Shown: positions 1 to 64,000 of the stretch, piece after piece
How positions within the stretch are numbered: the first letter of the stretch is position 1
Layout: each line of letters starts with the position of its first letter
Program-made: the position numbers and the translations under genes
NCBI GenBank assembly: GCA_051530055.1
Contig: CM121341.1
Coordinates: 13,246,784 to 13,310,783, forward strand
Length of the DNA stretch: 64,000 bases
Source of the DNA: Neoechinorhynchus agilis
Lineage: Eukaryota; Animalia; Acanthocephala
Direction: 5' to 3'
Notes under the pieces: model-generated
Told to the model about the DNA's origin: nothing
Seen by the model: only the letters and a program-made list of their open reading frames with translations
Database searches by the model: none

Positions 1-3000
1 CTATTGAACCTCGTCTTTAGTGCAAATTGCTAACGAATTCGTCCAAGAAAACCGATATACAACCAAATAGAGACACTGAATCGGAACCAATCTATAGGCA
101 CGCTCGTGGAATTTTGGTCGCGAACGATTTATCATTGGCGCTTTGAAAATAGCCAGTTTGTGCCGTTTTTCGCAAGCCAATTTTTTGCTAAAAACTATTA
201 AACCTCGACTTTAGTGCAAATCGCTTACGAATTCGTCCAAGAAAACCGATATACAACCAAATGGAGACACTGAATCGGAACCAATCTATTCGCACGCTCG
301 TGGAATTTTATTCGCGAACGATTTATCATTGGCAGCTTTGGAAATGGCGACTTTGTTGCCGTTTTTCGCAAGCCAATTTTTTGCTTAAAACTATTGAACC
401 TCGTCTTTAGTACAAATCGCAAACGAATTCGTCCAAGAAAACCGATATACAACCAAATTGAGACACTGAATCGGAACCAATCTAGAGGCACGCTCGTGCA
501 ATTTTGATCGCGAACGATTTATCATTGGCAGCTTTAAAAATGGCGACTTTGTTGCCGTTTTTCGCAAGCCAATTTTTTGCTTAAAACGATAGAACTTGGT
601 CTTTAGTGAAAATCGCTAACGAATTCGTCCAAGAAAACCGATATACAACCAAATAGAGACAGTGAATCGGAACCAATCTATTCGCACGCTCGTGGAATTT
701 TATTCGCGAACGATTTATCATTGGCAGCTTTGATAATGGCCAGTTTGTTGCGGTTTTTCGCAAGCCAATTTTTTGCTTAAAACTATTGAACCCCTTTTTG
801 CCGTTTTTCGCAAGCCAATTTTTTGGTTAAGACTATTGAACTTCGTCTTTAGTGCAAATCGCTAACGAATTCGACCAAGAAAAACGATATACAACCAAAT
901 AGAGACAGTGAATCGGAACCATTCTACAAACACGCTCGTGGAATTTTAGTCGCGAACGATTTATCATTAACAGCTTTGAAAATAGCCACTTTGTTGCCGT
1001 TTTTCGCAAGCCAATTTATTGCTTAAAACTATTGAACCTCGTCTTTAGTATAAATCGCAAACGAATTCGTCCAAGAAAACCGATATACAACCAAATAGAG
1101 ACACTGAATCGGAACCAATCTATAGGCACGCTCATGGAATTTTGATCGCGAACGATTTATCATTGGCAGCTTTTAAAATGGCGACTTTGTTGCCGTTTTT
1201 CGCAAGCCAATTTTTTTCTTAAAACGATTGAACTTCGTCTTTAGTGCAAATCGTTAACGAATTCGTCCAAGAAAACCGATATACAACCAAATTGAGACAC
1301 TGAATCGGAACCAATCTATAAGCAAGCTCGTGGAATTTTGGTCGCGAACGATTTATCATTGGCAGCTTTGAAAATGGCGACTTTGTTGCCGTTTTTCGCA
1401 AGAAAATTTTTTGCTTAAAACTATTGAACTTCGTCTTTAGTGCAAATCGTTAACGAATTCGTCCAAGAAAACCGATATACAACCAAATAGAGACACTGAA
1501 TCGGAACCAATCTATAGGCACGCTCGTGGAATTTTGGTCGCGAACGATTTATCATTGGCAGCTTTGAAAATGGCCAGTTTGTTGCCGTTTTTCGCAAGCC
1601 AATTTTTTGCTTAAAACTATTGAACCTCGTCTTTAGTGCAAATCGCTAACGAATTCGTCCAAGAAAACCGATATACAACCAAATAGAGACACTGAATCGG
1701 AACCAATCTATAGGCACGCTCGTGGAATTTTGGTCGCGAATGATTTATCATTGGCAGCTTTGAAAATGGCGACTTTGTTGCCGCTTTTCGCAAGCAAATT
1801 TTTTCTTAAAATTATTGAACCTCGTCTTTAGTGCAAATCGCTTACGAATTCGTCCAAGAAAACCGATATACAACCAAATAGAGACACTTAATCGGAACCA
1901 ATCTATAGGCACGCTCGTGGAATTTTAGTCGCGAACGATTTATCATTGGCAGCTTTGAAAATAGCCACTTTGTTGCCGTTTTTCGCAAGCCAATTTTTTG
2001 CTTAAAACGATAGAACTTGGTCTTTAGTGAAAATCGCTAACGAATTCGTTCAAGAAAACCGATATACAACCAAATAGAGACAGTGAATCGGAACCAATCT
2101 ATTCGCACGCTCGTGGAATTTTATTCGCGAACGATTTATCATTGGCAGCTTTGATAATGGCCAGTTTGTTTCGGTTTTTCGCAAGCCAATTTTTTGCTTA
2201 AAACTATTGAACCCCTTCTTGCCGTTTTTCGCAAGCCAATTTTTTGGTTAAGACTATTGAACTTCGTCTTTAGTGCAAATCGCTAACGAATTCGTCCAAG
2301 AAAACCGATATACAACCAAATGGAGACAGTGAATCGGAACCATTCTATAAACACGCTCGTGGAATTTTAGTCGCGAACGATTTATCATTAACAGCTTTGA
2401 AAATAGCCACTTTGTTGCCGTTTTTCGCAAGCCAATTTTTTGCTTAAAACTATTGAACCTCGTCTTTAGTATAAATCGCAAACGAATTCGTCCAAGAAAA
2501 CCGATATACAACCAAATAGAGACACTGAATCGGAACCAATCTATAGGCACGCTCATGGAATTTTGATCGCGAATGATTTATCATTGGCAGCTTGGAAAAT
2601 GGCGACTTTGTTGCCGTTTTTGGCAAGGCAATTTTTTGCCTAAAACTATTGAACCTCGTCTTTAGTGCAAATCGCTAACGAATTCGTCCAAGAAAACCGA
2701 TATACAACCAAATAGAGACACCTAATCGGAACCAATCTATGGGCACGCTCGTGGAATTTTTGTCGCGAACGATTCATCATTGGGAGCTTTGAAAATGGCA
2801 AATATGTTGCCGTTTTTTGCAAGCAAATTTTTTGCTTAAAACTATTGAACATCGTCTTTAGTGCAAATCGCTAACGAATTCGTCCACTAAAACCGATATA
2901 CAACCAAGTAGAGACACTTAATCGGAACCAATCTATAATCACGCTATTGGAATTTTGATCGCGAACGATTTATCATTGGAAGCTTTTAAAATGGCTACTT

Positions 3001-6000
3001 TGTTGCCGTTTTTCGCAAGAAATTTTTGCTTAAAACTATTGAACTTCGTCTTTAGCGCAAATGGCTAACGAATTCGTCCAAGAAAACCGATATACAACTA
3101 AATAGAGACACTTAATCGGAACCAATCTATAGGCACGCTCGTGGAATTTTGGTCGCGAATGATTTATCATTGGCAGCTTTGAAAATGGCCAGTTTGATGC
3201 CGTTTTTCGCAAGCCAATTTTTCTCTTAAAACTATTGAACCTCGTCTTTAGTGAAAATCGTTAACGAATTCGTCCAAGAAAACCGATATAAAACTAAATA
3301 GAGACACTGAATCGGAACCAATCTATAGGCACGCTCATGGAATTTTGATCGCGAACGATTTATCATTGGCAGCTTGGAAAATGGCGACTTTGTTGCCGTT
3401 TTTCGCAAGCTATTTTTTTTCTTAAAACTATTGAACTTCGTCTTTAGTGTGAATCGCTAACGAATTCGTCCAAGAAAACCGATGTATAACCGAATAGAGA
3501 CACTAAATCGGAACCAATCTATAGGCACGCTCGTGGAATTTTGGTCGCGAACGATTTATCAATGGCAGCTTTGGAAATGGCCAGTATGTTGCCGTTTTTC
3601 GCAAGCTAATTTTTATAGTAAAACTATTGAACCTCGTCTTTAGTGCAAATCGCTAACGAATTCGTCCAAGAAAACCGATATGCAACCGAATAGAGACAGT
3701 TAATCGGAACCAATCTATAGGCACGCTCGTGGAATTTTAGTCGCGAACGATTTATAATTGGCAGCTTTGAAAATAGCCAGTTTGTTGCCGTTTTTCGCAA
3801 GCCAATTTTTATCTTAAAACTATTGAACCTCGTCTTTAGTGCAAATCGCTAACGAATTCGTCCAAGAAAACCGATATACAACCAAATAGAGACACTTAAT
3901 CGGAACCAATCTATAGGCACGCTCGTGGAATTTTGGTCGCGAACGATTTATCATTGGCAGCTTTGAAAATGGCGACTTTGTTGCCGTTTTTCGCAAGCAA
4001 ATTTTTGCTTAAAACTATTGAACCTCGTCTTCAGTACAAATCGCAAACGAATTCGTCCAAGAAAACCGATATACAACAAAATAGAGACACTGAATCGGAA
4101 CCAATCTATAGGCACGCTCATGGAATTTTGATCGCGAACGATTTATCATTGGCAGCTTATAAAATGGCGACTTTGTTACCGTTTTTCGCAAGCCAATTTT
4201 TTGCTTAAAACGATTGAACTTCGTCTTTAGTGCAAATCGCAAACGAATTCGTCCAAGAAAACCGATATACAACCAAATTGAGACACTGAATCGTAACCAA
4301 TCTATAGGCACGCTCGTGGAATTTTGGTCGCGAACGATTTATCATTGGCAGCTTTTAAAATGGCGACTTTGTTGCCGTTTTTTGGCAAGCCAATTTATTG
4401 CTTAAAACGATTGAACTTCGTCTTTAGTGCAAATCGCTAACGAATTCGTCAAAGAAACCCGATATACAACCAAATAGAGACACTGAATCGGAACCAATCT
4501 ATAGGCATGCTCGTGGAATTTTCATCGCGAACGATTTATCATTGGCAGCTTTGAAAATGGCGACTTTGTTGCCGTTTTTCGCAAGCAAATATTTTACTAA
4601 AAACGATTGAGCTTCGTCTTTAGTGCAAATCGCTAACGAATTCGTCCAAGAAAACCGATATACAACCAAATAGAGACACTGAATCGGAACCAATCTAAAG
4701 GCACGCTCGTGTAATTTTAGACGCGAACGATTTATCATTGGCAGCTTTGAAAATAGCCAGTTTGTTGCCGTTTTTCGCAAGCCAATTTTTTGCTTAAAAC
4801 TATTGAACCTCGTCTTTAGTAAAAATCGCTAACGAATTCGTCCAAGAAAACCGATATACAACCAAATAGAGACACTGAATCGGAACCAATCTATAGGCAC
4901 GCTCGTGGAATTTTAGTCGCGAACGATTTATCATTTGCAGCTTTGAAAATAGCCAGTTTGTTGCCGTTTTTCGCAAGCCAATTTTTTGCTTAAAACTATT
5001 GAACCTCGTCTTTAGTGCAAATCGCTAACGAATTCGTCCAAGAAAACCGATATACAACCAAATAGAGACACTGAATCGGAACCAATCTATAAGCACGCTC
5101 ATGGAATTTTGATCGCGAACGATTTATCATTGGCAGCTTTGAAAATGGCGACTTTGTTGCCGTTTTTGGCAAGCCAATTTTTTGCCTAAAACGATTGAAC
5201 TTCGTCTTTTGTGCAAATCGCAAACGAATTCGTCCAAGAAAACCGATATACAACCAAATTGAGACACTGAATCGTAACCAATCTATAGGCACGCTCGTGG
5301 AATTTTGGTCGCGAACGATTTATCATTGGCAGCTTTGAAAATGGCGACTTTGTTGCCGTTTTTTGGCAAGCCAATTTATTGCTTAAAACGATTGAACTTC
5401 GTCTTTAGTGCAAATCGCTAACGAATTCGTCAAAGAAACCCGATATACAACCAAATAGAGACACTGAATCGGAACCAATCTATAGGCATGCTCGTGGAAT
5501 TTTCATCGCGAACGATTTATCATTGGCAGCGTTGAAAATGGCGACTTTGTTGCCGTTTTTCGCAAGCAAATATTTTACTTAAAATGATTGAGCTTCGTCT
5601 TTAGTGCAAATCGCTAACGAATTCGCCCAAGAAAACCGATATACAACCAAATAGAGACACTGAATCGGAACCAATCTAAAGGCACGCTCGTGGAATTTTA
5701 GACGCGAACGATTTATCATTGGCAGCTTTGAAAATAGCCAGTTTGTTGCCGTTTTTCGCAAGCCAATTTTTTTGCTTAAAACTATTGAACCTCGTCTTCA
5801 GTACAAATCGCAAACGAATTCGTCCAAGAAAACCGATATAAAACAAAATAGAGACACTTAATCGGAACAAATCTATAGGCACGCTAATGGAATCTTGATC
5901 GCGAACGATTTATCACTGGCCGCTTTTAAAATGGCGACTTTGTTGCCGTTTATCGCAAGGCAATTTTTTGCCTAAAACTATTGAACCTTGTCTTTAGTGC

Positions 6001-9000
6001 AAATCGTTAACGAATTCGTCCAAGAAAACCGATATACAACCAAATAGAGACTGTGAATCGGAACCAATCTATAGGAATGCTCATGGAATTTTGATCGCGA
6101 ACGATTTATCATTGGCAGCTTTGAAAATGGCGACTTTGTTGCCGTTTTTCGCAAGCCAATTTTTTGCTTAAAACGATTGAACTTCGTCTTTAGTGCAAAT
6201 CGCTAACGAATTCGTCCAAGAAAACCGATATACAACCAAATTGAGACACTGAATCGAAACCAATCTATAGGCACGCTCGTGGAATTTTAGACGCGAACGA
6301 TGTATCATTGGCAGCTTTGAAAATAGCCAGTTTGTTGCCGTTTTTCGCAAGCCAATTTTTTGCTTAAAACTATTGAACCTCGTCTTTAGTGCAAATCGCT
6401 AACGAATTCGTCCAAGAAAACCGATATACAACCAAATAGAGACACTGAATCGGAACCAATCTATAGGCACGCTCATGGAATTTTGATCGCGAACGATTTA
6501 TCATTGGCAGCTTTGAAAATGGCGACTTTGTTGCCGTTTTTCGCAAGCCAATTTTTTGCTTAAAACGATTGAACTTCGTCTTTAGTGCAAATCGCTAACG
6601 AATTCGTCCAAGAAAACCGATATACAACCAAATAGAGACACTGAATCGGAACCAATCTATAGGCACGCTCGTGGAATTTTGGTGGCCAACGATTTATCAT
6701 TGGCAGCTTTGAAAATGGCCAGTTTGTTGCCGTTTTTCGCAAGCCAATTTTTTGCTTAAAACTATTGAACCTCGTCTTTAGTGCAAATCGCTAACGAATT
6801 CGTCCAAGAAAACCGATATACAACCAAATAGAGACACTGAATCGGAACCAATCTATAGGCACGCTCATGGAATTTTGATCGCGAACGATTTATCATTGGC
6901 AGCTTTGAAAATGGCGACTTTGTTGCCGTTTTTCGCAAGCCAATTTTTTGCTTAAAACGATTGAACTTCGTCTTTAGTGCAAATCGCTAACGAATTCGTC
7001 CAAGAAAACCGATATACAACCAAATAGAGACACTTAATCGGAACCAATCTATAGGCACGCTCGTGCAATTTTGATCGCGAACGATTTATCATTGGCAGCT
7101 TTAAAAATGGCGACTTTGTTGCCGTTTTTCGCAAGCAAATTTTTTTCTTAAAACGATTGAACTTGGTCTTTAGTGAAAATCGCTAACGAATTCGTCCAAG
7201 AAAACCGATATGCAACCAAATAGAGACACTGAATCGGAACCAATCTATAGGCACGCTCGTGGAATTTTGGTCGCGAACGATTTATCATTGGCAGCTTTGA
7301 AAATGGCCAGTTTGTTGCCGTTTTTCGCAAGCCAATTTTTTGCTTAAAACTATTGAACCTCGTCTTTAGTGCAAGTCGCTAACGAATTCGTCCAAGAAAA
7401 CCGATATACAACCAAATAGAGACACTGAATCGGAACCAATCTATAGGCACGCTCGTGGAATTTTGGTCCCGAACGATTTATCATTGGCAGCTTTGAAAAT
7501 GGCCAGTTTGTTGCCGTTTTTCGCAAGCCAATTTTTTGCTTAAAATTATTGAACCTCGTCTTTAGTGCAAATCGCTAACGAATTCGTCCAAGAAAACCGA
7601 TATACAACAAAATCGAGACAGTGAATCGGAACCCATCTATAGGCACGCTCGTGGAATTTTGGTTGCGAACGATTTATCATTGACAGCTTTGAAAATAGCC
7701 AGTTTGTTGCCGTTTTTCGCAAGCAAATTTTTTGCTCAAAACGATTGAACCTCGTCTTTAGTGCAAATTGTTAATGAATTCGTCAAAGAAAACCGATATA
7801 CAACCAAATAGAAACACTGAATCGGAACCAATCTATGGGCACGCTCATGCAATTTTGGTCGCGAATGATTTATCATTGGCAGCTTTTAAAATGGCCAGTT
7901 TGTTGCCGTTTTTTGCAAGCCAATTTTTTGCTTAAAAGTATTGAACATCGTCTTTAGTGCAAATCGCTAACGAATTCGTCCACTAAAACCGATATACAAC
8001 AAAATAGAGACTGTGAATCGGAACCAATCTATAGGCACGCTCGTGGAATTTTGATCGCGAACGATTTATCATTGGCAGCTTTGAAAATGGCCAGTTTGTT
8101 GCCCTTTTTCGCAAGCCAATTTTTTGCTTAAAACTATTGAACCTCGTCTTTAGTGCAAATCGCTAACGAATTCGTCCAAGAAAACCGATATACAACCAAA
8201 TAGAGACACTGAATCGGAACCAATCTATAGGTACGCTCGTGGAATTTTGGTCGCGAATTATTTATCATTGGCAGCTTTGAAAATGGCCAGTTTGTTGCCG
8301 TTTTTCGCAAGCCAATTTTTTGCTTAAAACTATTGAACCTCGTCTTTAGTGCAAATCGTTAACGAATTCGTCCAAGAAAACCGATATAAATAGAGACACT
8401 GAATCGGAACCAATCTATAGGCACGCTCATGGAATTTTGATCGCGAACGATTTATCATTGGCAGCTTGGAAAATGGCGACTTTGTTGCCGTTTTTCGCAA
8501 GCAAATTTTTTGCTTAAAACTATTGAACTTCGTCTTTAGTGCAAATGGCTAACGAATTCGTCCAAGAAAACCGATGTACAACCGAATAGAGACACTAAAT
8601 CGGAACCAATCTATAGGCACGCTCGTGGAATTTTGGTCGCGAACGATTTATCATTGGCAGCTTTTAAAATGGCGACTTTGTTGCCGTTTTTCCCAAGAAA
8701 ATTTTTTGCTTAAAACTATTGAACTTCGTCTTTAGCGCAAATGGCTAACGAATTCGTCCAAGAAAACCGATATACAGCCAAATAGAGACCCTTAATCGGA
8801 ACCAATCTATAGGCACGCTCGTGGAATTTTGGTCGCGAATGATTTATCATTGGCAGCTTTGAAAATGGACAGTTTGATGCCGTTTTTCGCAAGCCAATTT
8901 TTTGCTTAAAACTATTGAACCTCGTCTTTAGTGCAAATCGTTAACGAATTCGTCCAAGAAAACCGATATAAAACTAAATAGAGACACTGAATCGGAACCA

Positions 9001-12000
9001 ATCTATAGGCACGCTCATGGAATTTTGATCGCGAACGATTTATCATTGGCAGCTTGGAAAATGGCGACTTTGTTGCCGTTTTTCGCAAGCTAATTTTTTC
9101 TTAAAACTATTGAACTTCGTCTTTAGTGCAAATCGCTAACGAATTCGTCCAAGAAAACCGATGTACAACCGAATAGAGACACTAAATCGGAACCAATCTA
9201 TAGGCACGCTCGTGGAATTTTGGTCGCGAACGATTTATCAATGGCAGCTTTGGAAATGGCCAGTATGTTGCCGTTTTTCGCAAGCTAATTTTTATAGTAA
9301 AACTATTGAACCTCGTCTTTAGTGCAAATCGCTAACGAATTCGTCCAAGAAAACCGATATGCAACCGAATAGAGACAGTTAATCGGAACCAATCTATAGG
9401 CACGGTCGTGGAATTTTGGTCGCGAACGATTTATCATTTGCAGCTTTGAAAATAGCCAGTTTGTGCCGTTTTTCGCAAGCCAATTTTTTGCTTAAAACTA
9501 TTGAACATCGTCTTTAGTGCAAATCGCTAACGAATTCGTCCAAGAAAACCGATATACAACCAAATAGAGACACTGAATCGGAACCAATCTATAGGCACGC
9601 TCGTGGAATTTTGGTCGCGAACGATTTATCATTGGCAGCTTTGAAAATAGCCAGTTTGTTGCCGTTTTTCGCAAGCCAATTTTTTGCTAAAAACGATTGA
9701 ACCTCGTCTTACTGTTTTTCGCAAGCCAATTTTTTGCTTAAAACTATTGAACCTCGTCTTTAGTGCAAATCGCTAACTAATTCGTCCAAGAAAACCGATA
9801 TACAACCAAATAGAGACACTGAATCGGAACCAATCTATAGGCACGCCCGTGGAATTTTGGTCGCGAATGATTTATCATTGGCAGCTTTGAAAATGGCGAC
9901 TTTGTTGCCGTTTTTCGCAAGCAAATTTTTACTTAAAACTATTGAACCTCGTCTTAAGTGCAAATCGCTTACGAATTCGTCCAAGAAAACCGATATACAA
10001 CCAAGTAGAGACACTTAATCGGAACCAATCTATAATCACGCTATTGGAATTTTGATCGCGAACGATTTATCATTGGCAGCTTTGAAAATGGCGACTTTGT
10101 TGCCGTTTTTCGCAAGAAAATTTTTTGCTTAAAACTGTTGAACTTCGTCTTTAGCGCAAATGGCTAACGAATTCGTCCAAGAAAACCGATATACAACCAA
10201 ATAGAGACACTTAATCGGAACCAATCTATAGGCACGCTCGTGGAATTTTGGTCGCGAATGATTTATCATTGGCAGCTTCGAAAATGGCTAGTTGTTGCCG
10301 TTTTTCGCATGCCAATTTTTTGCTCAAAACTATTGAACGTCGTCTTGCCGTTTTTCGCAAGCCAATTTTTTGCTTAAAACTATTGAACCTCGTCTTTAGT
10401 GCAAATCACTAACGAATTCGTCCAAGAAAACCGATATACAACAAAATAGGGACACTGAATCGGAACCAATCTATATACACGCTCGTGGAATTTTGGTCGC
10501 GAATGATTTATCATTGGCAGCTTTTAAAATGGCCAGTTTGTTGCCGTTTTTCGAAAGCGAATGATTTATGATTGGCAGCTTCGAAAATGGCCAGTTTGTT
10601 GCCGTTTTTCGCATGCCAATTTTTTGCTTAAAACTATTGAACCTCGTCTTTAGTGCAAATCGCTAACGAATTCGTCCAAGAAAGCCGATATACGACCAAA
10701 TAGATACACTGAATCGGAACAAATCTATAGGCACGCTCGTGCAATTTTGTTCGCGAATGATTTATCATTGGCAGCTTTTAAAATGGCCAGTTTGTTGCCG
10801 TTTTTCGCAAGCCAATTTTTTTCTTAAAACTATTGAACCTCGTCTTTAGTGCAAATCGTTAACGAATTCGCCCAAGAAAACCGATATAAAACTAAATAGA
10901 GACACTGAATCGGAACCAATCTATAGACACGCTCGTGGAATTTTGGTCGCGAATGATTTATCATTGGCAGCTTTGAAAATGGCCAGTTTGTTCCCGTTTT
11001 TCGCAAGCCAATTTTTTGCTTAAAACTATTGAACCTCGTATTTAGTGCAAATCGCTAACGAATTTGTCCAAGAAAACCGATGTACAAGCAAATAGAGGAA
11101 CTGAATCGGAACCAATCTGTTTGCACCCTCGTGGAATTTTTGTCGCGAACGATTTATCATTGGCAGCTTTGAAAATAGCCAATTTGTTGTTGTTTTTTGC
11201 AAGCAAATTTTTTGCTTAAAACTATTGAACCTCGTATTTAGTGCAAATCGCTTACGAATTCGTCCAAGAAAAAAGATATACAGCCAAATAGAGACACTGA
11301 ATCGGAACCAATCTATAGGCACGCTCGTTGAATTTTGGTCGCCAACGATTTATCATTGGCAGCTTTGTTAATGGCGACTATGTTGCCGTTTTTCGCAAAC
11401 AAATTTTTTTCTCAAAACTATTGAACCTCGTCATTAGTGCAATTCGCTAACGAATTCGTCCAAGCAAATCGATATACAACCAAATAGAGACGCTGAATCG
11501 GAACCAATCTTTAGGCACGCTCGTGGAATTTTGGTCGCGAACGATTTATCATTGGCAGCCTTGAAAATGGCGACTTTGTTGCCGTTTTTCGCATCCCAAT
11601 TTTTTGCTGAAAACTATTGAATCTCGACTTTAGTGCAAATCGCCAACTAATTCGTCCAAGAAAACCGATATACGACCAAATGGAGACACTGAATCGGAAC
11701 CAATCTATAGGTACGCTCGTGGAACTTTGATCGCGAACGATTTATCATAGGCAGCTTTGAAAATGGCGACTTTGTTGCCGTTTCTCGCAAGCCAATTTTT
11801 TGCTTAAAACTATTGAACCTCGTATTTAGTGCAAATCGCTAACGAATTCGTCCAAGAAAACCGATGTACAAGCAAATAGAGGCACTGAATCGGAACCAAT
11901 CTGTTTGCACGCTCGTGGAATTTTTGTCGCGAACGATTTATCATTGGCAGCTTTGAAAATGGCCAGTTTTTTGCCGTTTTTCGCAAGCCAATTTTTTGCT

Positions 12001-15000
12001 TAAAACTTTTGAACCTCGTCTTTAGTGCAAATCGCTAACGAATTCGTCCAAGAAAACCGATATACAGAAAAATGGAGAGAGTGAATCGGAACCAGTCTAT
12101 AGGTACGCTCGTGGAATTTTGATCGCGAACGATTTATCATTGGCAGCTTTTAAAATGGCGACTTTGTTGCCGTTTTTCCCAAGCCATTTTTTTTCTTAAA
12201 ACTATTGAACCTCGTCTTTAGTGCAAATCGCTAACGAATTCGTCCAAGAAAACCGATATACAACCAAATAGAGACACTGAATCGGAACCAATCTATTGGC
12301 ACGCTTTTCGCAAGCCAATTTTTTGCTTAAAACCATTGAACCTCGTCTTTAGTTCAAATCGCTTACGAATTCGTCCAAGAAAACCGATGTACAAGCAAAT
12401 AGAGACACCGAATCGGAACCAATCTATAGGCACGCTCATGGAACTTTGGTCGCGAACGATTTATAATTAGCAGCTTTGAAAATGGCGACTTTGTTGCCGT
12501 TTTTCGCAAGCCAATTTTTTGCTTAAGACTATTAAACATCGTCAATAGTGCAAATCGCTAACGAATTCGTCCAAGAAAAGCGATATACAACCAAATAGAG
12601 ACACTGAGTCGGAACCGATCTATTGGCACGCTCTTGGAATTTTGATCGCGAAGTATTTATCATTGGCAGCTTTGAAAATAGCCAGTTTGTTGCCGTTTTT
12701 CGCAAGCCAATTTTTTGCTTAAAACTATTTAACCTCGTCTTAAGTGCAAATCGTTAACGAATTCGTCCAAGAAAACCGATATAAAACTAAATAGAGACAC
12801 TGAATCGGAACCAATCTGTATTCACGATCGTGGAATTATGGTCGCGAACGATTTATCATTGGCAGCTTTGAAAATAGCCAGTTTGTTGCCGTTTTTCGCA
12901 AGCCATTTTTTTGCTTAAAACTATTGAACCTCGTCTTTAGTTCAAATCGCTAACGAATTCGTCCAAGAAAACCGATATACAACAAAATAGAGACACTGAA
13001 TCGGAACCAATCTATAGGCACGCTCGTGGAATTTTGGTCGCGAACGATTTATCATTGGCAGCTTTAAAAATGGCGACTTTGTTGCCGTTTTTCGCAAGCC
13101 AATTTTTTGCTTAAAACTATTAAACCTCGACTTCATTGCAAATCGCTAACGAATTCGTCCAAGAAAACCGATATACAAATAAATAGAGGCAGTGAATCGG
13201 AACCAATCCATAGGCACGCTCGTGGAATTTTGATCGCGAACGATTTATCGTTGGCAGCTTTGAAAATGGCGACTTTGTTGCCGTTTTTCGCAAGCCAATT
13301 TTTTGCTTAAAATTATTAAACCTCGTCAATAGTGCAAATCGCTAACCAATTCGTCCAAGAAAAGCGATATACAACATAATAGAGACAGCGAATCGGAACC
13401 AGTCTATAGGCACGCTCGTGGAATTTTGATCGCGAATGATTTATCATTGGCAGCTTTGAAAATGGCGACTTTGTTGCCGTTTTTCGCAAGCCAGTTTTTT
13501 TGCTTAAAACTATTGAACCTCGACTTCATTGCAAATCGCTAACGAATTCGTCCAAGAAAACCGATATACAAATAAATAGAGGCAGTGAATCGGAACCAAT
13601 CCATAGGCACGCTCGTGGAATTTTGATCGCGAACGATTTATCGTTGGCAGCTTTTAAAATAGCGACTTTGTTGCCGTTTTTCGCAAGCCATTTTTTTGCT
13701 TAAAACTATTGAACCTCGTCTTTAGTGCAAATCGCTAACAAATTCGTCCAAGAAAACCGATATACAGCAAAATAGAGACACTGAATCGGAACCAATATAT
13801 AGGTACGCTCGTGGAATTTTGATCGCGAACGATTTGTCATTGGCAGCTTTGAAAATGGCGACTTTGTTGCCGTTTTTCGAAGCCAATTTTTTGCTTAAAA
13901 CTATTTAACCTCGTCTTTAGTGCAAATCGCTAACGAATTCGTCCAAGATAACCGATATACAACCAAATAGAGATACTGAATCGGAACCAATCTATAGGCA
14001 CGCTCGTGGTTTTTTGGTCGCGAACGATTTATCATGGGCAGCTTTGAAAATGGCCAGTTTGTTGCCGTTTTTCGCAAGCCAATTTTACTTAAAACTATTA
14101 AACCTCGACTTTAGTGCAAATCGCTAACGAATTCGTCCAAGAAAACCGTTATACAACCAAATAGGGACAGTGAATCGGAACCAATCTATAGGCACGCTCG
14201 TGGAATTTTGGTCGCGAATGATTTATCATTGGCAGCTTTTAAAATCGCGACTTTGTTGATGTTTTTCGCAAGCCAATATTTTGCTTAAAACTATTGAACC
14301 TCGTCTTTAGTGCAAATCGCTAACGAATTCATCGAAGAAAACCGATATACAACCAAATGGAGACACTGAATCGGAACCATTCTATAGGCACGCTCGTGGA
14401 ATTTTGGTCGCGAACGATTTGCCATTTGCAGCTTTGAAAATGGCGACTTTGTTGCCGTCTTTCGCAAGCCAATTTTTTGCTTAAAACTATTGAACCTCGT
14501 CTTTAGTGCAAATCGCTAACGAATTCATCAAAGAAAACCGATATACAACCAAATGGAGACACTTAATCGGAACCATTCTATAGGCACGCTCGTGGAATTT
14601 TGGTCGCGAACGATTTGTCATTTGCAGCTTTGAAAATGGCGACTTTTTTGCCGTTTTTCGCAAACCAATTTTTTTCTTAAAACTATTGAACCTCTTCTAG
14701 CCGTTTTTCGCAAGCCAATTTTTTGCTTCAAACTATTGAACATCGTCTTTAGAGACAATCGCTAAAGAATTCGTCCAAGAAAACCGATATACAACCAAAT
14801 AGAGACACTGAATCGGAACCAATCTATAGGCACGCTCGTGGAATTTTGGTCGCCAACGATTTATCATTGGCATCTTTGTAAATGGCGACTTTGTTGCAGT
14901 TTTTCGCAAGCAAGTTTTTTTCTCAAAACTATTAAACCTCGTCATTAGTGCAATTCGCTAACGAATTCGTCCAAGCAAATCGATATACAACCAAATAGAG

Positions 15001-15663
15001 ACACTGAATCGGAACCAATCTATAGGCACGCTCATGGAATTTTGGTCGCGAACGATTTATCATTGGCAGCTTTGAAAATGGCGACTTTGTTGCCGTTTTT
15101 CGCAAGCCAATTTTTTTTCTTAATACTAATGAACCCCGTCTGTAGTGCAAATCGCTAACGAATTCGTCCAAGAAAACCGATATACAACCAAATAGAGACA
15201 CTGAATCGGAACCAATCTATAGACACGCTCGTGGAATTTTAGTCGCGAACGATTTATTATTGGCAGCTTTAAAAATGGCCAGTTTGTTGCCGTTTTTCGC
15301 AAGCCAATTTTTTGCTTAAAACTATTGAACCTCGACTTTAGTGCAAATCGCTAACGAATTCGTCCAAGAAAGCCGATATACAATTAAATGGAGACGCTGA
15401 ATCGGAACCAATCTATAGGTATGCTCGTGGAATGTTGATCGCGAACGATTTATCATTGGCAGCTTTTAAAATGGCGACTTTGTTGCTGTTTTTCGCAAGC
15501 AAATTTTTTGCTTAAAACTATTGAACCTCGTCTTTAGTGCAAATCGCTAACGAATTCGTCCAAGAAAACCGATATACAACTAAAGGGAGACACTGAATCG
15601 GAACCCATCTATAGGCACGCTCGTGGAATTTTGGTCGCGAACGATTTGTCATTGGCAGCTTTG
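1..15663. repeat. 196-bp tandem satellite, about 80 copies, continuing off the left edge
   Basis: Unit CTATTGAACCTCGTCTTTAGTGCAAATCGCTAACGAATTCG...GCAAGCCAATTTTTTGCTTAAAA; spurious ORFs recur at 196/392-nt spacing (6168, 6560, 6952, 7148). Ends abruptly at ...GGCAGCTTTG (15663). Confidence 0.99.
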
Positions 15664-16002
15664 TCCAACGGATTTCAATACCTACTAACCATGGTCGACC
15701 GACACACGGGGTGGCCCGAAGCCGTTCCAGTGAGCGACATAACTGCAGAGACCTGCGCAAAGGCATTCCTCAGCGCCTGTGTTGCTCGGTTCGGCGTACC
15801 GAGTCATATTACCTCCGACAGAATAAACCAATTCACCTCCGGTATCTGGACGCACCTTGGCGACGCCCTCGGAGTAGACGTCCACCGTACGACCGCCTAC
15901 CACCCGCAAGCCAACGGCATGGTGGAACGTTTCCACCGGCAGCTCAAATCCTCACTCACGGCTCGCCTCTCATCATCGGCGTGGGAAATGACGTGGTATT
16001 AA
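15664..16002 (+). mobile_element. Ty3/gypsy LTR-retrotransposon integrase core fragment (rve domain)
   Basis: NGFQYLLTMVD-RHTGWPEAVP...ITSD-x35-ERFHRQLK: D,D(35)E triad with exactly 35 residues between the second D and E; YHPQANGMVER motif. GC-rich relative to flanks. No LTR, gag or RT nearby. Confidence 0.9.
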
Positions 16003-16170
16003 GTGCTGATTTTTTCATTAAGACTAATCCGAGGTAGTTTTCTTGATTTGTTTTTTCGTTTGTTTCACTATAGGACTAGAACTGGGTTTTCCGAACTTTA
16101 GTATACCCCCATCACGTGGGAAGAATAAACGGAAATCGCGATAAAACCCATTTAAAAAACTCTTTTATTA

Positions 16171-16851
16171 TCAATTAAATTTTCCAAGTATCATTCCGGT
16201 AAATATTGCGCACAGTAATAATAATAACACTATTACAATCAACATTGTAATTATAATACATCGGTATTCTTCTAGTTCTGCTACAGCGTTCTTTGTTGTC
16301 AACGTCTTATGCTGCGTGATTTTCCTTAAATTAGGTTCAATTAATTTGCTATTAGCCTGGCATGTGCTAGTATCGTCAGTATCTAGTTCCATTATTGGAG
16401 TTTCGCCCTGTTCTTTTTTCTTCAAAACGGGAGCAATCATTATTTCGCCTTTGTCCTCTTGCATAACATCCTCAACGATTTTTGCCCATCGTTCTCGTAA
16501 ATCCTGCCAGGCATTCTTGTTCTTGGGGTATTTGCAAGAAATTCCATTTTCAGTTACATTATTATCCAGATCAGAATGAATTACAGAAACATCCATTTGA
16601 TTAATGCAATCCATTGAACATTTCTCGTTACCATTTAAACGGCCGTTTTCCTTGTCTTTGCTTTCCGAACTCCGGATGCATTTAGTGAAATAGCTCAATA
16701 TTCGTCGGAAACTTCTTGTCTTCGAATTTTCATCTTGCTTAATTGTACGTTGTTTAGACTTACTTCTTTGCCTCATACAAAATAATTTCCACGTCACTAA
16801 ATGAAAACGAGTGGAGCAAAACGTAGTTGAATTTCTATACTTACTTTTCAT
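16171..16851 (-). CDS. Hypothetical 226-aa protein with a single C-terminal hydrophobic helix (tail-anchor-like)
   Basis: Long ORF for AT-rich DNA; charged body, then IIITMLIVIVLLLLLCAIFTGMILG. No family recognised. Confidence 0.5.
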   Translation of the reverse strand: MKSKYRNSTTFCSTRFHLVTWKLFCMRQRSKSKQRTIKQDENSKTRSFRRILSYFTKCIRSSESKDKENGRLNGNEKCSMDCINQMDVSVIHSDLDNNVTENGISCKYPKNKNAWQDLRERWAKIVEDVMQEDKGEIMIAPVLKKKEQGETPIMELDTDDTSTCQANSKLIEPNLRKITQHKTLTTKNAVAELEEYRCIIITMLIVIVLLLLLCAIFTGMILGKFN

Positions 16852-17481
16852 TTTACTATTAACGCCACTTTATTACTAACTAAAACGTTTTAGGATGCCA
16901 AGTTGCCATAGCGATGCAAAAAAAATCCTGAATTCTGATTGGATAGATTTTAAGATTATCGTTGTTCCTCTTTTGGCAAAAGAATATTAACTTGATGGTC
17001 TTGTGCTCTAACTTAACGATATCATCGAACGTTTAGAATCCTTCGATATTATTTAACCTTTAAAATTCGAAACGAAATTCATTGGTGCTAATTTTTGTGT
17101 AGGGCGAAGTTTGCTGATCTTTTAAAACGGAATACACTCAAATTTGGTAGGACAAAAACAATCGCGTCCCGATTGGAAAAGGCGACAAAATTAAGGTTCA
17201 GTAATGTTCCTTTTTATCAATCAGGCCGTTGATACAATAATTTGATCACGATTCTATCCATAGGACACATTTGTTTTTCTCAGTGTTCTTCTATTATCCG
17301 ACAAAATAGGTTCGATTCCACTTTGAGAACTATCGCGGCCACATCTCCTTATTGCGATGCGTTCCTCGGATCAGAAAACGCTCACGGTTTCGATTTACGA
17401 GCTGCTTCAACGTACAAAACGTATATATTAGAAAACTTGCGAGCAAAACTAAAGTATATTGATCGATATTCAAATTAAATT

Positions 17482-18145
17482 TCAATGACAGCTCTCATTA
17501 CAGTCCATCAAGCTTGTACGTCTCCAGCCGAACAACCAGTGTCCAAGAACTGATCCGAGTACAACAGCCAAAAAGAGGTAAGTGTTAAATGTCATCGCTA
17601 TGAGCATAAGCATGAACCCAGTGGCTATTTGGACCAGGTGAAGGAGCGTTTGAATGGTGTGACCGACTGAAAAAATTCTTCGGGCCATTGGTGGACGGGA
17701 ATGACCGATCACTCCTACCGGACACCCACAACTGTTTCCATTTGCAGATTGGACACAGCATTGTTGATCTGCTGGTTGTTCATCGGGTACTGCTGTGGGC
17801 AAATACCGGCTTTGGGTCAATCTTGAACACCCTTTCACAATTTGAATTTGAAGTAAATACTCTCTTAAGATCTTAATTCCTTCATACATAGCTGACAGTA
17901 TTGCGATTCCAATGCACGACCAGACCATTGCTATGAAACCATAGGAAAAAGGCTTCTTATTGATCGGTATCTGGCAAACCTGATGTAGATTTTATCCGCC
18001 ATCCGGTAAATAGAACAACTTCGTCCACTCCTCCATGAAAATACATCTTTGCTTTAAAATTTAGAAATTATCAATTGAATAATATCAAACAAACCTTCAT
18101 TGCGTGATGGTGGTCGTCACTTGTCATTCTGTGGCTTGAGTTCAT
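17482..18145 (-). CDS. SLC31A1: Ctr-family copper transporter, 3 exons (18145-18095, 18046-17980, 17930-17482)
   Basis: N-terminal His/Met motif DDHHHAMKMYFHGG, LFTGW, TM1 SAMYEGIK, MLIAM (MxxxM) and GSVLG; introns of 48 and 49 nt with GT-AG ends keep frame. Confidence 0.92.
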
Positions 18146-18930
18146 CTTCACTGTGGTGAAAATAGGAATTTCGTTTATGTTAATGCGACTCGTGAGTCAA
18201 ACGGTATTAGTCTTCCCACAAACGTCACCGTAGTCTTTCATTCAAAGATAGACAGACTCGTGGTCTATTTAATTAAACCAGTAGCCTTTTACAAAACAAC
18301 ATTCATCCAATTAGGCCGTGAGTTTAAAATAGAAATTCTTGAACTAGAGAAAGCGCCCCCTAAAACTGATTTAATTCTTTCAACTCACTAAACGACAACC
18401 TATTGCATCTCAGATTATACAATAGGATATATAATTTATTCTTCTAACCTTTAAAAAACAATTATTTTGCCTGAGAAGAGTCGGACTCTCCTCTGTAACC
18501 CAGCCTTCATTTCCTGTTCCTCTGTCAAATAGGTTAAAAAAACTCTGTTACGTGCCAGAAAACGATGAATTCACTTTTCCACTCCTCAAGACTTATGAGT
18601 AGGTTACGAATCATGTGAATTTTCAGCGTCATTGAATTCCAGAAATGGAGGAAATGTAACAACGTAGCCAATAATTATACAGCATTAGAAGCAATGAATG
18701 CTCATTGTTTACATTTTTACAGCGAAAGCATCGGCAAATGCAGAAATGTTTTTTATGACCTAAAAAATTGAAGTGGTTCATTGAATTCGATATTTCAGCA
18801 CACAAGTTTGTGCCCTTACAAGAAAAAGTACTTAAACGGCCTTAATAAGATTGTGTGCCTCAGAAATATCGAATTCAATAAATTACTTAAAATTTTCAAC
18901 AATACAAAAAGGGCACGAATAAATCAATCT

Positions 18931-19134
18931 TAAAACATAGTCAGAAATGTTTTTTTGCGGCCTAAAAGATTAAAGTAATTCAATGAATTCGATATTTCTG
19001 AGGCACACAATCTTATCAAGGCCGTTTAAGTGTTTTTTTATCGCAAAGGCATAAGATTGTGTGTCTCAGAAATATCGAATTCAATAAATTACTTTAATTT
19101 TTTCCGTCATAAAAACACTTCTGACTATGTTTTA
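18931..19134. mobile_element. MITE-like fold-back element (~200 bp), with a degenerate partial copy at ~18740-18900
   Basis: Perfect 15-bp terminal inverted repeats TAAAACATAGTCAGA (18931) / TCTGACTATGTTTTA (19134) including terminal TA; an inner ~45-bp inverted motif (AAGATTGTGTGCCTCAGAAATATCGAATTCAATAAATTACTT) extends the hairpin. Confidence 0.7.
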
Positions 19135-19479
19135 CGAATTAAGGTACCGTCAAAATCAATCTGCTCTCTATAAATCCGGATTTAAGTAGTGGCATAATAG
19201 TCGGAAACCGAAATCCTTGAGGTGCCCACGAAACAGCCAAAAGGCGCGTTTCCACAACGCAACCACGTCGTTTATGAAATGGATTGGCGCAGTTTTGTAT
19301 AGTCTGAAACAATCGGGCATGTCACTAATCGAAGTACCTGAGAGCGACATCTTAGAGTCCTCAAATTCATTGTGACACGAACTACGAGACCCACATGTCG
19401 GTCGTTTTACTTTTAGGAGAATATCCGAGTTTAAATTCGATTGAAACAAAGTGTTATACCGATTTTAACTCCCTTATAG

Positions 19480-20523
19480 ATGAAAATCTCAGTACTTAGA
19501 GAATCAGACGAACGTATATTTGTTGTGGATATGGCCGCAAATTCAACGGTTTCAATGTTGCGTTCATCGATTCATTTGTCTTTGTATGCCGACAAACAAA
19601 GTCCAGAAGGTATCATCATCAAACACAATGGACAAGAAATCAATGATCAATTGAACAGACTTCTGACCGATATTGGAATTGTGAATGACGATCTAGTGAT
19701 TGTATACTCTTAGATAATTAATCTCTTCTTAAATGAGATCAATTATTAGTAAGCTATAATAGACCTATGACCGACCAATTGCATATTGTAGGGAACCGTG
19801 CTCCGTCCGGGTTCGCTGATCTCGACGTTTCGGTTCAACGAGCGATCGAAAAACGGATAAGGTATTGCTTGGTTTTGATAAAAAATCAAACGTAAACGTC
19901 GATCGCATACTTTTTAAAGAGAAACCAACATTGCAAGGAACATGGAACTCGCATTTGAACATTTCCCAGAAACTTTTGCGTTAGTGACAATGCTCTTTAT
20001 TGACTGTAAAGTGAATAACCATGCGTTAAAGGCATTCGTGGATACAGGTTTGGTGACTTTGTAGTGAAACTGCTATTCCAATTAAACGTATAGGTGCTCA
20101 AATGACCATTATGAGCAAGTCTTGTGCTGAAAGATGCGGTCTTATGCACCTGGTCGATGAACGGTTTCGAGGATTAGCAATGGGAGTTGGATCCCAAGTT
20201 ATTGTCGGTCGAGTTCATATAGCGCAACTCGAGATAGCCAATGTGTTTGTCAATGCCACATTCAATATCTTATCTGAACAAGCCTTCGACGTGATTATAG
20301 GTCTTGATCTCCTAAAACGGCATCAGGTACGCGATATTGTGGTTTTATCGCCTGAACTAAATTCCTTGAACAGTGTTCAGTTGATCTCGAACAGAACTGC
20401 CTTTTCGTCAAAGTTGATCAGAAACGAGTGAGAGCCAACTTCTTACCAGAACGAGATTTGCCTGATGTCGCAAAACAAATGTTCAATTCGAATCAATCAG
20501 GCCGTCTACAAAACCGTCCATGA
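19480..20523 (+). CDS. DDI1: DDI1/DDI2-like protein (UBL domain + retroviral-type aspartyl protease), spliced, no UBA domain
   Basis: UBL-like exon 19480-19713; downstream exons give [33 protein letters not shown]|[26 protein letters not shown]...GLDLLKRHQ|CSVDL; stop TGA 20521-20523. The UBL-to-protease junction is unresolved. Confidence 0.9.
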
Positions 20524-21478
20524 TGCTGTGGAGCGCATGTGAATAAAGTAGAAACTTTGAGTGATATAAAGTACATTCGGAGATTTATAATGTTTGCAGA
20601 ATCTTTAATTTGCCAAATATTCAATCCTTTATGCAGAAAGTCTTGAACCTTTTTATTAACAATATTCATAAGACCGACCTAAACTTAGTTCGGATGGAAT
20701 CTGCAAGTGAAAAAACAAACTTATGAACCAAAGAATCATTTGTTAAGTGACTAAGAACTGTCGTTTTGAATCACGTAGAAAAAATATAAATGCAGAAAAT
20801 AGATCATTTCGATTCGATGAATGAATTAAAAAACCTTAATGCTCTGGTACGATTTTTTCAGATTTGTGAGTTTTGCAAAGTTTAAAATTCTGAAGTAAAC
20901 TGATGATGAATCCGACGAAGTTCGAAACGTCTTTAATAAATAATCATTTACCGGGTAAAGACCTAAATAACATTTTTGGTGAAAAAATAGGTTTGCTTAT
21001 ACTTTAATGCTGGAATGCAACTGTACATACCTTTGCCTCAGGGACTTTAATCGCTTTCAATCTTTGCCATCCTTGCCAATGTCTAGTTTATGACCCACTC
21101 AGTGTCTTGTCGAATTTAATGACTTTGGCTGATTTTAATGACCGTTAGACTCACATTTAAACTGAGGAATCGGTTCCAGAAACTGATCCCAATGCGCCAC
21201 TTTCATTCTCTTAAGCGTGCGCATTCGTTTTGCGATTTGCTCGTGTATGAAAGGACATCATGCCTGATCCACCAATTTTTATTTTCCCTTTACAAACGGA
21301 AACGTCTTAACTGCAAATACAAAAAAATCATGTTGTGATGTTTGCCAAACAATCAAGTTCTACGTTGTTTTGTACACAATGTTGAGCTCTAAACACACAA
21401 ATATGTATCGCTATCCGACCGATGTAATCCCATGTGCAGAAAAAGTTGATACGATTCAATTATTGTTCACGAAATTCA

Positions 21479-23130
21479 ATGTTGCTCTTATTTTTGATTA
21501 CAAATGCCATAAGTATCGGTGAGTATCTACTTTTTCTTCGATTGTACGTCAATTTCAATAATAGTTCCTGGACCATTGGCATGCTCGATAATGCGCCAAA
21601 TCGCCTACAAATTCAGTTTTAAACCACCGGAAATAACGGCGTCTGACCATACGATCCCGTTTTGGACGGACGACCAAAATGTTGAAGTACATCCTGACTT
21701 TATCCGCTTAGCTGGCCCCGAATTTCGTGCAACCGGACGAATTTGGTCTAATCGACTTTTTGAAGGAGAAAACTGGATGTTCGAGAGCAGATTTCGAATT
21801 TCCGGAATTATCAGTGGATACGGTATGGCTTTCTGGTTCACAAAAGCGCAATTAACGAGAGGAAGTGCTTTCGGCGCATCCAGTATCTTCGAAGGACTGT
21901 CCGTAGTGCTAGACACGTACAGTAAAACGTGGACGGATAAAACTGAGATGATTGGAATAGTTGTTAACAACGGTACGCATATTCCGTCAAATGGGGTATT
22001 TGAACTCGGTCATTTTGCTTCGGCAGCGATGGTTAAATTCAGCAATTCATTTAAACCATGCACATTGAGAGTGACTTACTTGGATCGGACACTGATTGTT
22101 GAGTTTAAATCGGATAGAAGTTCCGTATTCACTCCTTGCGCTCGAATTGAGGGCGTCGATTTGCCGCGAAAGGGGTATTTTGGTATCAGTGTTGGCTTGA
22201 AACGACATTCTAAAGAATCTTACGCCCTTTACTCATTTGTCGTTCATAAGTTGATCAAGTCCGAGAGGAAAGCAATAATCGATGATGATGACGATCAACG
22301 GCAACAAAATGCAGCGTACCATCTTCGGTCACTGCAATTGAACAATGAACTCGAGGCAAGAGCTGAAGATGTTGACAAAAATTTAGACAACTTGTTGTTT
22401 GCCAATATCCAATATTTGCTAGATCGATTAAACGACATTCAATGGCAAAATAGCGAGGAAAAAGCGATCGGAATTCAAGCGATGTGGGAAAAGATAATGG
22501 CATTGGCCTTAGAGCATAGTGAACTCGACAAAGAAGGCATTGCTAAAATGCAGAGTTTTTTTGAACGGATTTTAGAGAACGTATCTCCTGCCGATTTGCC
22601 GACAAATCTTGACTTTCTTTTTTCCCAATTGGGCAATGCTCTCCACGGGGAATCGGAAGATAAATTGGTACGCGCTCAGCACGATACGGACCGAATGTTC
22701 TTATTTTTGCAAAAGTTGAACAAAATTATAGATCGTTTGGATATGCTTGGGTTCGAAAGAGAAATGTATCGACAACAAGGAGCCAGGATGGCTAAACACA
22801 AGGAATTATTGGAGAAAGAGCAGGAAATGATTAAGAAAATGTAAGTACTGTGTATATAAAATCATTCGTCGATTCATATTGCTCGTTATATAGTCAGCAA
22901 AACCAATGGATCCTTTTGGAAGGCCTAAAGGAAATACAAGCGGTATTTTTCCTTTTCTAAATAACTCCTCCACTCATATAAGTATTTAGGAATATGAAGA
23001 TCTAAGTTACTTACGAACCTTTTTTTACTGGACACTCTTATTCGTTATAGTTTTCATCATTTACGAAGTTCTCAGTTCTTGTAACTACTTTCAGGATAGA
23101 TCAAGACAAATTGAAAAAAAGTACTGCTAG
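21479..23130 (+). CDS. LMAN1: ERGIC-53/VIP36-like L-type lectin cargo receptor, 4 exons
   Basis: Signal peptide MLLLFLITNAISI (exon 21479-21518, 46-nt intron); lectin domain YKFSFKPP..IPFW..GYGMAFWFT; coiled-coil region; last exon 22990-23130 encodes TM FFYWTLLFVIVFIIYEVL and a C-terminal dilysine KKYC-stop. Confidence 0.88.
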
Positions 23131-23745
23131 ATATTTAGATCCAAACGAACAAATACAATATTTATACTTCAGATTTTTTGTACACTTGAAATCCAATTTT
23201 TGCATCATTCTATTAACCGATTTTTACTTCAATGAAATCTTAACTCAATGATTTTCGCAGAATAATCTCCGTTGTCGGCCCACATCAATTTACATTGCAT
23301 TATTAAATACTATTTAAAGTTTAAATATCAATCATAGCATCTTCTGAAGTTTCGTTGCTACGTTATTATTTTGGTCGGTCCTCGATATCCGAGAGAGGGA
23401 TCGTATTAAAATCGAAAGTATATGTGTCTACTAATTGAAACAGTCATTTTTAATTAAAATCATAAAAAATGTGAACCCAACGTCATCACGAAATGATTGT
23501 TTGTTTGACTTCCCCTGGGTGCATTTAAGCCAAACGTTTGCTTTGTTCCATCGCATTGGCCATTACTTTAATATGTCGATGAAATTTTCTCAATGTTTCA
23601 CTGAGCTCATCATTGGTCCTTTTAAACCGCGTTATCAAATTAGACTTTATTTCCATGATTCATTTAAAATAAAACCATGACGAAATAAGGCGAGATAATC
23701 TGCTGATTCATTGGTAAAACTGAACTGACTCATGGGATCTACGGA

Positions 23746-23994
23746 ATGCACTGTGAACAGTGTGAGAAAGTCTATATCGGACAAATGATGCGACGCATTA
23801 AGAAGAGGGTCGCTCAACATAAGAAAGCTTGCAGTCGATTTGATCATTCCTTGGCTATTTTCAATCATCAAGAGACCTTTAAACGTAGCGCGAATTTTCG
23901 TGGCACCAATTTTATAGAAATAGAGCAAAACTTAAAAAGACGGCTTGTTTTGGAAGCAACACAATGGAGGGAAATGAAGCTAATTTTAGCTTGA
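23746..23994 (+). mobile_element. Penelope-like element remnant (GIY-YIG endonuclease fragment)
   Basis: CEQCEKVYIGQM-RR-KKR-AQH...SLAIFNH...RRLVLEA matches the PLE GIY-YIG layout, same as the intact example at 58.5-58.8 kb. Confidence 0.75.
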
Positions 23995-24106
23995 AACTTC
24001 CAGTCAGCGACGGGTTAAAAATCAATACTAAAATCATGAAATCCCCGAACTTGGAATTTGGCGATTCCGCGAACTCAACCATAAAACCATAAGGCGAAAA
24101 ACATAT

Positions 24107-24156
24107 TTTTAGATGATTGATGAGGCGAGGTTACTTCCTTCGAAATATCTCTAAAA
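24107..24156 (+). ncRNA. Degenerate minimal hammerhead-like motif 3' of the PLE remnant
   Basis: TTTTAGA..TTGATGA..GAGG(TTACTT)CCTT-CGAAA-T-ATC-TCTAAAA: 7-bp stem I, GAAATATC as in the 58.9 kb ribozyme, but core spacing and stem II are corrupted. Confidence 0.35.
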
Positions 24157-24232
24157 TAAAATATGCTATTTCCGGGAGTATTTTCACCAAAAGTTAACAT
24201 TGAATAACCCGAAGGATTTTCTTTGTCGATGA

Positions 24233-25800
24233 AAATTACTTATTTTATCACTCATCGTAAATTCTATTGCTTGTGAGTTTTCTATTATGTAAACATTCAC
24301 AAAACAATAGAATCGGTAATGAGCGATATACAATCAGTCGACTTTAACGATCCCTCTCGGATGTAGAGAACCTGCCAAAATAATAACTTTTAATATGTTT
24401 CATCTGGAATTTTGATAACCACAAATACAACTCTTAGATGTTCATGAAAGCTTTCTCGAGCTTACATATAGAAAACTTATAACCTTGAAAGAGGCACAAA
24501 CGAGTACCGAAATATCGAAATCAGTAAATTACTTATTGTATCACTCATCGTCAATTCTATTGCTTGTGAGTTTTCTAATATGTAAACATTCACAAAACAA
24601 TAGAATTGATAAATAGCGATATACAATCAGTCGACTTTAACGAACCCTCTCGGATGTAGAGGACCTACCAAAATAATAACTTTTAATATGTTTTATCTGG
24701 AATTTCGATAACCGCAAATACAACTCTAATTAGATGTTCATTGTAAATTTTTTCGAGCTTACATATAGAAAACCTACAACCTTGAAATAGGCACAAACGA
24801 GTGCCGAAATATCGAATTAAATAAATTATTAATTGTATCACTCATCGTCAATTCTATTGTTTGTGAGTTTTCTATTATGTAAACATTCACAAAACAATAG
24901 AATCGGCAATGAGCGATATACAATCAGTCGACTTTAACGATCCCTCTCGGATGTAGAGAACCTACCAAAATAATAAATTTTAATGTTTTATCCGGAATTT
25001 TGATAACCACAAATACAACTCTAAATAGATGTTCATGTAAGTTTCCTCGAGCTTACATATAGAAAACTTATAACCTTGAAAGAGGCACAAACGAGTACCG
25101 AAATATCGAAATCAGTAAATTACTTATTGTATCACTCATCGTCAATTCTATTGCTTGTGAGTTTTCTAATATGTAAACATTCACAAAACAATAGAATTGA
25201 TAAATAGCGATATACAATCAGTCGACTTTAACGAACCCTCTCGGATGTAGAGGACCTACCAAAATAATAACTTTTAATATGTTTTATCTGGAATTTTGAT
25301 AACCACAAATACAACTCTAATTAGATGTTCATTGTAAATTTTCTCGAGCTTACATATAGAAAACCTACAACCTTGAAAGAGGCACAAAAGAGTACCGAAA
25401 TATCGAATTAAATAAATTATTAATTGTATAACTCATCAAGAATTCTATTGTCTTTGAGTTTTCTAATATGTAAACATTCACAAAACAATAGAATTGATAA
25501 TGAGCGATATACAATCAGTCGACTTTAACGATCCCTCTCGGATGTAGAGAACCTACCAAAATAATGAATTTTAATGTTTTATCCGGAATTTTGATAACCA
25601 CAAATACAACTCTAAATAGATGTTCATGAAACTTTTCTCGAGCTTAAATATAGAATACTTACAACCCTGAAAGAGGCACAAACGAGTGCCGAAATATCGA
25701 ATTAAATAAATTATTAATTGTATCACTCATCGTCAATTCTGAGCGATATACAATCAGTCGACTTTAACGATCATTCTCGGATGTGGAGAACCTACCGAAG
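24233..25800. repeat. ~295-bp tandem array (5 full copies + partial), alternating A/B variants
   Basis: GCGATATACAATCAGTCG at 24323, 24616, 24913, 25207, 25504, 25743 (spacings 293, 297, 294, 297, 239). Confidence 0.95.
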
Positions 25801-26363
25801 TAATAAGATATCTAACCACCCGAATGCAATTTCTTTCTTACGACTACAGTACGTGAAGATTGTTATCGGAACAGAGAATGAAAACAACCAATTTTATACG
25901 GATTGTTCTTTGAAGATCAAGTACAACATTAGACGCATTTTTCCAATATGTTCGATTTCGTTTTTGAACAAACTCGCCAGTATTCGAGATCGTTTTCGTT
26001 AAAATTCTCAGAGTATCTTCTAATTCCAAGTATTTTATCCTTCTTTATCTCAATTTGTCTCTAAATCGTCAAATACTTTGATAGGATTACAGACAATTGT
26101 TTGTGGTCTTATTAAAGGATCGCCTTTTCGCACTGAACTTCTTAAAAATCATCGAATGTGAGGATGGTGGCGAGTACAAAGAAATGGCAATCGCCCTATA
26201 AATTCAGTGCATCAAAAAGTAAAACAGTAAAAATTAAGAATGTATTTTATACTCAAAGAAGCGGGAATAAAGCTTGATTTCATCACTGGACTACGTCGAA
26301 ATGATTAGAGAAAAACCACGAAGCACTCTCTAAATTTAATTATCGTGTTAAAATGCCTAATTA

Positions 26364-26630
26364 TCAGCTCTCGTCTTCCTTTTCGTCATGCGACTCTCGC
26401 TTTTTAAATTGAAATCCGATCAAAAGTCCCATCGCTGATCCAGTCACTAAGGCGGCACAAAGGCGAACTCGCATTTGATCGAGTTTTGCTCGGTAAGCAC
26501 TCGAATCCACTGCTGTTGGTACACTGTCCAATGTTTTATATATTCGGGTAAATACCAAAAGACGCCGTTGCGCTGGACTAAAGGACTTGCTGATAGTCGG
26601 AGTGCAAAACAGTCGTAATGAAGTTCGCAT
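26364..26630 (-). CDS. FAM162: FAM162 (DUF1075)-like small mitochondrial membrane protein, paralogue 1
   Basis: QRRLLVFTRIYKTLDSVPTAV..AKLDQMRVRLC then a hydrophobic segment; resembles FAM162A KILIWSGRFK..EIPETV..KNKMRVK; basic N-terminal presequence. Confidence 0.78.
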   Translation of the reverse strand: MRTSLRLFCTPTISKSFSPAQRRLLVFTRIYKTLDSVPTAVDSSAYRAKLDQMRVRLCAALVTGSAMGLLIGFQFKKRESHDEKEDES

Positions 26631-27308
26631 CGCTTCTGGTGTTTATAATGAAGAACTCGTCGAAATCCCCGTGTAACGTTGGCTTTCTATTATTATAGTA
26701 CGACAAAGTATTTACGATGGAGACGGTGTCATGAGGTTGTCAGAAGAACGTTTTTTGTTTCTGTTGTGGATCTATAACGGATTCTTCAAAAAATCCTATT
26801 TTTTGTTTAGTTTCATTCAACCAAATTAATGGGTGTTTAGAAGTTTACATTAGGTAAATGATTTTTGTTTAAAGACGTCTCGAACCTTGCGTCTATTAAT
26901 AACAAATATAGACCTAGACAATAATTCAGATCTATACAAGGATTTTCGAATAAAATTTGCAATAATTCTAGCCGCATTTTTTTACTGCTCATTTGATACG
27001 ATGCGAGTTTAATTTGAAATCCAGCACAAAAAGAGAAGATAAACCGATCGACGTTTTTTACTGTTCGGGTGCGTATTTGTCGAATGATTGCTTTTGTTTA
27101 CTGTTTTACTTTCTTTAATTTGAATGAGATACTAATGAATTAGTCATTGTTGAATTTTTGACATATTGCAATAGAAGAAATTGTTTGTGAGCATTTATGC
27201 TGAAATATAACTCAATTAAAGAACCGGAATTGAAAACGCTGCCAATTTAATGACTAACCAATATGCCAGTCGAGTTTATCTGATGCAATTCGCTACAATT
27301 AGTATATT

Positions 27309-27575
27309 CTATTCATCTCCGCAGTCCTCGCCATGATTTCCATGCTTATTGAGTTGGTGAAGAGCGAGCAAACCGACCGCAGCACTCGTTACTATGGATG
27401 AACATAGTCGAATACGCAGTTGATCCATGGATGATTTATAGACGGCTGGATTGACAATCGATGGGATGTTATCTGATGTTTTGAACACCCTCGAAGCAAC
27501 CAGGAGCCGACGCTGGGTCGGAGTGAACGTTTTGTTGACGACTGGAGTGCAGAGTTGTCTAAGTGAGAACCGCAT
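27309..27575 (-). CDS. FAM162: FAM162-like protein, paralogue 2
   Basis: 88 aa, colinear with paralogue 1 (MRFSLRQLCTP..QRRLLVASRVFKTSDNIPSIV..MDQLRIRLC). Confidence 0.78.
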   Translation of the reverse strand: MRFSLRQLCTPVVNKTFTPTQRRLLVASRVFKTSDNIPSIVNPAVYKSSMDQLRIRLCSSIVTSAAVGLLALHQLNKHGNHGEDCGDE

Positions 27576-27870
27576 GGTATCTAGAACGAAATATCAGTCG
27601 GTGCAAAAAAAGAATCAAGACGAATGCTATGCGGAAATCTCAGAATTAAAAGAGACACAGTGAAACTTCGTTCTATTAAACGGCTCTCGGATTGCAATGG
27701 GAAAATGTGGCCCTTATGGGTGTCGAACAGTCGAAAATCTGGGCGGTTTCCCAAATACTCGTAAGCAATTTGGAACAAAAAACATCGCTACATTCATCTG
27801 GTGCTTTCGTTTCTAGAAAACTTTTATTGGAGCGATCGGGATTTAAAGTAGGATGTCTGTAACCATCGAA

Positions 27871-27942
27871 TGGTCTTTAGCAATCGAACCACGGACCTTT
27901 CAGATGGATCAACGACGCTCTAGCCCCTCAGGTGCCATACGG
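27871..27942 (-). pseudogene. Possible tRNA-derived remnant or SINE head
   Basis: Minus strand TGGCACCTGAGGGGCTAGAGCGTCG...AAGGTCCGTGGTTCGATTG: box A/box B-like motifs and a T-arm-like segment, but no acceptor stem. Confidence 0.3.
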
Positions 27943-28566
27943 AAATCGCACTTTTCTGATCGCTAACGAATCACGATGGCGACGGCGAAACATCTCTTCC
28001 GACATTCCCGTTCTCAATCGCTGATTCTCTGATAAAAAATAGTTGAATGCAAATGCTGGTATTGCGACCTAACATTTTCCAAGGTCAAAAATTAAGCGAT
28101 GCTTGGTCCGACAACATCAGTTGTCCAAATAGCGAGAGGTTAAAAAAAATTTCGAACGACTGATCGAGGCATTTGTATTTCTCCTTTTTATTTGTGCCAT
28201 TTTGCCACATCACGGGCTCCTGAAACTGCCAAGGGACAATTTGTTAGTTAGCAATCGTATTCGGGTAGGTGAACTTCCACGGAGGCGGCCTCTTTCCCAT
28301 GGAGCTGTTGATGCTAAATCATCTCTTCTTAAACCGACCGGCTCTTTTCATCCCGGAATATTCTCTTTTTGGGAATTTTCGGAACAAGAAGAAGACTTCT
28401 ATATATACCCTTCCCTTCACGCGTCCCGCATTCCGCGTTTTTGAACATACCCACTATTTGAACATGCGTTGACTTCGTTCAAAAGGATGACTAATAGTGC
28501 GCCATCACTTTCTCGTACAGTATGACAATGATTTAATGGTACACATTTATGACTTGATATTATTAC

Positions 28567-31500
28567 TTAGGACAGCTTTAATTCTGGGTCGGGATCAATG
28601 TTTTCAGATGTCTTAAATGCACGTTCAACCGCCCAATCTGGAGCCAATTGAAAGAACAGCCAAATGAGACCAAAGACATAGACGTAGTTAAGAGCGCAAA
28701 TCGGTGATAGGATTAGTGATGGCGGGTACATGACTTCGAATGTATTGATCAGCATTGCGTTCATTACCATGAATAACACGAATATCACGTTTGGAAGCGT
28801 AACCAGTGGCCGAATTGTTTCGGTGATGCTTGGCGTGGTCGATACACTGAGTCGCGGATTGTTCATCTGAATTCTTCGCTTGTATACACTCATAGCCAAG
28901 GATAAGTTCAATGGCATGAACAAAATGAAGAACTAAAAGCAATTCCTTAAAAAAGCCGTAAGACGACGAAAGCTTAGAAATAATTTTTTTCATTACAACA
29001 GCCCAAGTGACCATTTTCGAAATTATAAAACTTGAATAACTATGCGGCTGGAAAATCAAATAGTACTTCACAAAAATAGTTTAAAGTTAAAGCGAATTTG
29101 ACCATTAAATAGACTTCTTATAAGACTGCAAAAATAAAAGTAATCTTACAATCTTCAGCATAAAAAGGTCGTTTTAAAACTTACATGTGGTGATCCGTAA
29201 ACGTACTGCATGTCCGTTGGAGTATATTGCCCAGCCAAAAATATTCCCCACAAGAACACAACACCGTATAAATTGTCAGACACTTCTCCAATAGCCCATG
29301 GACCTTTTTTTAATAGAATTTATTCACAATAAATTTACTAACCGAATGTGTAGTATAGAGTGCACAGGATCGATGCAATGAAACAGAATTTTACGGAGTA
29401 AAACGTGTGAAGACAATCAGTTACCGATATCCACGCGGATCTCGTGGTCGACGTTATTTTATATACCATTGAAGTTGAGAAATTGGAGTTAGGAGCGATT
29501 TGTTTGGAGCTGTAGTAGTGGAAGAAAATGATTGAACAAATGTGAAGGAATACAGCATAATGGAGGATTAGTGATCCCTGTTTAGTATAAGTGAGATAAA
29601 ATAGTGATGGAGCACGATACAAACTATATGAAGGTCGAACGACTTGAGAAAAAATTTAGAATGTATGCTTCCAAACTTGATTTTCGTGAACTCCTTCTGG
29701 TCAAATGAAAATTCATGATGCTTTAGAAGTGTCGTAAAGTTCTGACTTGAAACATTTACTTTTAGTCGATGAATTCCATTCTTATAGAGACTCGTGTTCC
29801 AACTTAAAGTGTGTTGCATGGATTTTTAAACGCTCGAATCTGCTTAAAAACCCACTGCCTACAGATTAGGGGAAGATTTGTCCTTTGAAGCATTTCCTAA
29901 TGGAATATCGTCAATCGTTACTGCAACTTCATTGATACATTGTCCATCGAAGGAAAAGACAAGAAGTCGAATCGGTTGTGTGGAGTGCCGGTTCATCACT
30001 TCATCCTCTTCTCGATCAAGCATATAACCAGGGTTTTTGGGACTGATAACAACGATTCCGACTTTATTTGTCGGATTCATCTCAAAATCTGAAAATGTGA
30101 AGACTCCTCGTTCAAACACTCCGATCCTAAAGTATCTATTCTGTTTCCAATCACCGAGCTCCAGCTCAACGAGATTGCTTGAATGTCGGTAGTACATGTG
30201 TCGGACTATTTGAGAGATTGTGTGCAAGTGACCACACAAATAGTAGCTTCCAATTTTGCTGAGCAATTCTCTAATGTTTCGTCTTCCATGACAGCGCACG
30301 TATGGAGTTGGGTAGTGGCTGAGGTATATGGTTCCGGACGTATTGAGGCGAGGGTTTTAAGTCAATGAAGGTGTTTGAGGGAGAAAAGGCAAAATGTAAT
30401 ACCCGATGAGATTTAATACCCTCACGCATATCAACGCTTTCAATCATATCTTCGAGTATAAGTCGGTCTGTCTAAATACAAGAACGTTGAATTAGGATTT
30501 TTAGTGTCTCAAGATGAACATAGGCGCCGATTGAGTTTCTTAAAAAAATATTTAGTTTGACAAATGAATTCACCAACACAAAAAGAGAACTCTTATAAAA
30601 TCGAAAGAGCATAAGGGAAAAATTTAGACTTAATTATAATTTATTGTCTAACTAAATGACTCGTGTCAGCGAGTTCACTAAAACCATATAATATTAGTTT
30701 TGAACCAATGGTGGTCATTTTAGCAGTCGAATTAGGATTCGATGATGACAATAGCAATTCGTCCCAGACTTTAATTTAAGCTTGCTAAATTTCTTGGAAA
30801 TATTAATCTTTTTATTGTTTCTTTTTAAAGGACAATTTTAGATTAAATCGTCCCCCGGACGCTGACCGCATTTCCTCGTTGGATTGCGAGGATAGGATTA
30901 TTTAGAAAAGATTTTCAAATCATATACGGCAGCATGTAACCGAAAGTTCCAATACTTCGATTTTCAAATCAAATAGCATTTTAGTCTTCGACTGATAAAT
31001 CTAACAAACGAAATACGACCGTGCGTTTTCTATCATTATTACCCCAAAACATCGAAGTATACCCTTCCCCCCATTCAAACCTTAGCGAGACGTCCAACAA
31101 AATTAAAAGGCCGACCAGGTCCAGGTTCGGGTGCTGCATCAATTCCGATAAAGTTGTAAGAGGTAACAAGTCCTGTTTCGATATTATTCACTCTGTGAGT
31201 ATGCATAAACGGATGCCTGCTCTGTTGAGCCGCTGCCCTAATCGAAAACTGGCTAATGTATTTAAGCCATGAGCCAAAAACACGTTGGAATTTTCGGCAA
31301 ACCTGTAGAAATTTGAAGGACTGTTCCAGTTTGTTACTTTAAATGAGTCTAAAAAACAAATAAATCTAAAAAGGGTCAAACAGTGCATAGAAAAGTACCG
31401 TGATTTCCACGAACGTCCAGATATACTGCTCTATCTAGAATTCCACTGCCGTTCAGAATTTGCGAATAATCCTCCCATTCGTGGATATGTTGTCGTGAGC

Positions 31501-31864
31501 CCCCAGTACGCAATATACCGTCGGTAATGTCTCCTAAAAAGATGTATTATCTTCGTCACTCAATTCTCATACCGGTATGGATGACAATGTCGGGATTGAT
31601 CATTCGAAGAGTCGTGTTAAAAAAGTGGGTTAGGTCATTAATAAGATTTGGAGATTTCGATTTCTTAAAGTGATTGATGTGCGTATCTGTAAGCTGGAAC
31701 ACAAGAGAGTTAAGAATCGAAGAAAAGAAGCAAACCTGGACTAGCACAAGGATATCGCTTTTTCGTTTAACTTCTGTGGTTGTGTTATAGTCTCTCCAAT
31801 TGAACTCTTTGGACGATACAACCGTGATCAATATTAACACGAGAAGACCGAACGACTCGTGCAT
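28567..31864 (-). CDS. TMEM62: TMEM62-like calcineurin-like metallophosphoesterase with C-terminal TM segments, multi-exon
   Basis: Exons give QLTDTH, HTGDITDG, LDVRGNHD, GIDAAPEPGPGRPFNFVG, YLCGHLH, LELELGDWKQNRYFRI, then hydrophobic 3' exons ending at 28567. Some junctions unresolved. Confidence 0.87.
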
Positions 31865-33637
31865 TCTATCTTGAACAAACTAATTTGAGATTATAGAGCT
31901 TTAGGATAATATCGTTTAGATTAGAACACAACTACAATGATTTCGCCAAAAATAGACGATCGCAAATCGTGTCATCTTGACAACACGGCAGGACTTAAGA
32001 CGTATTAAAATGTTAATGTCTAGAAATTTCATAATGTTCATATAAAAATGAGGGTAACTTGAGTATCAAAATTGTTATCCTTTTCCGACAAGGTCAATAA
32101 CATCTAATCGTAAAAAAATGACTTTTACATTTCCCATTGATTGAAAAACAACATTAGTGACCTTAAAAATCTATTACAGTAGACCAACTATTAAAAACCC
32201 GATATAAAATAAACAAAATAAGTACTCGCATTTTTTCATCAGAAATGAAGATGTTATCCACAGATTGTTTTTGGTCAAGCGAAATAGAGAGAAATGATTT
32301 TAATTTAATATTTTTGGACCTCGACATTTTACTCTAAATCGTTACATTCGTTCCCTTGTATTGCCATCAACAAAACAAATATTAAATTGTGATTATCAGG
32401 GAAAAACTCATTCATGTTTATGTAAATAAAAAGTATTTATACAACAAAACGATTTCCAACGTAACATTTGTCGCCTATACTAAGAAGAAGCTGGTTTCAA
32501 GTATTCTCAAGGACGACTAAGGAATCACATTAACGTCGTTAAAATGCCATTTAGGAGTGTTTTAAAAACTAGGTGTTAGCTATCATTTCAATCAACACGA
32601 TTTTAAGGTAATATAGATTTTTAAAAGTTGTGGTGAAGTGGAAAAGGGCTTAGAGCGAGTTTTATCAGGTTTCAGATCATTGTTCAGAAGTTCAGAACTT
32701 TAAGAATCATGATGATCCTTCAAGATCTACGTCGCGGTGAAAATGAGCCACTTGAGAACGAATAAAGGCAAAAAGTGCAGCAATTTACGAACGTGGAGGC
32801 GGATGAAATCAAACAAAAAAGTGGAACCATGACTCTGCAATGTGAATAAAGTGCAACATAGTGAACTCTGCTCATAGTTGCTCATTGTGTTTGAAAGCGA
32901 CGGCATGGTAGATCGAGCAATATAAAAAAAGAGGTCTTTCAGGTCGAAAAACATTTATTACCAGTTTAAATTATCGTTTTCGAAAGTCCAAATTGTTCAA
33001 AAAACTTATTTTAAGAGAAAATCCGAGTTTCTTAGAAGATGTAACTTTACGGTAGAGGCGAACATTCGACGCTGAAATTTTCAGTAAAAGTGATGGATTT
33101 CGGCAATAAGTTTAAAAACGTCCATTTTTGGAAAAAAAATTGAGAAAATTGTTGTATCTTCAAGCATCTCAGAATAACACGGAATTCGTTTTTTGTGTTT
33201 GATGACAAAACCCGACTCCAACGGTATTTTAAAGTCGACATCTTCCCGAATAGACAAAAAACATCACAACTGACAATGAATATGTGAGCGATGACGTTTA
33301 AAAAGTTTCTTTATAATTTTAAATAAGCGGTAAAGTCACGAAAGACATAATATTCATCTAGAAATACTGAACGCGCTACTTAAAGTTAACGGTGACTTTC
33401 TTGCTTGTGTTGATCGTTGATGGATCGTAACTTTACTGAAGCGTTTTGTACTGAAGAAAGCGTAGATTATAGTTTTAGATTCTTCGTACGTGTTTTGTTG
33501 ATGAATTTTAGGATTTGAGGGTTTTAAGTTGTTTTTTGTGTGTTGTAGAACAATTTAGTGTCATCGTGCGATGGCTGAGGAAATTGAATTTGATTGTATA
33601 AGAACGGTTTTCCTGATAAAACGTCTCATTTTTTAAG

Positions 33638-34947
33638 ATGTCACCATCGGTCGACACAACATTGTACGACATTTTGAAAGTATCCCCAAATGCATCGATA
33701 TCAGAAATCAAAAAATCATACTACCGTTTAGCCAAAGAGTATCATCCAGACAAGAATCCGAACCACGGTGACAAATTCAAAGAAATAAGTTTTGCGTACG
33801 ACGTACTCTCGAATGAGGAAAAGAAGCGAATCTACGATGCTCGTGGACTTGAGGGTCTAAAAGAGGGCGCGGCTAGTGGTTCATTCGCAGGATTCGAGGA
33901 CGTTTTTGGTCGATTTTTCGGAGGTGGCGGTTTGGGTGGATTTAGTTTCTTCGGCGGAAGTCCATTTGACCTGTTTGGTCGTCAACAAGCGCGCCGTAAA
34001 ACTCGTACGGTCAGCCACGTCCTTAGTGTCTCGCTCGATGATTTCTATAACGGTGCCACTCGCCGGGTGGACATCAAGCGAAAAGTGATTTGTAGATCAT
34101 GTGAAGGTCGTGGAGCAGTGCCGGGAGCATCCCCTCAAAAGTGTTCAATGTGTGGAGGATCTGGCGTTCACATTAAAACCACTCAAGTCGGACCTGGAAT
34201 GATCCAGCAGTCTCAGTCGGAATGTCCGGAGTGTAATGGAAACGGAGAGCGGATCAGAGAAGCTGATAAGTGTAAAAAATGCAAGGGAAAGAGAGTTGTG
34301 GACAGTAAGAAGGCCCTTGAAGTTCGGATCACGCCTGGAATGAGAGATGAAGAGAAGATCGTTTTCCGAGGTGAAAGTGATGAAAGTCCGGGTGTTGAGA
34401 CCGGAGATGTAGTATTCATAGTCAAACAAACAAAACACGATCGATTCGAACGACGTGGAAACGATCTAATTATGGAACATAAGATCACTGTTGGTGAGTC
34501 ATTGTGTGGATTCACAATGCTTGTTGAACATTTCCAAAAACGAACACTCGCGATTACCCACCCTCCCGGTGATCCTATAAAACCTGGTTAGTTTTTTTTA
34601 TCAAAAAGACCCATTCACTCTCATTTCATTTGACAGGCTCATACCGTGCTGTATTGGGAGAAGGAATGCCGAATTTAAAGCAACATGTGAACGGTCATCT
34701 AATAATCGTATTCGACGTTATTTTCCCGAAATCAAATGAACTTACCATCAAGCAAATTGAAGCGATCGAGAAACTGTTGCCACCAAAACCAAAGGTCGAT
34801 ATTCCGGTAGGCGATGACGTTGAAGAAGTTCATCTTATGGAATTGGATGTCACTCGAGGGAATGCGGGGAGACGAGAGGCGTATGACGCAGAATCTGATG
34901 AAGAAGATGGACATTCACAGGGTGTTCATACGTGCCAAGCGTCGTGA
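33638..34947 (+). CDS. DNAJA: Type I DnaJ (DNAJA) co-chaperone, 2 exons (33638-34586, 34637-34947)
   Basis: J domain with HPD, G/F region, four CxxCxGxG motifs, CTD, C-terminal CaaX CQAS; 50-nt GT-AG intron. Confidence 0.97.
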
Positions 34948-35351
34948 TCATCCGAAATTCAATTGTCCACTCGCGCAAAACGTCTTTAATCATAAAATCG
35001 ATTTTCTCATTTTTGTTCACTAAATACTGCTATGGTATCCTCTAACTTTAGACCTTTGCCGAACTAAAAATTTCGATTTTTACCAAGAACTGGGATCAAT
35101 ATTGAGTCATCGAAATATAATCGGTGCTCATTTTTCGATTATTTTGCTTGCACTACAACAGCCCTTTTCCAAATGTCTTTTTTCGAAAACAAAACTTGAT
35201 CATGCAACTGGAAAATCAAATAGTATTTCACAAGATTATTGCCAAAGAGATAAAAGACGCTCTCTAAAATGATATCGAATATTCACCTCGCAGAAAAGTA
35301 TCCAGCGCAATCGATTTTTGTGGATACAACATTGATAGCTGTAATTTGGCT

Positions 35352-35600
35352 GAGCTTCTTCTCACATACGCATTTTTCTCTCTCGAGAGGTTGCGGTTCC
35401 CTCGACAACCAATTTATCCGTTTTGATGCAATCCACCCATCGTTTCTTCGGCCCTCCTCGTCGGCGATTTCCCGTTGGTTGATTCGGCTGTTGGTTGTCA
35501 TTTGAATCAAAATTTGGCAAGAATTTCACATCCGGGTGCCCTTCCTGACGTCAACTCTCCTCCTTTTTTAGCCGGGCTTGAGACCCTCCTTGGCGGAGTT
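35352..35600 (-). mobile_element. Short non-autonomous bipartite RTE-derived element with 12-bp TSD
   Basis: TGTAATTTGGCT at 35340-35351 and 35601-35612. Minus strand begins with an RTE 5'-UTR-like motif (GGTCTCAAGCCCGG..AAAGGAGGAGAGTTGACGTCAGGAAGGGCACCCGG), jumps to ORF-end-like GNRRRGGPKKRWVDCIKTD, ends in GAAGAAG. Confidence 0.72.
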
Positions 35601-36796
35601 TGTAATTTGGCTCAGCAATCGAAAAATTCTAATGTTCGGCAATGTATGCAAAATTATTAAATATTGCACATATTTTAACTTGACAAGCTTATTATTTCAG
35701 CACGTTAAAACATTATAAACGTTTTGATAGGAATGGTGGAGCATTTTTATCCTTCATTGCTCCGATGATACACCTAGCATTTCCGTTTCTGAATTGCGAC
35801 CAACCATTTTCCAAGGTTAAAAATTATACGGTACATGGTCCGACGGCACCAATTTTCTTAACTTCGAAAAGTAGCAAAATGCAGAACGATGGATCTTTTT
35901 CATCGGCTCGGGCAGGTGAAGTCCTACTGACCGACTAGAGAAGAAACTTTTTATGAATAATTAATGTATATTTGTAAAAAATTTCTTCGATTCGCAGATT
36001 AGTATCAATCAACGTGATGAGTAAAATACCGTACAAAATTATATTTTTGCATTGATTGTGATAAAGCGACTAATTATACGTTTTTAATAGTTGAGTTTGT
36101 GCTAGAAAGCGATTAGAAAAGAGAGAAGTATGCTTCGAGCTAGCGATTTAGCTGATTTCAACATGCATTCAATTTGATAAGCGTCGTTTTTTAATGAAAT
36201 AGTCTAAAATTTATGCAATTCTAATTGCTATCCTTTTTTTAAACTTCCATGCATTTAGAAATGTTAAAAGTACGATATTCTTTGCGTTTTCTTTTTTTAG
36301 AAGTTGCTAAATGTACGAACTCCCAAATGTTTCCCTTCGAACAAAGTCGTACAAAATTTTAATTTAGGTTGCACTTTTTTTGGTTGCTAAGCGATCACTA
36401 ACCTTTTTTGCGACTCTCTTCAGAATAAATATGAAAATGTTGAGTACGCGGGCATTTAAAGGCCGCATCTTAACGGTCTCACTGTTTGCAGTGCTGGTAT
36501 TATGCAATTATTTTGCCTTCGTCTCCAATACCCGAATTCTTCACAACACAGCGATTTGCCGCTACAGTCATAAAGGCTTCTTCGGGTTTAAATCAGCCCA
36601 AACGGGAATAAATTTAGTGAAGGATGTGAAACGGCAGAATTTTGTGTTTAGAAGAACTGCTCGTTTTCTGCAACGATGCCGAAGATCATGCTTGTCAATT
36701 TCGATCTTCATCAGAACCACAACGGCGATCGCGAACACCATCATTTTTTCGTACATTGCTTACCGATGCTACGAACTTTCGTTTTAAAAATAAAAA

Positions 36797-39700
36797 TCAC
36801 TTATTTCTGTTTGGATTGATTGTACGCTCAAACACACACGAAATCCAGTTTCTATTGGAGAAATCCATTTCTGACAGTGGGAGGATGTCTGATCCAAGAA
36901 ATTTAGTGAATGGTGCGAAATGGTGATGCCAATGATCCTTGAGTTGATGAAGAGAACACGAGTAATACGAATCGCTAAGCGATGTTTTTCCCTCATTGAG
37001 CACTGATCGTTCATCGCAATGACAGTTGCATTCGAGTGCAGTGTGTGTGGAACATGAGGTTTCGTGATCAAGAGACAGTAATTCAGCTGCCAGTGGTTTG
37101 CTGTTGAATTTCGTCAAAATTTTTTGAACACTCGTGAAGAGATTTTCGCCATCGATAAGCTTATTTGCTTGCCGCTGTAACATCTTCTCTTCTATTGATC
37201 CGGTAAGTACCAATCGGTAGACAAATGTGTGGTTACATAAGTACGATTCTGACCTTGAAGCAAAGAAATAAAGACGACGAGCGCTTAAAAAAGAACTTAA
37301 GAACATTCTGATCACTTAGATGCACTTTAAAGGAAAAACACAAATCTTAAACGCGATTTCCATTGGACACCGCCTTTCAGCACTAGTCGCCGCCATTTGA
37401 AATCGTTAAAGCGAATTAATTTCAGCATACTCTCTGAAACTAATATATAGATTTTTAGGCAAAGGAATCGAAACGTTCAAATCAATGTTTAAATTTTTCT
37501 TGGCAGAAACTACAAAATTTTACATTAGCTTATTGATATTTTTATGTTATAGATTTTACTCCCACATGACTCCGTGGCTCAATTGGTAGAGCGTCTGACT
37601 CCAGATCAGAAGGTTGCGAGTTCAAGTCTCGTCGGGGTCAAAATGGGGCAAAAATAATTCCAAAATTCGGCCGTTTGAAGGGAAAGAATAGCGCTAATTA
37701 GTTTGTCCTTGCCTCCAGACTCTGCCGATCGCCTGTTCTTCATCTGCAGGATTCCACCCAGAATCAAATAGAATAATAATGTTGGCCGACGGAAGGTTAA
37801 TTCCAACGCCGCCCACTTTTGCACTAATCAACATCAACTGTTGATTCGACGTTTGATTAAAAGTATTGACAAGTTTCTGTCTATCAGAAACGGCTACGGT
37901 TCCGTCTATTCTATGAACAGTGACGTCTTTACCAAATGAGATCGACTGGATCGCGTCAAGACATTTTGTAAAATGACTCGCAACGACAATTCGACACTCC
38001 GGATCTCGTCTTAAACACTCTTTTACCATCCACTCCAAGACAGTCAATTTTCCACTTCGTACCAGATTGTCGCCCGTTCCACACAACAATCGCAAGTTCG
38101 ATATGCATTCAAGAACGTTAGAACAATCCCAACTGTCCAAGAAACCTTCAACCGTCTGGTCATATCTCACAGCTTGTGCTAAACTTGGCCGGCACATCAC
38201 TATCAATTGGGTACATGGAGGAAGTTTCCCTGAGGTTATTGGGAGATTTTTCTAGGCGCAAAAGAATGTTTGATCAATCAGAGAATGTCTTGGATTCTTG
38301 TCTTGGGGTTGAAAGATTCTTTCTTTTGGTAGTTTTGAAACCCCAGATTTAAATTCAATGATGATTTATTTCCGATATTTCACCTTTGATTGTTCCGACA
38401 TTATAATGATTTGTAATTGTTTCGACGTTAAAGCAACGAAGTAACTTGTGAAACAATGACAAACCTTGATAATGTCGGAATTAACGGAGGTAAATTATAT
38501 GGGAAACAAAGCATCAGTGAATTTAAATCCGGGGTTGAAAAACAACCAAAATAAAGTAATCAGAGAATGTTTCATTTCTTTAAGACCTAATCTCAGTGCG
38601 TAAAAATTGTTTTCTTATTCCAAAGATCTTCTCTAAAAGCACTTACCGGTTTTCAAGTTACAAATACGATTTTTTAGTCAACAAATAATGTTTTTCTCTA
38701 AGTATTGTGAACATCTCTTCAAAGGCTGATAATTTTCCATGAATTCTGCGAAGAAAAACCAGTTTTAAATAAAGGAAATAAAAATGGATATTTTGGCATT
38801 AGAGTTGGCCTATCGGCTGCGTTTCTTATAGGTTTAAATTTATCCAGATTTAAAATTACTTTTTTTCTTATTAGAAGAGACGAAAAGGGAACCTCTGAAT
38901 GTTTCGCGACTAGAACTGATACAAAATGAGAAGAAATTAATCGATTGTCCAGAAGAACCTATCTTGGATAAATTGATTTGATACCGTTTTCTTCTAAGCA
39001 AAAATGAATCGATAATAGTGCTGTCGTAAAAGCCATCCTGATCGTCGTTCATTTCCCGACGATTAAAGTCGTTTAGAAACTCATTTATCCGTCCAAGGCA
39101 TCCAGGCGAGCACAGATTTGCCATTGCATGAAATTCGGAGGGTTGATTTTGAAAAGGCGTTCCAGTAAGGAACACTCGTCTGGCGATATCTAATTCCTTG
39201 ATGGCAGCATAGGACTTTAGATTTTGTTTCTTTAATCTGTGAGCTTCATCGCACACCAACAGATCAAATTTAAGATTCTTGAAACTTTGAGCGGACGCGG
39301 TGAGTCGTTCGTAAGAAGTAATGATTATTGGATAACCGCGCAAACCACTAAATGCGGCGAGATCCTTTGGTTCCTTTATAATATAAATAAGACTTGGTCG
39401 ATTACCGAGCCATTTTCCCGATTCTACAAGCCAATTCTTCATCAAAGTACAAGGAACAACGATGAGCACTCGGGCACATATTGGATTCGGCTGACGGTTC
39501 AAAACATTGATCAATGATAAAGTCTGTGCGGTTTTGCCAAGACCGACGTCATCAGCCAAGATAACACCGGTAATTGATGAATCGTAAAGGCCAGTTACAC
39601 GAGTGTACATGAATACGACACCATGGAGTTGGTATGGATGTAAACGTCCAGATATTGACTTGTCTATTGATTCAAAATCAAACCTTCCAGATGGTTTGAT

Positions 39701-40235
39701 TTCAAAGTCTATAAAAAGGCTTTACCGAATTCCGGGTGGTCCGGCATGTAATATGGATTCTGATTGCTTTTGGACATTGAGATGAACTGAGGTTGCCTAA
39801 TATTTTTAGGTCTCTCGGAAACGTTGATCTTTCCATCTTTTTTAGTGCAGGATAACGTTCGGGCATCCAAGTGCTCACCAATCATTGCTGAATATCGTCC
39901 AATCTTCACTATTTCCCCTTCGTTCAAAACACGACTGTGATTAGTACAGCCAATCATCGTCTTGAGATCTGCGTTATCAAACAATCCAATTTTTCCAGAT
40001 TTTAATACTCTTACAAATCCATCGTTCGTCCATTTGATCTTATTAGGTCGTGTTAGTCCGTATTGAGCGCCCAAAATATCACTTTCGGCAAATCCAGTTC
40101 CGTCTTGATCCTCACTAAAATCAAGCGCGTCTTTCCAGTTCCCGATAACTACTGCAACCCTTACCAACGGGATTTCAACGTCCAATCAGCAGCTGGCGTT
40201 CGATTCATTCGACTCGGCGCATTAGATTTCCTCAT
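36797..40235 (-). CDS. RAD54B: RAD54B/RAD54-like SNF2 translocase, multi-exon
   Basis: Start MRKSNAPS (ATG 40235, 50-nt first intron); KIKWTNDG N-terminal domain; ADDVGLGKT, DEAH, TGTPFQN, SGKLTVL, GGVGINL, FDSGWNPA, RVWRQGQ, FVYRLVLTGSIEEK. Several junctions unresolved. Confidence 0.87.
37568..37640 (+). tRNA. trnW-CCA: tRNA-Trp (CCA)
   Basis: GACTCCG/CGGGGTC acceptor stem + A73; D arm GCTC..GAGC; anticodon arm TCTGA-CTCCAGA-TCAGA; T loop TTCAAGT. Confidence 0.97.
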
Positions 40236-40769
40236 TACAGAAATCTAAAACTAAGGAAACACGAGGATGGTGAGAACTCGACATTTAAATTCCTCATATC
40301 AAATTCAAGGGACGGTCAACATGGAAGAAATCTATCTTTTTGAAAAAAATCTGAGATGCTTGTAAATTTCTTGGCCATTTTTTTCTGTCTGTTCATTGGC
40401 GGATTTCTGTCCAGTGACATTTTCAATCTCATCATCGTGGTTGCCGGACTGTGCTGAGTGAAAACCTTCGCGAAAACAAATGTCCTTTTAGAGTGTTTCG
40501 AGGATCTAATGAATCAAATTGAATTGCTCCGCTTCCGTATCGACCGAAAACAAATTTTATTCGTCGATGTATTTAAGCGATCACTTGTTTTCCAAAAGAG
40601 TCTTGTTGATTATTATTATTATTATATTTTTGAACTTCTTAGGGTTGTTGTCAAAACATCTCGGGTATAAAAGGAGGCGATTCGTCGTTCGAAAGTCAAA
40701 CTTCTCCCTCCATCGAAAGACAAAATGATCGCTCTTCTCAGTTTGATTGCTTTCATTTCAGTTGGATTA

Positions 40770-42430
40770 TATAAACACGTTTTATTAATTTAAGAAAAGA
40801 ACGATCCATACACTTGCCAGCATCTATCTTTGCTGAAGGTGTCTGGATGTCGGATGTTGAGGCAGATAGGTGGGACTTCTCTTTGAAGGAGTTTTACAGG
40901 GGAATGACCGATTGGAGTCTTTCCTTGTTCTCCGGTTGTTAAGGAAAGATTGGGCTTGGGGGAGGAAAGATTTTTGGTAGAGGGTGGTATGAGCGAGGGG
41001 GGATGAAAAAGGTTGGGGTTCTGGGCGTTTACGAGGGAAAAGTATTTAAAGATGAGGGAAGAAAATTGTGGAGGGGGTTGAAGAAGACGGAGGGCGTTTT
41101 TGGAGAAAATGGAGTGGAGGTGGGCGTCGAGGGGAGGGAGTGAAGTCCCGCATATTCTCGCTGCTCTCTTATGGAAGGTTTCGAGGGAATGGAGAGCATT
41201 GAAGGAGAGGGCGAGGAAAGTGGGGAAAATGTATGTAAGGATAGGAAGGATGGCAGAGAGATAAAAGTGGGCAAGGTGTTTAGGGGATACGTTGAGACGC
41301 CGGAGGAGTTTGAGGAGGTAAAGACGAGGGTTTGCTTTAGAGAGTGCAAACGAAATGTTCGCATCCCATTTAAGGTTTTCTTCGAAAGTCAGGCCAAGCA
41401 TTCGGAGAGGAGAGGAACGTTGGATGGGGAGAGCGAGAGGCGCGGGGATAAGATTGCGTTTGGAAATATGCGGGACAAGCTCAAAGGATTTGGATAAATT
41501 TAGGGAGAGGTTTAGGGTGGAGAGCGAGGAAATGAGATGGTTGAGCTCGTCCATGGTTGTGGAGAGGGAGAGAGGGAGATTCGATGGTAATGACTGTGAG
41601 GTCATCTGCATAAAGAAAATATTTGGTAGAGGGAGCGAGGGGATGGAGGTCATTTAGAAAAATGTCAAAGAAGAAAGGGGAAAGTACGGCGCCTTGGGGG
41701 ACCACTTTAAATATTGGTAGAGAAGAGGAGCAAGAAGTTTCACATTGGATATATTGTTTGCGATTGGAGAGGAAAGAGGAAATCCAAGCGAGTTGCCAGG
41801 TTGGGAGGCCAAAGGAAGCACATGATTGGAGGAGGAGGGAGTGATCTACCGACTCAAACGCCCTGGAAATATCCAGTTGCACGAGACGGACGGTTGATGC
41901 TGGACTGGAATCTAAGCTGCACACAAACGTATCGTAGATGCAGAGGAGGGCATCCGAACAAGAGTAATTGGGACGGAAAGCGAATTGGGAAGGGGAGATG
42001 TTTTTGAGGAAGAAGGGAAGTAGGCGGGTTTTAGAAAGGTGAGAGGATAGAGATGGGACGAAAGGATGTGGGGGTAATCGGCTTATCTTTTTTGGGTAGG
42101 GGGACGACACGGGCTTCCTCAAGATACGATGGGAAAGAGCCCAATAGAAAGCTAAGGTTCGTTATGTGCGTTAGAGGATCGATAAGTTCGGGGATGATGA
42201 GACGAATGGCCCGATTTGGGATAGTCGAATTAGGGGAAGAATGTGGGGGCAGGCGTTTAAGGATCTCTAGGATTTCGAGAGGGGAAACTAAGGAAGGGCA
42301 TGTATGAATGGGCGGGTCAAAAAGTGAGAAGGGAGGTTGGGAGGAGGACAGAGGTTTTTATTCATGGAGTTAAGGATTGAGAGGAGATCAGATTTGGGGA
42401 GAGATGCGAAGGGTGTGTATCTACCAAGAC
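40770..42430 (-). mobile_element. 5'-truncated, frameshifted CR1/L2-like LINE (RT region to 3' end); boundaries approximate
   Basis: GSFPSYLEEARVVPLPK, FRPISILS, SQFAFRP, QLDISRAFESVDH, VPQGAVLSP, YADD, LRMLGLTF..LKW, PRLYLLKLLRR across several frames; AATAAA near the 3' end. Confidence 0.9.
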
Positions 42431-43567
42431 CAGTGACATTTTTTATTTCACGCCACCAGTTTCGATTGGGAACGGACGAGAGACGAAACGAAAAACGCCA
42501 AGGTCGAGAATTTACATCGTCTTAATACGATGAAATATTCGAGAATATTAAAGAAATGATTCGAGATGAAGACAAATTTATTGATTTTCTAATAAAGTTG
42601 GTCGGTGTCGGAGATCGGCGAGTAAGGGATTATGAAGAAAAATCGGACACTTCAAGAATTGCTATTCTTTATCTGCTCAAATGTTTTCAAGCTTTCATTA
42701 GAACCGTTTCCCCAATAGCACACTGCAAACCATTTGTCCGTGAGCGTTAATTCGTTATCAATATCCTCGCTGACGTATCGCAAAGCCTTTACGGGATCTT
42801 GAGTCGCAGTGTCCGATTTTTCTACTTCATAATCCCTGATTCTCCGGTCTCCGATGCCGATTACAGAATTAAACGAGAAGGATGAATTTGTGAGCGAAAA
42901 AGATGAATTTTTGAACGAAAAGGAGGAATTCGTTAACAAGGGAAGGCGAGCGGGAGTTCTGAGCATCAGCTCGAGAAAAGCTCCAGAACTTCTCAGCAGC
43001 CTCGACGAATTTTCCACACTTCAATGTCGTTACTTTAACACACTCTTCGCATCTTCATGCGTTCTTGTAGGTTCTTGAGAAAGATGTAAGATGGCGACTA
43101 TTTTATACCTCGATGGAATTTTTTCTGTTCCTTGTATATTTTTTTACTTTAAAGATTAGGACTAGGACAAAAGCGTCACTCGCATGGTGTTTCACGGCCG
43201 TCGAAAGCTTTACTCCTTGACCTGGGTGGAACCTTGAGTGGTGTTTGGCCCGTGGGGGCCGCGTTTGGGTTCAATGCGTTTCTTATGTGTTCATAAATAT
43301 CCCAATGTAGACGACCGGGATATATTGTTGTGCGCATTGGGCAAAGGTTGTTTCGTGGGCGGCATTAAACCTCGTGCAAAGTGGTTTTTCTCGAGACGTC
43401 CGATCTTGGACACTGTTTCGCTTCCTCGTGGCCGGTTGTCCTTGTTAGGATCCGGCATGATTATGGAGTGCTTCTGTGTACTAATTGAACCTCTAGATAT
43501 GTATCATTAAAGAGTCTCTTGATATCGCTCGTTAATTCCTCGCTTACAAATGGGATCCTGAGGATCG

Positions 43568-43950
43568 TTAAGGAATTGCTATTCTTTTCCTTCTTCCTCG
43601 AACGTCCGCCATGCTTAACCAAGGAGATGAGTTCAAAACCCTAACAGCTATCCTAATAGCCTCCGGCAAGGATGAGCAAATTCTTGCAGTCTTATGCATC
43701 GCAGTATACATCGCTTGCTTCATCACAGGCATGCGGTACCATTCAATTGTGGTTTCACCGTCGGCCTTGAATAACTTTTCATCCGCTATCAGCAAAAGTA
43801 TGTTACCTCCTTTATCTCCCTTTGAATTCCAACTTTTTCGAGACCCCAAATTTACAAATTTCGACTTCCTTATCTTCCCTTGCCCACTTTTCCCATTCGC
43901 TGTCAGTTTCTCAATGATACAGCAAGGAACAAGTCAGTACGCCATCATAC
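43568..43950 (-). pseudogene. Possible heavily decayed retroviral-type integrase remnant
   Basis: KQAMYTAM..LPEAIRIAVRVLNSSP..ADVRGR loosely resembles the integrase segment after the catalytic E; catalytic residues not convincingly seen. Confidence 0.25.
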
Positions 43951-44143
43951 TTTCGCAAGCTCAACCTAGAACGAAAGCGTTTCTACCAAAGAGGAAATTT
44001 TTAGTGCACAAAATATTTTTAATAGAAGCTTTTTAGCATATTTCTCCATTTCAAGCCCGTTTGCAAATTTGATCAGTTAGCGAAAATATGACGAAACATT
44101 CGTATCACTTGCTTTACAGATATTGGATTTTTCTAAGAGATTC

Positions 44144-45358
44144 ATGGTAGGAATGGGAAGACTGCCATTAAAAGAAATATCGTGGACATTTCGCACTGTT
44201 GTATCTATAACAGCCAGCAGGCGTTTTCTTAGTTCTATTTCACGGGTAGATTTCCTGTGCCAACAACAAACAAAGTCTACAGAAGTAGCTGCTGGACCAA
44301 AATCAAATCGAATAGTCCGAGCTTTGGCTGCTCTTCGTCCAGCTGAGCCACTAAAGCCGGTAAATATCTATCGACGAGATCCCGATGAAGATGACGCCGT
44401 TATCGAGATCGATTACTGCGGGATTTGCCATTTTGATATTCACAATGCAAAAAACGACTACAAAATGACACAATTTCCAGTTGTTCCGGGACACGAGATC
44501 GTCGGTCGGGTAATCGAACGTGGCAGCAATGTCTCCGATTTCGCAATTGGCGATAAGGTAGCCGTTGGAACCTACGTCGATACCTGCCGAGAGTGCCGAA
44601 TGTGCATAGCAGGGAGCGAGGAATACTGCAATAAACCCGGCGGGCTCATTATGACTTACAACAGTCCATATAAAAAAGACAAACGAAAGTGTACTTTGGG
44701 CGGATATAGCAGGCAGATCGTCGTGGATAAAAATTACATATTTCATTTACCGGAAAATCTTCCACCTGAACGAGCCGCTCCTCTACCTTGTGCCGGAATC
44801 ACTGTTTACATGCCGCTTAAGCGTTACAATGTTCGTAAAGGTTCCGAAGTTGCTGTAGCGGGTCTCGGAGGCCTCGGTCACATGGCGTTAAAACTTTCGG
44901 TAGCCATGGGTGCTCGATGTACGGTTTTAAGTCGGACTGATAAGAAAAAGGAGATGGCAACGAAGATGGGCGTTCATGAATTTGTAGTAACGTCTGACAA
45001 ATCAAAGCTTGCGTCCTATAAAAGACGATTCGACGTAATTGTCGATTCAATCAGTATGTACCATGACATAGACGAGCTACTTGGTCTTTTGAACGTAGGC
45101 GGAAGTTTAGTGTTGGTTGGATTGCCTCCTGAGCAGTATAAATTCTCCGCACGGTCTGTTGTACGAACAAGATCCTTTATAACAGGATCGACAATGGGAT
45201 CCTTGAAGGATATCCGGGAAATGTTTGAGCTTTGCTCGAAGCATGGAATCACCTGCGAAGTAGAGGTTATAAGACCCGATCAAGTCAATGAGGCGTACGA
45301 GAGGGTTCTTAAAGGTGATGTTCAGTTCAGATTCGTGATGGATATGAGCAAGCTTTGA
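44144..45358 (+). CDS. Intronless NADP(H)-dependent Zn alcohol dehydrogenase (CAD/YahK/AdhC-type MDR), copy 1, with N-terminal presequence
   Basis: YCGICH, VPGHE, structural Zn Cx2Cx2Cx7C, CAGIT, GLGGLGH, FRFVMD. First ATG at 44144 (the ORF track starts at a TTG). Confidence 0.93.
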   Translation: MVGMGRLPLKEISWTFRTVVSITASRRFLSSISRVDFLCQQQTKSTEVAAGPKSNRIVRALAALRPAEPLKPVNIYRRDPDEDDAVIEIDYCGICHFDIHNAKNDYKMTQFPVVPGHEIVGRVIERGSNVSDFAIGDKVAVGTYVDTCRECRMCIAGSEEYCNKPGGLIMTYNSPYKKDKRKCTLGGYSRQIVVDKNYIFHLPENLPPERAAPLPCAGITVYMPLKRYNVRKGSEVAVAGLGGLGHMALKLSVAMGARCTVLSRTDKKKEMATKMGVHEFVVTSDKSKLASYKRRFDVIVDSISMYHDIDELLGLLNVGGSLVLVGLPPEQYKFSARSVVRTRSFITGSTMGSLKDIREMFELCSKHGITCEVEVIRPDQVNEAYERVLKGDVQFRFVMDMSKL

Positions 45359-45636
45359 TGTTTGTTATTCCAGAGACCCGAATATATTTCGGTTTGGTAG
45401 TTTGCAGGATGGACATTTTCTGAAGTGTCAAAATAATTGTTGCTACTTTGGCATGTCTCCTTTATATCAAAATAAAATAATTCAATGATAGCTAATAATG
45501 CCATCAGATACTTATGTATTGATGATAAATTCATAAATATAAACGGTTTTGCAAAAACTGCACTTATGATCAACAATTTTCTTCATTTCGTCCATGTAGA
45601 AATGCGCAAACGTGGCCAAACGGTTTAAATGGATGA

Positions 45637-45684
45637 TTGCTGTGGCGGGTCTCGGAGGTGCAGTCACATGGCTTTGAAACTTTC
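45637..45684 (+). pseudogene. 48-bp frameshifted remnant of the ADH nucleotide-binding motif
   Basis: TTGCTGTGGCGGGTCTCGGAGG-TGCA-GTCACATGGCTTTGAAACTTTC versus ADH TTGCTGTAGCGGGTCTCGGAGG-CCTCG-GTCACATGGCGTTAAAACTTTC. Confidence 0.7.
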
Positions 45685-47049
45685 AGCAGAGTTTTTCAGA
45701 GACGAAAACAACGCCCATGTTCGTATTTATGATATGAAGATATCCGTTCATTTAGGCATAGTTTCAAGTGAACGCGCGTCTAATTTAGACTTCATGTTCT
45801 ATTTCCATTAAAATGCTTATCATGTCTTCATGTTTCATAGTGTTCTTATTTTCTGTCGAAATCTACGCATGATATAGATTGGAAAACACTATAACTAAGC
45901 GAATTGGCCGGGACCGCATATTCCGTGAAATGATAGTTTTGCAAGCTTGGCGAATGAGACGAAACGAATTGCAAATGAGTAATGCCACGAGCCTAAATCA
46001 CATTATCTGAGTACGATGAAATGTTTGAGAAGATAAAGGAAATCATAGAGAATTATCGTCGGAGTGAATTCTATTCGAGTTTGGCGATGTATTCCCTCCG
46101 GATTCTTGTTGCTGTTGATCATTTATTCAAAATATTTCGTAAGCTTTCTGCTCTCCTCTTCAGTTATATTGCTTGTAAGTTTTTAAATATTCGAGTCTCC
46201 TGAAAACGTTGGTCAGCGGCGAATACCGTACCGTCCGTGGAAATGATAGTTTTAGGAATAAAACGAAAAGATATGCGGATGAGGACGCGAAAAACAAACG
46301 GATATAAGTGGTCTTTTACGTAGACGATACTTTGGATGATTAGTTCGACGGAAACGGTACATCATCTGAGTAAAATGGAATAGTTAATCAATTAAAGAAA
46401 ATAATCGCAAATGAGGATTAGAAAACGTATATACGCCGCATTACTCTACAGAAATAACGAGATTTACCGTTGATTATGAAAATTTGTGAAAAACCTTAAA
46501 GAGCTCTTAAAGGTGTCTTGTTGATTCCTAATTGGAAAACGGTTCAATTATTTTTGGTGATTGTATCCATCGATGGTACCAATAAATAATTTGGAATTCA
46601 TTCAGTTTTCAGAGGTACACAGAAATCTTTACGGATCTAAATAAAAATAAAACGTCGGATTTCAATTGGAGAAGCAGAAGTGGTCGATAATAGATGAATT
46701 TATTTCCACACATAAAACAAAAATGAACATCGTCCAAAGGAAGACACAATGCTTCGCGCTGATCACCAACTTTAACTTCGTAATTTTGATATGAATTTCA
46801 AAAATAAGAAAAAATCGTGAAAGTTCTTATAAACATACATGAAATTCCTTAAAAGGAAAAATCGTGCTTATGTAGCAGATAATTTTATTGTCGGGTTGAG
46901 AAAGGTATTATCTATTTTCTAATATTTTTTGATAAAATGTCAACGCGGAAACAACTTTTGTAACTCGATCACATCGATAAATCCATCTTTTAGGGTTAAA
47001 AAACAAGAAGCAAAATCCTAAAATACCAATAAACAATTTCTAAATATAA

Positions 47050-50000
47050 TAAAGGACATCGTTTAAACAAGAAGCGATGTATCGCACTGTTTACTAAATT
47101 TAACTATGCAATTTCGATATTTATTTTAGAAATAAGAAAAAAACGAAGCGCGTTCTCGATAAATCCCGCTTCTGAAGTACAACGAAACTGCGTAAAACAC
47201 TAAAATAGAAATAATTTCTTTCCACGGATAAAAAAAGGAAGATCGTCCAAACAAGAAGCGATGTATCGCACTCATTACAAAATTTAACCTTGTAATTTCG
47301 ATACTTATTTTCAAAATAAGAAAAAAAACGAAGCGCGTTCTCGACAAATCCCGCTTCTGAAGAACAACGAAACTGCGTAAAACACTAAAATAGAAATAAT
47401 CTCTATCCGCAGATAAAAAAAGAACATCGTCCAAACAAGAAGCGATGTATCGACCTGATTACAAAATTTAACTTTGTAATTTCGATACTTATTTTCAAAT
47501 AAGGAACAAACGAAGCGCGTTCTCGATAAATCCCGCTTCTTAAGTACAACGAAACTGCGTAAAGTACTAAAATAGAAATAATTCATTTCCAAAGATAAAA
47601 AAGAACATCGTCCAAACAAGAAGCGATGTATCGCACTGATTACAAAATTTAACTTTGTAATTTCGATACTTATTTTAAAACTAAGAAAAAAACGAAGCGC
47701 GTTCTCGATAAATCCAGCTTCTGAAGTGCAACGAAACTGCGTAAAAGACTAAAATAGAAATAATTTCTTTCCACTGATAAAAACGAACATCGTCAAAAGC
47801 AACAAGCGATGTATCGCACTGATTACAAAATTAAAAGCTTGCAATTTCGATACTTATTTTAAAAATGAGAAAAAACGAAGCGCGTTCTCGAATAAACCCC
47901 GCTTCTAAAGAACAACGAAACTGAGTAAAACACTAAAATAGAAATAATTTCTTTCCACAGATAGAAAAACGAACTTCGTCCAAACAAGTAGCGATGTATC
48001 GAACTTATTAAAAAATTTAACTTTGTAATTTCGATACTTATTTTAAAACTAAGAAAAAAACGAAGCGCGTTCTCGATAAATCCAGCTTCTGAAGTGCAAC
48101 GAAACTGCGTAAAACACTAAAATAGAAACAATTTCTTTCCACTGATAAAAACGAACATCGTCAAAAGCAACAAGCGATGTATCGCACTGATTACAAAATT
48201 AAAAGCTTGAAATTTCGATACTTATTTTAAAAATGAGAAAAAACGAAGCGCGTTCTCGAATAAACCCCGCTTCTAAAGAACAACGAAACTGAGTAAAACA
48301 CTAAAATAGAAATAATTTCTTTCCACAGATAGAAAAACGAACTTCGTCCAAACAAGAAGCGATGTATCGAACTTATTAAAAAATTTAACTTTGTAATTTC
48401 GATACTTATTTTAAAATAAGGAAAAAACGAAGCGCGTTCTCGAAAAATCCCGCTTCTGAAGTACAACGAAACTGCGTAAAACACTAAAATAGAAATAATT
48501 TCTTTCAACAGATAAAAAACGAACATCGTCCAAACAAGAAGCGATGTATCGCAATGATTACAAAATTTAACTTTGTAATTTCGATACTTATTTTAAAATC
48601 AGGAAAAAACGACGCGCATTCTCAATAAATTACGCTTCTGAAGAACAACGAAACTGCGTAAAAGAATAAAATAGAAATAATTTCTTTCAACAGATAAAAA
48701 CGAATATCGTCCAAACAAGAAGCGATGTATCGCACTGATTACAGAATTTAACTTTGTAGTTTCGATACTTATTTTAAAATAAGGAAAAAACGAAGCGCGT
48801 TCTCGATAAATCCCGCTTCTGAAGTACAACGAAACTACGTAAAACACTAAAATAGAAATAATTTCTTTCAAAGGATAAAAAACGAACATCGTCAAAAGAA
48901 AGAAGCGATTTATCGAACTGATTACAAAATTTCACTTTGTAATTTCGATACTTATTTTCAAAGTTAGAAAAAACGAAGCGCGTTCTCGATAAATCCCGCT
49001 TCTGAAGTACAACGAAACTGCGTAAAACACTAAAATATATATAAGTTCTTTCTTATAAATAACGAACACCGTAAAAAGCAAGGAGCGATGTATCGTACTC
49101 ATTACAAAATTTAACTTTGTAATTTCGATACTTATTTTCAAAATAAGAAAAAACGAAGCGCGTTCTCGACAAATCCCGCTTCTGAAGTACAACGAAACTG
49201 CGTAAAACACTAAAATATAAATAATTTCGTTCAACAGAATAAAAACGAACATCATTAAAAGCAAGAAGCGATGTATCGCACTGATTACAAAATTTAACTT
49301 TGTAATTTCGATACTTATTTTAAAATAAAGAAAAAAAGGATGCGCGTTCTCAAAAAATACCGCTTCTGAAGTACAACGAAACTGCGTAAAACACTAAAAT
49401 ATAAATAATTTCGTTTAACAGATAAAAAAACGGTCGTCGTCAAAACAAGAAGCGATGTATCGCACTTATCACAAAATTTAACTTTGTAATTTCGATACTA
49501 ATTTTCAAAATAAGAAAAAAACGGAGCGCGTTCTCGATAAATCCAGCTTCTGAAGTGCAACGAAACTGCGTAAAACACTAAAATATAAATAATTTCTTTC
49601 CACTGATAAAAGCGAACATCGTCAAAAGCAAGAAGCGATGTATCGCACGGATTGCAAAATTTAACTTTGTTATTTTTATACTTATTTTCAAAATAAGAAC
49701 AAAACGAAGCGCATTCTCGATAAATACCGCTTCTGAAGTACAACGAAACTGCGTAGAACACTAAAATAGAAATAATTCCTTTCAACAGATAAAAAACGAA
49801 CATCGCCCAAATAAGAAGCGATGTATCGCACTGATCACAAAATTTAACTTTGTAATTTTTATACTTATTTTCAAAATAAGAAAAAAACGAAGCGCGTTCT
49901 CGATAAATCCCGCTTCTGAAGTACAACGAAACTGCGTCAAAAACCAAATTAAAAATAATTTCTTTCCACAGATAAAAAACGAACATCGTCAAAACAAGAA

Positions 50001-52486
50001 ACGATGTATCGCACTGATTAAAAAATTTAACTTTGTAATTTTGTTACTTGTTTTCAAAATTAGAAAAAAACGAAGCGCGTTCTCGACAAATCCCGCTTCT
50101 GAAGTACAAAGAAACTGCGTAAAAGAATAAAATAGAAATAATTTCTTTCAACAGATAAAAACGAATATCGTCCAAACAAGAAGCGATGTATCGCACTGAT
50201 TACAGAATTTAACTTTGTAGTTTCGATACTTATTTTAAAACTAAGAAAAAAACGAAGCGCGTTCTCGATAAATCCAGCTTCTGAAGTGCAACGAAACTGC
50301 GTAAAACACTACAATAGAAATAATTTCTTTCCATGGATAAAAAACGAAGACGTCTAAACAAGAAGCGATCTATCGCAATCATTACAAATTTTTTTTTTGT
50401 TTTTTTGGGGTTTGTTATTTTACTTTTTAATTTCGATACTTATTTCAAAAATAAGAAAAAACCAAGCGCGTTCTCGATAAATCCCGCTTCCGAAGCACAA
50501 GAAAACTGCGTAAAACACTGAAATAGAAATAATTTCTTCCAACAGATAAAAACGAACATCGTCAAAAGAAAGAAGCGATTTATCGCACTGATTACAAAAT
50601 TTCACTTTGTAATTTCGATACTTATTTTCAAAGTAAGAAAAAAACGAAGCGCGTTCTCGATAAATCCCGCTTCTGAAGTAGAACGAAACTGCGTAAAACA
50701 CTAAAATATACATAAGTTCTTTCTTCTTATAAATAACGAACACCGTAAAAAGTAAGAAGCGATGTATCGCACTGATTACAAAATTTAACTTTGTAATTTT
50801 TATACTTATTTTCAAAATAAGAACAAAACGAAGCGCGTTCTCAATAAATCCCGCTTCTGAAGTACAACGAAACTGCGTCAAAAACCAAATTAAAAATAAT
50901 TTCTTTCCACAGATAAAAAACGAACATCGTCAAAACAAGAAACGATGTATCGCACTGATTAAAAAATTTAACTTTGTATTTTTGTTACTTGTTTTCAAAA
51001 TTAGAAAAAAACGAAGCGCGTTCTCGACAAATCCCGCTTCTGAAGTACAACGAAACTGCGTAAAACACTAAAATAGAAATAATTCCTTTCAACAGATAAA
51101 AAACGAACATCGTCCAAATAAGAAGCGATGTATCGCACTGATCACAAAATTTAACTTTGTAATTTTTATACTTATTTTCAAAATAAGAAAAAAACGAAGC
51201 GCGTTCTCGATAAATCCCGCTTCTGAAGTACAACGAAACTGCGTCAAAAACCAAATTAAAAATAATTTCTTTCCACAGATAAAAAACGAACATCGTCAAA
51301 ACAAGAAACGATGTATCGCACTGATTAAAAAATTTAACTTTGTAATTTTGTTACTTGTTTTCAAAATTAGAAAAAAACGAAGCGCGTTCTCGACAAATCC
51401 CGCTTCTGAAGTACAACGAAACTGCGTTAAACACTAAAATAGAAATAATTTCTTTCAACAGATAAAAAACGAACATCTTCCAAATAAGAGGCGATGTATC
51501 GAACTGATCACAAAATTTAACTTTGTAATTTTTATACTTATTTTCAAAATAAGAAAAAATCGATGAGCGTTCTCGACAAATACCGCTTCTGAAGTACGAC
51601 GAAACTGCGTAAAACACTAAAATAGAAATAATTTCTTTCCACTGATAAAAACGAACATCGTCAAAATCAAGAAGCGATGTATCGCACTGATTGCAAAATT
51701 TAACTTTGTAATTTTTACACTTTTTTTAAAAATAAGAAAAAAACGAAGCGCGTTCTCGATAAATCCCGCTTCTGAGGTACAACGAAACTGCGTTAAAAAC
51801 CAAAATAGAAATAATTTCTTTCAACAGATAAAAAACGAACATCCTCGAAACACGAAGCGATGTATCACACTGATTACAAAATTTAACTTTGTAATTTCGA
51901 TACTTATTTTCAAATTAAGAAAAAAACGAAGCGCGTTCTCGATAAATCCCGCTTCTGAAGTACAACGAAACTGCGTTAAACAGTAAAATAGAAATAATTT
52001 CTTTCCACTGATAAAAAACGAACATCGTCAAATGCAAGAAGCGATGTATCGAACTGATTACAAAATTTAACTTTTTAATTTCGATACTTATTTTAAAAAT
52101 AAGAAAAAAACGAAGCGCGTTCTCAATAAATCCCGCTTTTGAAGTAGAACGAAACTGCGTAAACACTAAAATAGAAATAAGTTCTTTCCACAGATAAAAA
52201 ACGAACATCGTCCAAGCAAGAAGCGTTGTATCGCACTGATTACAAAATTTAACTTTGTAATTTCGATACTTATTTTCAAAATAAGAAAAAAACGAAGCGC
52301 GTTCTGGATAAATCCCGCTTCTGAAATACAACGAAACTGCGTAAAACACTAAAATAGAAATAATTTCTTTCCACAGATAAAAAACGAACATCGTCCAAAC
52401 AAGAAGCGATGTATCGCACTGATTACAAAATTTAACTTTGTAATTTTGATACTTATTTTCAAAGTAAGAAAAAACGAAGCGCGTTC
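47050..52486. repeat. ~183-bp tandem satellite, about 30 copies
   Basis: AAACGAAGCGCGTTCTCGATAAATCCCGCTTCTGAAGTACAACGAAACTGCG... at 47141, 47326, 47508, 47690 and onward; diverged longer units flank it (46710-47050, 52487-52680). Confidence 0.98.
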
Positions 52487-52689
52487 ACATAAACATGCTT
52501 GAAAATCTTTAGAATAAAAAATTGTATTTTTGTATCGGTAATTTTTCTATTGCTTTATTAAAAAAGTTCTGTCTTCTTTTATAGACATATTTTAGTAGAT
52601 CAACGTGGTTGCAACTTTGATAACTCGTTCAGATCGAGAAATCCCGCTTCTGAAGTGGAACGAAAAGGCGTAAAGCACTACACACTTCT

Positions 52690-54250
52690 TATAGCTTTCT
52701 CTCACACTACAGAGGTCGCTTTGCCAGCTTGTCCTCAAAAATCAAACTTCATCCGATCGTCTTAGGTCCTCCATCGCACTATCTTTCCATCTTTTTTCGG
52801 CCTTCCCCGTTTCATCTTCCCCTTGACCTCAGTGCGTCCGGCGCTCTTTATGCAATCGTCTTCTGCTCGTTAATCGACATGATGGAACCATCGCATTCTT
52901 CTTTTGGCTATCACTTCCTGCACCGGCTCGACGTCGAACATTTTTCTAATCTCGGCATTGGGCTTTTTATCTCTGCGTGTTACTCTAGCTGACCATCTCA
53001 GCATCTTCATTTCATTTACAATCAATCTCTGTACGTCCTCCTATTTTGTAGCCCAAATCTCCGCTGCGTATACCATTACATGTCGTACCACTGCTTTGTA
53101 CACGCGCCCTTTGAGCTTGTTCAGGAGACGTATATCGCACAGGATGCCCGTTACTCTTTTTCAGTTATTCCACCGACATTGTACCCTCTGCCCAATTTCA
53201 GGTGCAAGTTCACAGGGCACGTTAACTCCCTGCATGCCTACTTCGCTTGGTCCCATATCGTTTTGCTCCTGCTAATTTTCAGGCCGTTGCTTTCTAAGCA
53301 CTGTCGCCAACTCTCCAACATTTTCTCGAGTGTCACCGAGTCCCTTGCCGTGAGCAGCAGATCATCTGCAAATAATATCGTCCAGGGCGCGTTCATCTCT
53401 GTATTTCCTAGGGCATCGATGACTGTCGCGAACAAGAATGGGCTAAGCACTGAACCTTGATGTAGACCAATGGACACCTGAAAATAATCTGTCCTTCCTT
53501 TTTGACATCGCACGCTGGTGTAACACTTTTCATACATCGTTTTGATCGTGATCACATAATGCTCTGGACAGTTTCTCTTGCCCAAGCAGGCCCAAATCAA
53601 GTCTCGGAACACGGTGTCATATGCTTTCTCCTGGTCGATGAAGACACTATGCAACGAACGATGCTTCTCATTAAATTTTTCATACAGCTGTCTTAGCACG
53701 AAGATCACGTCGATTGTGCTTCTACCTGGCATAAAGCCGCGTTGGTATTCACTGATTTGGATATCCTCCCTAATCCTATTGTCAACCATCCGCTCCCACA
53801 ATTTCATTGTGTGGGACATCAGCTTGATGCCACGCTAATTGCTACACTGCAAAATATTTCCTTTACCCTTAAAAATCGGCACAAGTATGCTTCTTTGCCA
53901 TGCTGACGGAATCGTTTGCTTTGCATCTGTCTTTCGAAAAAGTTTAGTAAGCAGTTTGACTTCGAATGCGTCCAAACATTTCCATAACTCAATCGGGATG
54001 TTATCTGGACCGGTACTCTTTCTTACCAATCTTCATCTTTCTGATCTTCGATGCGACGTCATTGCAAGAATACGGTCTAGCCATATTGATATTCAGCTGT
54101 GCTTGTTAAATAGGCAATCTTTCATTCTCTGTGTTCAGGCGGGATCTGAAGTACTCCTTCCATCTGTTCAAAATATCGTTGTTTTGATCGAGCATACTAC
54201 CCTCACTGTCGTTGATCATTTTGTGCCGTACGATGTCCCTTGACCTCATC
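52690..54250 (-). mobile_element. 5'-truncated, disrupted RTE-clade LINE; boundaries approximate
   Basis: LNRWKEYF, KSTGPDNIP, SHTMKLWERMV, GFMPGRST, FIDQEKAYDTV, LHQGSVLSP, FADD, GKMKRGRPKK; frameshifts and stops. Confidence 0.92.
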
Positions 54251-55899
54251 CAACAGTTTTACACCCTCAGCGTTTGTGTCCACCATGGATTCGCTCGTAT
54301 CACTCTCTCGGATTTAAACTCGACCGGAGGCCAGCGGCTTCGCATTTGATGCTAAGTGTAAATTAAATCAATAAAAATATTGTATTATTTTAAAGAAACT
54401 TGCGACAATTCGATTAATGAAAGTTGTCCTTCTTGGTACTCTGAGTTTTTGTGGTGACTAAGTTAGCCCATGGACTTCGCACTATTGAACATCATCACAG
54501 TTTGTTTAAAATCTGCGGATTTCACTGATTTTTAAGGTACGAAGAGATCATTTTCTACGACATGATTTTATTAAGATTTTTATGACAGCTATCGGAATTA
54601 AAAGCACGAAGTTACGTGAGCCAATTGGATGTTTCCTGATCAAGTAATTCAATAAAATAACCAATATTTATTTGTGTATTGAGTTCTGAAAACAATGCGA
54701 TGCTGATGGTTTCTGGTGGGATGCTGTGCTAGTTTGATTAATGATGACTCAGTAGAAACCTCAAATATTTAAATGTCATTTTACGACACAACGAAAACAA
54801 AGGGTTTCTTAAATAATGAAGATTAGCAAAAGTTACGATGATGCGACCTTCTACACGAACATCCATGATTCCTTTGGTTCATTGAAGGAATAATCCGTGT
54901 AATTTTATCAGCTCGTCCAGTGCATCGATTGATGTGTGAAATAACCAACGATGAAAAGTTGTTCACTTATTTGAGAATGAAAGCCGTTTTTAGTTTCTGC
55001 GGAATTAATTAAAGCAGTCTTATTGCGCAGTTTAATTTCTCACAGAAATCGTTTTTGTTCATTCGCAACATCTACTAAAAATTATTATTCCGTACAGACT
55101 AGATATCGACAACAAAAACGCTTTTATTGGCTACAATCGAATTGCATAAGAACTTTTATTGAGATGCGGTGATTATAATCCCGGATAGCGCGATAGCGAC
55201 AGCCGAGGAAGGAGAGAAGCTCCAATTTTGCGGACGGTGGTGATTGCACGTTTTGTACTTAATTATTCTAAGACTTTTTAAATCAAAGTAAAAAAGCGAA
55301 AAAATATCTTTTATTGAATTGAAAGATTTCGCGAGGAAGCCTCACTTTATCAGTCATTGTTTGCAAGTTTTCCAAAAGTGTAGCGAAATATCTCTCAATT
55401 CAATAAAATATTTATATCCGGGATTTTTACGATTACATCTCCAATTCTAGTATCTTGAATGATTTTCTAATGATTAAAACCCTTTATCTTGGCTCTATGG
55501 AAAAAATTCGGTTGCTGACTAAAGTTTTTGAATTTTGTTTGCTTGAATCTCGAAGTCAAAACATATTTGCTGTCGTCTTAATGTTGTAGCATTCGTTTGT
55601 TGAAAGTTTGATGTGCATTGCAAGGACTTGCTCAATCCGTCACCTCGATTTACTCATTAAAAGCGCAATGGATAGATATTTAGGGTTGGTTTTGTGATCG
55701 TAGAATAAAAATGCGCGACGGAAATCAGTTATTTACGATAAAACAATTTGAAGGGCGGTGACCTATTTAACGGAAAAACTTCTGATTTGCAGCACAAATA
55801 AAATCTTGAATGGTTTCATAATTGAACTCTAATCTGTTTTTATAATTTTGCCGCCATGCAACTGATTCCATTACTTTATACGCTTGCAGATACAAGAAA

Positions 55900-57099
55900 A
55901 TGCTAAGACTGGCATTTACTCACATTTCTCGTATTCTTCGCGTGTCGACAACGCCTCTGAATATGCGATCTTTCAGTCCTATGTCTCCGTCTCGACTCTT
56001 CTCGTATCATCATATGCCGCCAGAACTAGCCGCTGGACCAAAATCAAATCGAATAGTCCGAGCTTTGGCTGCTCTTCGTCCAGCTGAGCCACTAAAGCCG
56101 GTAAATATCTATCGACGAGATCCCGATGAAGATGATGTCGTTATCGAGATCGATTACTGCGGGATTTGCCATAGCGATATCCACAATGCCAGAAATGAAT
56201 GGAATACTACACAATTTCCAGTTGTTCCGGGACACGAGATCGTCGGTCGGGTAATCGAACGTGGCAGCAATGTCTCCGATTTCGCAATTGGCGATAAGGT
56301 AGCCGTTGGAACCTACGTCGATACCTGCCGAGAGTGCCGAATGTGCAAAGCAGGGAGCGAGGAATACTGCGATAAACCCGGCGGGCTCATTATGACTTAC
56401 AACAGTCCATATTGGAAAGATGCTGAAGTTCCTACCTTGGGCGGATATAGCAGGCAGATAGTCGTGGATAAAAATTACATATTTCATTTACCGGAAAATC
56501 TTCCACCTGAACGAGCCGCTCCTCTGCTTTGTGCCGGAATCACCGTTTTCATGCCTCTGAAGCGTTACAATGTTCGTGAAGGTTCCGAAGTCGCTGTAGC
56601 GGGTCTCGGAGGCCTCGGTCACATGGCGTTAAAACTTTCGGTAGCCATGGGTGCTCGATGTACGGTTTTAAGTCGGACTGATAAGAAAAAGGAGATGGCA
56701 ACGAAGATGGGCGCTCATGATTACGTGATTACTACCGATAAATCAAAACTGTTATCCTACCAAAGAAGATACGATGTTATTATTGATGCCATTAGTGCGT
56801 ACCATGACGTTAATGAACTACTTGGTCTTTTAAATGTAGGCGGAAATTTAGTGTTAGTTGGATTGCCTCCTGAGCAGTTGAAGTTTACGGCTAGATCCGT
56901 AATTCGAACTAAGTGTTCCATAACTGGATCCGCAATTGGGTCTCGCAAAGAAACGAAGGAAATGCTTGAGCTTTGTTCAAAGCATGGAATCACCTGCGAA
57001 GTAGAGGTTATAAGACCCGATCAAGTAAATGAAGCTTATGATCGAGCATTGAAAGGCGATGTTCAATTTAGATTCGTGATGGATATGAGCAAGCTTTGA
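55900..57099 (+). CDS. Intronless NADP(H)-dependent Zn alcohol dehydrogenase (CAD/YahK/AdhC-type), copy 2, with mitochondrial-type presequence
   Basis: CGICHSDIH, GHE, Cx2Cx2Cx7C, APLLCAGIT, GLGGLGH; N-terminus MLRLAFTHISRILRVS..SRLFS is Arg/Ser-rich with no acidic residues. Confidence 0.95.
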   Translation: MLRLAFTHISRILRVSTTPLNMRSFSPMSPSRLFSYHHMPPELAAGPKSNRIVRALAALRPAEPLKPVNIYRRDPDEDDVVIEIDYCGICHSDIHNARNEWNTTQFPVVPGHEIVGRVIERGSNVSDFAIGDKVAVGTYVDTCRECRMCKAGSEEYCDKPGGLIMTYNSPYWKDAEVPTLGGYSRQIVVDKNYIFHLPENLPPERAAPLLCAGITVFMPLKRYNVREGSEVAVAGLGGLGHMALKLSVAMGARCTVLSRTDKKKEMATKMGAHDYVITTDKSKLLSYQRRYDVIIDAISAYHDVNELLGLLNVGGNLVLVGLPPEQLKFTARSVIRTKCSITGSAIGSRKETKEMLELCSKHGITCEVEVIRPDQVNEAYDRALKGDVQFRFVMDMSKL

Positions 57100-57791
57100 T
57101 GTCTTCATGCTTGGCAGAAAATTATCACTTCTAAATAAATCATCAATTAGCATTTTTTTAGTGATGGGATCCAGGATTTTCTTAAAAAGCGAGAATGTTT
57201 GAGATTCAATTCGCTAATATACTCTTCGCTGAGCTTTATGATCAACGCCCCGGATAAATAGTAAGGAAGTAATAGGAATTTATTAGTTGCGCAAGCAAAA
57301 TATCAAAAACGTAATCTTTGATACGAAGAACCGTGATTATCGTTGTTGAGTGAAGAATTTATTTTTTTTCGAAGTTTGATTTGAGAACTTTATATAGTAA
57401 ATTTTAAGCGCAGTGAATACTACTTGAGTTGTAGACTTTAGCTCACGAACATCTCCAAACACCAGTCCGCAATTTAGGATTAATTCTGGCTACAGCAGCG
57501 GAGCAAAAGTGATTTCTAAAATATAGATAGTTACAGATTTCAACTTTGTTCCCCTTTGACCGGAGACTTTATGGGCCCTAGGAGAATCGGCGCTGAAAAC
57601 GATGGACGAGAGATGGACTCTAACGCATGAGCTTTTGTTTGCCAGACTATTAACACCGTAATCCAGCGAGCAAGTACCGCCAGCGTAAAGGGATGGCAGC
57701 GTTATGTTTATGTGAAAAATATACAAAAAATTAACTAAGGCGACATTTTTGTCTAATTTGAACAAATTCATTTTACGAATATTACATTAAT

Positions 57792-58990
57792 ATTTGTTGA
57801 TAGGAGAGATAAATGAAATTAATATTTTATTGGATATTTCGATCCACTATCTCGGGCAGCCCGTTAGCTCCTGTGCTTGCTGAGCTGCATATACGGCACT
57901 GGGAGGACGAACATTTGTCGTCGATACAGGGTGTGAATATCTGATTCAGATATGTGGACGACACGTTCTTGTTGATTAACCCTTCAGAGACTAATATGGA
58001 TCGCCTTAAACATGAACTGAATGGAAGGGACGACAATATTCAGTGGACGATCGAGGAGGAGGACCATGGTAAGTTTCCGTTCCTGGATGTGTGGATATAC
58101 CGATTAGCCAGTGGAAACTACACGACCAGCGTGTACCGAAAGAGAGGTATACCAGTGGGCCTTGTGCCATGGACATCTGCCCAACCTCGCAAATACAAAA
58201 TTTCGAGGATTAGGTCACTCATCCATCGTGCTCTTACACATTGTAGCAACGCTAAGTTGTGTAACGAGGAGATTGATTACCTGAAGTGCATATCAGGTCG
58301 ATATGGTTATCCTCTCCATCTTGTCGAACGGTGCATTCGGAATGTGCGTCACACCTTCAATGGGGAGACAAAGTCTAAAAAGGAAGAGATCTATGTTGAA
58401 CTGCCATTCCCTGATGATCATTCTTATCTTGCTATGGAGCGCATCATAAAATCAGGATGTGAGGCCAAGATAGTAAATGTATACACAAAGAGGGGACGCA
58501 CTCTACACGGATTGATATGTCCTAAGAATGGCCAACAGTCATCTGGTGCGGTCTACAAAATTCCGTGTTCCGGTTGCGAACAGGTCTATGTGGGGCAGAC
58601 CAACAATTTCACCCGACGGATGAAGGAGCACGAATCATCAGTTGTTCGCAACACGGATATTAGTTCCGCAGTGGTGGCCCGTGCAAAAAACACAGGGCAC
58701 ACTGTTGATTTTAGTGCCGCTACAACACTAGTTTGCAATGGTCGGCGTTTCGAACGTATTATCATCGAATCCTTATATATAAATAGGTTCTAAACGTTCG
58801 AGGGCAATAAACCTGATTTCAAATTAAGGATGCGACTCCCACCGGATGTTATGTGACGCGTGAATTGAGAATCCCTGTGTATGTGTTTTAGATTGCTGAA
58901 GAAGATCCGAGATAGTGGATCGAAATATCCAATAAAATCTTAATTTCATTTATTTTCTCCTATCAACAAATAACAATGAATTATCTTTTC
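57792..58990 (+). mobile_element. 5'-truncated Penelope-like element with inverted pseudo-LTR and 14-bp TSD
   Basis: RT GSPLAP..(TGA)FRYVDD, FPFLDV, YRK; GIY-YIG GAVYKIPCSGCEQVYVGQT. 57792-57855 is the reverse complement of 58907-58971; AATATTACATTAAT at 57778-57791 and 58991-59004. Confidence 0.93.
58892..58933 (+). ncRNA. Minimal type I hammerhead ribozyme in the PLE 3' pseudo-LTR
   Basis: ATTG-CTGAAGA-A-GATCC(GAGATAGT)GGATC-GAAA-T-ATC^-CAAT: stem I ATTG/CAAT, 5-bp stem II, loopless palindromic stem III ATAT, predicted cut after 58929. Confidence 0.85.
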
Positions 58991-59887
58991 AATATTACAT
59001 TAATTTTATACCTGCTTAAAAGTGTAGTATCTCAAACCTTAAAAGCTTTCCCTGAATTTAGAAGCATTTCGCCTTTTCGCATAGACACGATGTACTTTTT
59101 CGTATGAGATCTCCAAATTTGTACCACCGTGGAAGCGCTCGCACTGAAATTCTGCACGACCATCCGTGGATAATGAAAAAGGGCACCATCGCAATTTTAA
59201 TGGTATTGCATTCCTTCGAATATGGTTCGCTTAGTTCGAAACTTCATCTACAAATGTTGCATAGGTTAGTGGATATTACTGCACTTACGTCTATGTCGCT
59301 TTTCTAACAATAGATCGCAATTTTGAGAAAAATAACATTATGTGGATGTGATATATAATGCTAGATTTAGTCAATCATGTTGTGAACTGCAGGATTACTC
59401 AATCTGTATAAAAAATCTCAATTTGGTAGGCATCACATTGCCGACAGTTAATTATGAAGATCTTTATAATAATATAATAATAACACGTTTATTCTTTTTC
59501 CCCCTTTAATTTTGTTTGACAATCGGCGCACTGATTTATTCGTCTTTTGTTTTTCCAAGTTATCGCCGCTTAACGGCCTCTTCAGGGATCTACAAATTTT
59601 GAAGTGGAGAAGTGAGAATCATAGCAGTGACATAGCGGATAACTCGTCCCGTATAAATGCTGGAATTACCTTGTTCTTAAGACATCTCTTAAGGAATGGG
59701 ATTCGCTGCTCTCGACTCTTCAAACTTTCCAACATCGCCATGTAGTTTATTACAGCGGTGAGTATCGGTTTGTCCAAACGATTGTTGACAATCCTATGGA
59801 TCACCGCGTGATTATTCAGGCGCATTGTTTAATCTTTTAATCCACTTTAATTTTGTTTGACAATCGGCGAACTGATTTATCAGTCTT

Positions 59888-59936
59888 TTGTTTTCCCAAG
59901 CTTTCGCCGTTTAACGGCCTCTTCAGGGATCTACAA
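59888..59936 (-). ncRNA. Type I hammerhead ribozyme, intact core (array unit, minus arm)
   Basis: TTGT-AGA-TCC-CTGAAGA-G-GCCGT(TAA)ACGGC-GAAA-G-CTT^-GGG-AAA-ACAA on the minus strand. Confidence 0.8.
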
Positions 59937-62403
59937 TGGTGAAGTAGAGAAGTGAGAATCATAACAGTGACATAGCGGATAACTCGTCCCGTATAAATGC
60001 TGGAACTACCTTGTTCTTAAGACATCTCTTAAGGAATGGGATTCGCTGCTCTCGACTCTTCAAACTTTCCAGCATCGCCATGTAGTTTATTACAGCGGTG
60101 AGTATCGGTTTGTCCAACCGCGTGTTGATAATCCTATGGATCTCCGCTTGATTATCCAGACGCATTGTTTAATCTTTTCCCCTTTAATTTTGTTTCACAA
60201 TCGGCGCACTGATTAATTAGTCTTTTGTTTTTAAAAGCTTTTGCCGTTCAACGGATTCTTCAGCGATCTACAATGGTGAATTGGAGAAGTGAGAATCATA
60301 ACAGTGACATAGCGGATCGCCCGTCCCGTATAAATGCTGGAATTACCTTGTTCTTAAGACATCTCTTAAGGAATAGGATTCGCTGCTCTCGACTCTTCAA
60401 CCTTTCGAACATCGCCATGTAGTTTATTACAGCGGTGAGTATCGGTTTGTCCAAACGATTGTTGACAATCCTATGGATCACCGCGTGATTATTCAGGCGC
60501 ATTGTTTAATCTTTTAATCCACTTTAATTTTGTTTGACAATCGGCGAACTGATTTATCAGTCTTTTGTTTTTCCAAGCTTTCGACGTTTAACGGCCTCTT
60601 CAGGGATCTACAAATTTTGAAGTGAAGTGAGAATCATAGCAGTGACATAGCGGATAACTCGTCCCGTATAAATGCTGGAATTACCTTGTTCTTAAGACAT
60701 CTCTTAAGGAATGGGATTCGCTGCTCTCGACGCTTCAAACTTTCCAACATCGCCATGTAGTTTATTACAGCGGTGAGTATCGGTTTGTCTAACCACATGT
60801 TGATAATCCAATGGATCACCGCTTGATTATTCAGGCGCATTGTTTAATCTTTTTTCCCCTTTAATTTTGTTTGACAATCGGTGAACTGATTTATCAGTCT
60901 TTTGTTTTTCCAAGCGTTCGCCGTTTAACGGCCTCTTCAGGGATCTACAATGGCGAAGTGGAGAAGTGAGAATTATAACAGTGACATAGCCGATAGCTCG
61001 TCCCGTATAAATGCTGGAATAACCTTGATCTTAAGACATCTCTTAAGGAATAGGATTCGCTGCTCTCGACTCTTCAAACTTTCCAACATCGCTATGTAGT
61101 TTATTACAGCGGTGAGTATCGGTTTGTCCAATCACATGTTAATAATCCAATGGATTACCGGTTGATTATTCAGGCGCATTGTTTAATCTTTGCCCCCTTA
61201 AATTTTGTTTGACAATTTGCGCACTTATTTATTAGTCTTTTGTTTTTCAAAGCTTTCGCCGTTTAACGGCGTCTTCAGGGATCTACAATGGTGAAGTGGA
61301 GAAGTGAGAATCATAACAGTGACATAGCGGATAGCTCGTCCCGTATAAATGCTGGAACTACCTTGTTCTTAAGACATCTCTTAAGGAATAGGATTCGCTG
61401 CTCTCGACTCTTCAACCTTTCCAATATCGCCATCTAGTTTATTACAGCGGTGAGTATCAGTTTGTCTAACCACATGTTGATAACACTATGGATCACCGCT
61501 TGATTATTCAGGCGCATTGTTTAATCTTTTTTTTCTCCTTTAATTTTGTTTGACAATTTGCGCACTGATTTATTAGTCTTTTGTTTTTTCCAAGCTTTCG
61601 CCGTTTAACGGCCGAAGAGTCGAGAGCAGCGAATCCTATTCCTTAAGAGATGTCTTAAGAACTAGGTAGTTCCAGCATTTATACGGGACGAGCTATCCGC
61701 TATGTCACTGTTATGATTCTCACTTCTCCAATTCACCATTGTAGATCCCTGAAGACGCCGTTAAACGGCGAAAGCTTTGAAAAACAAAAGACTAATAAAT
61801 AAGTGCGCAAATTGTCAAACAAAATTTAAGGGGGCAAAGATTAAACAATGCGCCTGAATAATCAACCGGTGATCCATTGGATTATTAACATGTGATTGGA
61901 CAAACCGATACTAACCGCTGTAATAAACTACATAGCGATGTTGGAAAGTTTGAAGAGTCGAGAGCAGCGAATCCCATTCCTTAAGAGATGTCTTAAGAAC
62001 AAGGTAATTCCAGCATTTATACGGGACGAGCTATCCGCTATGTTACTGTTATGATTCTCACTTCACCATTGTAGATCCCTGAAGACGCCGTTAAACGGCG
62101 AAAGTTTTGAAAAACAAAAGACTTATAAATAAGTGCGCAAATTGTCAAACAAAATTTAAGGGGGCAAAGATTAAACAATGCGCGATAATCAACCGGTGAT
62201 CCATTGGATTATTAACATGTGGTTGGACAAACCGATACTCACCGCTGTAATAAACTACATAGCGATGTTGGAAAGTTTGAAGAGTCGAGAGCAGCGAATC
62301 CTATTCCTTAAGAGATGTCTTAAGAATAAGGTAATTCCAGCATTTATACGGGACGAGCTATCCGCAATGTCACTGTTATGATTGTCACTTCTCCACTTCA
62401 CCA

Positions 62404-62452
62404 TTGTAGATCCCTGAAGAGGCCGTTAAACGGCGAAAGCTTGGAAAAACAA
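62404..62452 (+). ncRNA. Type I hammerhead ribozyme, intact core (array unit)
   Basis: TTGT-AGA-TCC-CTGAAGA-G-GCCGT(TAA)ACGGC-GAAA-G-CTT^-GGA-AAA-ACAA; predicted cut after 62442. Confidence 0.82.
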
Positions 62453-62512
62453 AAGACTTATAAATAAGTGCGCAAATTGTCAAACAAAATTTAAGGGGAC
62501 AAAGATTAAACA

Positions 62513-62719
62513 ATGCGCCTGAATAATCAACCGGTGATCCATTGGATTATTAACATGTGGTTGGACAAACCGATACTCACCGCTGTAATAAACTACATAG
62601 CGATGTTGGAAAGTTTGAAGAGTCGAGAGCAGCGAATCCTATTCCTTAAGAGATGTCTTAAGAATAAGGTAATTCCAGCATTTATACGGGACGAGCTATC
62701 CGCAATGTCACTGTTATGA
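62513..62719 (+). CDS. Representative 68-aa micro-ORF of the 338-bp unit (resembles a PLE ORF N-terminus)
   Basis: Real ATG; nine long open copies in the array. FLKRCLKNKVIPAF recalls the FLxRCxxxxxIP motif near PLE ORF starts (from memory). Translation unproven. Confidence 0.4.
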   Translation: MRLNNQPVIHWIINMWLDKPILTAVINYIAMLESLKSREQRILFLKRCLKNKVIPAFIRDELSAMSLL

Positions 62720-62741
62720 TTGTCACTTCTCCACTTCACCA

Positions 62742-62790
62742 TTGTAGATCCCTGAAGAGGCCGTTAAACGGCGAAAGCTTGGAAAAACAA
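62742..62790 (+). ncRNA. Type I hammerhead ribozyme, intact core (array unit)
   Basis: Identical to the 62404 copy; predicted cut after 62780, exactly 338 nt downstream of the previous cut. Confidence 0.82.
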
Positions 62791-63418
62791 AAGACTGACA
62801 AATCACTTCACCGATTGTCAAACAAAATTAAAGGGGAAAAAAGATTAAACAATGCGCCTGAATAGTCAAGCGGTGATCCATTGGATTGTCAACAATCGTT
62901 TGGACAAACCGATACTCACCGCTGTAATAAACTACATGGCGATGTTCGAAAGGTTGAAGAGTCGAGAGCAGCGAATCCTATTCCTTAAGAGATGTCTTAA
63001 GAACAAGGTAATTCCAGCATTTATACGGGCGGGCGATCCGCTATGTATCTGTTATGATTCTCACTTCTCCAATTCACCATTGTAGATCGCTGAAGAATCC
63101 GTTGAACGGCAAAAGCTTGGAAAAACAAAAGACTAATTAATCAGTGCGCCGATTGTCAAACAAAATTAAAGGGGGAAAAAGATTAAACAATGCGTCTGGA
63201 TAATCAAGCGGAGATCCATAGGATTATCAACACGCGGTTGGACAAACCGATACTCACCGCGGTAATAAACTACATGGCGATGTTGGAAAGTTTGAAGAGT
63301 CGAGAGCGACGAATCCCATTCCTTAAGAGATGTCTTAAGAACAAGGTAGTTCCAGCATTTATACGGGACGAGTTATCCGCTATGTCACTGTTATGATTTT
63401 CACTTCTCTACTTCACCA

Positions 63419-63467
63419 TTGTAGATCCCTGAAGAGGCCGTTAAACGGCGAAAGCTTGGAAAAACAA
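63419..63467 (+). ncRNA. Type I hammerhead ribozyme, intact core (array unit)
   Basis: Same motif, C3 at 63429. Confidence 0.8.
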
Positions 63468-64000
63468 AACTGATAAATCAGTTCGCCGATTGTCAAACAA
63501 AATTAAAGTGGATTAAAAGATTAAACAATGCGCCTGAATAATCAAGCGGAGATCCATAGGATTATCAACACGCGGTTGGACAAACCGATACTCACCGCTG
63601 TAATAAACTACATGGCGATGTTGGAAAGTTTGAAGAGTCGAGAGCAGCGAATCCCATTCCTTAAGAGATGTCTTAAGAACAAGGTAATTCCAGCATTTAT
63701 ACGGGACGAGTTATCCGCTATGTCACTGCTATGATTCTCACTTCTCCACTTCAAAATTTGTAGATCCCTGAAGAGGCCGTTGAACGGCAAAAGCTTTTAA
63801 AAACAAAAGACTAATTAATCAGTGCGCCGATTGTGAAACAAAATTAAAGGGGGGAAAAGATTAAACAATTCGTCTGGATAATCAAGCGGAGATCCATAGG
63901 ATTATCAACACGCGGTTGGACAAACCGATACTCACCGCTGTAATAAACTACATGGCGATGCTGGAAAGTTTGAAGAGTCGAGAGCAGCGAATCCCATTCC

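Follow-up and report, generated by a model that had tools for sequence, protein, structure and literature searches.

The window analyzed here, a 64-kb stretch of the Neoechinorhynchus agilis genome, carries two alcohol dehydrogenase (ADH) genes, c1 and c2. Both are genuine nuclear genes of this acanthocephalan, and their products are zinc-dependent, NADP(H)-specific aldehyde reductases from the CAD/YahK branch of the MDR superfamily (Table 1). The history that we consider reasonably likely for the family to which they belong is a single ancient gene capture, probably from a bacterium, after which the family underwent duplication, gene conversion and domestication. If this reading is true, the acanthocephalan ADH genes represent a bacterial-type acquisition that has turned into ordinary animal genes.

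Table 1. Features of the ADH genes and their surroundings, in window coordinates.
Feature	Position	Strand	Description or basis
DnaJ gene, flanking	33638..34947	+	Type I, CXXCXGXG zinc finger; domain matches
SNF2-family helicase gene, flanking	37694..40185	-	Spliced; SNF2-rel_dom and Helicase_C exons
Degenerate reverse-transcriptase fragment	41484..42161	-	RVT_1, E=3.7e-24; upstream of c1
Annotated c1 upstream exon (MPITELNEK...)	42854..43068	+	Putative coding; deposited model
Putative 3' splice acceptor of c1 (tgctttacag)	44110..44119	+	Sequence; junction 44119/44120 required by deposited protein
c1	44144..45358	+	404-aa CAD/YahK-type zinc MDR; ORF, Pfam ADH_N + ADH_zinc_N
c1 N-terminal extension, ~46 aa	44144..44281	+	R/S/T-rich, RFL/S motif; not in bacterial homologues
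c1 stretch alignable to c2 at the DNA level	44280..45361	+	88% identity
c1 AAGPKSN junction motif	44288..44308	+	Acanthocephalan-specific GPxx[GN], immediately 5' of bacterial proteins' start point
c1 codon TTT (Phe97)	44432..44434	+	Substitutes conserved proton-relay Ser of CHSD motif
c1 AATAAA polyadenylation signal	45471..45476	+	113 nt past stop
183-bp satellite array	47056..52493	.	29.6 copies; separates c1 from c2
LINE-type reverse-transcriptase fragment	53238..53819	-	RVT_1, E=2.3e-26
Putative 3' splice acceptor of c2 (acgcttgcag)	55880..55889	+	10 nt before c2 ATG; junction 55889/55890
c2	55900..57099	+	399-aa CAD/YahK-type zinc MDR; ORF, Pfam, motifs, AlphaFold model
c2 N-terminal extension, 43 aa	55900..56028	+	Mitochondrial-presequence-like; disordered in model
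c2 counterpart of c1 alignable stretch	56021..57102	+	DNA alignment
c2 AAGPKSN junction motif	56029..56049	+	GPxx[GN] type
c2 codon AGC (Ser92)	56173..56175	+	CHSD motif intact
c2 AATAAA polyadenylation signal	57134..57139	+	35 nt past stop
Penelope-like element fragment	~57849..58793	+	RT C-terminus with YVDD motif + GIY-YIG endonuclease

ORF analysis confirmed the two intact reading frames reported by the first-pass annotation, with no internal stops in either; that of c1 runs from 44123 to 45358 when counted from an upstream TTG, and its first ATG is at 44144. The two proteins are 80% identical, and both match Pfam ADH_N and ADH_zinc_N well over the curated cut-offs. Among solved structures, E. 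coli YahK (1uuf, E=3.6e-96) is the best relative, with plant CAD-type enzymes next, and the AlphaFold (AF2) model of c2 (pLDDT 89) superimposes on NADP(H)-dependent CAD/YahK structures with TM scores of 0.94-0.95. Domain matches, solved relative and model bear out the earlier assignment to the CAD/YahK branch of NADP(H) MDRs. In c2, the catalytic Cys/His/Cys, the four structural-zinc cysteines and the GLGGLG motif are all kept, while an LSRTDKKK segment aligns with TTSEAKR of YahK. Judged from its sequence, c2 is the conservative copy, with complete catalytic, zinc-binding and NADP-binding determinants, and it looks catalytically competent. By analogy with YahK, an aldehyde reductase of broad range that depends strictly on NADPH (PMC3684718), c2 probably uses NADPH to convert aliphatic or aromatic aldehydes to alcohols. 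Family-conserved positions are altered at 8-9 sites in c1 versus one in c2; these apparently recent substitutions at family-invariant positions suggest that c1 is either losing activity or shifting in function.

The nearest matches outside Acanthocephala are bacterial, as would be expected of bacterial contamination or a chimeric assembly, yet this explanation is effectively refuted. The 64-kb window contains no runs of N and is identical to N. agilis chromosome CM121341.1 over 22505/22505 bases compared, which excludes contamination. Animal genes, among them an L-type lectin, a tRNA-Trp, satellites and both LINE and Penelope-like elements lie to either side on the same gap-free sequence. Codon composition is host-like (GC3 of 0.40-0.42 in the ADH genes versus 0.37-0.43 in host genes), no bacterial protein is more than ~52% identical, N. 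agilis has four paralogues over two loci, and spliced, polyadenylated orthologous transcripts occur in another species. The first-pass annotation, which had set the genes among repeats and considered contamination unlikely, was right on both counts.

The family extends beyond the window. A second N. agilis tandem pair (ACOME3_001305/001306), located between innexin genes and a POLQ-like helicase, lacks the N-terminal extension and is presumably cytosolic, and Pomphorhynchus laevis has at least two homologues. Across our set of eight acanthocephalan proteins (four from N. agilis genes, two from P. laevis genes and two from transcripts in other SRA runs), GPxx[GN] is found at the same N-terminal position in 8/8, versus 0 of ~494 other homologues. 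ML quartets join N. agilis with other acanthocephalans in 76-95% of cases; in NJ trees of the whole family, acanthocephalan monophyly has a bootstrap of 14-15%, and deeper nodes ~0%. On the strength of the motif and the quartets, we take the acanthocephalan ADH proteins to be a clade inherited vertically within Acanthocephala. Since this clade is common to N. agilis and P. laevis, any transfer predates the split between Eoacanthocephala and Palaeacanthocephala. The first-pass annotation had proposed horizontal transfer into this genome with subsequent duplication; the duplicates and the bacterial affinity stand, whereas a transfer into N. agilis followed by local duplication does not.

A very unlikely alternative is a set of independent acquisitions from different bacteria, one for the N. 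agilis genes and one for each of the two P. laevis lineages. The P. laevis proteins are indeed as near to bacteria (42-47% identity) as to N. agilis (41-43%), and the best bacterial matches differ, being Pseudoalteromonas-like for 4707, Bacteroidota/cyanobacteria-like for 4599/P0132 and Lysobacter/Nitrospira/Waddlia-like for N. agilis. Independent acquisitions would nevertheless leave several shared features to be accounted for in addition to the quartet support for monophyly: the GPxxG leader common to all, which lies outside the bacterial domain; MSTxxIPGPxNG N-termini that are near-identical between species (MSTKIPGPQNG in N. agilis 1305 and MSTEEIPGPRNG in P. laevis 4599); a loop longer by one residue in 7/8 acanthocephalan proteins versus ~5% of other sequences; and an identical phase-2 intron in both P. 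laevis paralogues, in the Gly codon of GP inside the GPxxG motif. We therefore infer a single acquisition.

A bacterial origin of this family is favored by several sequence comparisons. No other metazoans appear among the top matches in searches of 5.8 billion proteins or in an exhaustive profile search, and it is from these top matches that the absence of rotifers, Seison and other animals is read; the named matches are bacteria, plants and protists, and the nearest contigs are bacterial and operon-like. Identity to the N. agilis proteins peaks at 52-53% among bacteria and at 47-49% among other eukaryotes. Against the pan-acanthocephalan profile, the top bacterium scores 501 bits and the top non-acanthocephalan eukaryote 431 bits, with ~340 bacterial-type sequences scoring above the latter. 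Slow N. agilis copies lie at ML distances of about 0.9-1.1 from bacteria versus 1.27-1.43 from eukaryotes. Of the ML quartets, 74% unite N. agilis with bacterial group B1 (71 with strong support) and 20% unite it with eukaryotes (12 with strong support), a comparison tilted toward B1 because this group was picked from the best matches. Long-branch attraction would give the reverse of this bacterial placement of the slow-evolving N. agilis genes. The sequences on long branches, from P. laevis and Logan, side with eukaryotes in 58-62% of quartets, and quartets with distant outgroups are uninformative, dividing 40%, 23% and 37% across the three topologies. That the nearest relatives outside Acanthocephala are bacterial is upheld by identity, profile scores and quartets, but NJ trees do not settle the origin: the ML-distance NJ tree places most acanthocephalan sequences beside Hondaea, Mesostigma and plants.

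This NJ topology bears on two further alternatives. Transfer from a eukaryotic donor (a protist, alga or fungus) rather than a bacterium is improbable, though it would fit the tree, the identity of eukaryotic CADs and the good scores of Hondaea and of the top representative P0121 (JGI/Logan); the profile ranking and the quartets speak against it, as do the intron-free domain and the animal-specific leader, which starts exactly at the bacterial proteins' start point. Slightly less probable still is vertical descent, in which acanthocephalans kept an ancestral eukaryotic CAD-type MDR that was lost in essentially all other animals. CAD-family enzymes occur widely among plants, fungi and protists, with Hondaea and Mesostigma among the top representatives, and acanthocephalans and Seison are fast-evolving and have undergone extensive gene loss (bioRxiv 10.1101/2024.08.01.605096), all of which would be compatible with such retention, as are the NJ grouping and the long-branch quartets. 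Against this, the branch uniting acanthocephalans with eukaryotes has a length of only 0.012, the slow N. agilis copies are nearer to bacteria by every measure given above (identity, profile score, ML distance and quartets), one exon covers the whole ADH domain in 6/6 genes examined, no other metazoan is among the top matches of any search, and vertical descent would call for many independent losses across animals.

The single-exon domain does not make the genes intronless, as they had first been described. Each ORF is uninterrupted, but a good 3' acceptor lies upstream, and the deposited BRAKER models place an intron ending at this acceptor ahead of each ORF; for N. agilis, 5' introns and expression are as given by this annotation, and our search recovered no N. 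agilis transcript of the ADH genes. The c1 model (GenBank ACOME3_003105) adds an upstream exon, which has no Pfam match, and an intron at 43069-44119, while the 404-aa c2 model, starting at 55164, is reproducible only via a splice from 55168 to 55890, which is our reconstruction. The P. laevis splice is confirmed by a published transcript, TRINITY_DN121, which maps to the genome in two blocks. The related argument that intronless ORFs stand out among spliced host genes is weak, since this genome is intron-poor, neighboring host genes included; the lectin, for example, is one 441-codon ORF.

The c2 extension contains five Arg and three His with its first acidic residue at position 42, is amphipathic over residues 5-15 and has RSF/S and RLF/S (R-3-type) motifs, whereas that of c1 is less presequence-like, with three acidic residues. 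From these features, the window pair is predicted to be mitochondrially targeted. Homology between the two presequences is weak (z=3.8 for DNA, z=1.3 for protein), and the c1/c2 DNA alignment is limited to the region from the start of the mature domain through 3 nt after the stop. Within it, divergence is mosaic, indicating gene-conversion tracts: dS is ~0.10 in the converted part and 1.2-1.3 in the unconverted 3' third, where dN/dS is 0.096. The duplication is old, as is evident where conversion has left dS unerased, and gene conversion and purifying selection have both acted on the pair.

Under the favored history, a bacterial yahK/adhC-like gene would have been captured once, before Eoacanthocephala and Palaeacanthocephala diverged, and would then have acquired at its N terminus a short, animal-specific leader with GPxxG at its end, which in P. 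laevis is part-encoded by a separate first exon joined across the phase-2 intron. The captured gene would also have taken on eukaryotic 3' signals, and its composition now matches the host. The family may then have divided into several lineages, leaving N. agilis with two tandem pairs, of which the window pair would have gained its ~45-aa mitochondrial-presequence-like extension. Across the 5' two-thirds of the mature coding sequence, c1 and c2 are kept alike by recurrent gene conversion.

When compared with known systems, the worm enzymes are distinct from the classical animal MDR-ADHs (class I/III ADH, as first claimed, and sorbitol dehydrogenase). These share the superfamily and zinc chemistry but form another subfamily, use NAD and differ in quaternary and loop structure; structures of the classical NAD-dependent ADH type reach no more than ~200 bits versus 326 for YahK, and E. 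coli FrmA (class III ADH type) and AdhP lie at ML distances of 3.0-3.2 from c2 versus ~0.9 for the nearest bacterial YahK-type proteins. The plant and yeast CAD-family enzymes (sinapyl/cinnamyl alcohol dehydrogenases, 10-hydroxygeraniol dehydrogenase and yeast Adh6p) share the MDR subfamily, NADP(H) dependence and fold (TM 0.93-0.94), but at 35-43% identity they are less similar than bacterial members, with which quartets place N. agilis, and no evidence ties the genes of the worm to a lignin or terpenoid pathway. E. coli YahK (1UUF) and mycobacterial AdhC, which are NADPH-dependent, CAD-like aldehyde reductases of bacteria, have the same two-domain zinc MDR fold (TM 0.95), mature-domain length, catalytic Zn ligands, structural Zn cysteines, GLGGLG motif and NADP-type pocket. 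YahK itself is 43% identical to the worm proteins, other bacterial members reaching the higher values given above. The worm genes differ from these in their location on an animal chromosome, their GPxxG leader and, in c1/c2, the added extension. The worm proteins further differ from YahK in having Thr or Val (VAVGT) in place of the pocket residue Cys88 (VGVGC; PMC3684718), IGS for IGG and the extra loop residue, and c1 lacks the catalytic Ser. Finally, the family resembles horizontally acquired metabolic genes of syndermatans, namely the foreign genes of bdelloid rotifers and the bulk HGT candidates from P. laevis (PMC7310846), in being a non-metazoan-type enzyme amid transposable elements, with ameliorated composition, gained introns and leaders, expression and duplication. 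The P. laevis report did not single out this family, a transcript of which appears only in its Trinotate table with M. tuberculosis AdhC as the best SwissProt match (PMC7310846). What sets the acanthocephalan case apart is that the host is a strictly sexual endoparasite and that the acquisition would be ancient, shared by two acanthocephalan classes.

The two alcohol dehydrogenase (ADH) genes in the window, copy 1 (c1) and copy 2 (c2), occupy exactly the positions assigned to them in the first-pass annotation, and their products, which are 80% identical, are CAD/YahK-type MDR enzymes by all features tested except the catalytic serine of c1. Both products match PF08240 (ADH_N, GroES-like; 8.8e-24 for c1 and 7.6e-26 for c2) and PF00107 (ADH_zinc_N, Rossmann; 8.2e-20 and 2e-22) above the gathering score. 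Among solved structures, both are closest to E. coli YahK (1uuf, E=3.6e-96) and then to plant cinnamyl, sinapyl, and hydroxygeraniol dehydrogenases; scores are far lower for yeast Adh6p (224 bits) and for the classical types of ADH that depend on NAD (at most about 200 bits). The AlphaFold model of c2 (mean pLDDT of 89) superposes on 6k3g, 1yqd, and 1uuf in Foldseek with a TM-score to the target of 0.94-0.95 and an rmsd of 1.3-1.8 Å, and its top structural matches are all NADP(H) enzymes. The top structure and the fold superposition agree on the CAD/YahK/AdhC branch to which the genes had been assigned. Both genes also contain an antisense ORF of 131 aa; we reject these as genes, as they are most simply by-products of the conserved sense frame.

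Coordinates of the features discussed; positions are those of the window unless another sequence is named
Feature	Position	Strand	Remarks
Tandem array, 196-bp unit	1-15663		15.7 kb; higher-order 392-bp periodicity
L-type (ERGIC-53/VIP36-like) lectin	21519-22844	+	single uninterrupted 441-codon ORF
Tandem array, 297-bp unit	24233-25740		
tRNA-Trp(CCA)	37567-37641	+	Rfam 70.4 bits; adjoins 3' end of SNF2 helicase gene, opposite strand
Reverse-transcriptase fragment	41484-42161		
Upstream exon of deposited c1 model	42854-43068		71 codons
Deposited c1 intron	43069-44119		BRAKER model
c1 (ADH copy 1)	44144-45358	+	404 aa; frame open from 44123, first ATG 44144
Antisense ORF inside c1	44351-44746	-	131 aa
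Tandem array (satellite) between c1 and c2, 183-bp unit	47056-52493		
Reverse-transcriptase fragment	53238-53819		
First coding exon of deposited c2 model	55164-55168		5 nt (ATGCG)
c2 intron	55169-55889		reconstructed from deposited model; 5-nt first exon implausible
c2 (ADH copy 2)	55900-57099	+	399 aa
Antisense ORF inside c2	56092-56487	-	131 aa
Penelope-like RT/GIY-YIG fragment	~57849-58793		
Tandem array, 338-bp unit	59487-64000		
ACOME3_001305/001306 genes	L002 7536-8624 and 10001-11098		CM121341.1, ~5.86 Mb
P. laevis GJ496_004599 locus	L008 6001-24026		WNNJ02003313.1; genomic ORF 22863-24023

The protein closest to these genes in the databases (P0001) is annotated in N. agilis, and the 22.5 kb surrounding its gene equals window 32854-55358 base for base, which makes the window part of CM121341.1. 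CM121341.1 is a 19.4-Mb chromosome-scale scaffold from an ONT and Illumina assembly with Hi-C scaffolding and BRAKER annotation (PMC12690905). The window has zero N runs and includes host genes (an SNF2 helicase with introns, a DnaJ, an L-type lectin, and a tRNA-Trp), and the GC3 of the ADH genes is 0.40-0.42, compared to 0.37-0.43 for neighbouring host genes. An AATAAA signal follows the stop codon in both c1 and c2. Because of this gap-free linkage to animal genes and eukaryotic transposable elements, the host-like GC3, and the AATAAA signals, we reject bacterial contamination, which the first-pass annotation had also considered unlikely. The repeat-rich surroundings that it described are likewise present, in the form of a satellite, reverse-transcriptase fragments, and a Penelope-like fragment. 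Four unrelated tandem arrays make up about 40% of the window. The intronless state of the two ORFs, which had been offered as a sign of horizontal transfer, is a weak argument, since intron-poor genes are normal here: the host lectin is a single ORF, and the DnaJ gene has about one 50-nt intron.

The family extends well beyond the window. A second N. agilis tandem pair, ACOME3_001305 and ACOME3_001306 (1305/1306), lies on the same chromosome at a distance of 7.4 Mb; each gene is a single exon encoding a product 58-59% identical to c2, and the pair is flanked by a POLQ-like helicase and by innexin genes, which to our knowledge have been recorded from animals only. By searching 1.84 billion representatives exhaustively with a profile, and by two further searches, we observe two homologues in Pomphorhynchus laevis, a member of another acanthocephalan class (GJ496_004707 and GJ496_004599, hereafter 4707 and 4599). 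Two mRNA-like contigs (SRR6291271 and SRR19345920) also probably derive from acanthocephalans, on the sole ground that 4599 is their nearest named relative. The named matches outside Acanthocephala come from bacteria, plants (often as fused two-domain models), and protists such as Hondaea and Mesostigma, and none of the matches listed in the protein and profile searches is from a non-acanthocephalan metazoan, rotifers, Seison, and other Spiralia included.

The two P. laevis genes share an intron at the same site and phase, past the second base of the Gly codon in GP, with a GTAAGT donor and a TTTTAG acceptor, and the remaining domain forms one exon. A published P. laevis transcript of 1460 nt, TRINITY_DN121_c0_g1_i1 (PMC7310846 tables S7 and S4), encodes MSTEEIPG/PRNGG... 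to the stop as an exact match to the predicted ORF and aligns with the genome as two blocks separated by 16.8 kb, which confirms both expression and splicing of the gene. This 16.8-kb intron after MSTEEIPG is the sole real intron of 4599; the GenBank model treats about 30 residues of the open frame as an intron and wrongly removes them, where transcript and genome are continuous.

With respect to a single origin of these genes, all eight acanthocephalan proteins (four from N. agilis, two from P. laevis, and two from the SRA runs) have a short leader with a terminal GPxx[G/N] a few residues before the bacterial start (M..KAYA), a motif that occurs at the same N-terminal position in 0 of ~494 other collected homologues. 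The N-termini are near-identical between N. agilis 1305 (MSTKIPGPQNG) and P. laevis 4599 (MSTEEIPGPRNG). A loop longer by one residue is found in seven of the eight proteins versus ~5% of other sequences, and in a strict search for exclusive synapomorphic columns, a single one emerges, in which the MLELC segment has Leu in place of Phe/Tyr. By purpose-written ML quartet mapping (Gonnet-derived rate matrix, four gamma categories), the N. agilis sequences group with other acanthocephalans in 76-95% of quartets when set against bacterial and eukaryotic alternatives. The NJ bootstrap for acanthocephalan monophyly is 14-15%, and thus, the protein tree alone is insufficient to settle the matter.

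The N. agilis proteins, which evolve slowly, are nearest to bacterial YahK/AdhC-type enzymes on all similarity measures. The best bacteria surpass the best other eukaryote in identity (52-53% versus 47-49%), in pan-acanthocephalan profile score (501 versus 431 bits), and in mean ML distance (about 1.08 versus 1.27-1.43), and in the profile search, about 340 bacterial-type sequences rank above the first non-acanthocephalan eukaryote. The top unnamed matches lie on operon-like bacterial contigs, next to MutY, YggX, and RadA. In ML quartets with a bacterial set composed of Lysobacter, Nitrospira, Chlorobiaceae, Pyrinomonadaceae, Myxococcales, and two operon-like contigs, the N. agilis proteins group with the bacteria in 74% and with eukaryotic CADs in 20% (71 versus 12 when strongly supported), a result that runs against long-branch attraction. 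The fast-evolving P. laevis-type sequences instead group with long eukaryotic branches in 58-62% of quartets, which is the direction predicted by long-branch attraction. The similarity measures and the N. agilis quartets favour bacteria, and we consider a eukaryotic donor improbable.

Quartets with distant outgroups (AdhP, FrmA, and Ahr) were uninformative. NJ trees (Kimura or ML distances; 236, 466, and 41 taxa) do not separate the deep placement, with bootstraps of ~0-15%, and 4707 is pulled to the outgroups in them by long-branch attraction; we therefore set them aside as a basis for placement. The ML quartets favour a bacterial affinity for the N. agilis proteins (74% versus 20%) but not for the long-branch members, and the relevant nodes of the NJ trees have little bootstrap support. 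Deep vertical inheritance, in which the family would have descended within animals, would leave acanthocephalans as the only metazoans among the matches listed, and we judge it improbable as well. A non-vertical origin of the acanthocephalan family is likely, with a bacterial donor being the best-supported option. The initial proposal of horizontal transfer followed by duplication holds in part: the genes are of bacterial type, sit within the host genome, and have duplicated. The event itself, however, is ancient and concerns the whole family instead of one locus, and the origin falls short of formal proof.

Two bacterial clusters lie at the smallest mean distance from the acanthocephalan family, and one of them (P0024) includes AdhC from Waddlia chondrophila, a relative of Chlamydia with an obligate intracellular life. 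A Waddlia-type bacterium is possible as the kind of donor, and we offer it as a lead only. A contig search of GTDB genomes with lineage-specific peptide patterns of the N. agilis alignment returned one irrelevant match (31%) and no donor information.

At their N-termini, c1 and c2 carry about 45 additional residues that are missing from 1305/1306. The c2 leader contains 5 Arg and 3 His with the first acidic residue at position 42, an amphipathic stretch with a muH of 0.73 (controls: mean of 0.51, maximum of 0.76), and R-3-type motifs (RSF/S and RLF/S), and it is disordered in the AlphaFold model. Judged by such heuristics, it appears to resemble a mitochondrial presequence. The c1 leader, with 3 acidic residues, is a poorer fit, and the homology between the two presequences is weak. 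A pyrimidine-rich AG acceptor precedes each ORF, and deposited splicing into these acceptors suggests 5' introns backed by RNA-seq hints. The 5' ends of the deposited N. agilis models look partly artefactual, and their odd form probably reflects genuine 5'-UTR introns pushed into the CDS. The first coding exon of the deposited c2 model is 5 nt long, and the upstream exon of the c1 model matches nothing in the family and coincides in part with low-complexity sequence. Exact-protein look-ups found no N. agilis transcript of either gene, and the two genes are not mentioned in the N. agilis transcriptome paper and one supplement to it.

When aligned to YahK, both c1 and c2 have the catalytic Zn ligands (Cys of CGxCH, His of PGHE, and Cys of LLCAG) and the four structural-Zn cysteines, and the Zn-ligand columns are invariant in 53 homologues. 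The GLGGLG motif is kept in c2, and its VLSRTDKKK segment, aligned to AFTTSEAKR of YahK, is Ser/Thr-Lys-rich where NAD-dependent enzymes carry an acidic residue; the determinants that predict NADP(H) specificity (Ser/Thr plus Lys/Arg past strand beta-2, with no acidic residue) are thus present. The serine that follows the zinc Cys-His (CHSD) is the ancestral state, found in 83% of 459 homologues, and it corresponds to Ser/Thr48 of the classical ADHs, the first member of the proton relay in established MDR enzymology. It is retained in c2 (Ser92, AGC at 56173-56175), whereas c1 has Phe97 (TTT at 44432-44434; CHSD to CHFD). The two codons differ at all three bases, so that the change would have gone through a TCN serine codon or taken more than one step. 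YahK is a reductase of many different aldehydes, though not of ketones, and >99% of its activity is lost with NADH (PMC3684718). By inference, c2 would be an NADPH-dependent aldehyde reductase, and 1305/1306 probably are as well. Where the YahK pocket has Cys88, the worm enzymes have Thr or Val, and thus, their substrate range may differ.

DNA similarity between c1 and c2 is limited in BLAST to 44280-45361 versus 56021-57102, which spans the mature domain to 3 nt beyond the stop, and the alignment is lost in the leaders and flanks. Along the mature coding sequence, divergence is mosaic: codons 1-225 have a dS of ~0.10 (dN/dS of ~0.5), while codons 226-358 have a dS of 1.2-1.3 (dN/dS of 0.096), the latter indicating that the duplication is old. 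This pattern points to strong purifying selection on both copies through most of the time since duplication and to repeated homogenisation of the 5' two-thirds by gene conversion between them. An even starker case is that of 1305/1306, where ~400 nt in the middle (codons ~121-255) are 100% identical between the two genes while the coding DNA on either side is ~30% divergent, which marks a recent tract of gene conversion. Since the last conversion, c1 has changed at 8-9 positions that are >80% conserved in the 459 homologues and c2 at 1; the c1 changes include CHSD to CHFD, PLLCAG to PLPCAG, and Trp to Tyr. In a relative-rate count, c1 is not faster in number of changes (17 versus 13, p=0.58), and the contrast between the copies lies only in the kind of site altered. 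Given these conserved-site substitutions, c1 is probably losing or changing its activity, though its frame is intact.

Acanthocephalans are endoparasites that reproduce strictly sexually, and they fall within the rotifers, which are better known for foreign genes than any other animal group; bdelloids are the classic case. In P. laevis, an index screen placed 4.8% of proteins among HGT candidates; the YahK-type family is undiscussed in that genome paper, and its transcript appears in the annotation table only, with M. tuberculosis AdhC as the best SwissProt match (PMC7310846). Acanthocephalans rapidly ferment glycogen to ethanol, and the main text and table S8 of the same paper suggest a separate AdhE-like fermentation enzyme that is possibly also foreign (PMC7310846). 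The captured reductases could conceivably belong to this fermentation, with 1305/1306 as cytosolic and the c1/c2 lineage as mitochondrial enzymes that act on acetaldehyde or other fermentation- or host-derived aldehydes at the expense of NADPH, and their acquisition, possibly from a Waddlia-type intracellular Chlamydia-like bacterium, enabling the move to anaerobic gut parasitism; we regard this scenario as a long shot.

For acanthocephalans, individual cases of horizontal transfer that have been dissected in detail are scarce. The present case combines integration, a leader and an intron added precisely at the edge of the bacterial-type domain, transcript evidence of splicing, duplication into forms predicted to be differently targeted, concerted evolution, and one apparently decaying copy, so that the family can serve as a stepwise illustration of how a prokaryotic ORF is turned into a gene of an animal. 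As far as our searches show, this enzyme class is absent from fish and mammal hosts, a property wanted in antiparasitic targets, and the family may bear on aldehyde and ethanol metabolism in the worms. When compared to the foreign metabolic genes of syndermatans, the worm YahK-type family represents the same phenomenon and a known kind of event; what is new here is the anatomy of its domestication and a family that spans two acanthocephalan classes.

Follow-up and report, generated by a model that had tools for sequence, protein, structure and literature searches.

A tandem array of 338-bp units in a 64,000-nucleotide stretch of the Neoechinorhynchus agilis genome (contig CM121341.1, positions 13,246,784 to 13,310,783; hereafter the window) raises the question of whether a repeat that combines a hammerhead ribozyme (HHR) with a 68-codon micro-ORF represents a retrozyme that may produce a small ORF-bearing circular RNA, as the original prediction proposed, or a non-coding relic of the Penelope-like element (PLE) from which it derives. 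The analysis presented here identifies the array as a fresh example of a known element type, and not as a new coding circular RNA.

Organisation of the array

Tandem Repeats Finder detects the 338-bp period in two adjoining stretches, 59487-61613 (6.3 copies, 90% matches) and 61614-64000 (7.1 copies, 92% matches), that form two mirrored arms of opposite orientation joined at 61613/61614. HHR and ORF are sense on the minus strand in the left arm (units M6, truncated, 109 nt; M5-M1; and the partial unit Mj), and on the plus strand in the right arm (the partial unit Pj, followed by P1-P7, with P7 cut off by the window edge and the right end of the array lying beyond position 64000). At the inversion junction the left arm is broken within its HHR, between CTGAAGA and GGCC, and the right arm begins within the ORF at GAAGAGTCGAG. 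These opposed orientations went unmentioned in the original prediction, which described 13 complete units; 13 motif copies are indeed present, but only 11 units are full length.

An identity matrix reveals a 2-unit periodicity in the array, with mirror-paired units across the arms 97-98% identical and neighbouring units differing by some 8-10%. The unit has a GC content of 0.40 and a single HHR motif (13 motifs in total), with no LTR, PBS or PPT. This is the only array of its family in the window, where diverged solo modules also occur at 28942 and 35174; the first of these (28942-29078, +) is a decayed module of a sister family comprising an HHR remnant, leader and ATG (MRLENQ…), with 75% identity to the copy at locus L002. 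The two arms would form a long hairpin, which Rfam mis-scores as plant miRNA precursors. Three further satellites, unrelated to the 338-bp array, lie in the same 64 kb.

A hammerhead motif of the minimal PLE class

A scan by Hamming distance recovered 13 copies of the 49-nt motif at no more than 7 mismatches, all within the array (6 on the minus and 7 on the plus strand), together with a 14th copy that is truncated at the arm junction. Four of the 13 are intact, starting at 62404, 62742 and 63419 (+) and 59936 (-), with C3 at 62414, 62752 and 63429 (+) and 59926 (-), respectively; three have one stem mismatch (60613(-), 61288(-) and 61739(+)) and six have changes in the core or in helix III (59595(-), 60273(-), 60950(-), 62069(+), 63080(+) and 63758(+)), counts that agree with those first reported for this locus. 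The catalytic boxes C3U4G5A6N7G8A9 and G12A13A14, with A15.1-U16.1 and H17, are complete in these four copies (CUGAAGA … GAAA-GC-U-U), the remainder carrying point changes. In the reference copy (62404-62452, +) helix I consists of 3 bp (TCC/GGA), a 3x3 internal loop and 4 bp (TTGT/ACAA); CUGAAGA is followed by an extra G, a 5-bp helix II with a UAA loop (GCCGU-UAA-ACGGC) and GAAA, and helix III is an AGCU palindrome that lacks a loop. H17 is U, giving a CUU triplet, a weak site for hammerhead cleavage.

On sequence criteria the motif of the array belongs to the minimal PLE class of hammerheads (min-HHR): an additional nucleotide follows A9, a G10.1-C11.1 pair is present, and helix III is palindromic and has no loop, each of which is a published hallmark of that class (PMC4209133). 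The additional nucleotide, originally listed as a caveat, is in fact diagnostic. Min-HHRs are known to cleave poorly in vitro (PMC4209133). The Rfam hammerhead models, which had been put forward as a check, gave no match at gathering thresholds or at E<=10 in searches of 4.6 kb and of 91-96-nt stretches. Published min-HHRs were detected by RNAmotif descriptors rather than covariance models (PMC8557442, PMC4209133), and PLE min-HHRs escape the Rfam models entirely. A strict min-HHR descriptor found four matches in the array and two elsewhere in the window, compared to none in 200 Markov-randomised 59.4-kb sequences searched on both strands.

The hammerhead fold is further supported by covariation across aligned PLE lineages, in which 89% of cells pair, compared to 28-39% in slid controls, and two-sided changes affect 6 of 11 pairs, including C3-G8 to U3-A8 and G-C to C-G at 15.2-16.2; the covariation score of this alignment was reached by 0 of 500 shuffles. 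The sequences compared include the intact min-HHR of a neighbouring PLE (58896-58943, +; CUGAAGA-A-GAUCCG…UGGAUC-GAAA-UAUC), which lies approximately 100 nt past the stop of a 5'-truncated element of a different family (57855-58793, +) retaining the C-terminal part of RT and a GIY-YIG endonuclease (Pfam E = 9.9e-5). The unpaired nucleotide between A9 and G10.1 is G, C or A in the array, U in loci L001 and L003 and at window position 20900, and A at 58896 and in locus L005. At 10.1-11.1, five of the six aligned sequences have G-C and the sixth, a decayed copy, has G-U. Within helix II, 10.2-11.2 is C-G or A-U and 10.5-11.5 is U-A or C-G, and the palindrome at 15.2-16.2 reads AGCU in the array, ACGU in L001, L003 and at 20900, and AUAU at 58896 and in L005, in each case with no helix III loop.

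Origin of the leader, micro-ORF and tail

With U17 of the adjacent intact motifs at 62442 and 62780, cleavage is predicted to give a 338-nt product containing a 70-nt leader (62443-62512, +) and a micro-ORF of 68 codons (62513-62719, +; ATG at 62513, stop at 62717-62719), and the arithmetic of the original prediction is correct in this respect. The leader is the equivalent of the PLE 5'UTR, the spacing from HHR to ATG being similar in L001, L002 and L003. Codons 1 to ~59 (62513-62688, +) are homologous to the N-terminus of the PLE polyprotein (MRLNN…FLKRC…IPAFIRD): an exhaustive HMMER search identified PLE proteins with comparable N-termini (P0012, 729 aa, with SDKGGEF and YVDD; P0013, 568 aa, with SDKGGEF; and P0009, with ADKTAEF), L45, R47, C48 and P55 are invariant in the alignment, and tblastn matches to array units reach E~1e-8 to 1e-9. 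The tail of ~53 nt (62689-62741, +) has its homologue at the end of the 3'UTR of a PLE from a related genome, in an alignment that is short and noisy and therefore supportive only. This homology begins at codon ~59, the same point at which protein homology stops, and the last ~9 codons and the stop of the micro-ORF are supplied by the 3'UTR-like tail.

As judged from these alignments, the micro-ORF consists of the shortened N-terminus of a PLE protein continued by codons from the 3'UTR and is not an independent gene, so that its description as a complete coding unit for a circular RNA is not supported; an ORF in a repeat of this kind can be left over from the parent element. The units retain only the ~59 N-terminal codons; with the remainder of the N-terminal domain and the RT and GIY-YIG parts of the ORF gone, the unit is non-autonomous. 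No homologue of the 68-codon form as such was present among the HMMER matches, where short matches are fragments of gene models or ORF calls (P0004 and P0011 come from a chromosome assembly, where they lie on decayed solo copies, and P0008 from a 656-bp metagenome contig).

Derivation of the array, as a non-autonomous element, from a PLE, as originally proposed, is borne out by the alignment of the first ~59-60 residues with PLE N-termini and by the HHR, leader and ATG layout that full PLEs share. The HHR lies 65-70 nt upstream of the PLE ATG in L001 and L003, and its position relative to that ATG is constant in at least four loci; in L003 the HHR, leader and first ~14 codons recur after the ORF, as a pseudo-LTR (pLTR). 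On the minus strand of L002, in the related genome, GIY-YIG-coding remnants are followed by the 3'UTR, a tail and HHR of the array-type family, and then a leader, placing array-type sequence directly after a PLE 3' end. A full-length parent PLE of the exact array family was not found in genome collections other than the source genome, and we infer the parent from relatives at ~70-80% DNA or ~40-55% protein identity.

Decay and selection

Substitutions accumulate at 0.046 in the HHR and 0.051 elsewhere in the unit, four intact HHRs are observed where 1.6-3.3 are expected (9 of 13 ribozymes being damaged), and the ORF is open in 8 copies, against a neutral expectation of 8.0. Within the array, ribozyme and ORF alike behave as expected under neutral decay. 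Among micro-ORF variants 17 of 47 are synonymous, compared to ~12 expected, and an antisense frame scores 20 of 47; 23 of 47 fall at codon position 3, and there are three stops. There is thus no clear codon-level constraint, but weak purifying selection on the peptide is still conceivable given the mild excess of third-position and synonymous variants. The minimum free energy of the unit RNA (-70.0 kcal/mol, versus -68.7 ± 9.1 for randomised sequences; z = -0.14) indicates that it is not unusually structured.

Proposed origin of the array

The array is most probably a retrozyme-like satellite that arose from a PLE terminal (pLTR-type) module, was amplified and later duplicated in inverted orientation, and is now decaying. 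Unit composition, homology to PLE parts, hammerhead class and decay state are direct observations, from which we infer the founding and growth steps. Each 338-bp unit joins four PLE pieces, namely the last ~50 nt of the 3'UTR, the min-HHR, the ~70-nt leader and the first ~59 codons. The founding copy was probably made by PLE reverse transcriptase, perhaps as a partial-tandem insertion that was severely truncated, perhaps through a template jump from end to end, and growth would then have proceeded mainly at the DNA level, with unequal exchange giving rise to 2-unit higher-order repeats; a published proposal has PLE terminal repeats giving rise to tandem retrozyme arrays, which then grow through unequal crossover (10.64898/2026.07.22.740005). 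Inverted duplication would have followed, and is placed after growth because the arms mirror one another unit by unit whilst neighbouring units have diverged; inverted PLE arrangements are known (PMC8557442; PMC4209133). If the array is transcribed, the adjacent intact ribozymes of P3 and P4 alone could release a 338-nt RNA and, like other min-HHRs, would need to pair as dimers via the AAGCUU palindrome. On this explanation the 68-codon ORF is a by-product of fusion rather than a gene, and the array overall is now a neutrally decaying fossil.

Alternative explanations

An unlikely alternative, differing from the preferred explanation in the founding step only, is that one truncated PLE insertion (a solo pLTR with an internal deletion) was amplified solely by replication slippage and unequal crossover, with no role for the ribozyme and no RNA-mediated spread. 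The 2-unit higher-order periodicity and mirrored inverted duplication, the neutral decay, the restriction of the family to one array in the window and the presence of three unrelated satellites within the same 64 kb are all compatible with such a purely DNA-level satellite. However, the two unit ends fall at functional PLE landmarks, one in the 3'UTR tail and one early in the ORF, which is what a pLTR-type product of reverse transcription would show, and solo modules dispersed in the window (28942, 35174) and in the related genome show that such modules move. The window alone cannot separate the two accounts.

It is very unlikely that the array is an active non-LTR retrozyme, transcribed and self-cut to 338-nt monomers that are circularised by a host ligase and serve both as templates for PLE RT and as mRNA for a 68-aa peptide. 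P3 and P4 do carry intact ribozymes 338 nt apart with an open ORF between them, the tandem 338-bp, ~40% GC layout fits non-LTR retrozymes (PMC7229834), synonymous variants are slightly in excess, and the PLE N-terminal motif kept in the ORF is the conserved one. Against this, most ribozymes carry damage, which has built up at the background rate; the open-ORF count is that expected under neutrality and an antisense frame outscores the ORF on synonymous count; the C-terminus and stop of the ORF derive from UTR sequence, and its short form has no homologue beyond gene-model or ORF-call fragments. Moreover, the HHR is of the low-activity minimal PLE type, not a canonical type I ribozyme with loop-loop contacts, and the unit RNA is no more stable than randomised sequences, unlike retrozyme circles, which are described as 'highly self-paired' (PMC7229834). 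A coding version, in which P3, P4 and P6 (and M5 in the other arm) are transcribed and dimeric min-HHRs generate a 338-nt RNA that is circularised and translated into the conserved 59-residue N-terminal PLE peptide (FLKRC…P.F) with a short novel tail, a product that acts on PLE ribonucleoprotein assembly, e.g. as a trans-dominant modulator, is extremely improbable. Chance resemblance of an ordinary satellite to a ribozyme, for which the absence of an Rfam hammerhead match, the weak CUU triplet and a helix III that cannot form in the monomer might be cited, is effectively refuted by the empty descriptor searches of 200 randomisations together with covariation across lineages, the same motif position relative to the PLE ATG in at least four loci, and the presence of every published min-HHR hallmark.

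Relationship to known elements

The preferred explanation, a decaying satellite founded by a PLE terminal module, relates the array to several described systems. Newt satellite 2 and Schistosoma Sm-alpha likewise consist of units of ~330 bp in tandem, each with a type I HHR whose weak helix III needs a dimer, but possess canonical HHRs with tertiary loops, for which transcription and cleavage are documented, where the array has a minimal HHR. With the min-HHRs described in PLE pseudo-LTRs by Cervera & de la Peña 2014 (PMC4209133) the array shares the CUGANGA and GAAA boxes, the unpaired A9/G10.1 nucleotide, the G10.1-C11.1 pair, a longer 5-bp helix II, a short helix I with an ill-defined loop, and a palindromic 15.2-16.2 without helix III loop that implies action as a dimer, as well as a PLE-terminus site just upstream of the ORF and highly heterogeneous copies, including copies on opposite strands; it differs in that H17 is U and in that the motif lies in a 13-copy array of 338-bp units lacking an RT-EN body, whereas the published motifs flank an ORF of ~3 kb.

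Pseudo-LTR, partial-tandem and inverted insertion structures of PLEs were described by Craig et al. 2021 (PMC8557442), and terminal redundancy of HHR, leader and ORF start (direct in L003), a short 'tail', tandem and inverted arrangements and 5'-truncated copies (e.g. 57855-58793) are common to both. A canonical pLTR, however, occurs twice, flanking the ORF, whereas the array module occurs at least 13 times head to tail and has a novel junction between codon ~59 and the 3'UTR tail. Metazoan non-LTR retrozymes (Cervera & de la Peña 2020, PMC7229834; Li et al. 2026 preprint, 10.64898/2026.07.22.740005) resemble the array in being low-GC repeats, 150-450 bp long and arranged in tandem, whose units each have one type I HHR; LTR, PBS and PPT are lacking. 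They also co-occur with PLEs, and have a proposed origin in PLE terminal repeats followed by satellite-like expansion. As defined, however, they possess type I HHRs of the canonical form, in which loops 1 and 2 make contact, and give highly self-paired circles (PMC7229834), in contrast to the minimal HHR and ordinary folding energy of the array unit. Unlike retrozymes as defined, the array keeps a recognisable PLE coding piece. It provides a clean invertebrate case of a retrozyme-like hammerhead satellite from a PLE terminal module and, because the link lies both in non-coding similarity and in an alignable stump of the PLE polyprotein, lends support outside vertebrates to the recent view that the retrozymes of animals are derived from PLEs and are non-autonomous.

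Hammerhead motif and its class

The 49-nt hammerhead ribozyme (HHR) motif was located by Hamming scan in 13 copies, all inside the array of 338-bp units, with one more, truncated, at the junction of its two arms. The tally given in the original prediction, i.e. four intact copies (C3 at 59926 on the minus strand and at 62414, 62752 and 63429 on the plus strand), three with one stem mismatch and six with core or helix III changes, was reproduced, as was the arithmetic by which U17 at 62442 and 62780 would give a predicted RNA of 338 nt that holds a 70-nt leader and a 68-codon micro-ORF (62513-62719). Folded in isolation, the motif forms the two proposed helices, I and II, at an MFE of -11.3 kcal/mol. 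The Rfam search suggested alongside that prediction returned no hammerhead, whether cmscan was run over the whole window with gathering thresholds or, with a cut-off of E<=10, over the array and two stretches of 91-96 nt; its only hits were plant miRNA precursors at 61336-61691 (MIR5048, 54.5 bits against a threshold of 160; MIR7533, 32.3 bits against 230), which we reject as palindrome artefacts because these models score the long hairpin of the two inverted arms.

Minimal hammerheads (min-HHRs) were defined in the pseudo-LTRs (pLTRs) of Penelope-like elements (PLEs) by Cervera & de la Peña 2014 (PMC4209133), their hallmarks being two catalytic boxes, an unpaired nucleotide between A9 and G10.1, a G10.1-C11.1 pair, a palindromic 15.2-16.2 lacking a true helix III, and a long helix II next to a short helix I; they are described as acting as a dimer and as poorly active in vitro, and the core may show a U3-A8 covariant and the motifs may come in pairs that lie on opposite strands (PMC4209133). 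The array motif displays every one of these hallmarks and, on sequence grounds, is assigned to this known PLE class, so that the extra nucleotide after A9, previously entered as a caveat, is to be regarded as a diagnostic trait and no defect. A strict min-HHR descriptor (core, 0-1 extra nucleotide, perfect helix II of at least 4 bp, GAAA, paired 15.2-16.2, U16.1, H17 and helix I of at least 3 bp) gave no match in 200 Markov-randomised sequences of 59.4 kb searched on both strands; in the window it matched four times in the array and twice outside it. Covariation was assessed on an alignment of six such motifs from across PLE lineages, leaving out two comparison loci (L004 and L006) in which the HHR-like sequence upstream of the ATG is only degenerate. 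The proposed partners pair in 89.4% of cells, a figure that drops to 28-39% if the 3' partners are slid. In 6 of the 11 pairs both partners have changed, for example from C3-G8 to U3-A8 and, at 15.2-16.2, from G-C to C-G; the observed score was reached by none of 500 shuffles.

Composition of the 338-bp unit

For the 68-aa product of the micro-ORF, Pfam gave nothing and a word-indexed homology search found no relatives. An exhaustive HMMER search with the same ORF recovered 10 proteins, among them P0012 (729 aa), P0013 (568 aa) and P0009 (448 aa); the PLE "DKG" motif reads SDKGGEF in the first two and ADKTAEF in P0009, and P0012 has the reverse transcriptase (RT) YVDD box. The micro-ORF matches the first ~60 residues of P0012 and P0013, and in P0009 the match starts at an internal Met (residues 66-129). 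The alignment covers residues 1 to ~60, with L45, R47, C48 and P55 invariant in a motif FLKRC…P.F, and tblastn with the PLE N-termini matches the array units at E~1e-8 to 1e-9. By homology, the micro-ORF is thus the beginning of a PLE polyprotein.

The order of elements around this ORF recurs in the relatives. The contig encoding P0012 (L001) carries TTGATAA-T-GACGC-TAG-GCGTC-GAAA-CGTC|A, the published U3-A8 covariant, ~69 nt upstream of the ATG. A marine-metagenome PLE (L003), encoding P0013 and an RT/GIY-YIG ORF, has CTGATGA-T-GACGT-CAA-ACGTC-GAAA-CGTT|CC before the ATG, and its HHR, leader and first ~14 codons are repeated past the 3' end of the ORF as a textbook pLTR. On a chromosome of assembly GCA_051530055.1 (L002), a decayed copy of a motif almost the same as that of the window, TTGTAGATTCCTGAAGAAGCCATAAGACGGTAAAAGCTCGG, is followed by a leader and then by an ORF 53% identical to the micro-ORF. 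Judged from these loci, PLEs normally carry HHR, ~70-nt leader and ATG in this order.

The other end of the unit points to the 3' end of such an element. On the minus strand of L002, RT/GIY-YIG coding remnants (3388-2807, by tblastn) are followed by about 220 nt and then by …CACTTCACAACTCCACGTTCCT-TTGTAGATTCCTGAAGAAGCC…, after which comes the same leader; this sequence is of the same tail and HHR family as the window array, at the expected place of a 3' pLTR. In the reference unit the tail (~53 nt, 62689-62741) begins at codon ~59, where the protein homology to PLE N-termini ends, although the local alignment that places it there is short and noisy and serves as support only. Given the tail, HHR, leader and N-terminal homologies, we interpret the 338-bp unit as composed of four fused parts of a PLE, namely the HHR and the leader, preceded by the last ~50 nt of the 3'UTR and followed by the first ~59 codons. 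Of the micro-ORF described as complete, the last ~9 codons and the stop are, on this reading, UTR-derived.

Architecture of the array

Tandem Repeats Finder reports two abutting arms with a 338-bp period, a left arm at 59487-61613 (sense on the minus strand, 6.3 copies) and a right arm at 61614-64000 (sense on the plus strand, 7.1 copies), whose consensus units are mutual reverse complements; this inversion is absent from the original account. With units set in a common orientation, the minus arm is cut into M6 to M1 and then a partial Mj, and the plus arm into a partial Pj and then P1 to P7, the last cut by the window end. Counted outward from the junction, the units of the two arms match in mirror order, with identities of 98.4% for Mj and Pj, 97.3% for M1 and P1, 96.7% for M3 and P4, 97.6% for M4 and P5 and 97.9% for M5 and P6, whereas adjacent units diverge by ~8-10%, which indicates that an inverted duplication, made in DNA, copied an array whose units already differed, and was followed by 2-3% divergence. 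There are hints of a 2-unit periodicity (P5 and P7, 95.1%; M3 and M5, 96.5%), and P2 and P3 (98.5%) look like a later local duplication.

A GAAGAG word touches both inversion breakpoints, in the HHR core and at ORF codons 35-36; in the search for microhomology at the inversion junction it gave no consistent template-switch geometry. At its left end the array adjoins AT-rich simple sequence, …ATAATAATATAATAATAACAC (59470-59486), and the terminal unit M6 ends 2 nt short of the ORF ATG, neither at the HHR cleavage site nor at the junction between codon 59 and the tail.

Sequence decay and coding potential

The array shows no sign of selection and is decaying neutrally. Substitutions stand at a rate of 0.046 within the hammerhead and of 0.051 over the remainder of the unit, and intact motifs number 4 of 13, against 1.6-3.3 expected for 26-40 critical positions. 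The proposal that the array yields a coding circular RNA found no support and is very improbable: the 47 distinct ORF variants comprise 17 synonymous changes (about 12 expected), 27 non-synonymous changes and 3 stops, with 23 of the 47 at codon position 3, but the synonymous signal is not specific to the ORF, because 20 of the 47 are synonymous in one antisense frame. Eight of the 12 complete ORF copies remain open, compared with 8.0 by chance given the substitutions per copy.

Other elements of the window

The array is adjoined on its left by a 5'-truncated PLE from another family (57855-58793, plus strand), with the C-terminal part of the RT and a GIY-YIG domain (Pfam E = 9.9e-5), homologous to the RT/EN ORF of L003 (E = 1e-7). 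Its intact min-HHR stands ~100 nt past the stop codon (58896, plus strand), with helix III AUAU. This element is rejected as parent of the array since it has no DNA similarity to it; its HHR also differs in helix II, in addition to the AUAU helix III. A 43-aa ORF (58976-59107, plus strand; MNYLF…LKAFPEFRS…) ~35 nt downstream of this HHR may be the start of the element's ORF within a downstream pLTR; it bears an apparent, weak resemblance to the FLKRC…P.F motif.

A solo intact min-HHR (20900-20945, plus strand; CUGAUGA-U-GAAU…GUUC-GAAA-CGUC|U) has helix III ACGU and a GUC site, with no recognisable PLE ORF start downstream; an ERGIC-53-like lectin ORF (21519-22844) follows after ~600 bp. HHR-leader-ATG modules from a sister family survive as decayed relics on the plus strand at 28942-29078 and 35174-35239 (75-82% identity to the L002 copy), the one at 28944 having U3…A8 in its core and the stump of an ORF, MRLENQIVLHK…. 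A further comparison locus, L005, carries two identical min-HHRs, CUGAAGA-A-GGCC…GGCC-GAAA-AUAUC, at 1478 (minus) and 1533 (plus), head to head ~55 bp apart, like the inverted PLE-end arrangement in PMC4209133.

Three satellites unrelated to the array gave no match to the min-HHR descriptor: a 196-bp repeat with a 392-bp higher-order period (1-15663, about 15.6 kb), a 297-bp repeat (24233-25740, 5 copies) and a 183-bp repeat (47056-52493, ~30 copies), the last of which produces long spurious ORFs on the minus strand. Two intron-less paralogous zinc-type alcohol dehydrogenase genes on the plus strand (44123-45358 and 55900-57099, both ending -SKL) lie on either side of the 183-bp satellite and of retroelement debris, an arrangement suggestive of segmental duplication. 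RT fragments on the minus strand at 40790-42122 and 53238-53819 (Pfam RVT_1, E = 3e-24 and 2e-26) are separate from the PLEs and, by their appearance, probably non-LTR elements. A tRNA-Trp gene (anticodon CCA; 37567-37641, plus strand) sits between exons of a minus-strand SNF2/RAD54-like helicase gene, and among named sequences the window DnaJA2 gene comes closest to its counterpart in the acanthocephalan Pomphorhynchus laevis, at 57% identity, with bdelloid rotifers at ~49%, so that the host would probably be a syndermatan from a sparsely sampled group.

Proposed origin and relationship to retrozymes

PLE RNAs exceed one unit and are terminally redundant, and insertions are mostly 5'-truncated (PMC8557442; 10.64898/2026.07.22.740005). 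We propose that a PLE reverse transcriptase made a founding copy holding only the terminal module, in which case an end-to-end template jump, or else an internal deletion, would be expected to give the novel joint of codon ~59 with the 3'UTR tail; the array would subsequently have grown through unequal exchange and then undergone inverted duplication. Were it transcribed today, monomers would be released from P3 and P4 only, and cleavage would need two motifs paired via the AAGCUU palindrome. The predicted monomer would start at the equivalent of G62443, and a circle junction would join …GCUU to GGAAAAAC….

In how it works, the array resembles a non-LTR retrozyme or hammerhead satellite. Retrozyme circles are characterised as "highly self-paired" (PMC7229834), whereas the 338-nt RNA folds at -70.0 kcal/mol compared with -68.7 ± 9.1 for randomised sequences (z = -0.14), and a canonical HHR with loop-loop contacts is likewise missing. 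Because these two defining features are lacking, we classify the array as a PLE-derived, retrozyme-like satellite. Our model for its origin is essentially that put forward for vertebrate retrozymes by Li et al. (10.64898/2026.07.22.740005), who state that invertebrates lay outside their examination. The array described here provides an example from outside the vertebrates, and one in which the PLE origin can be read in protein-coding homology.
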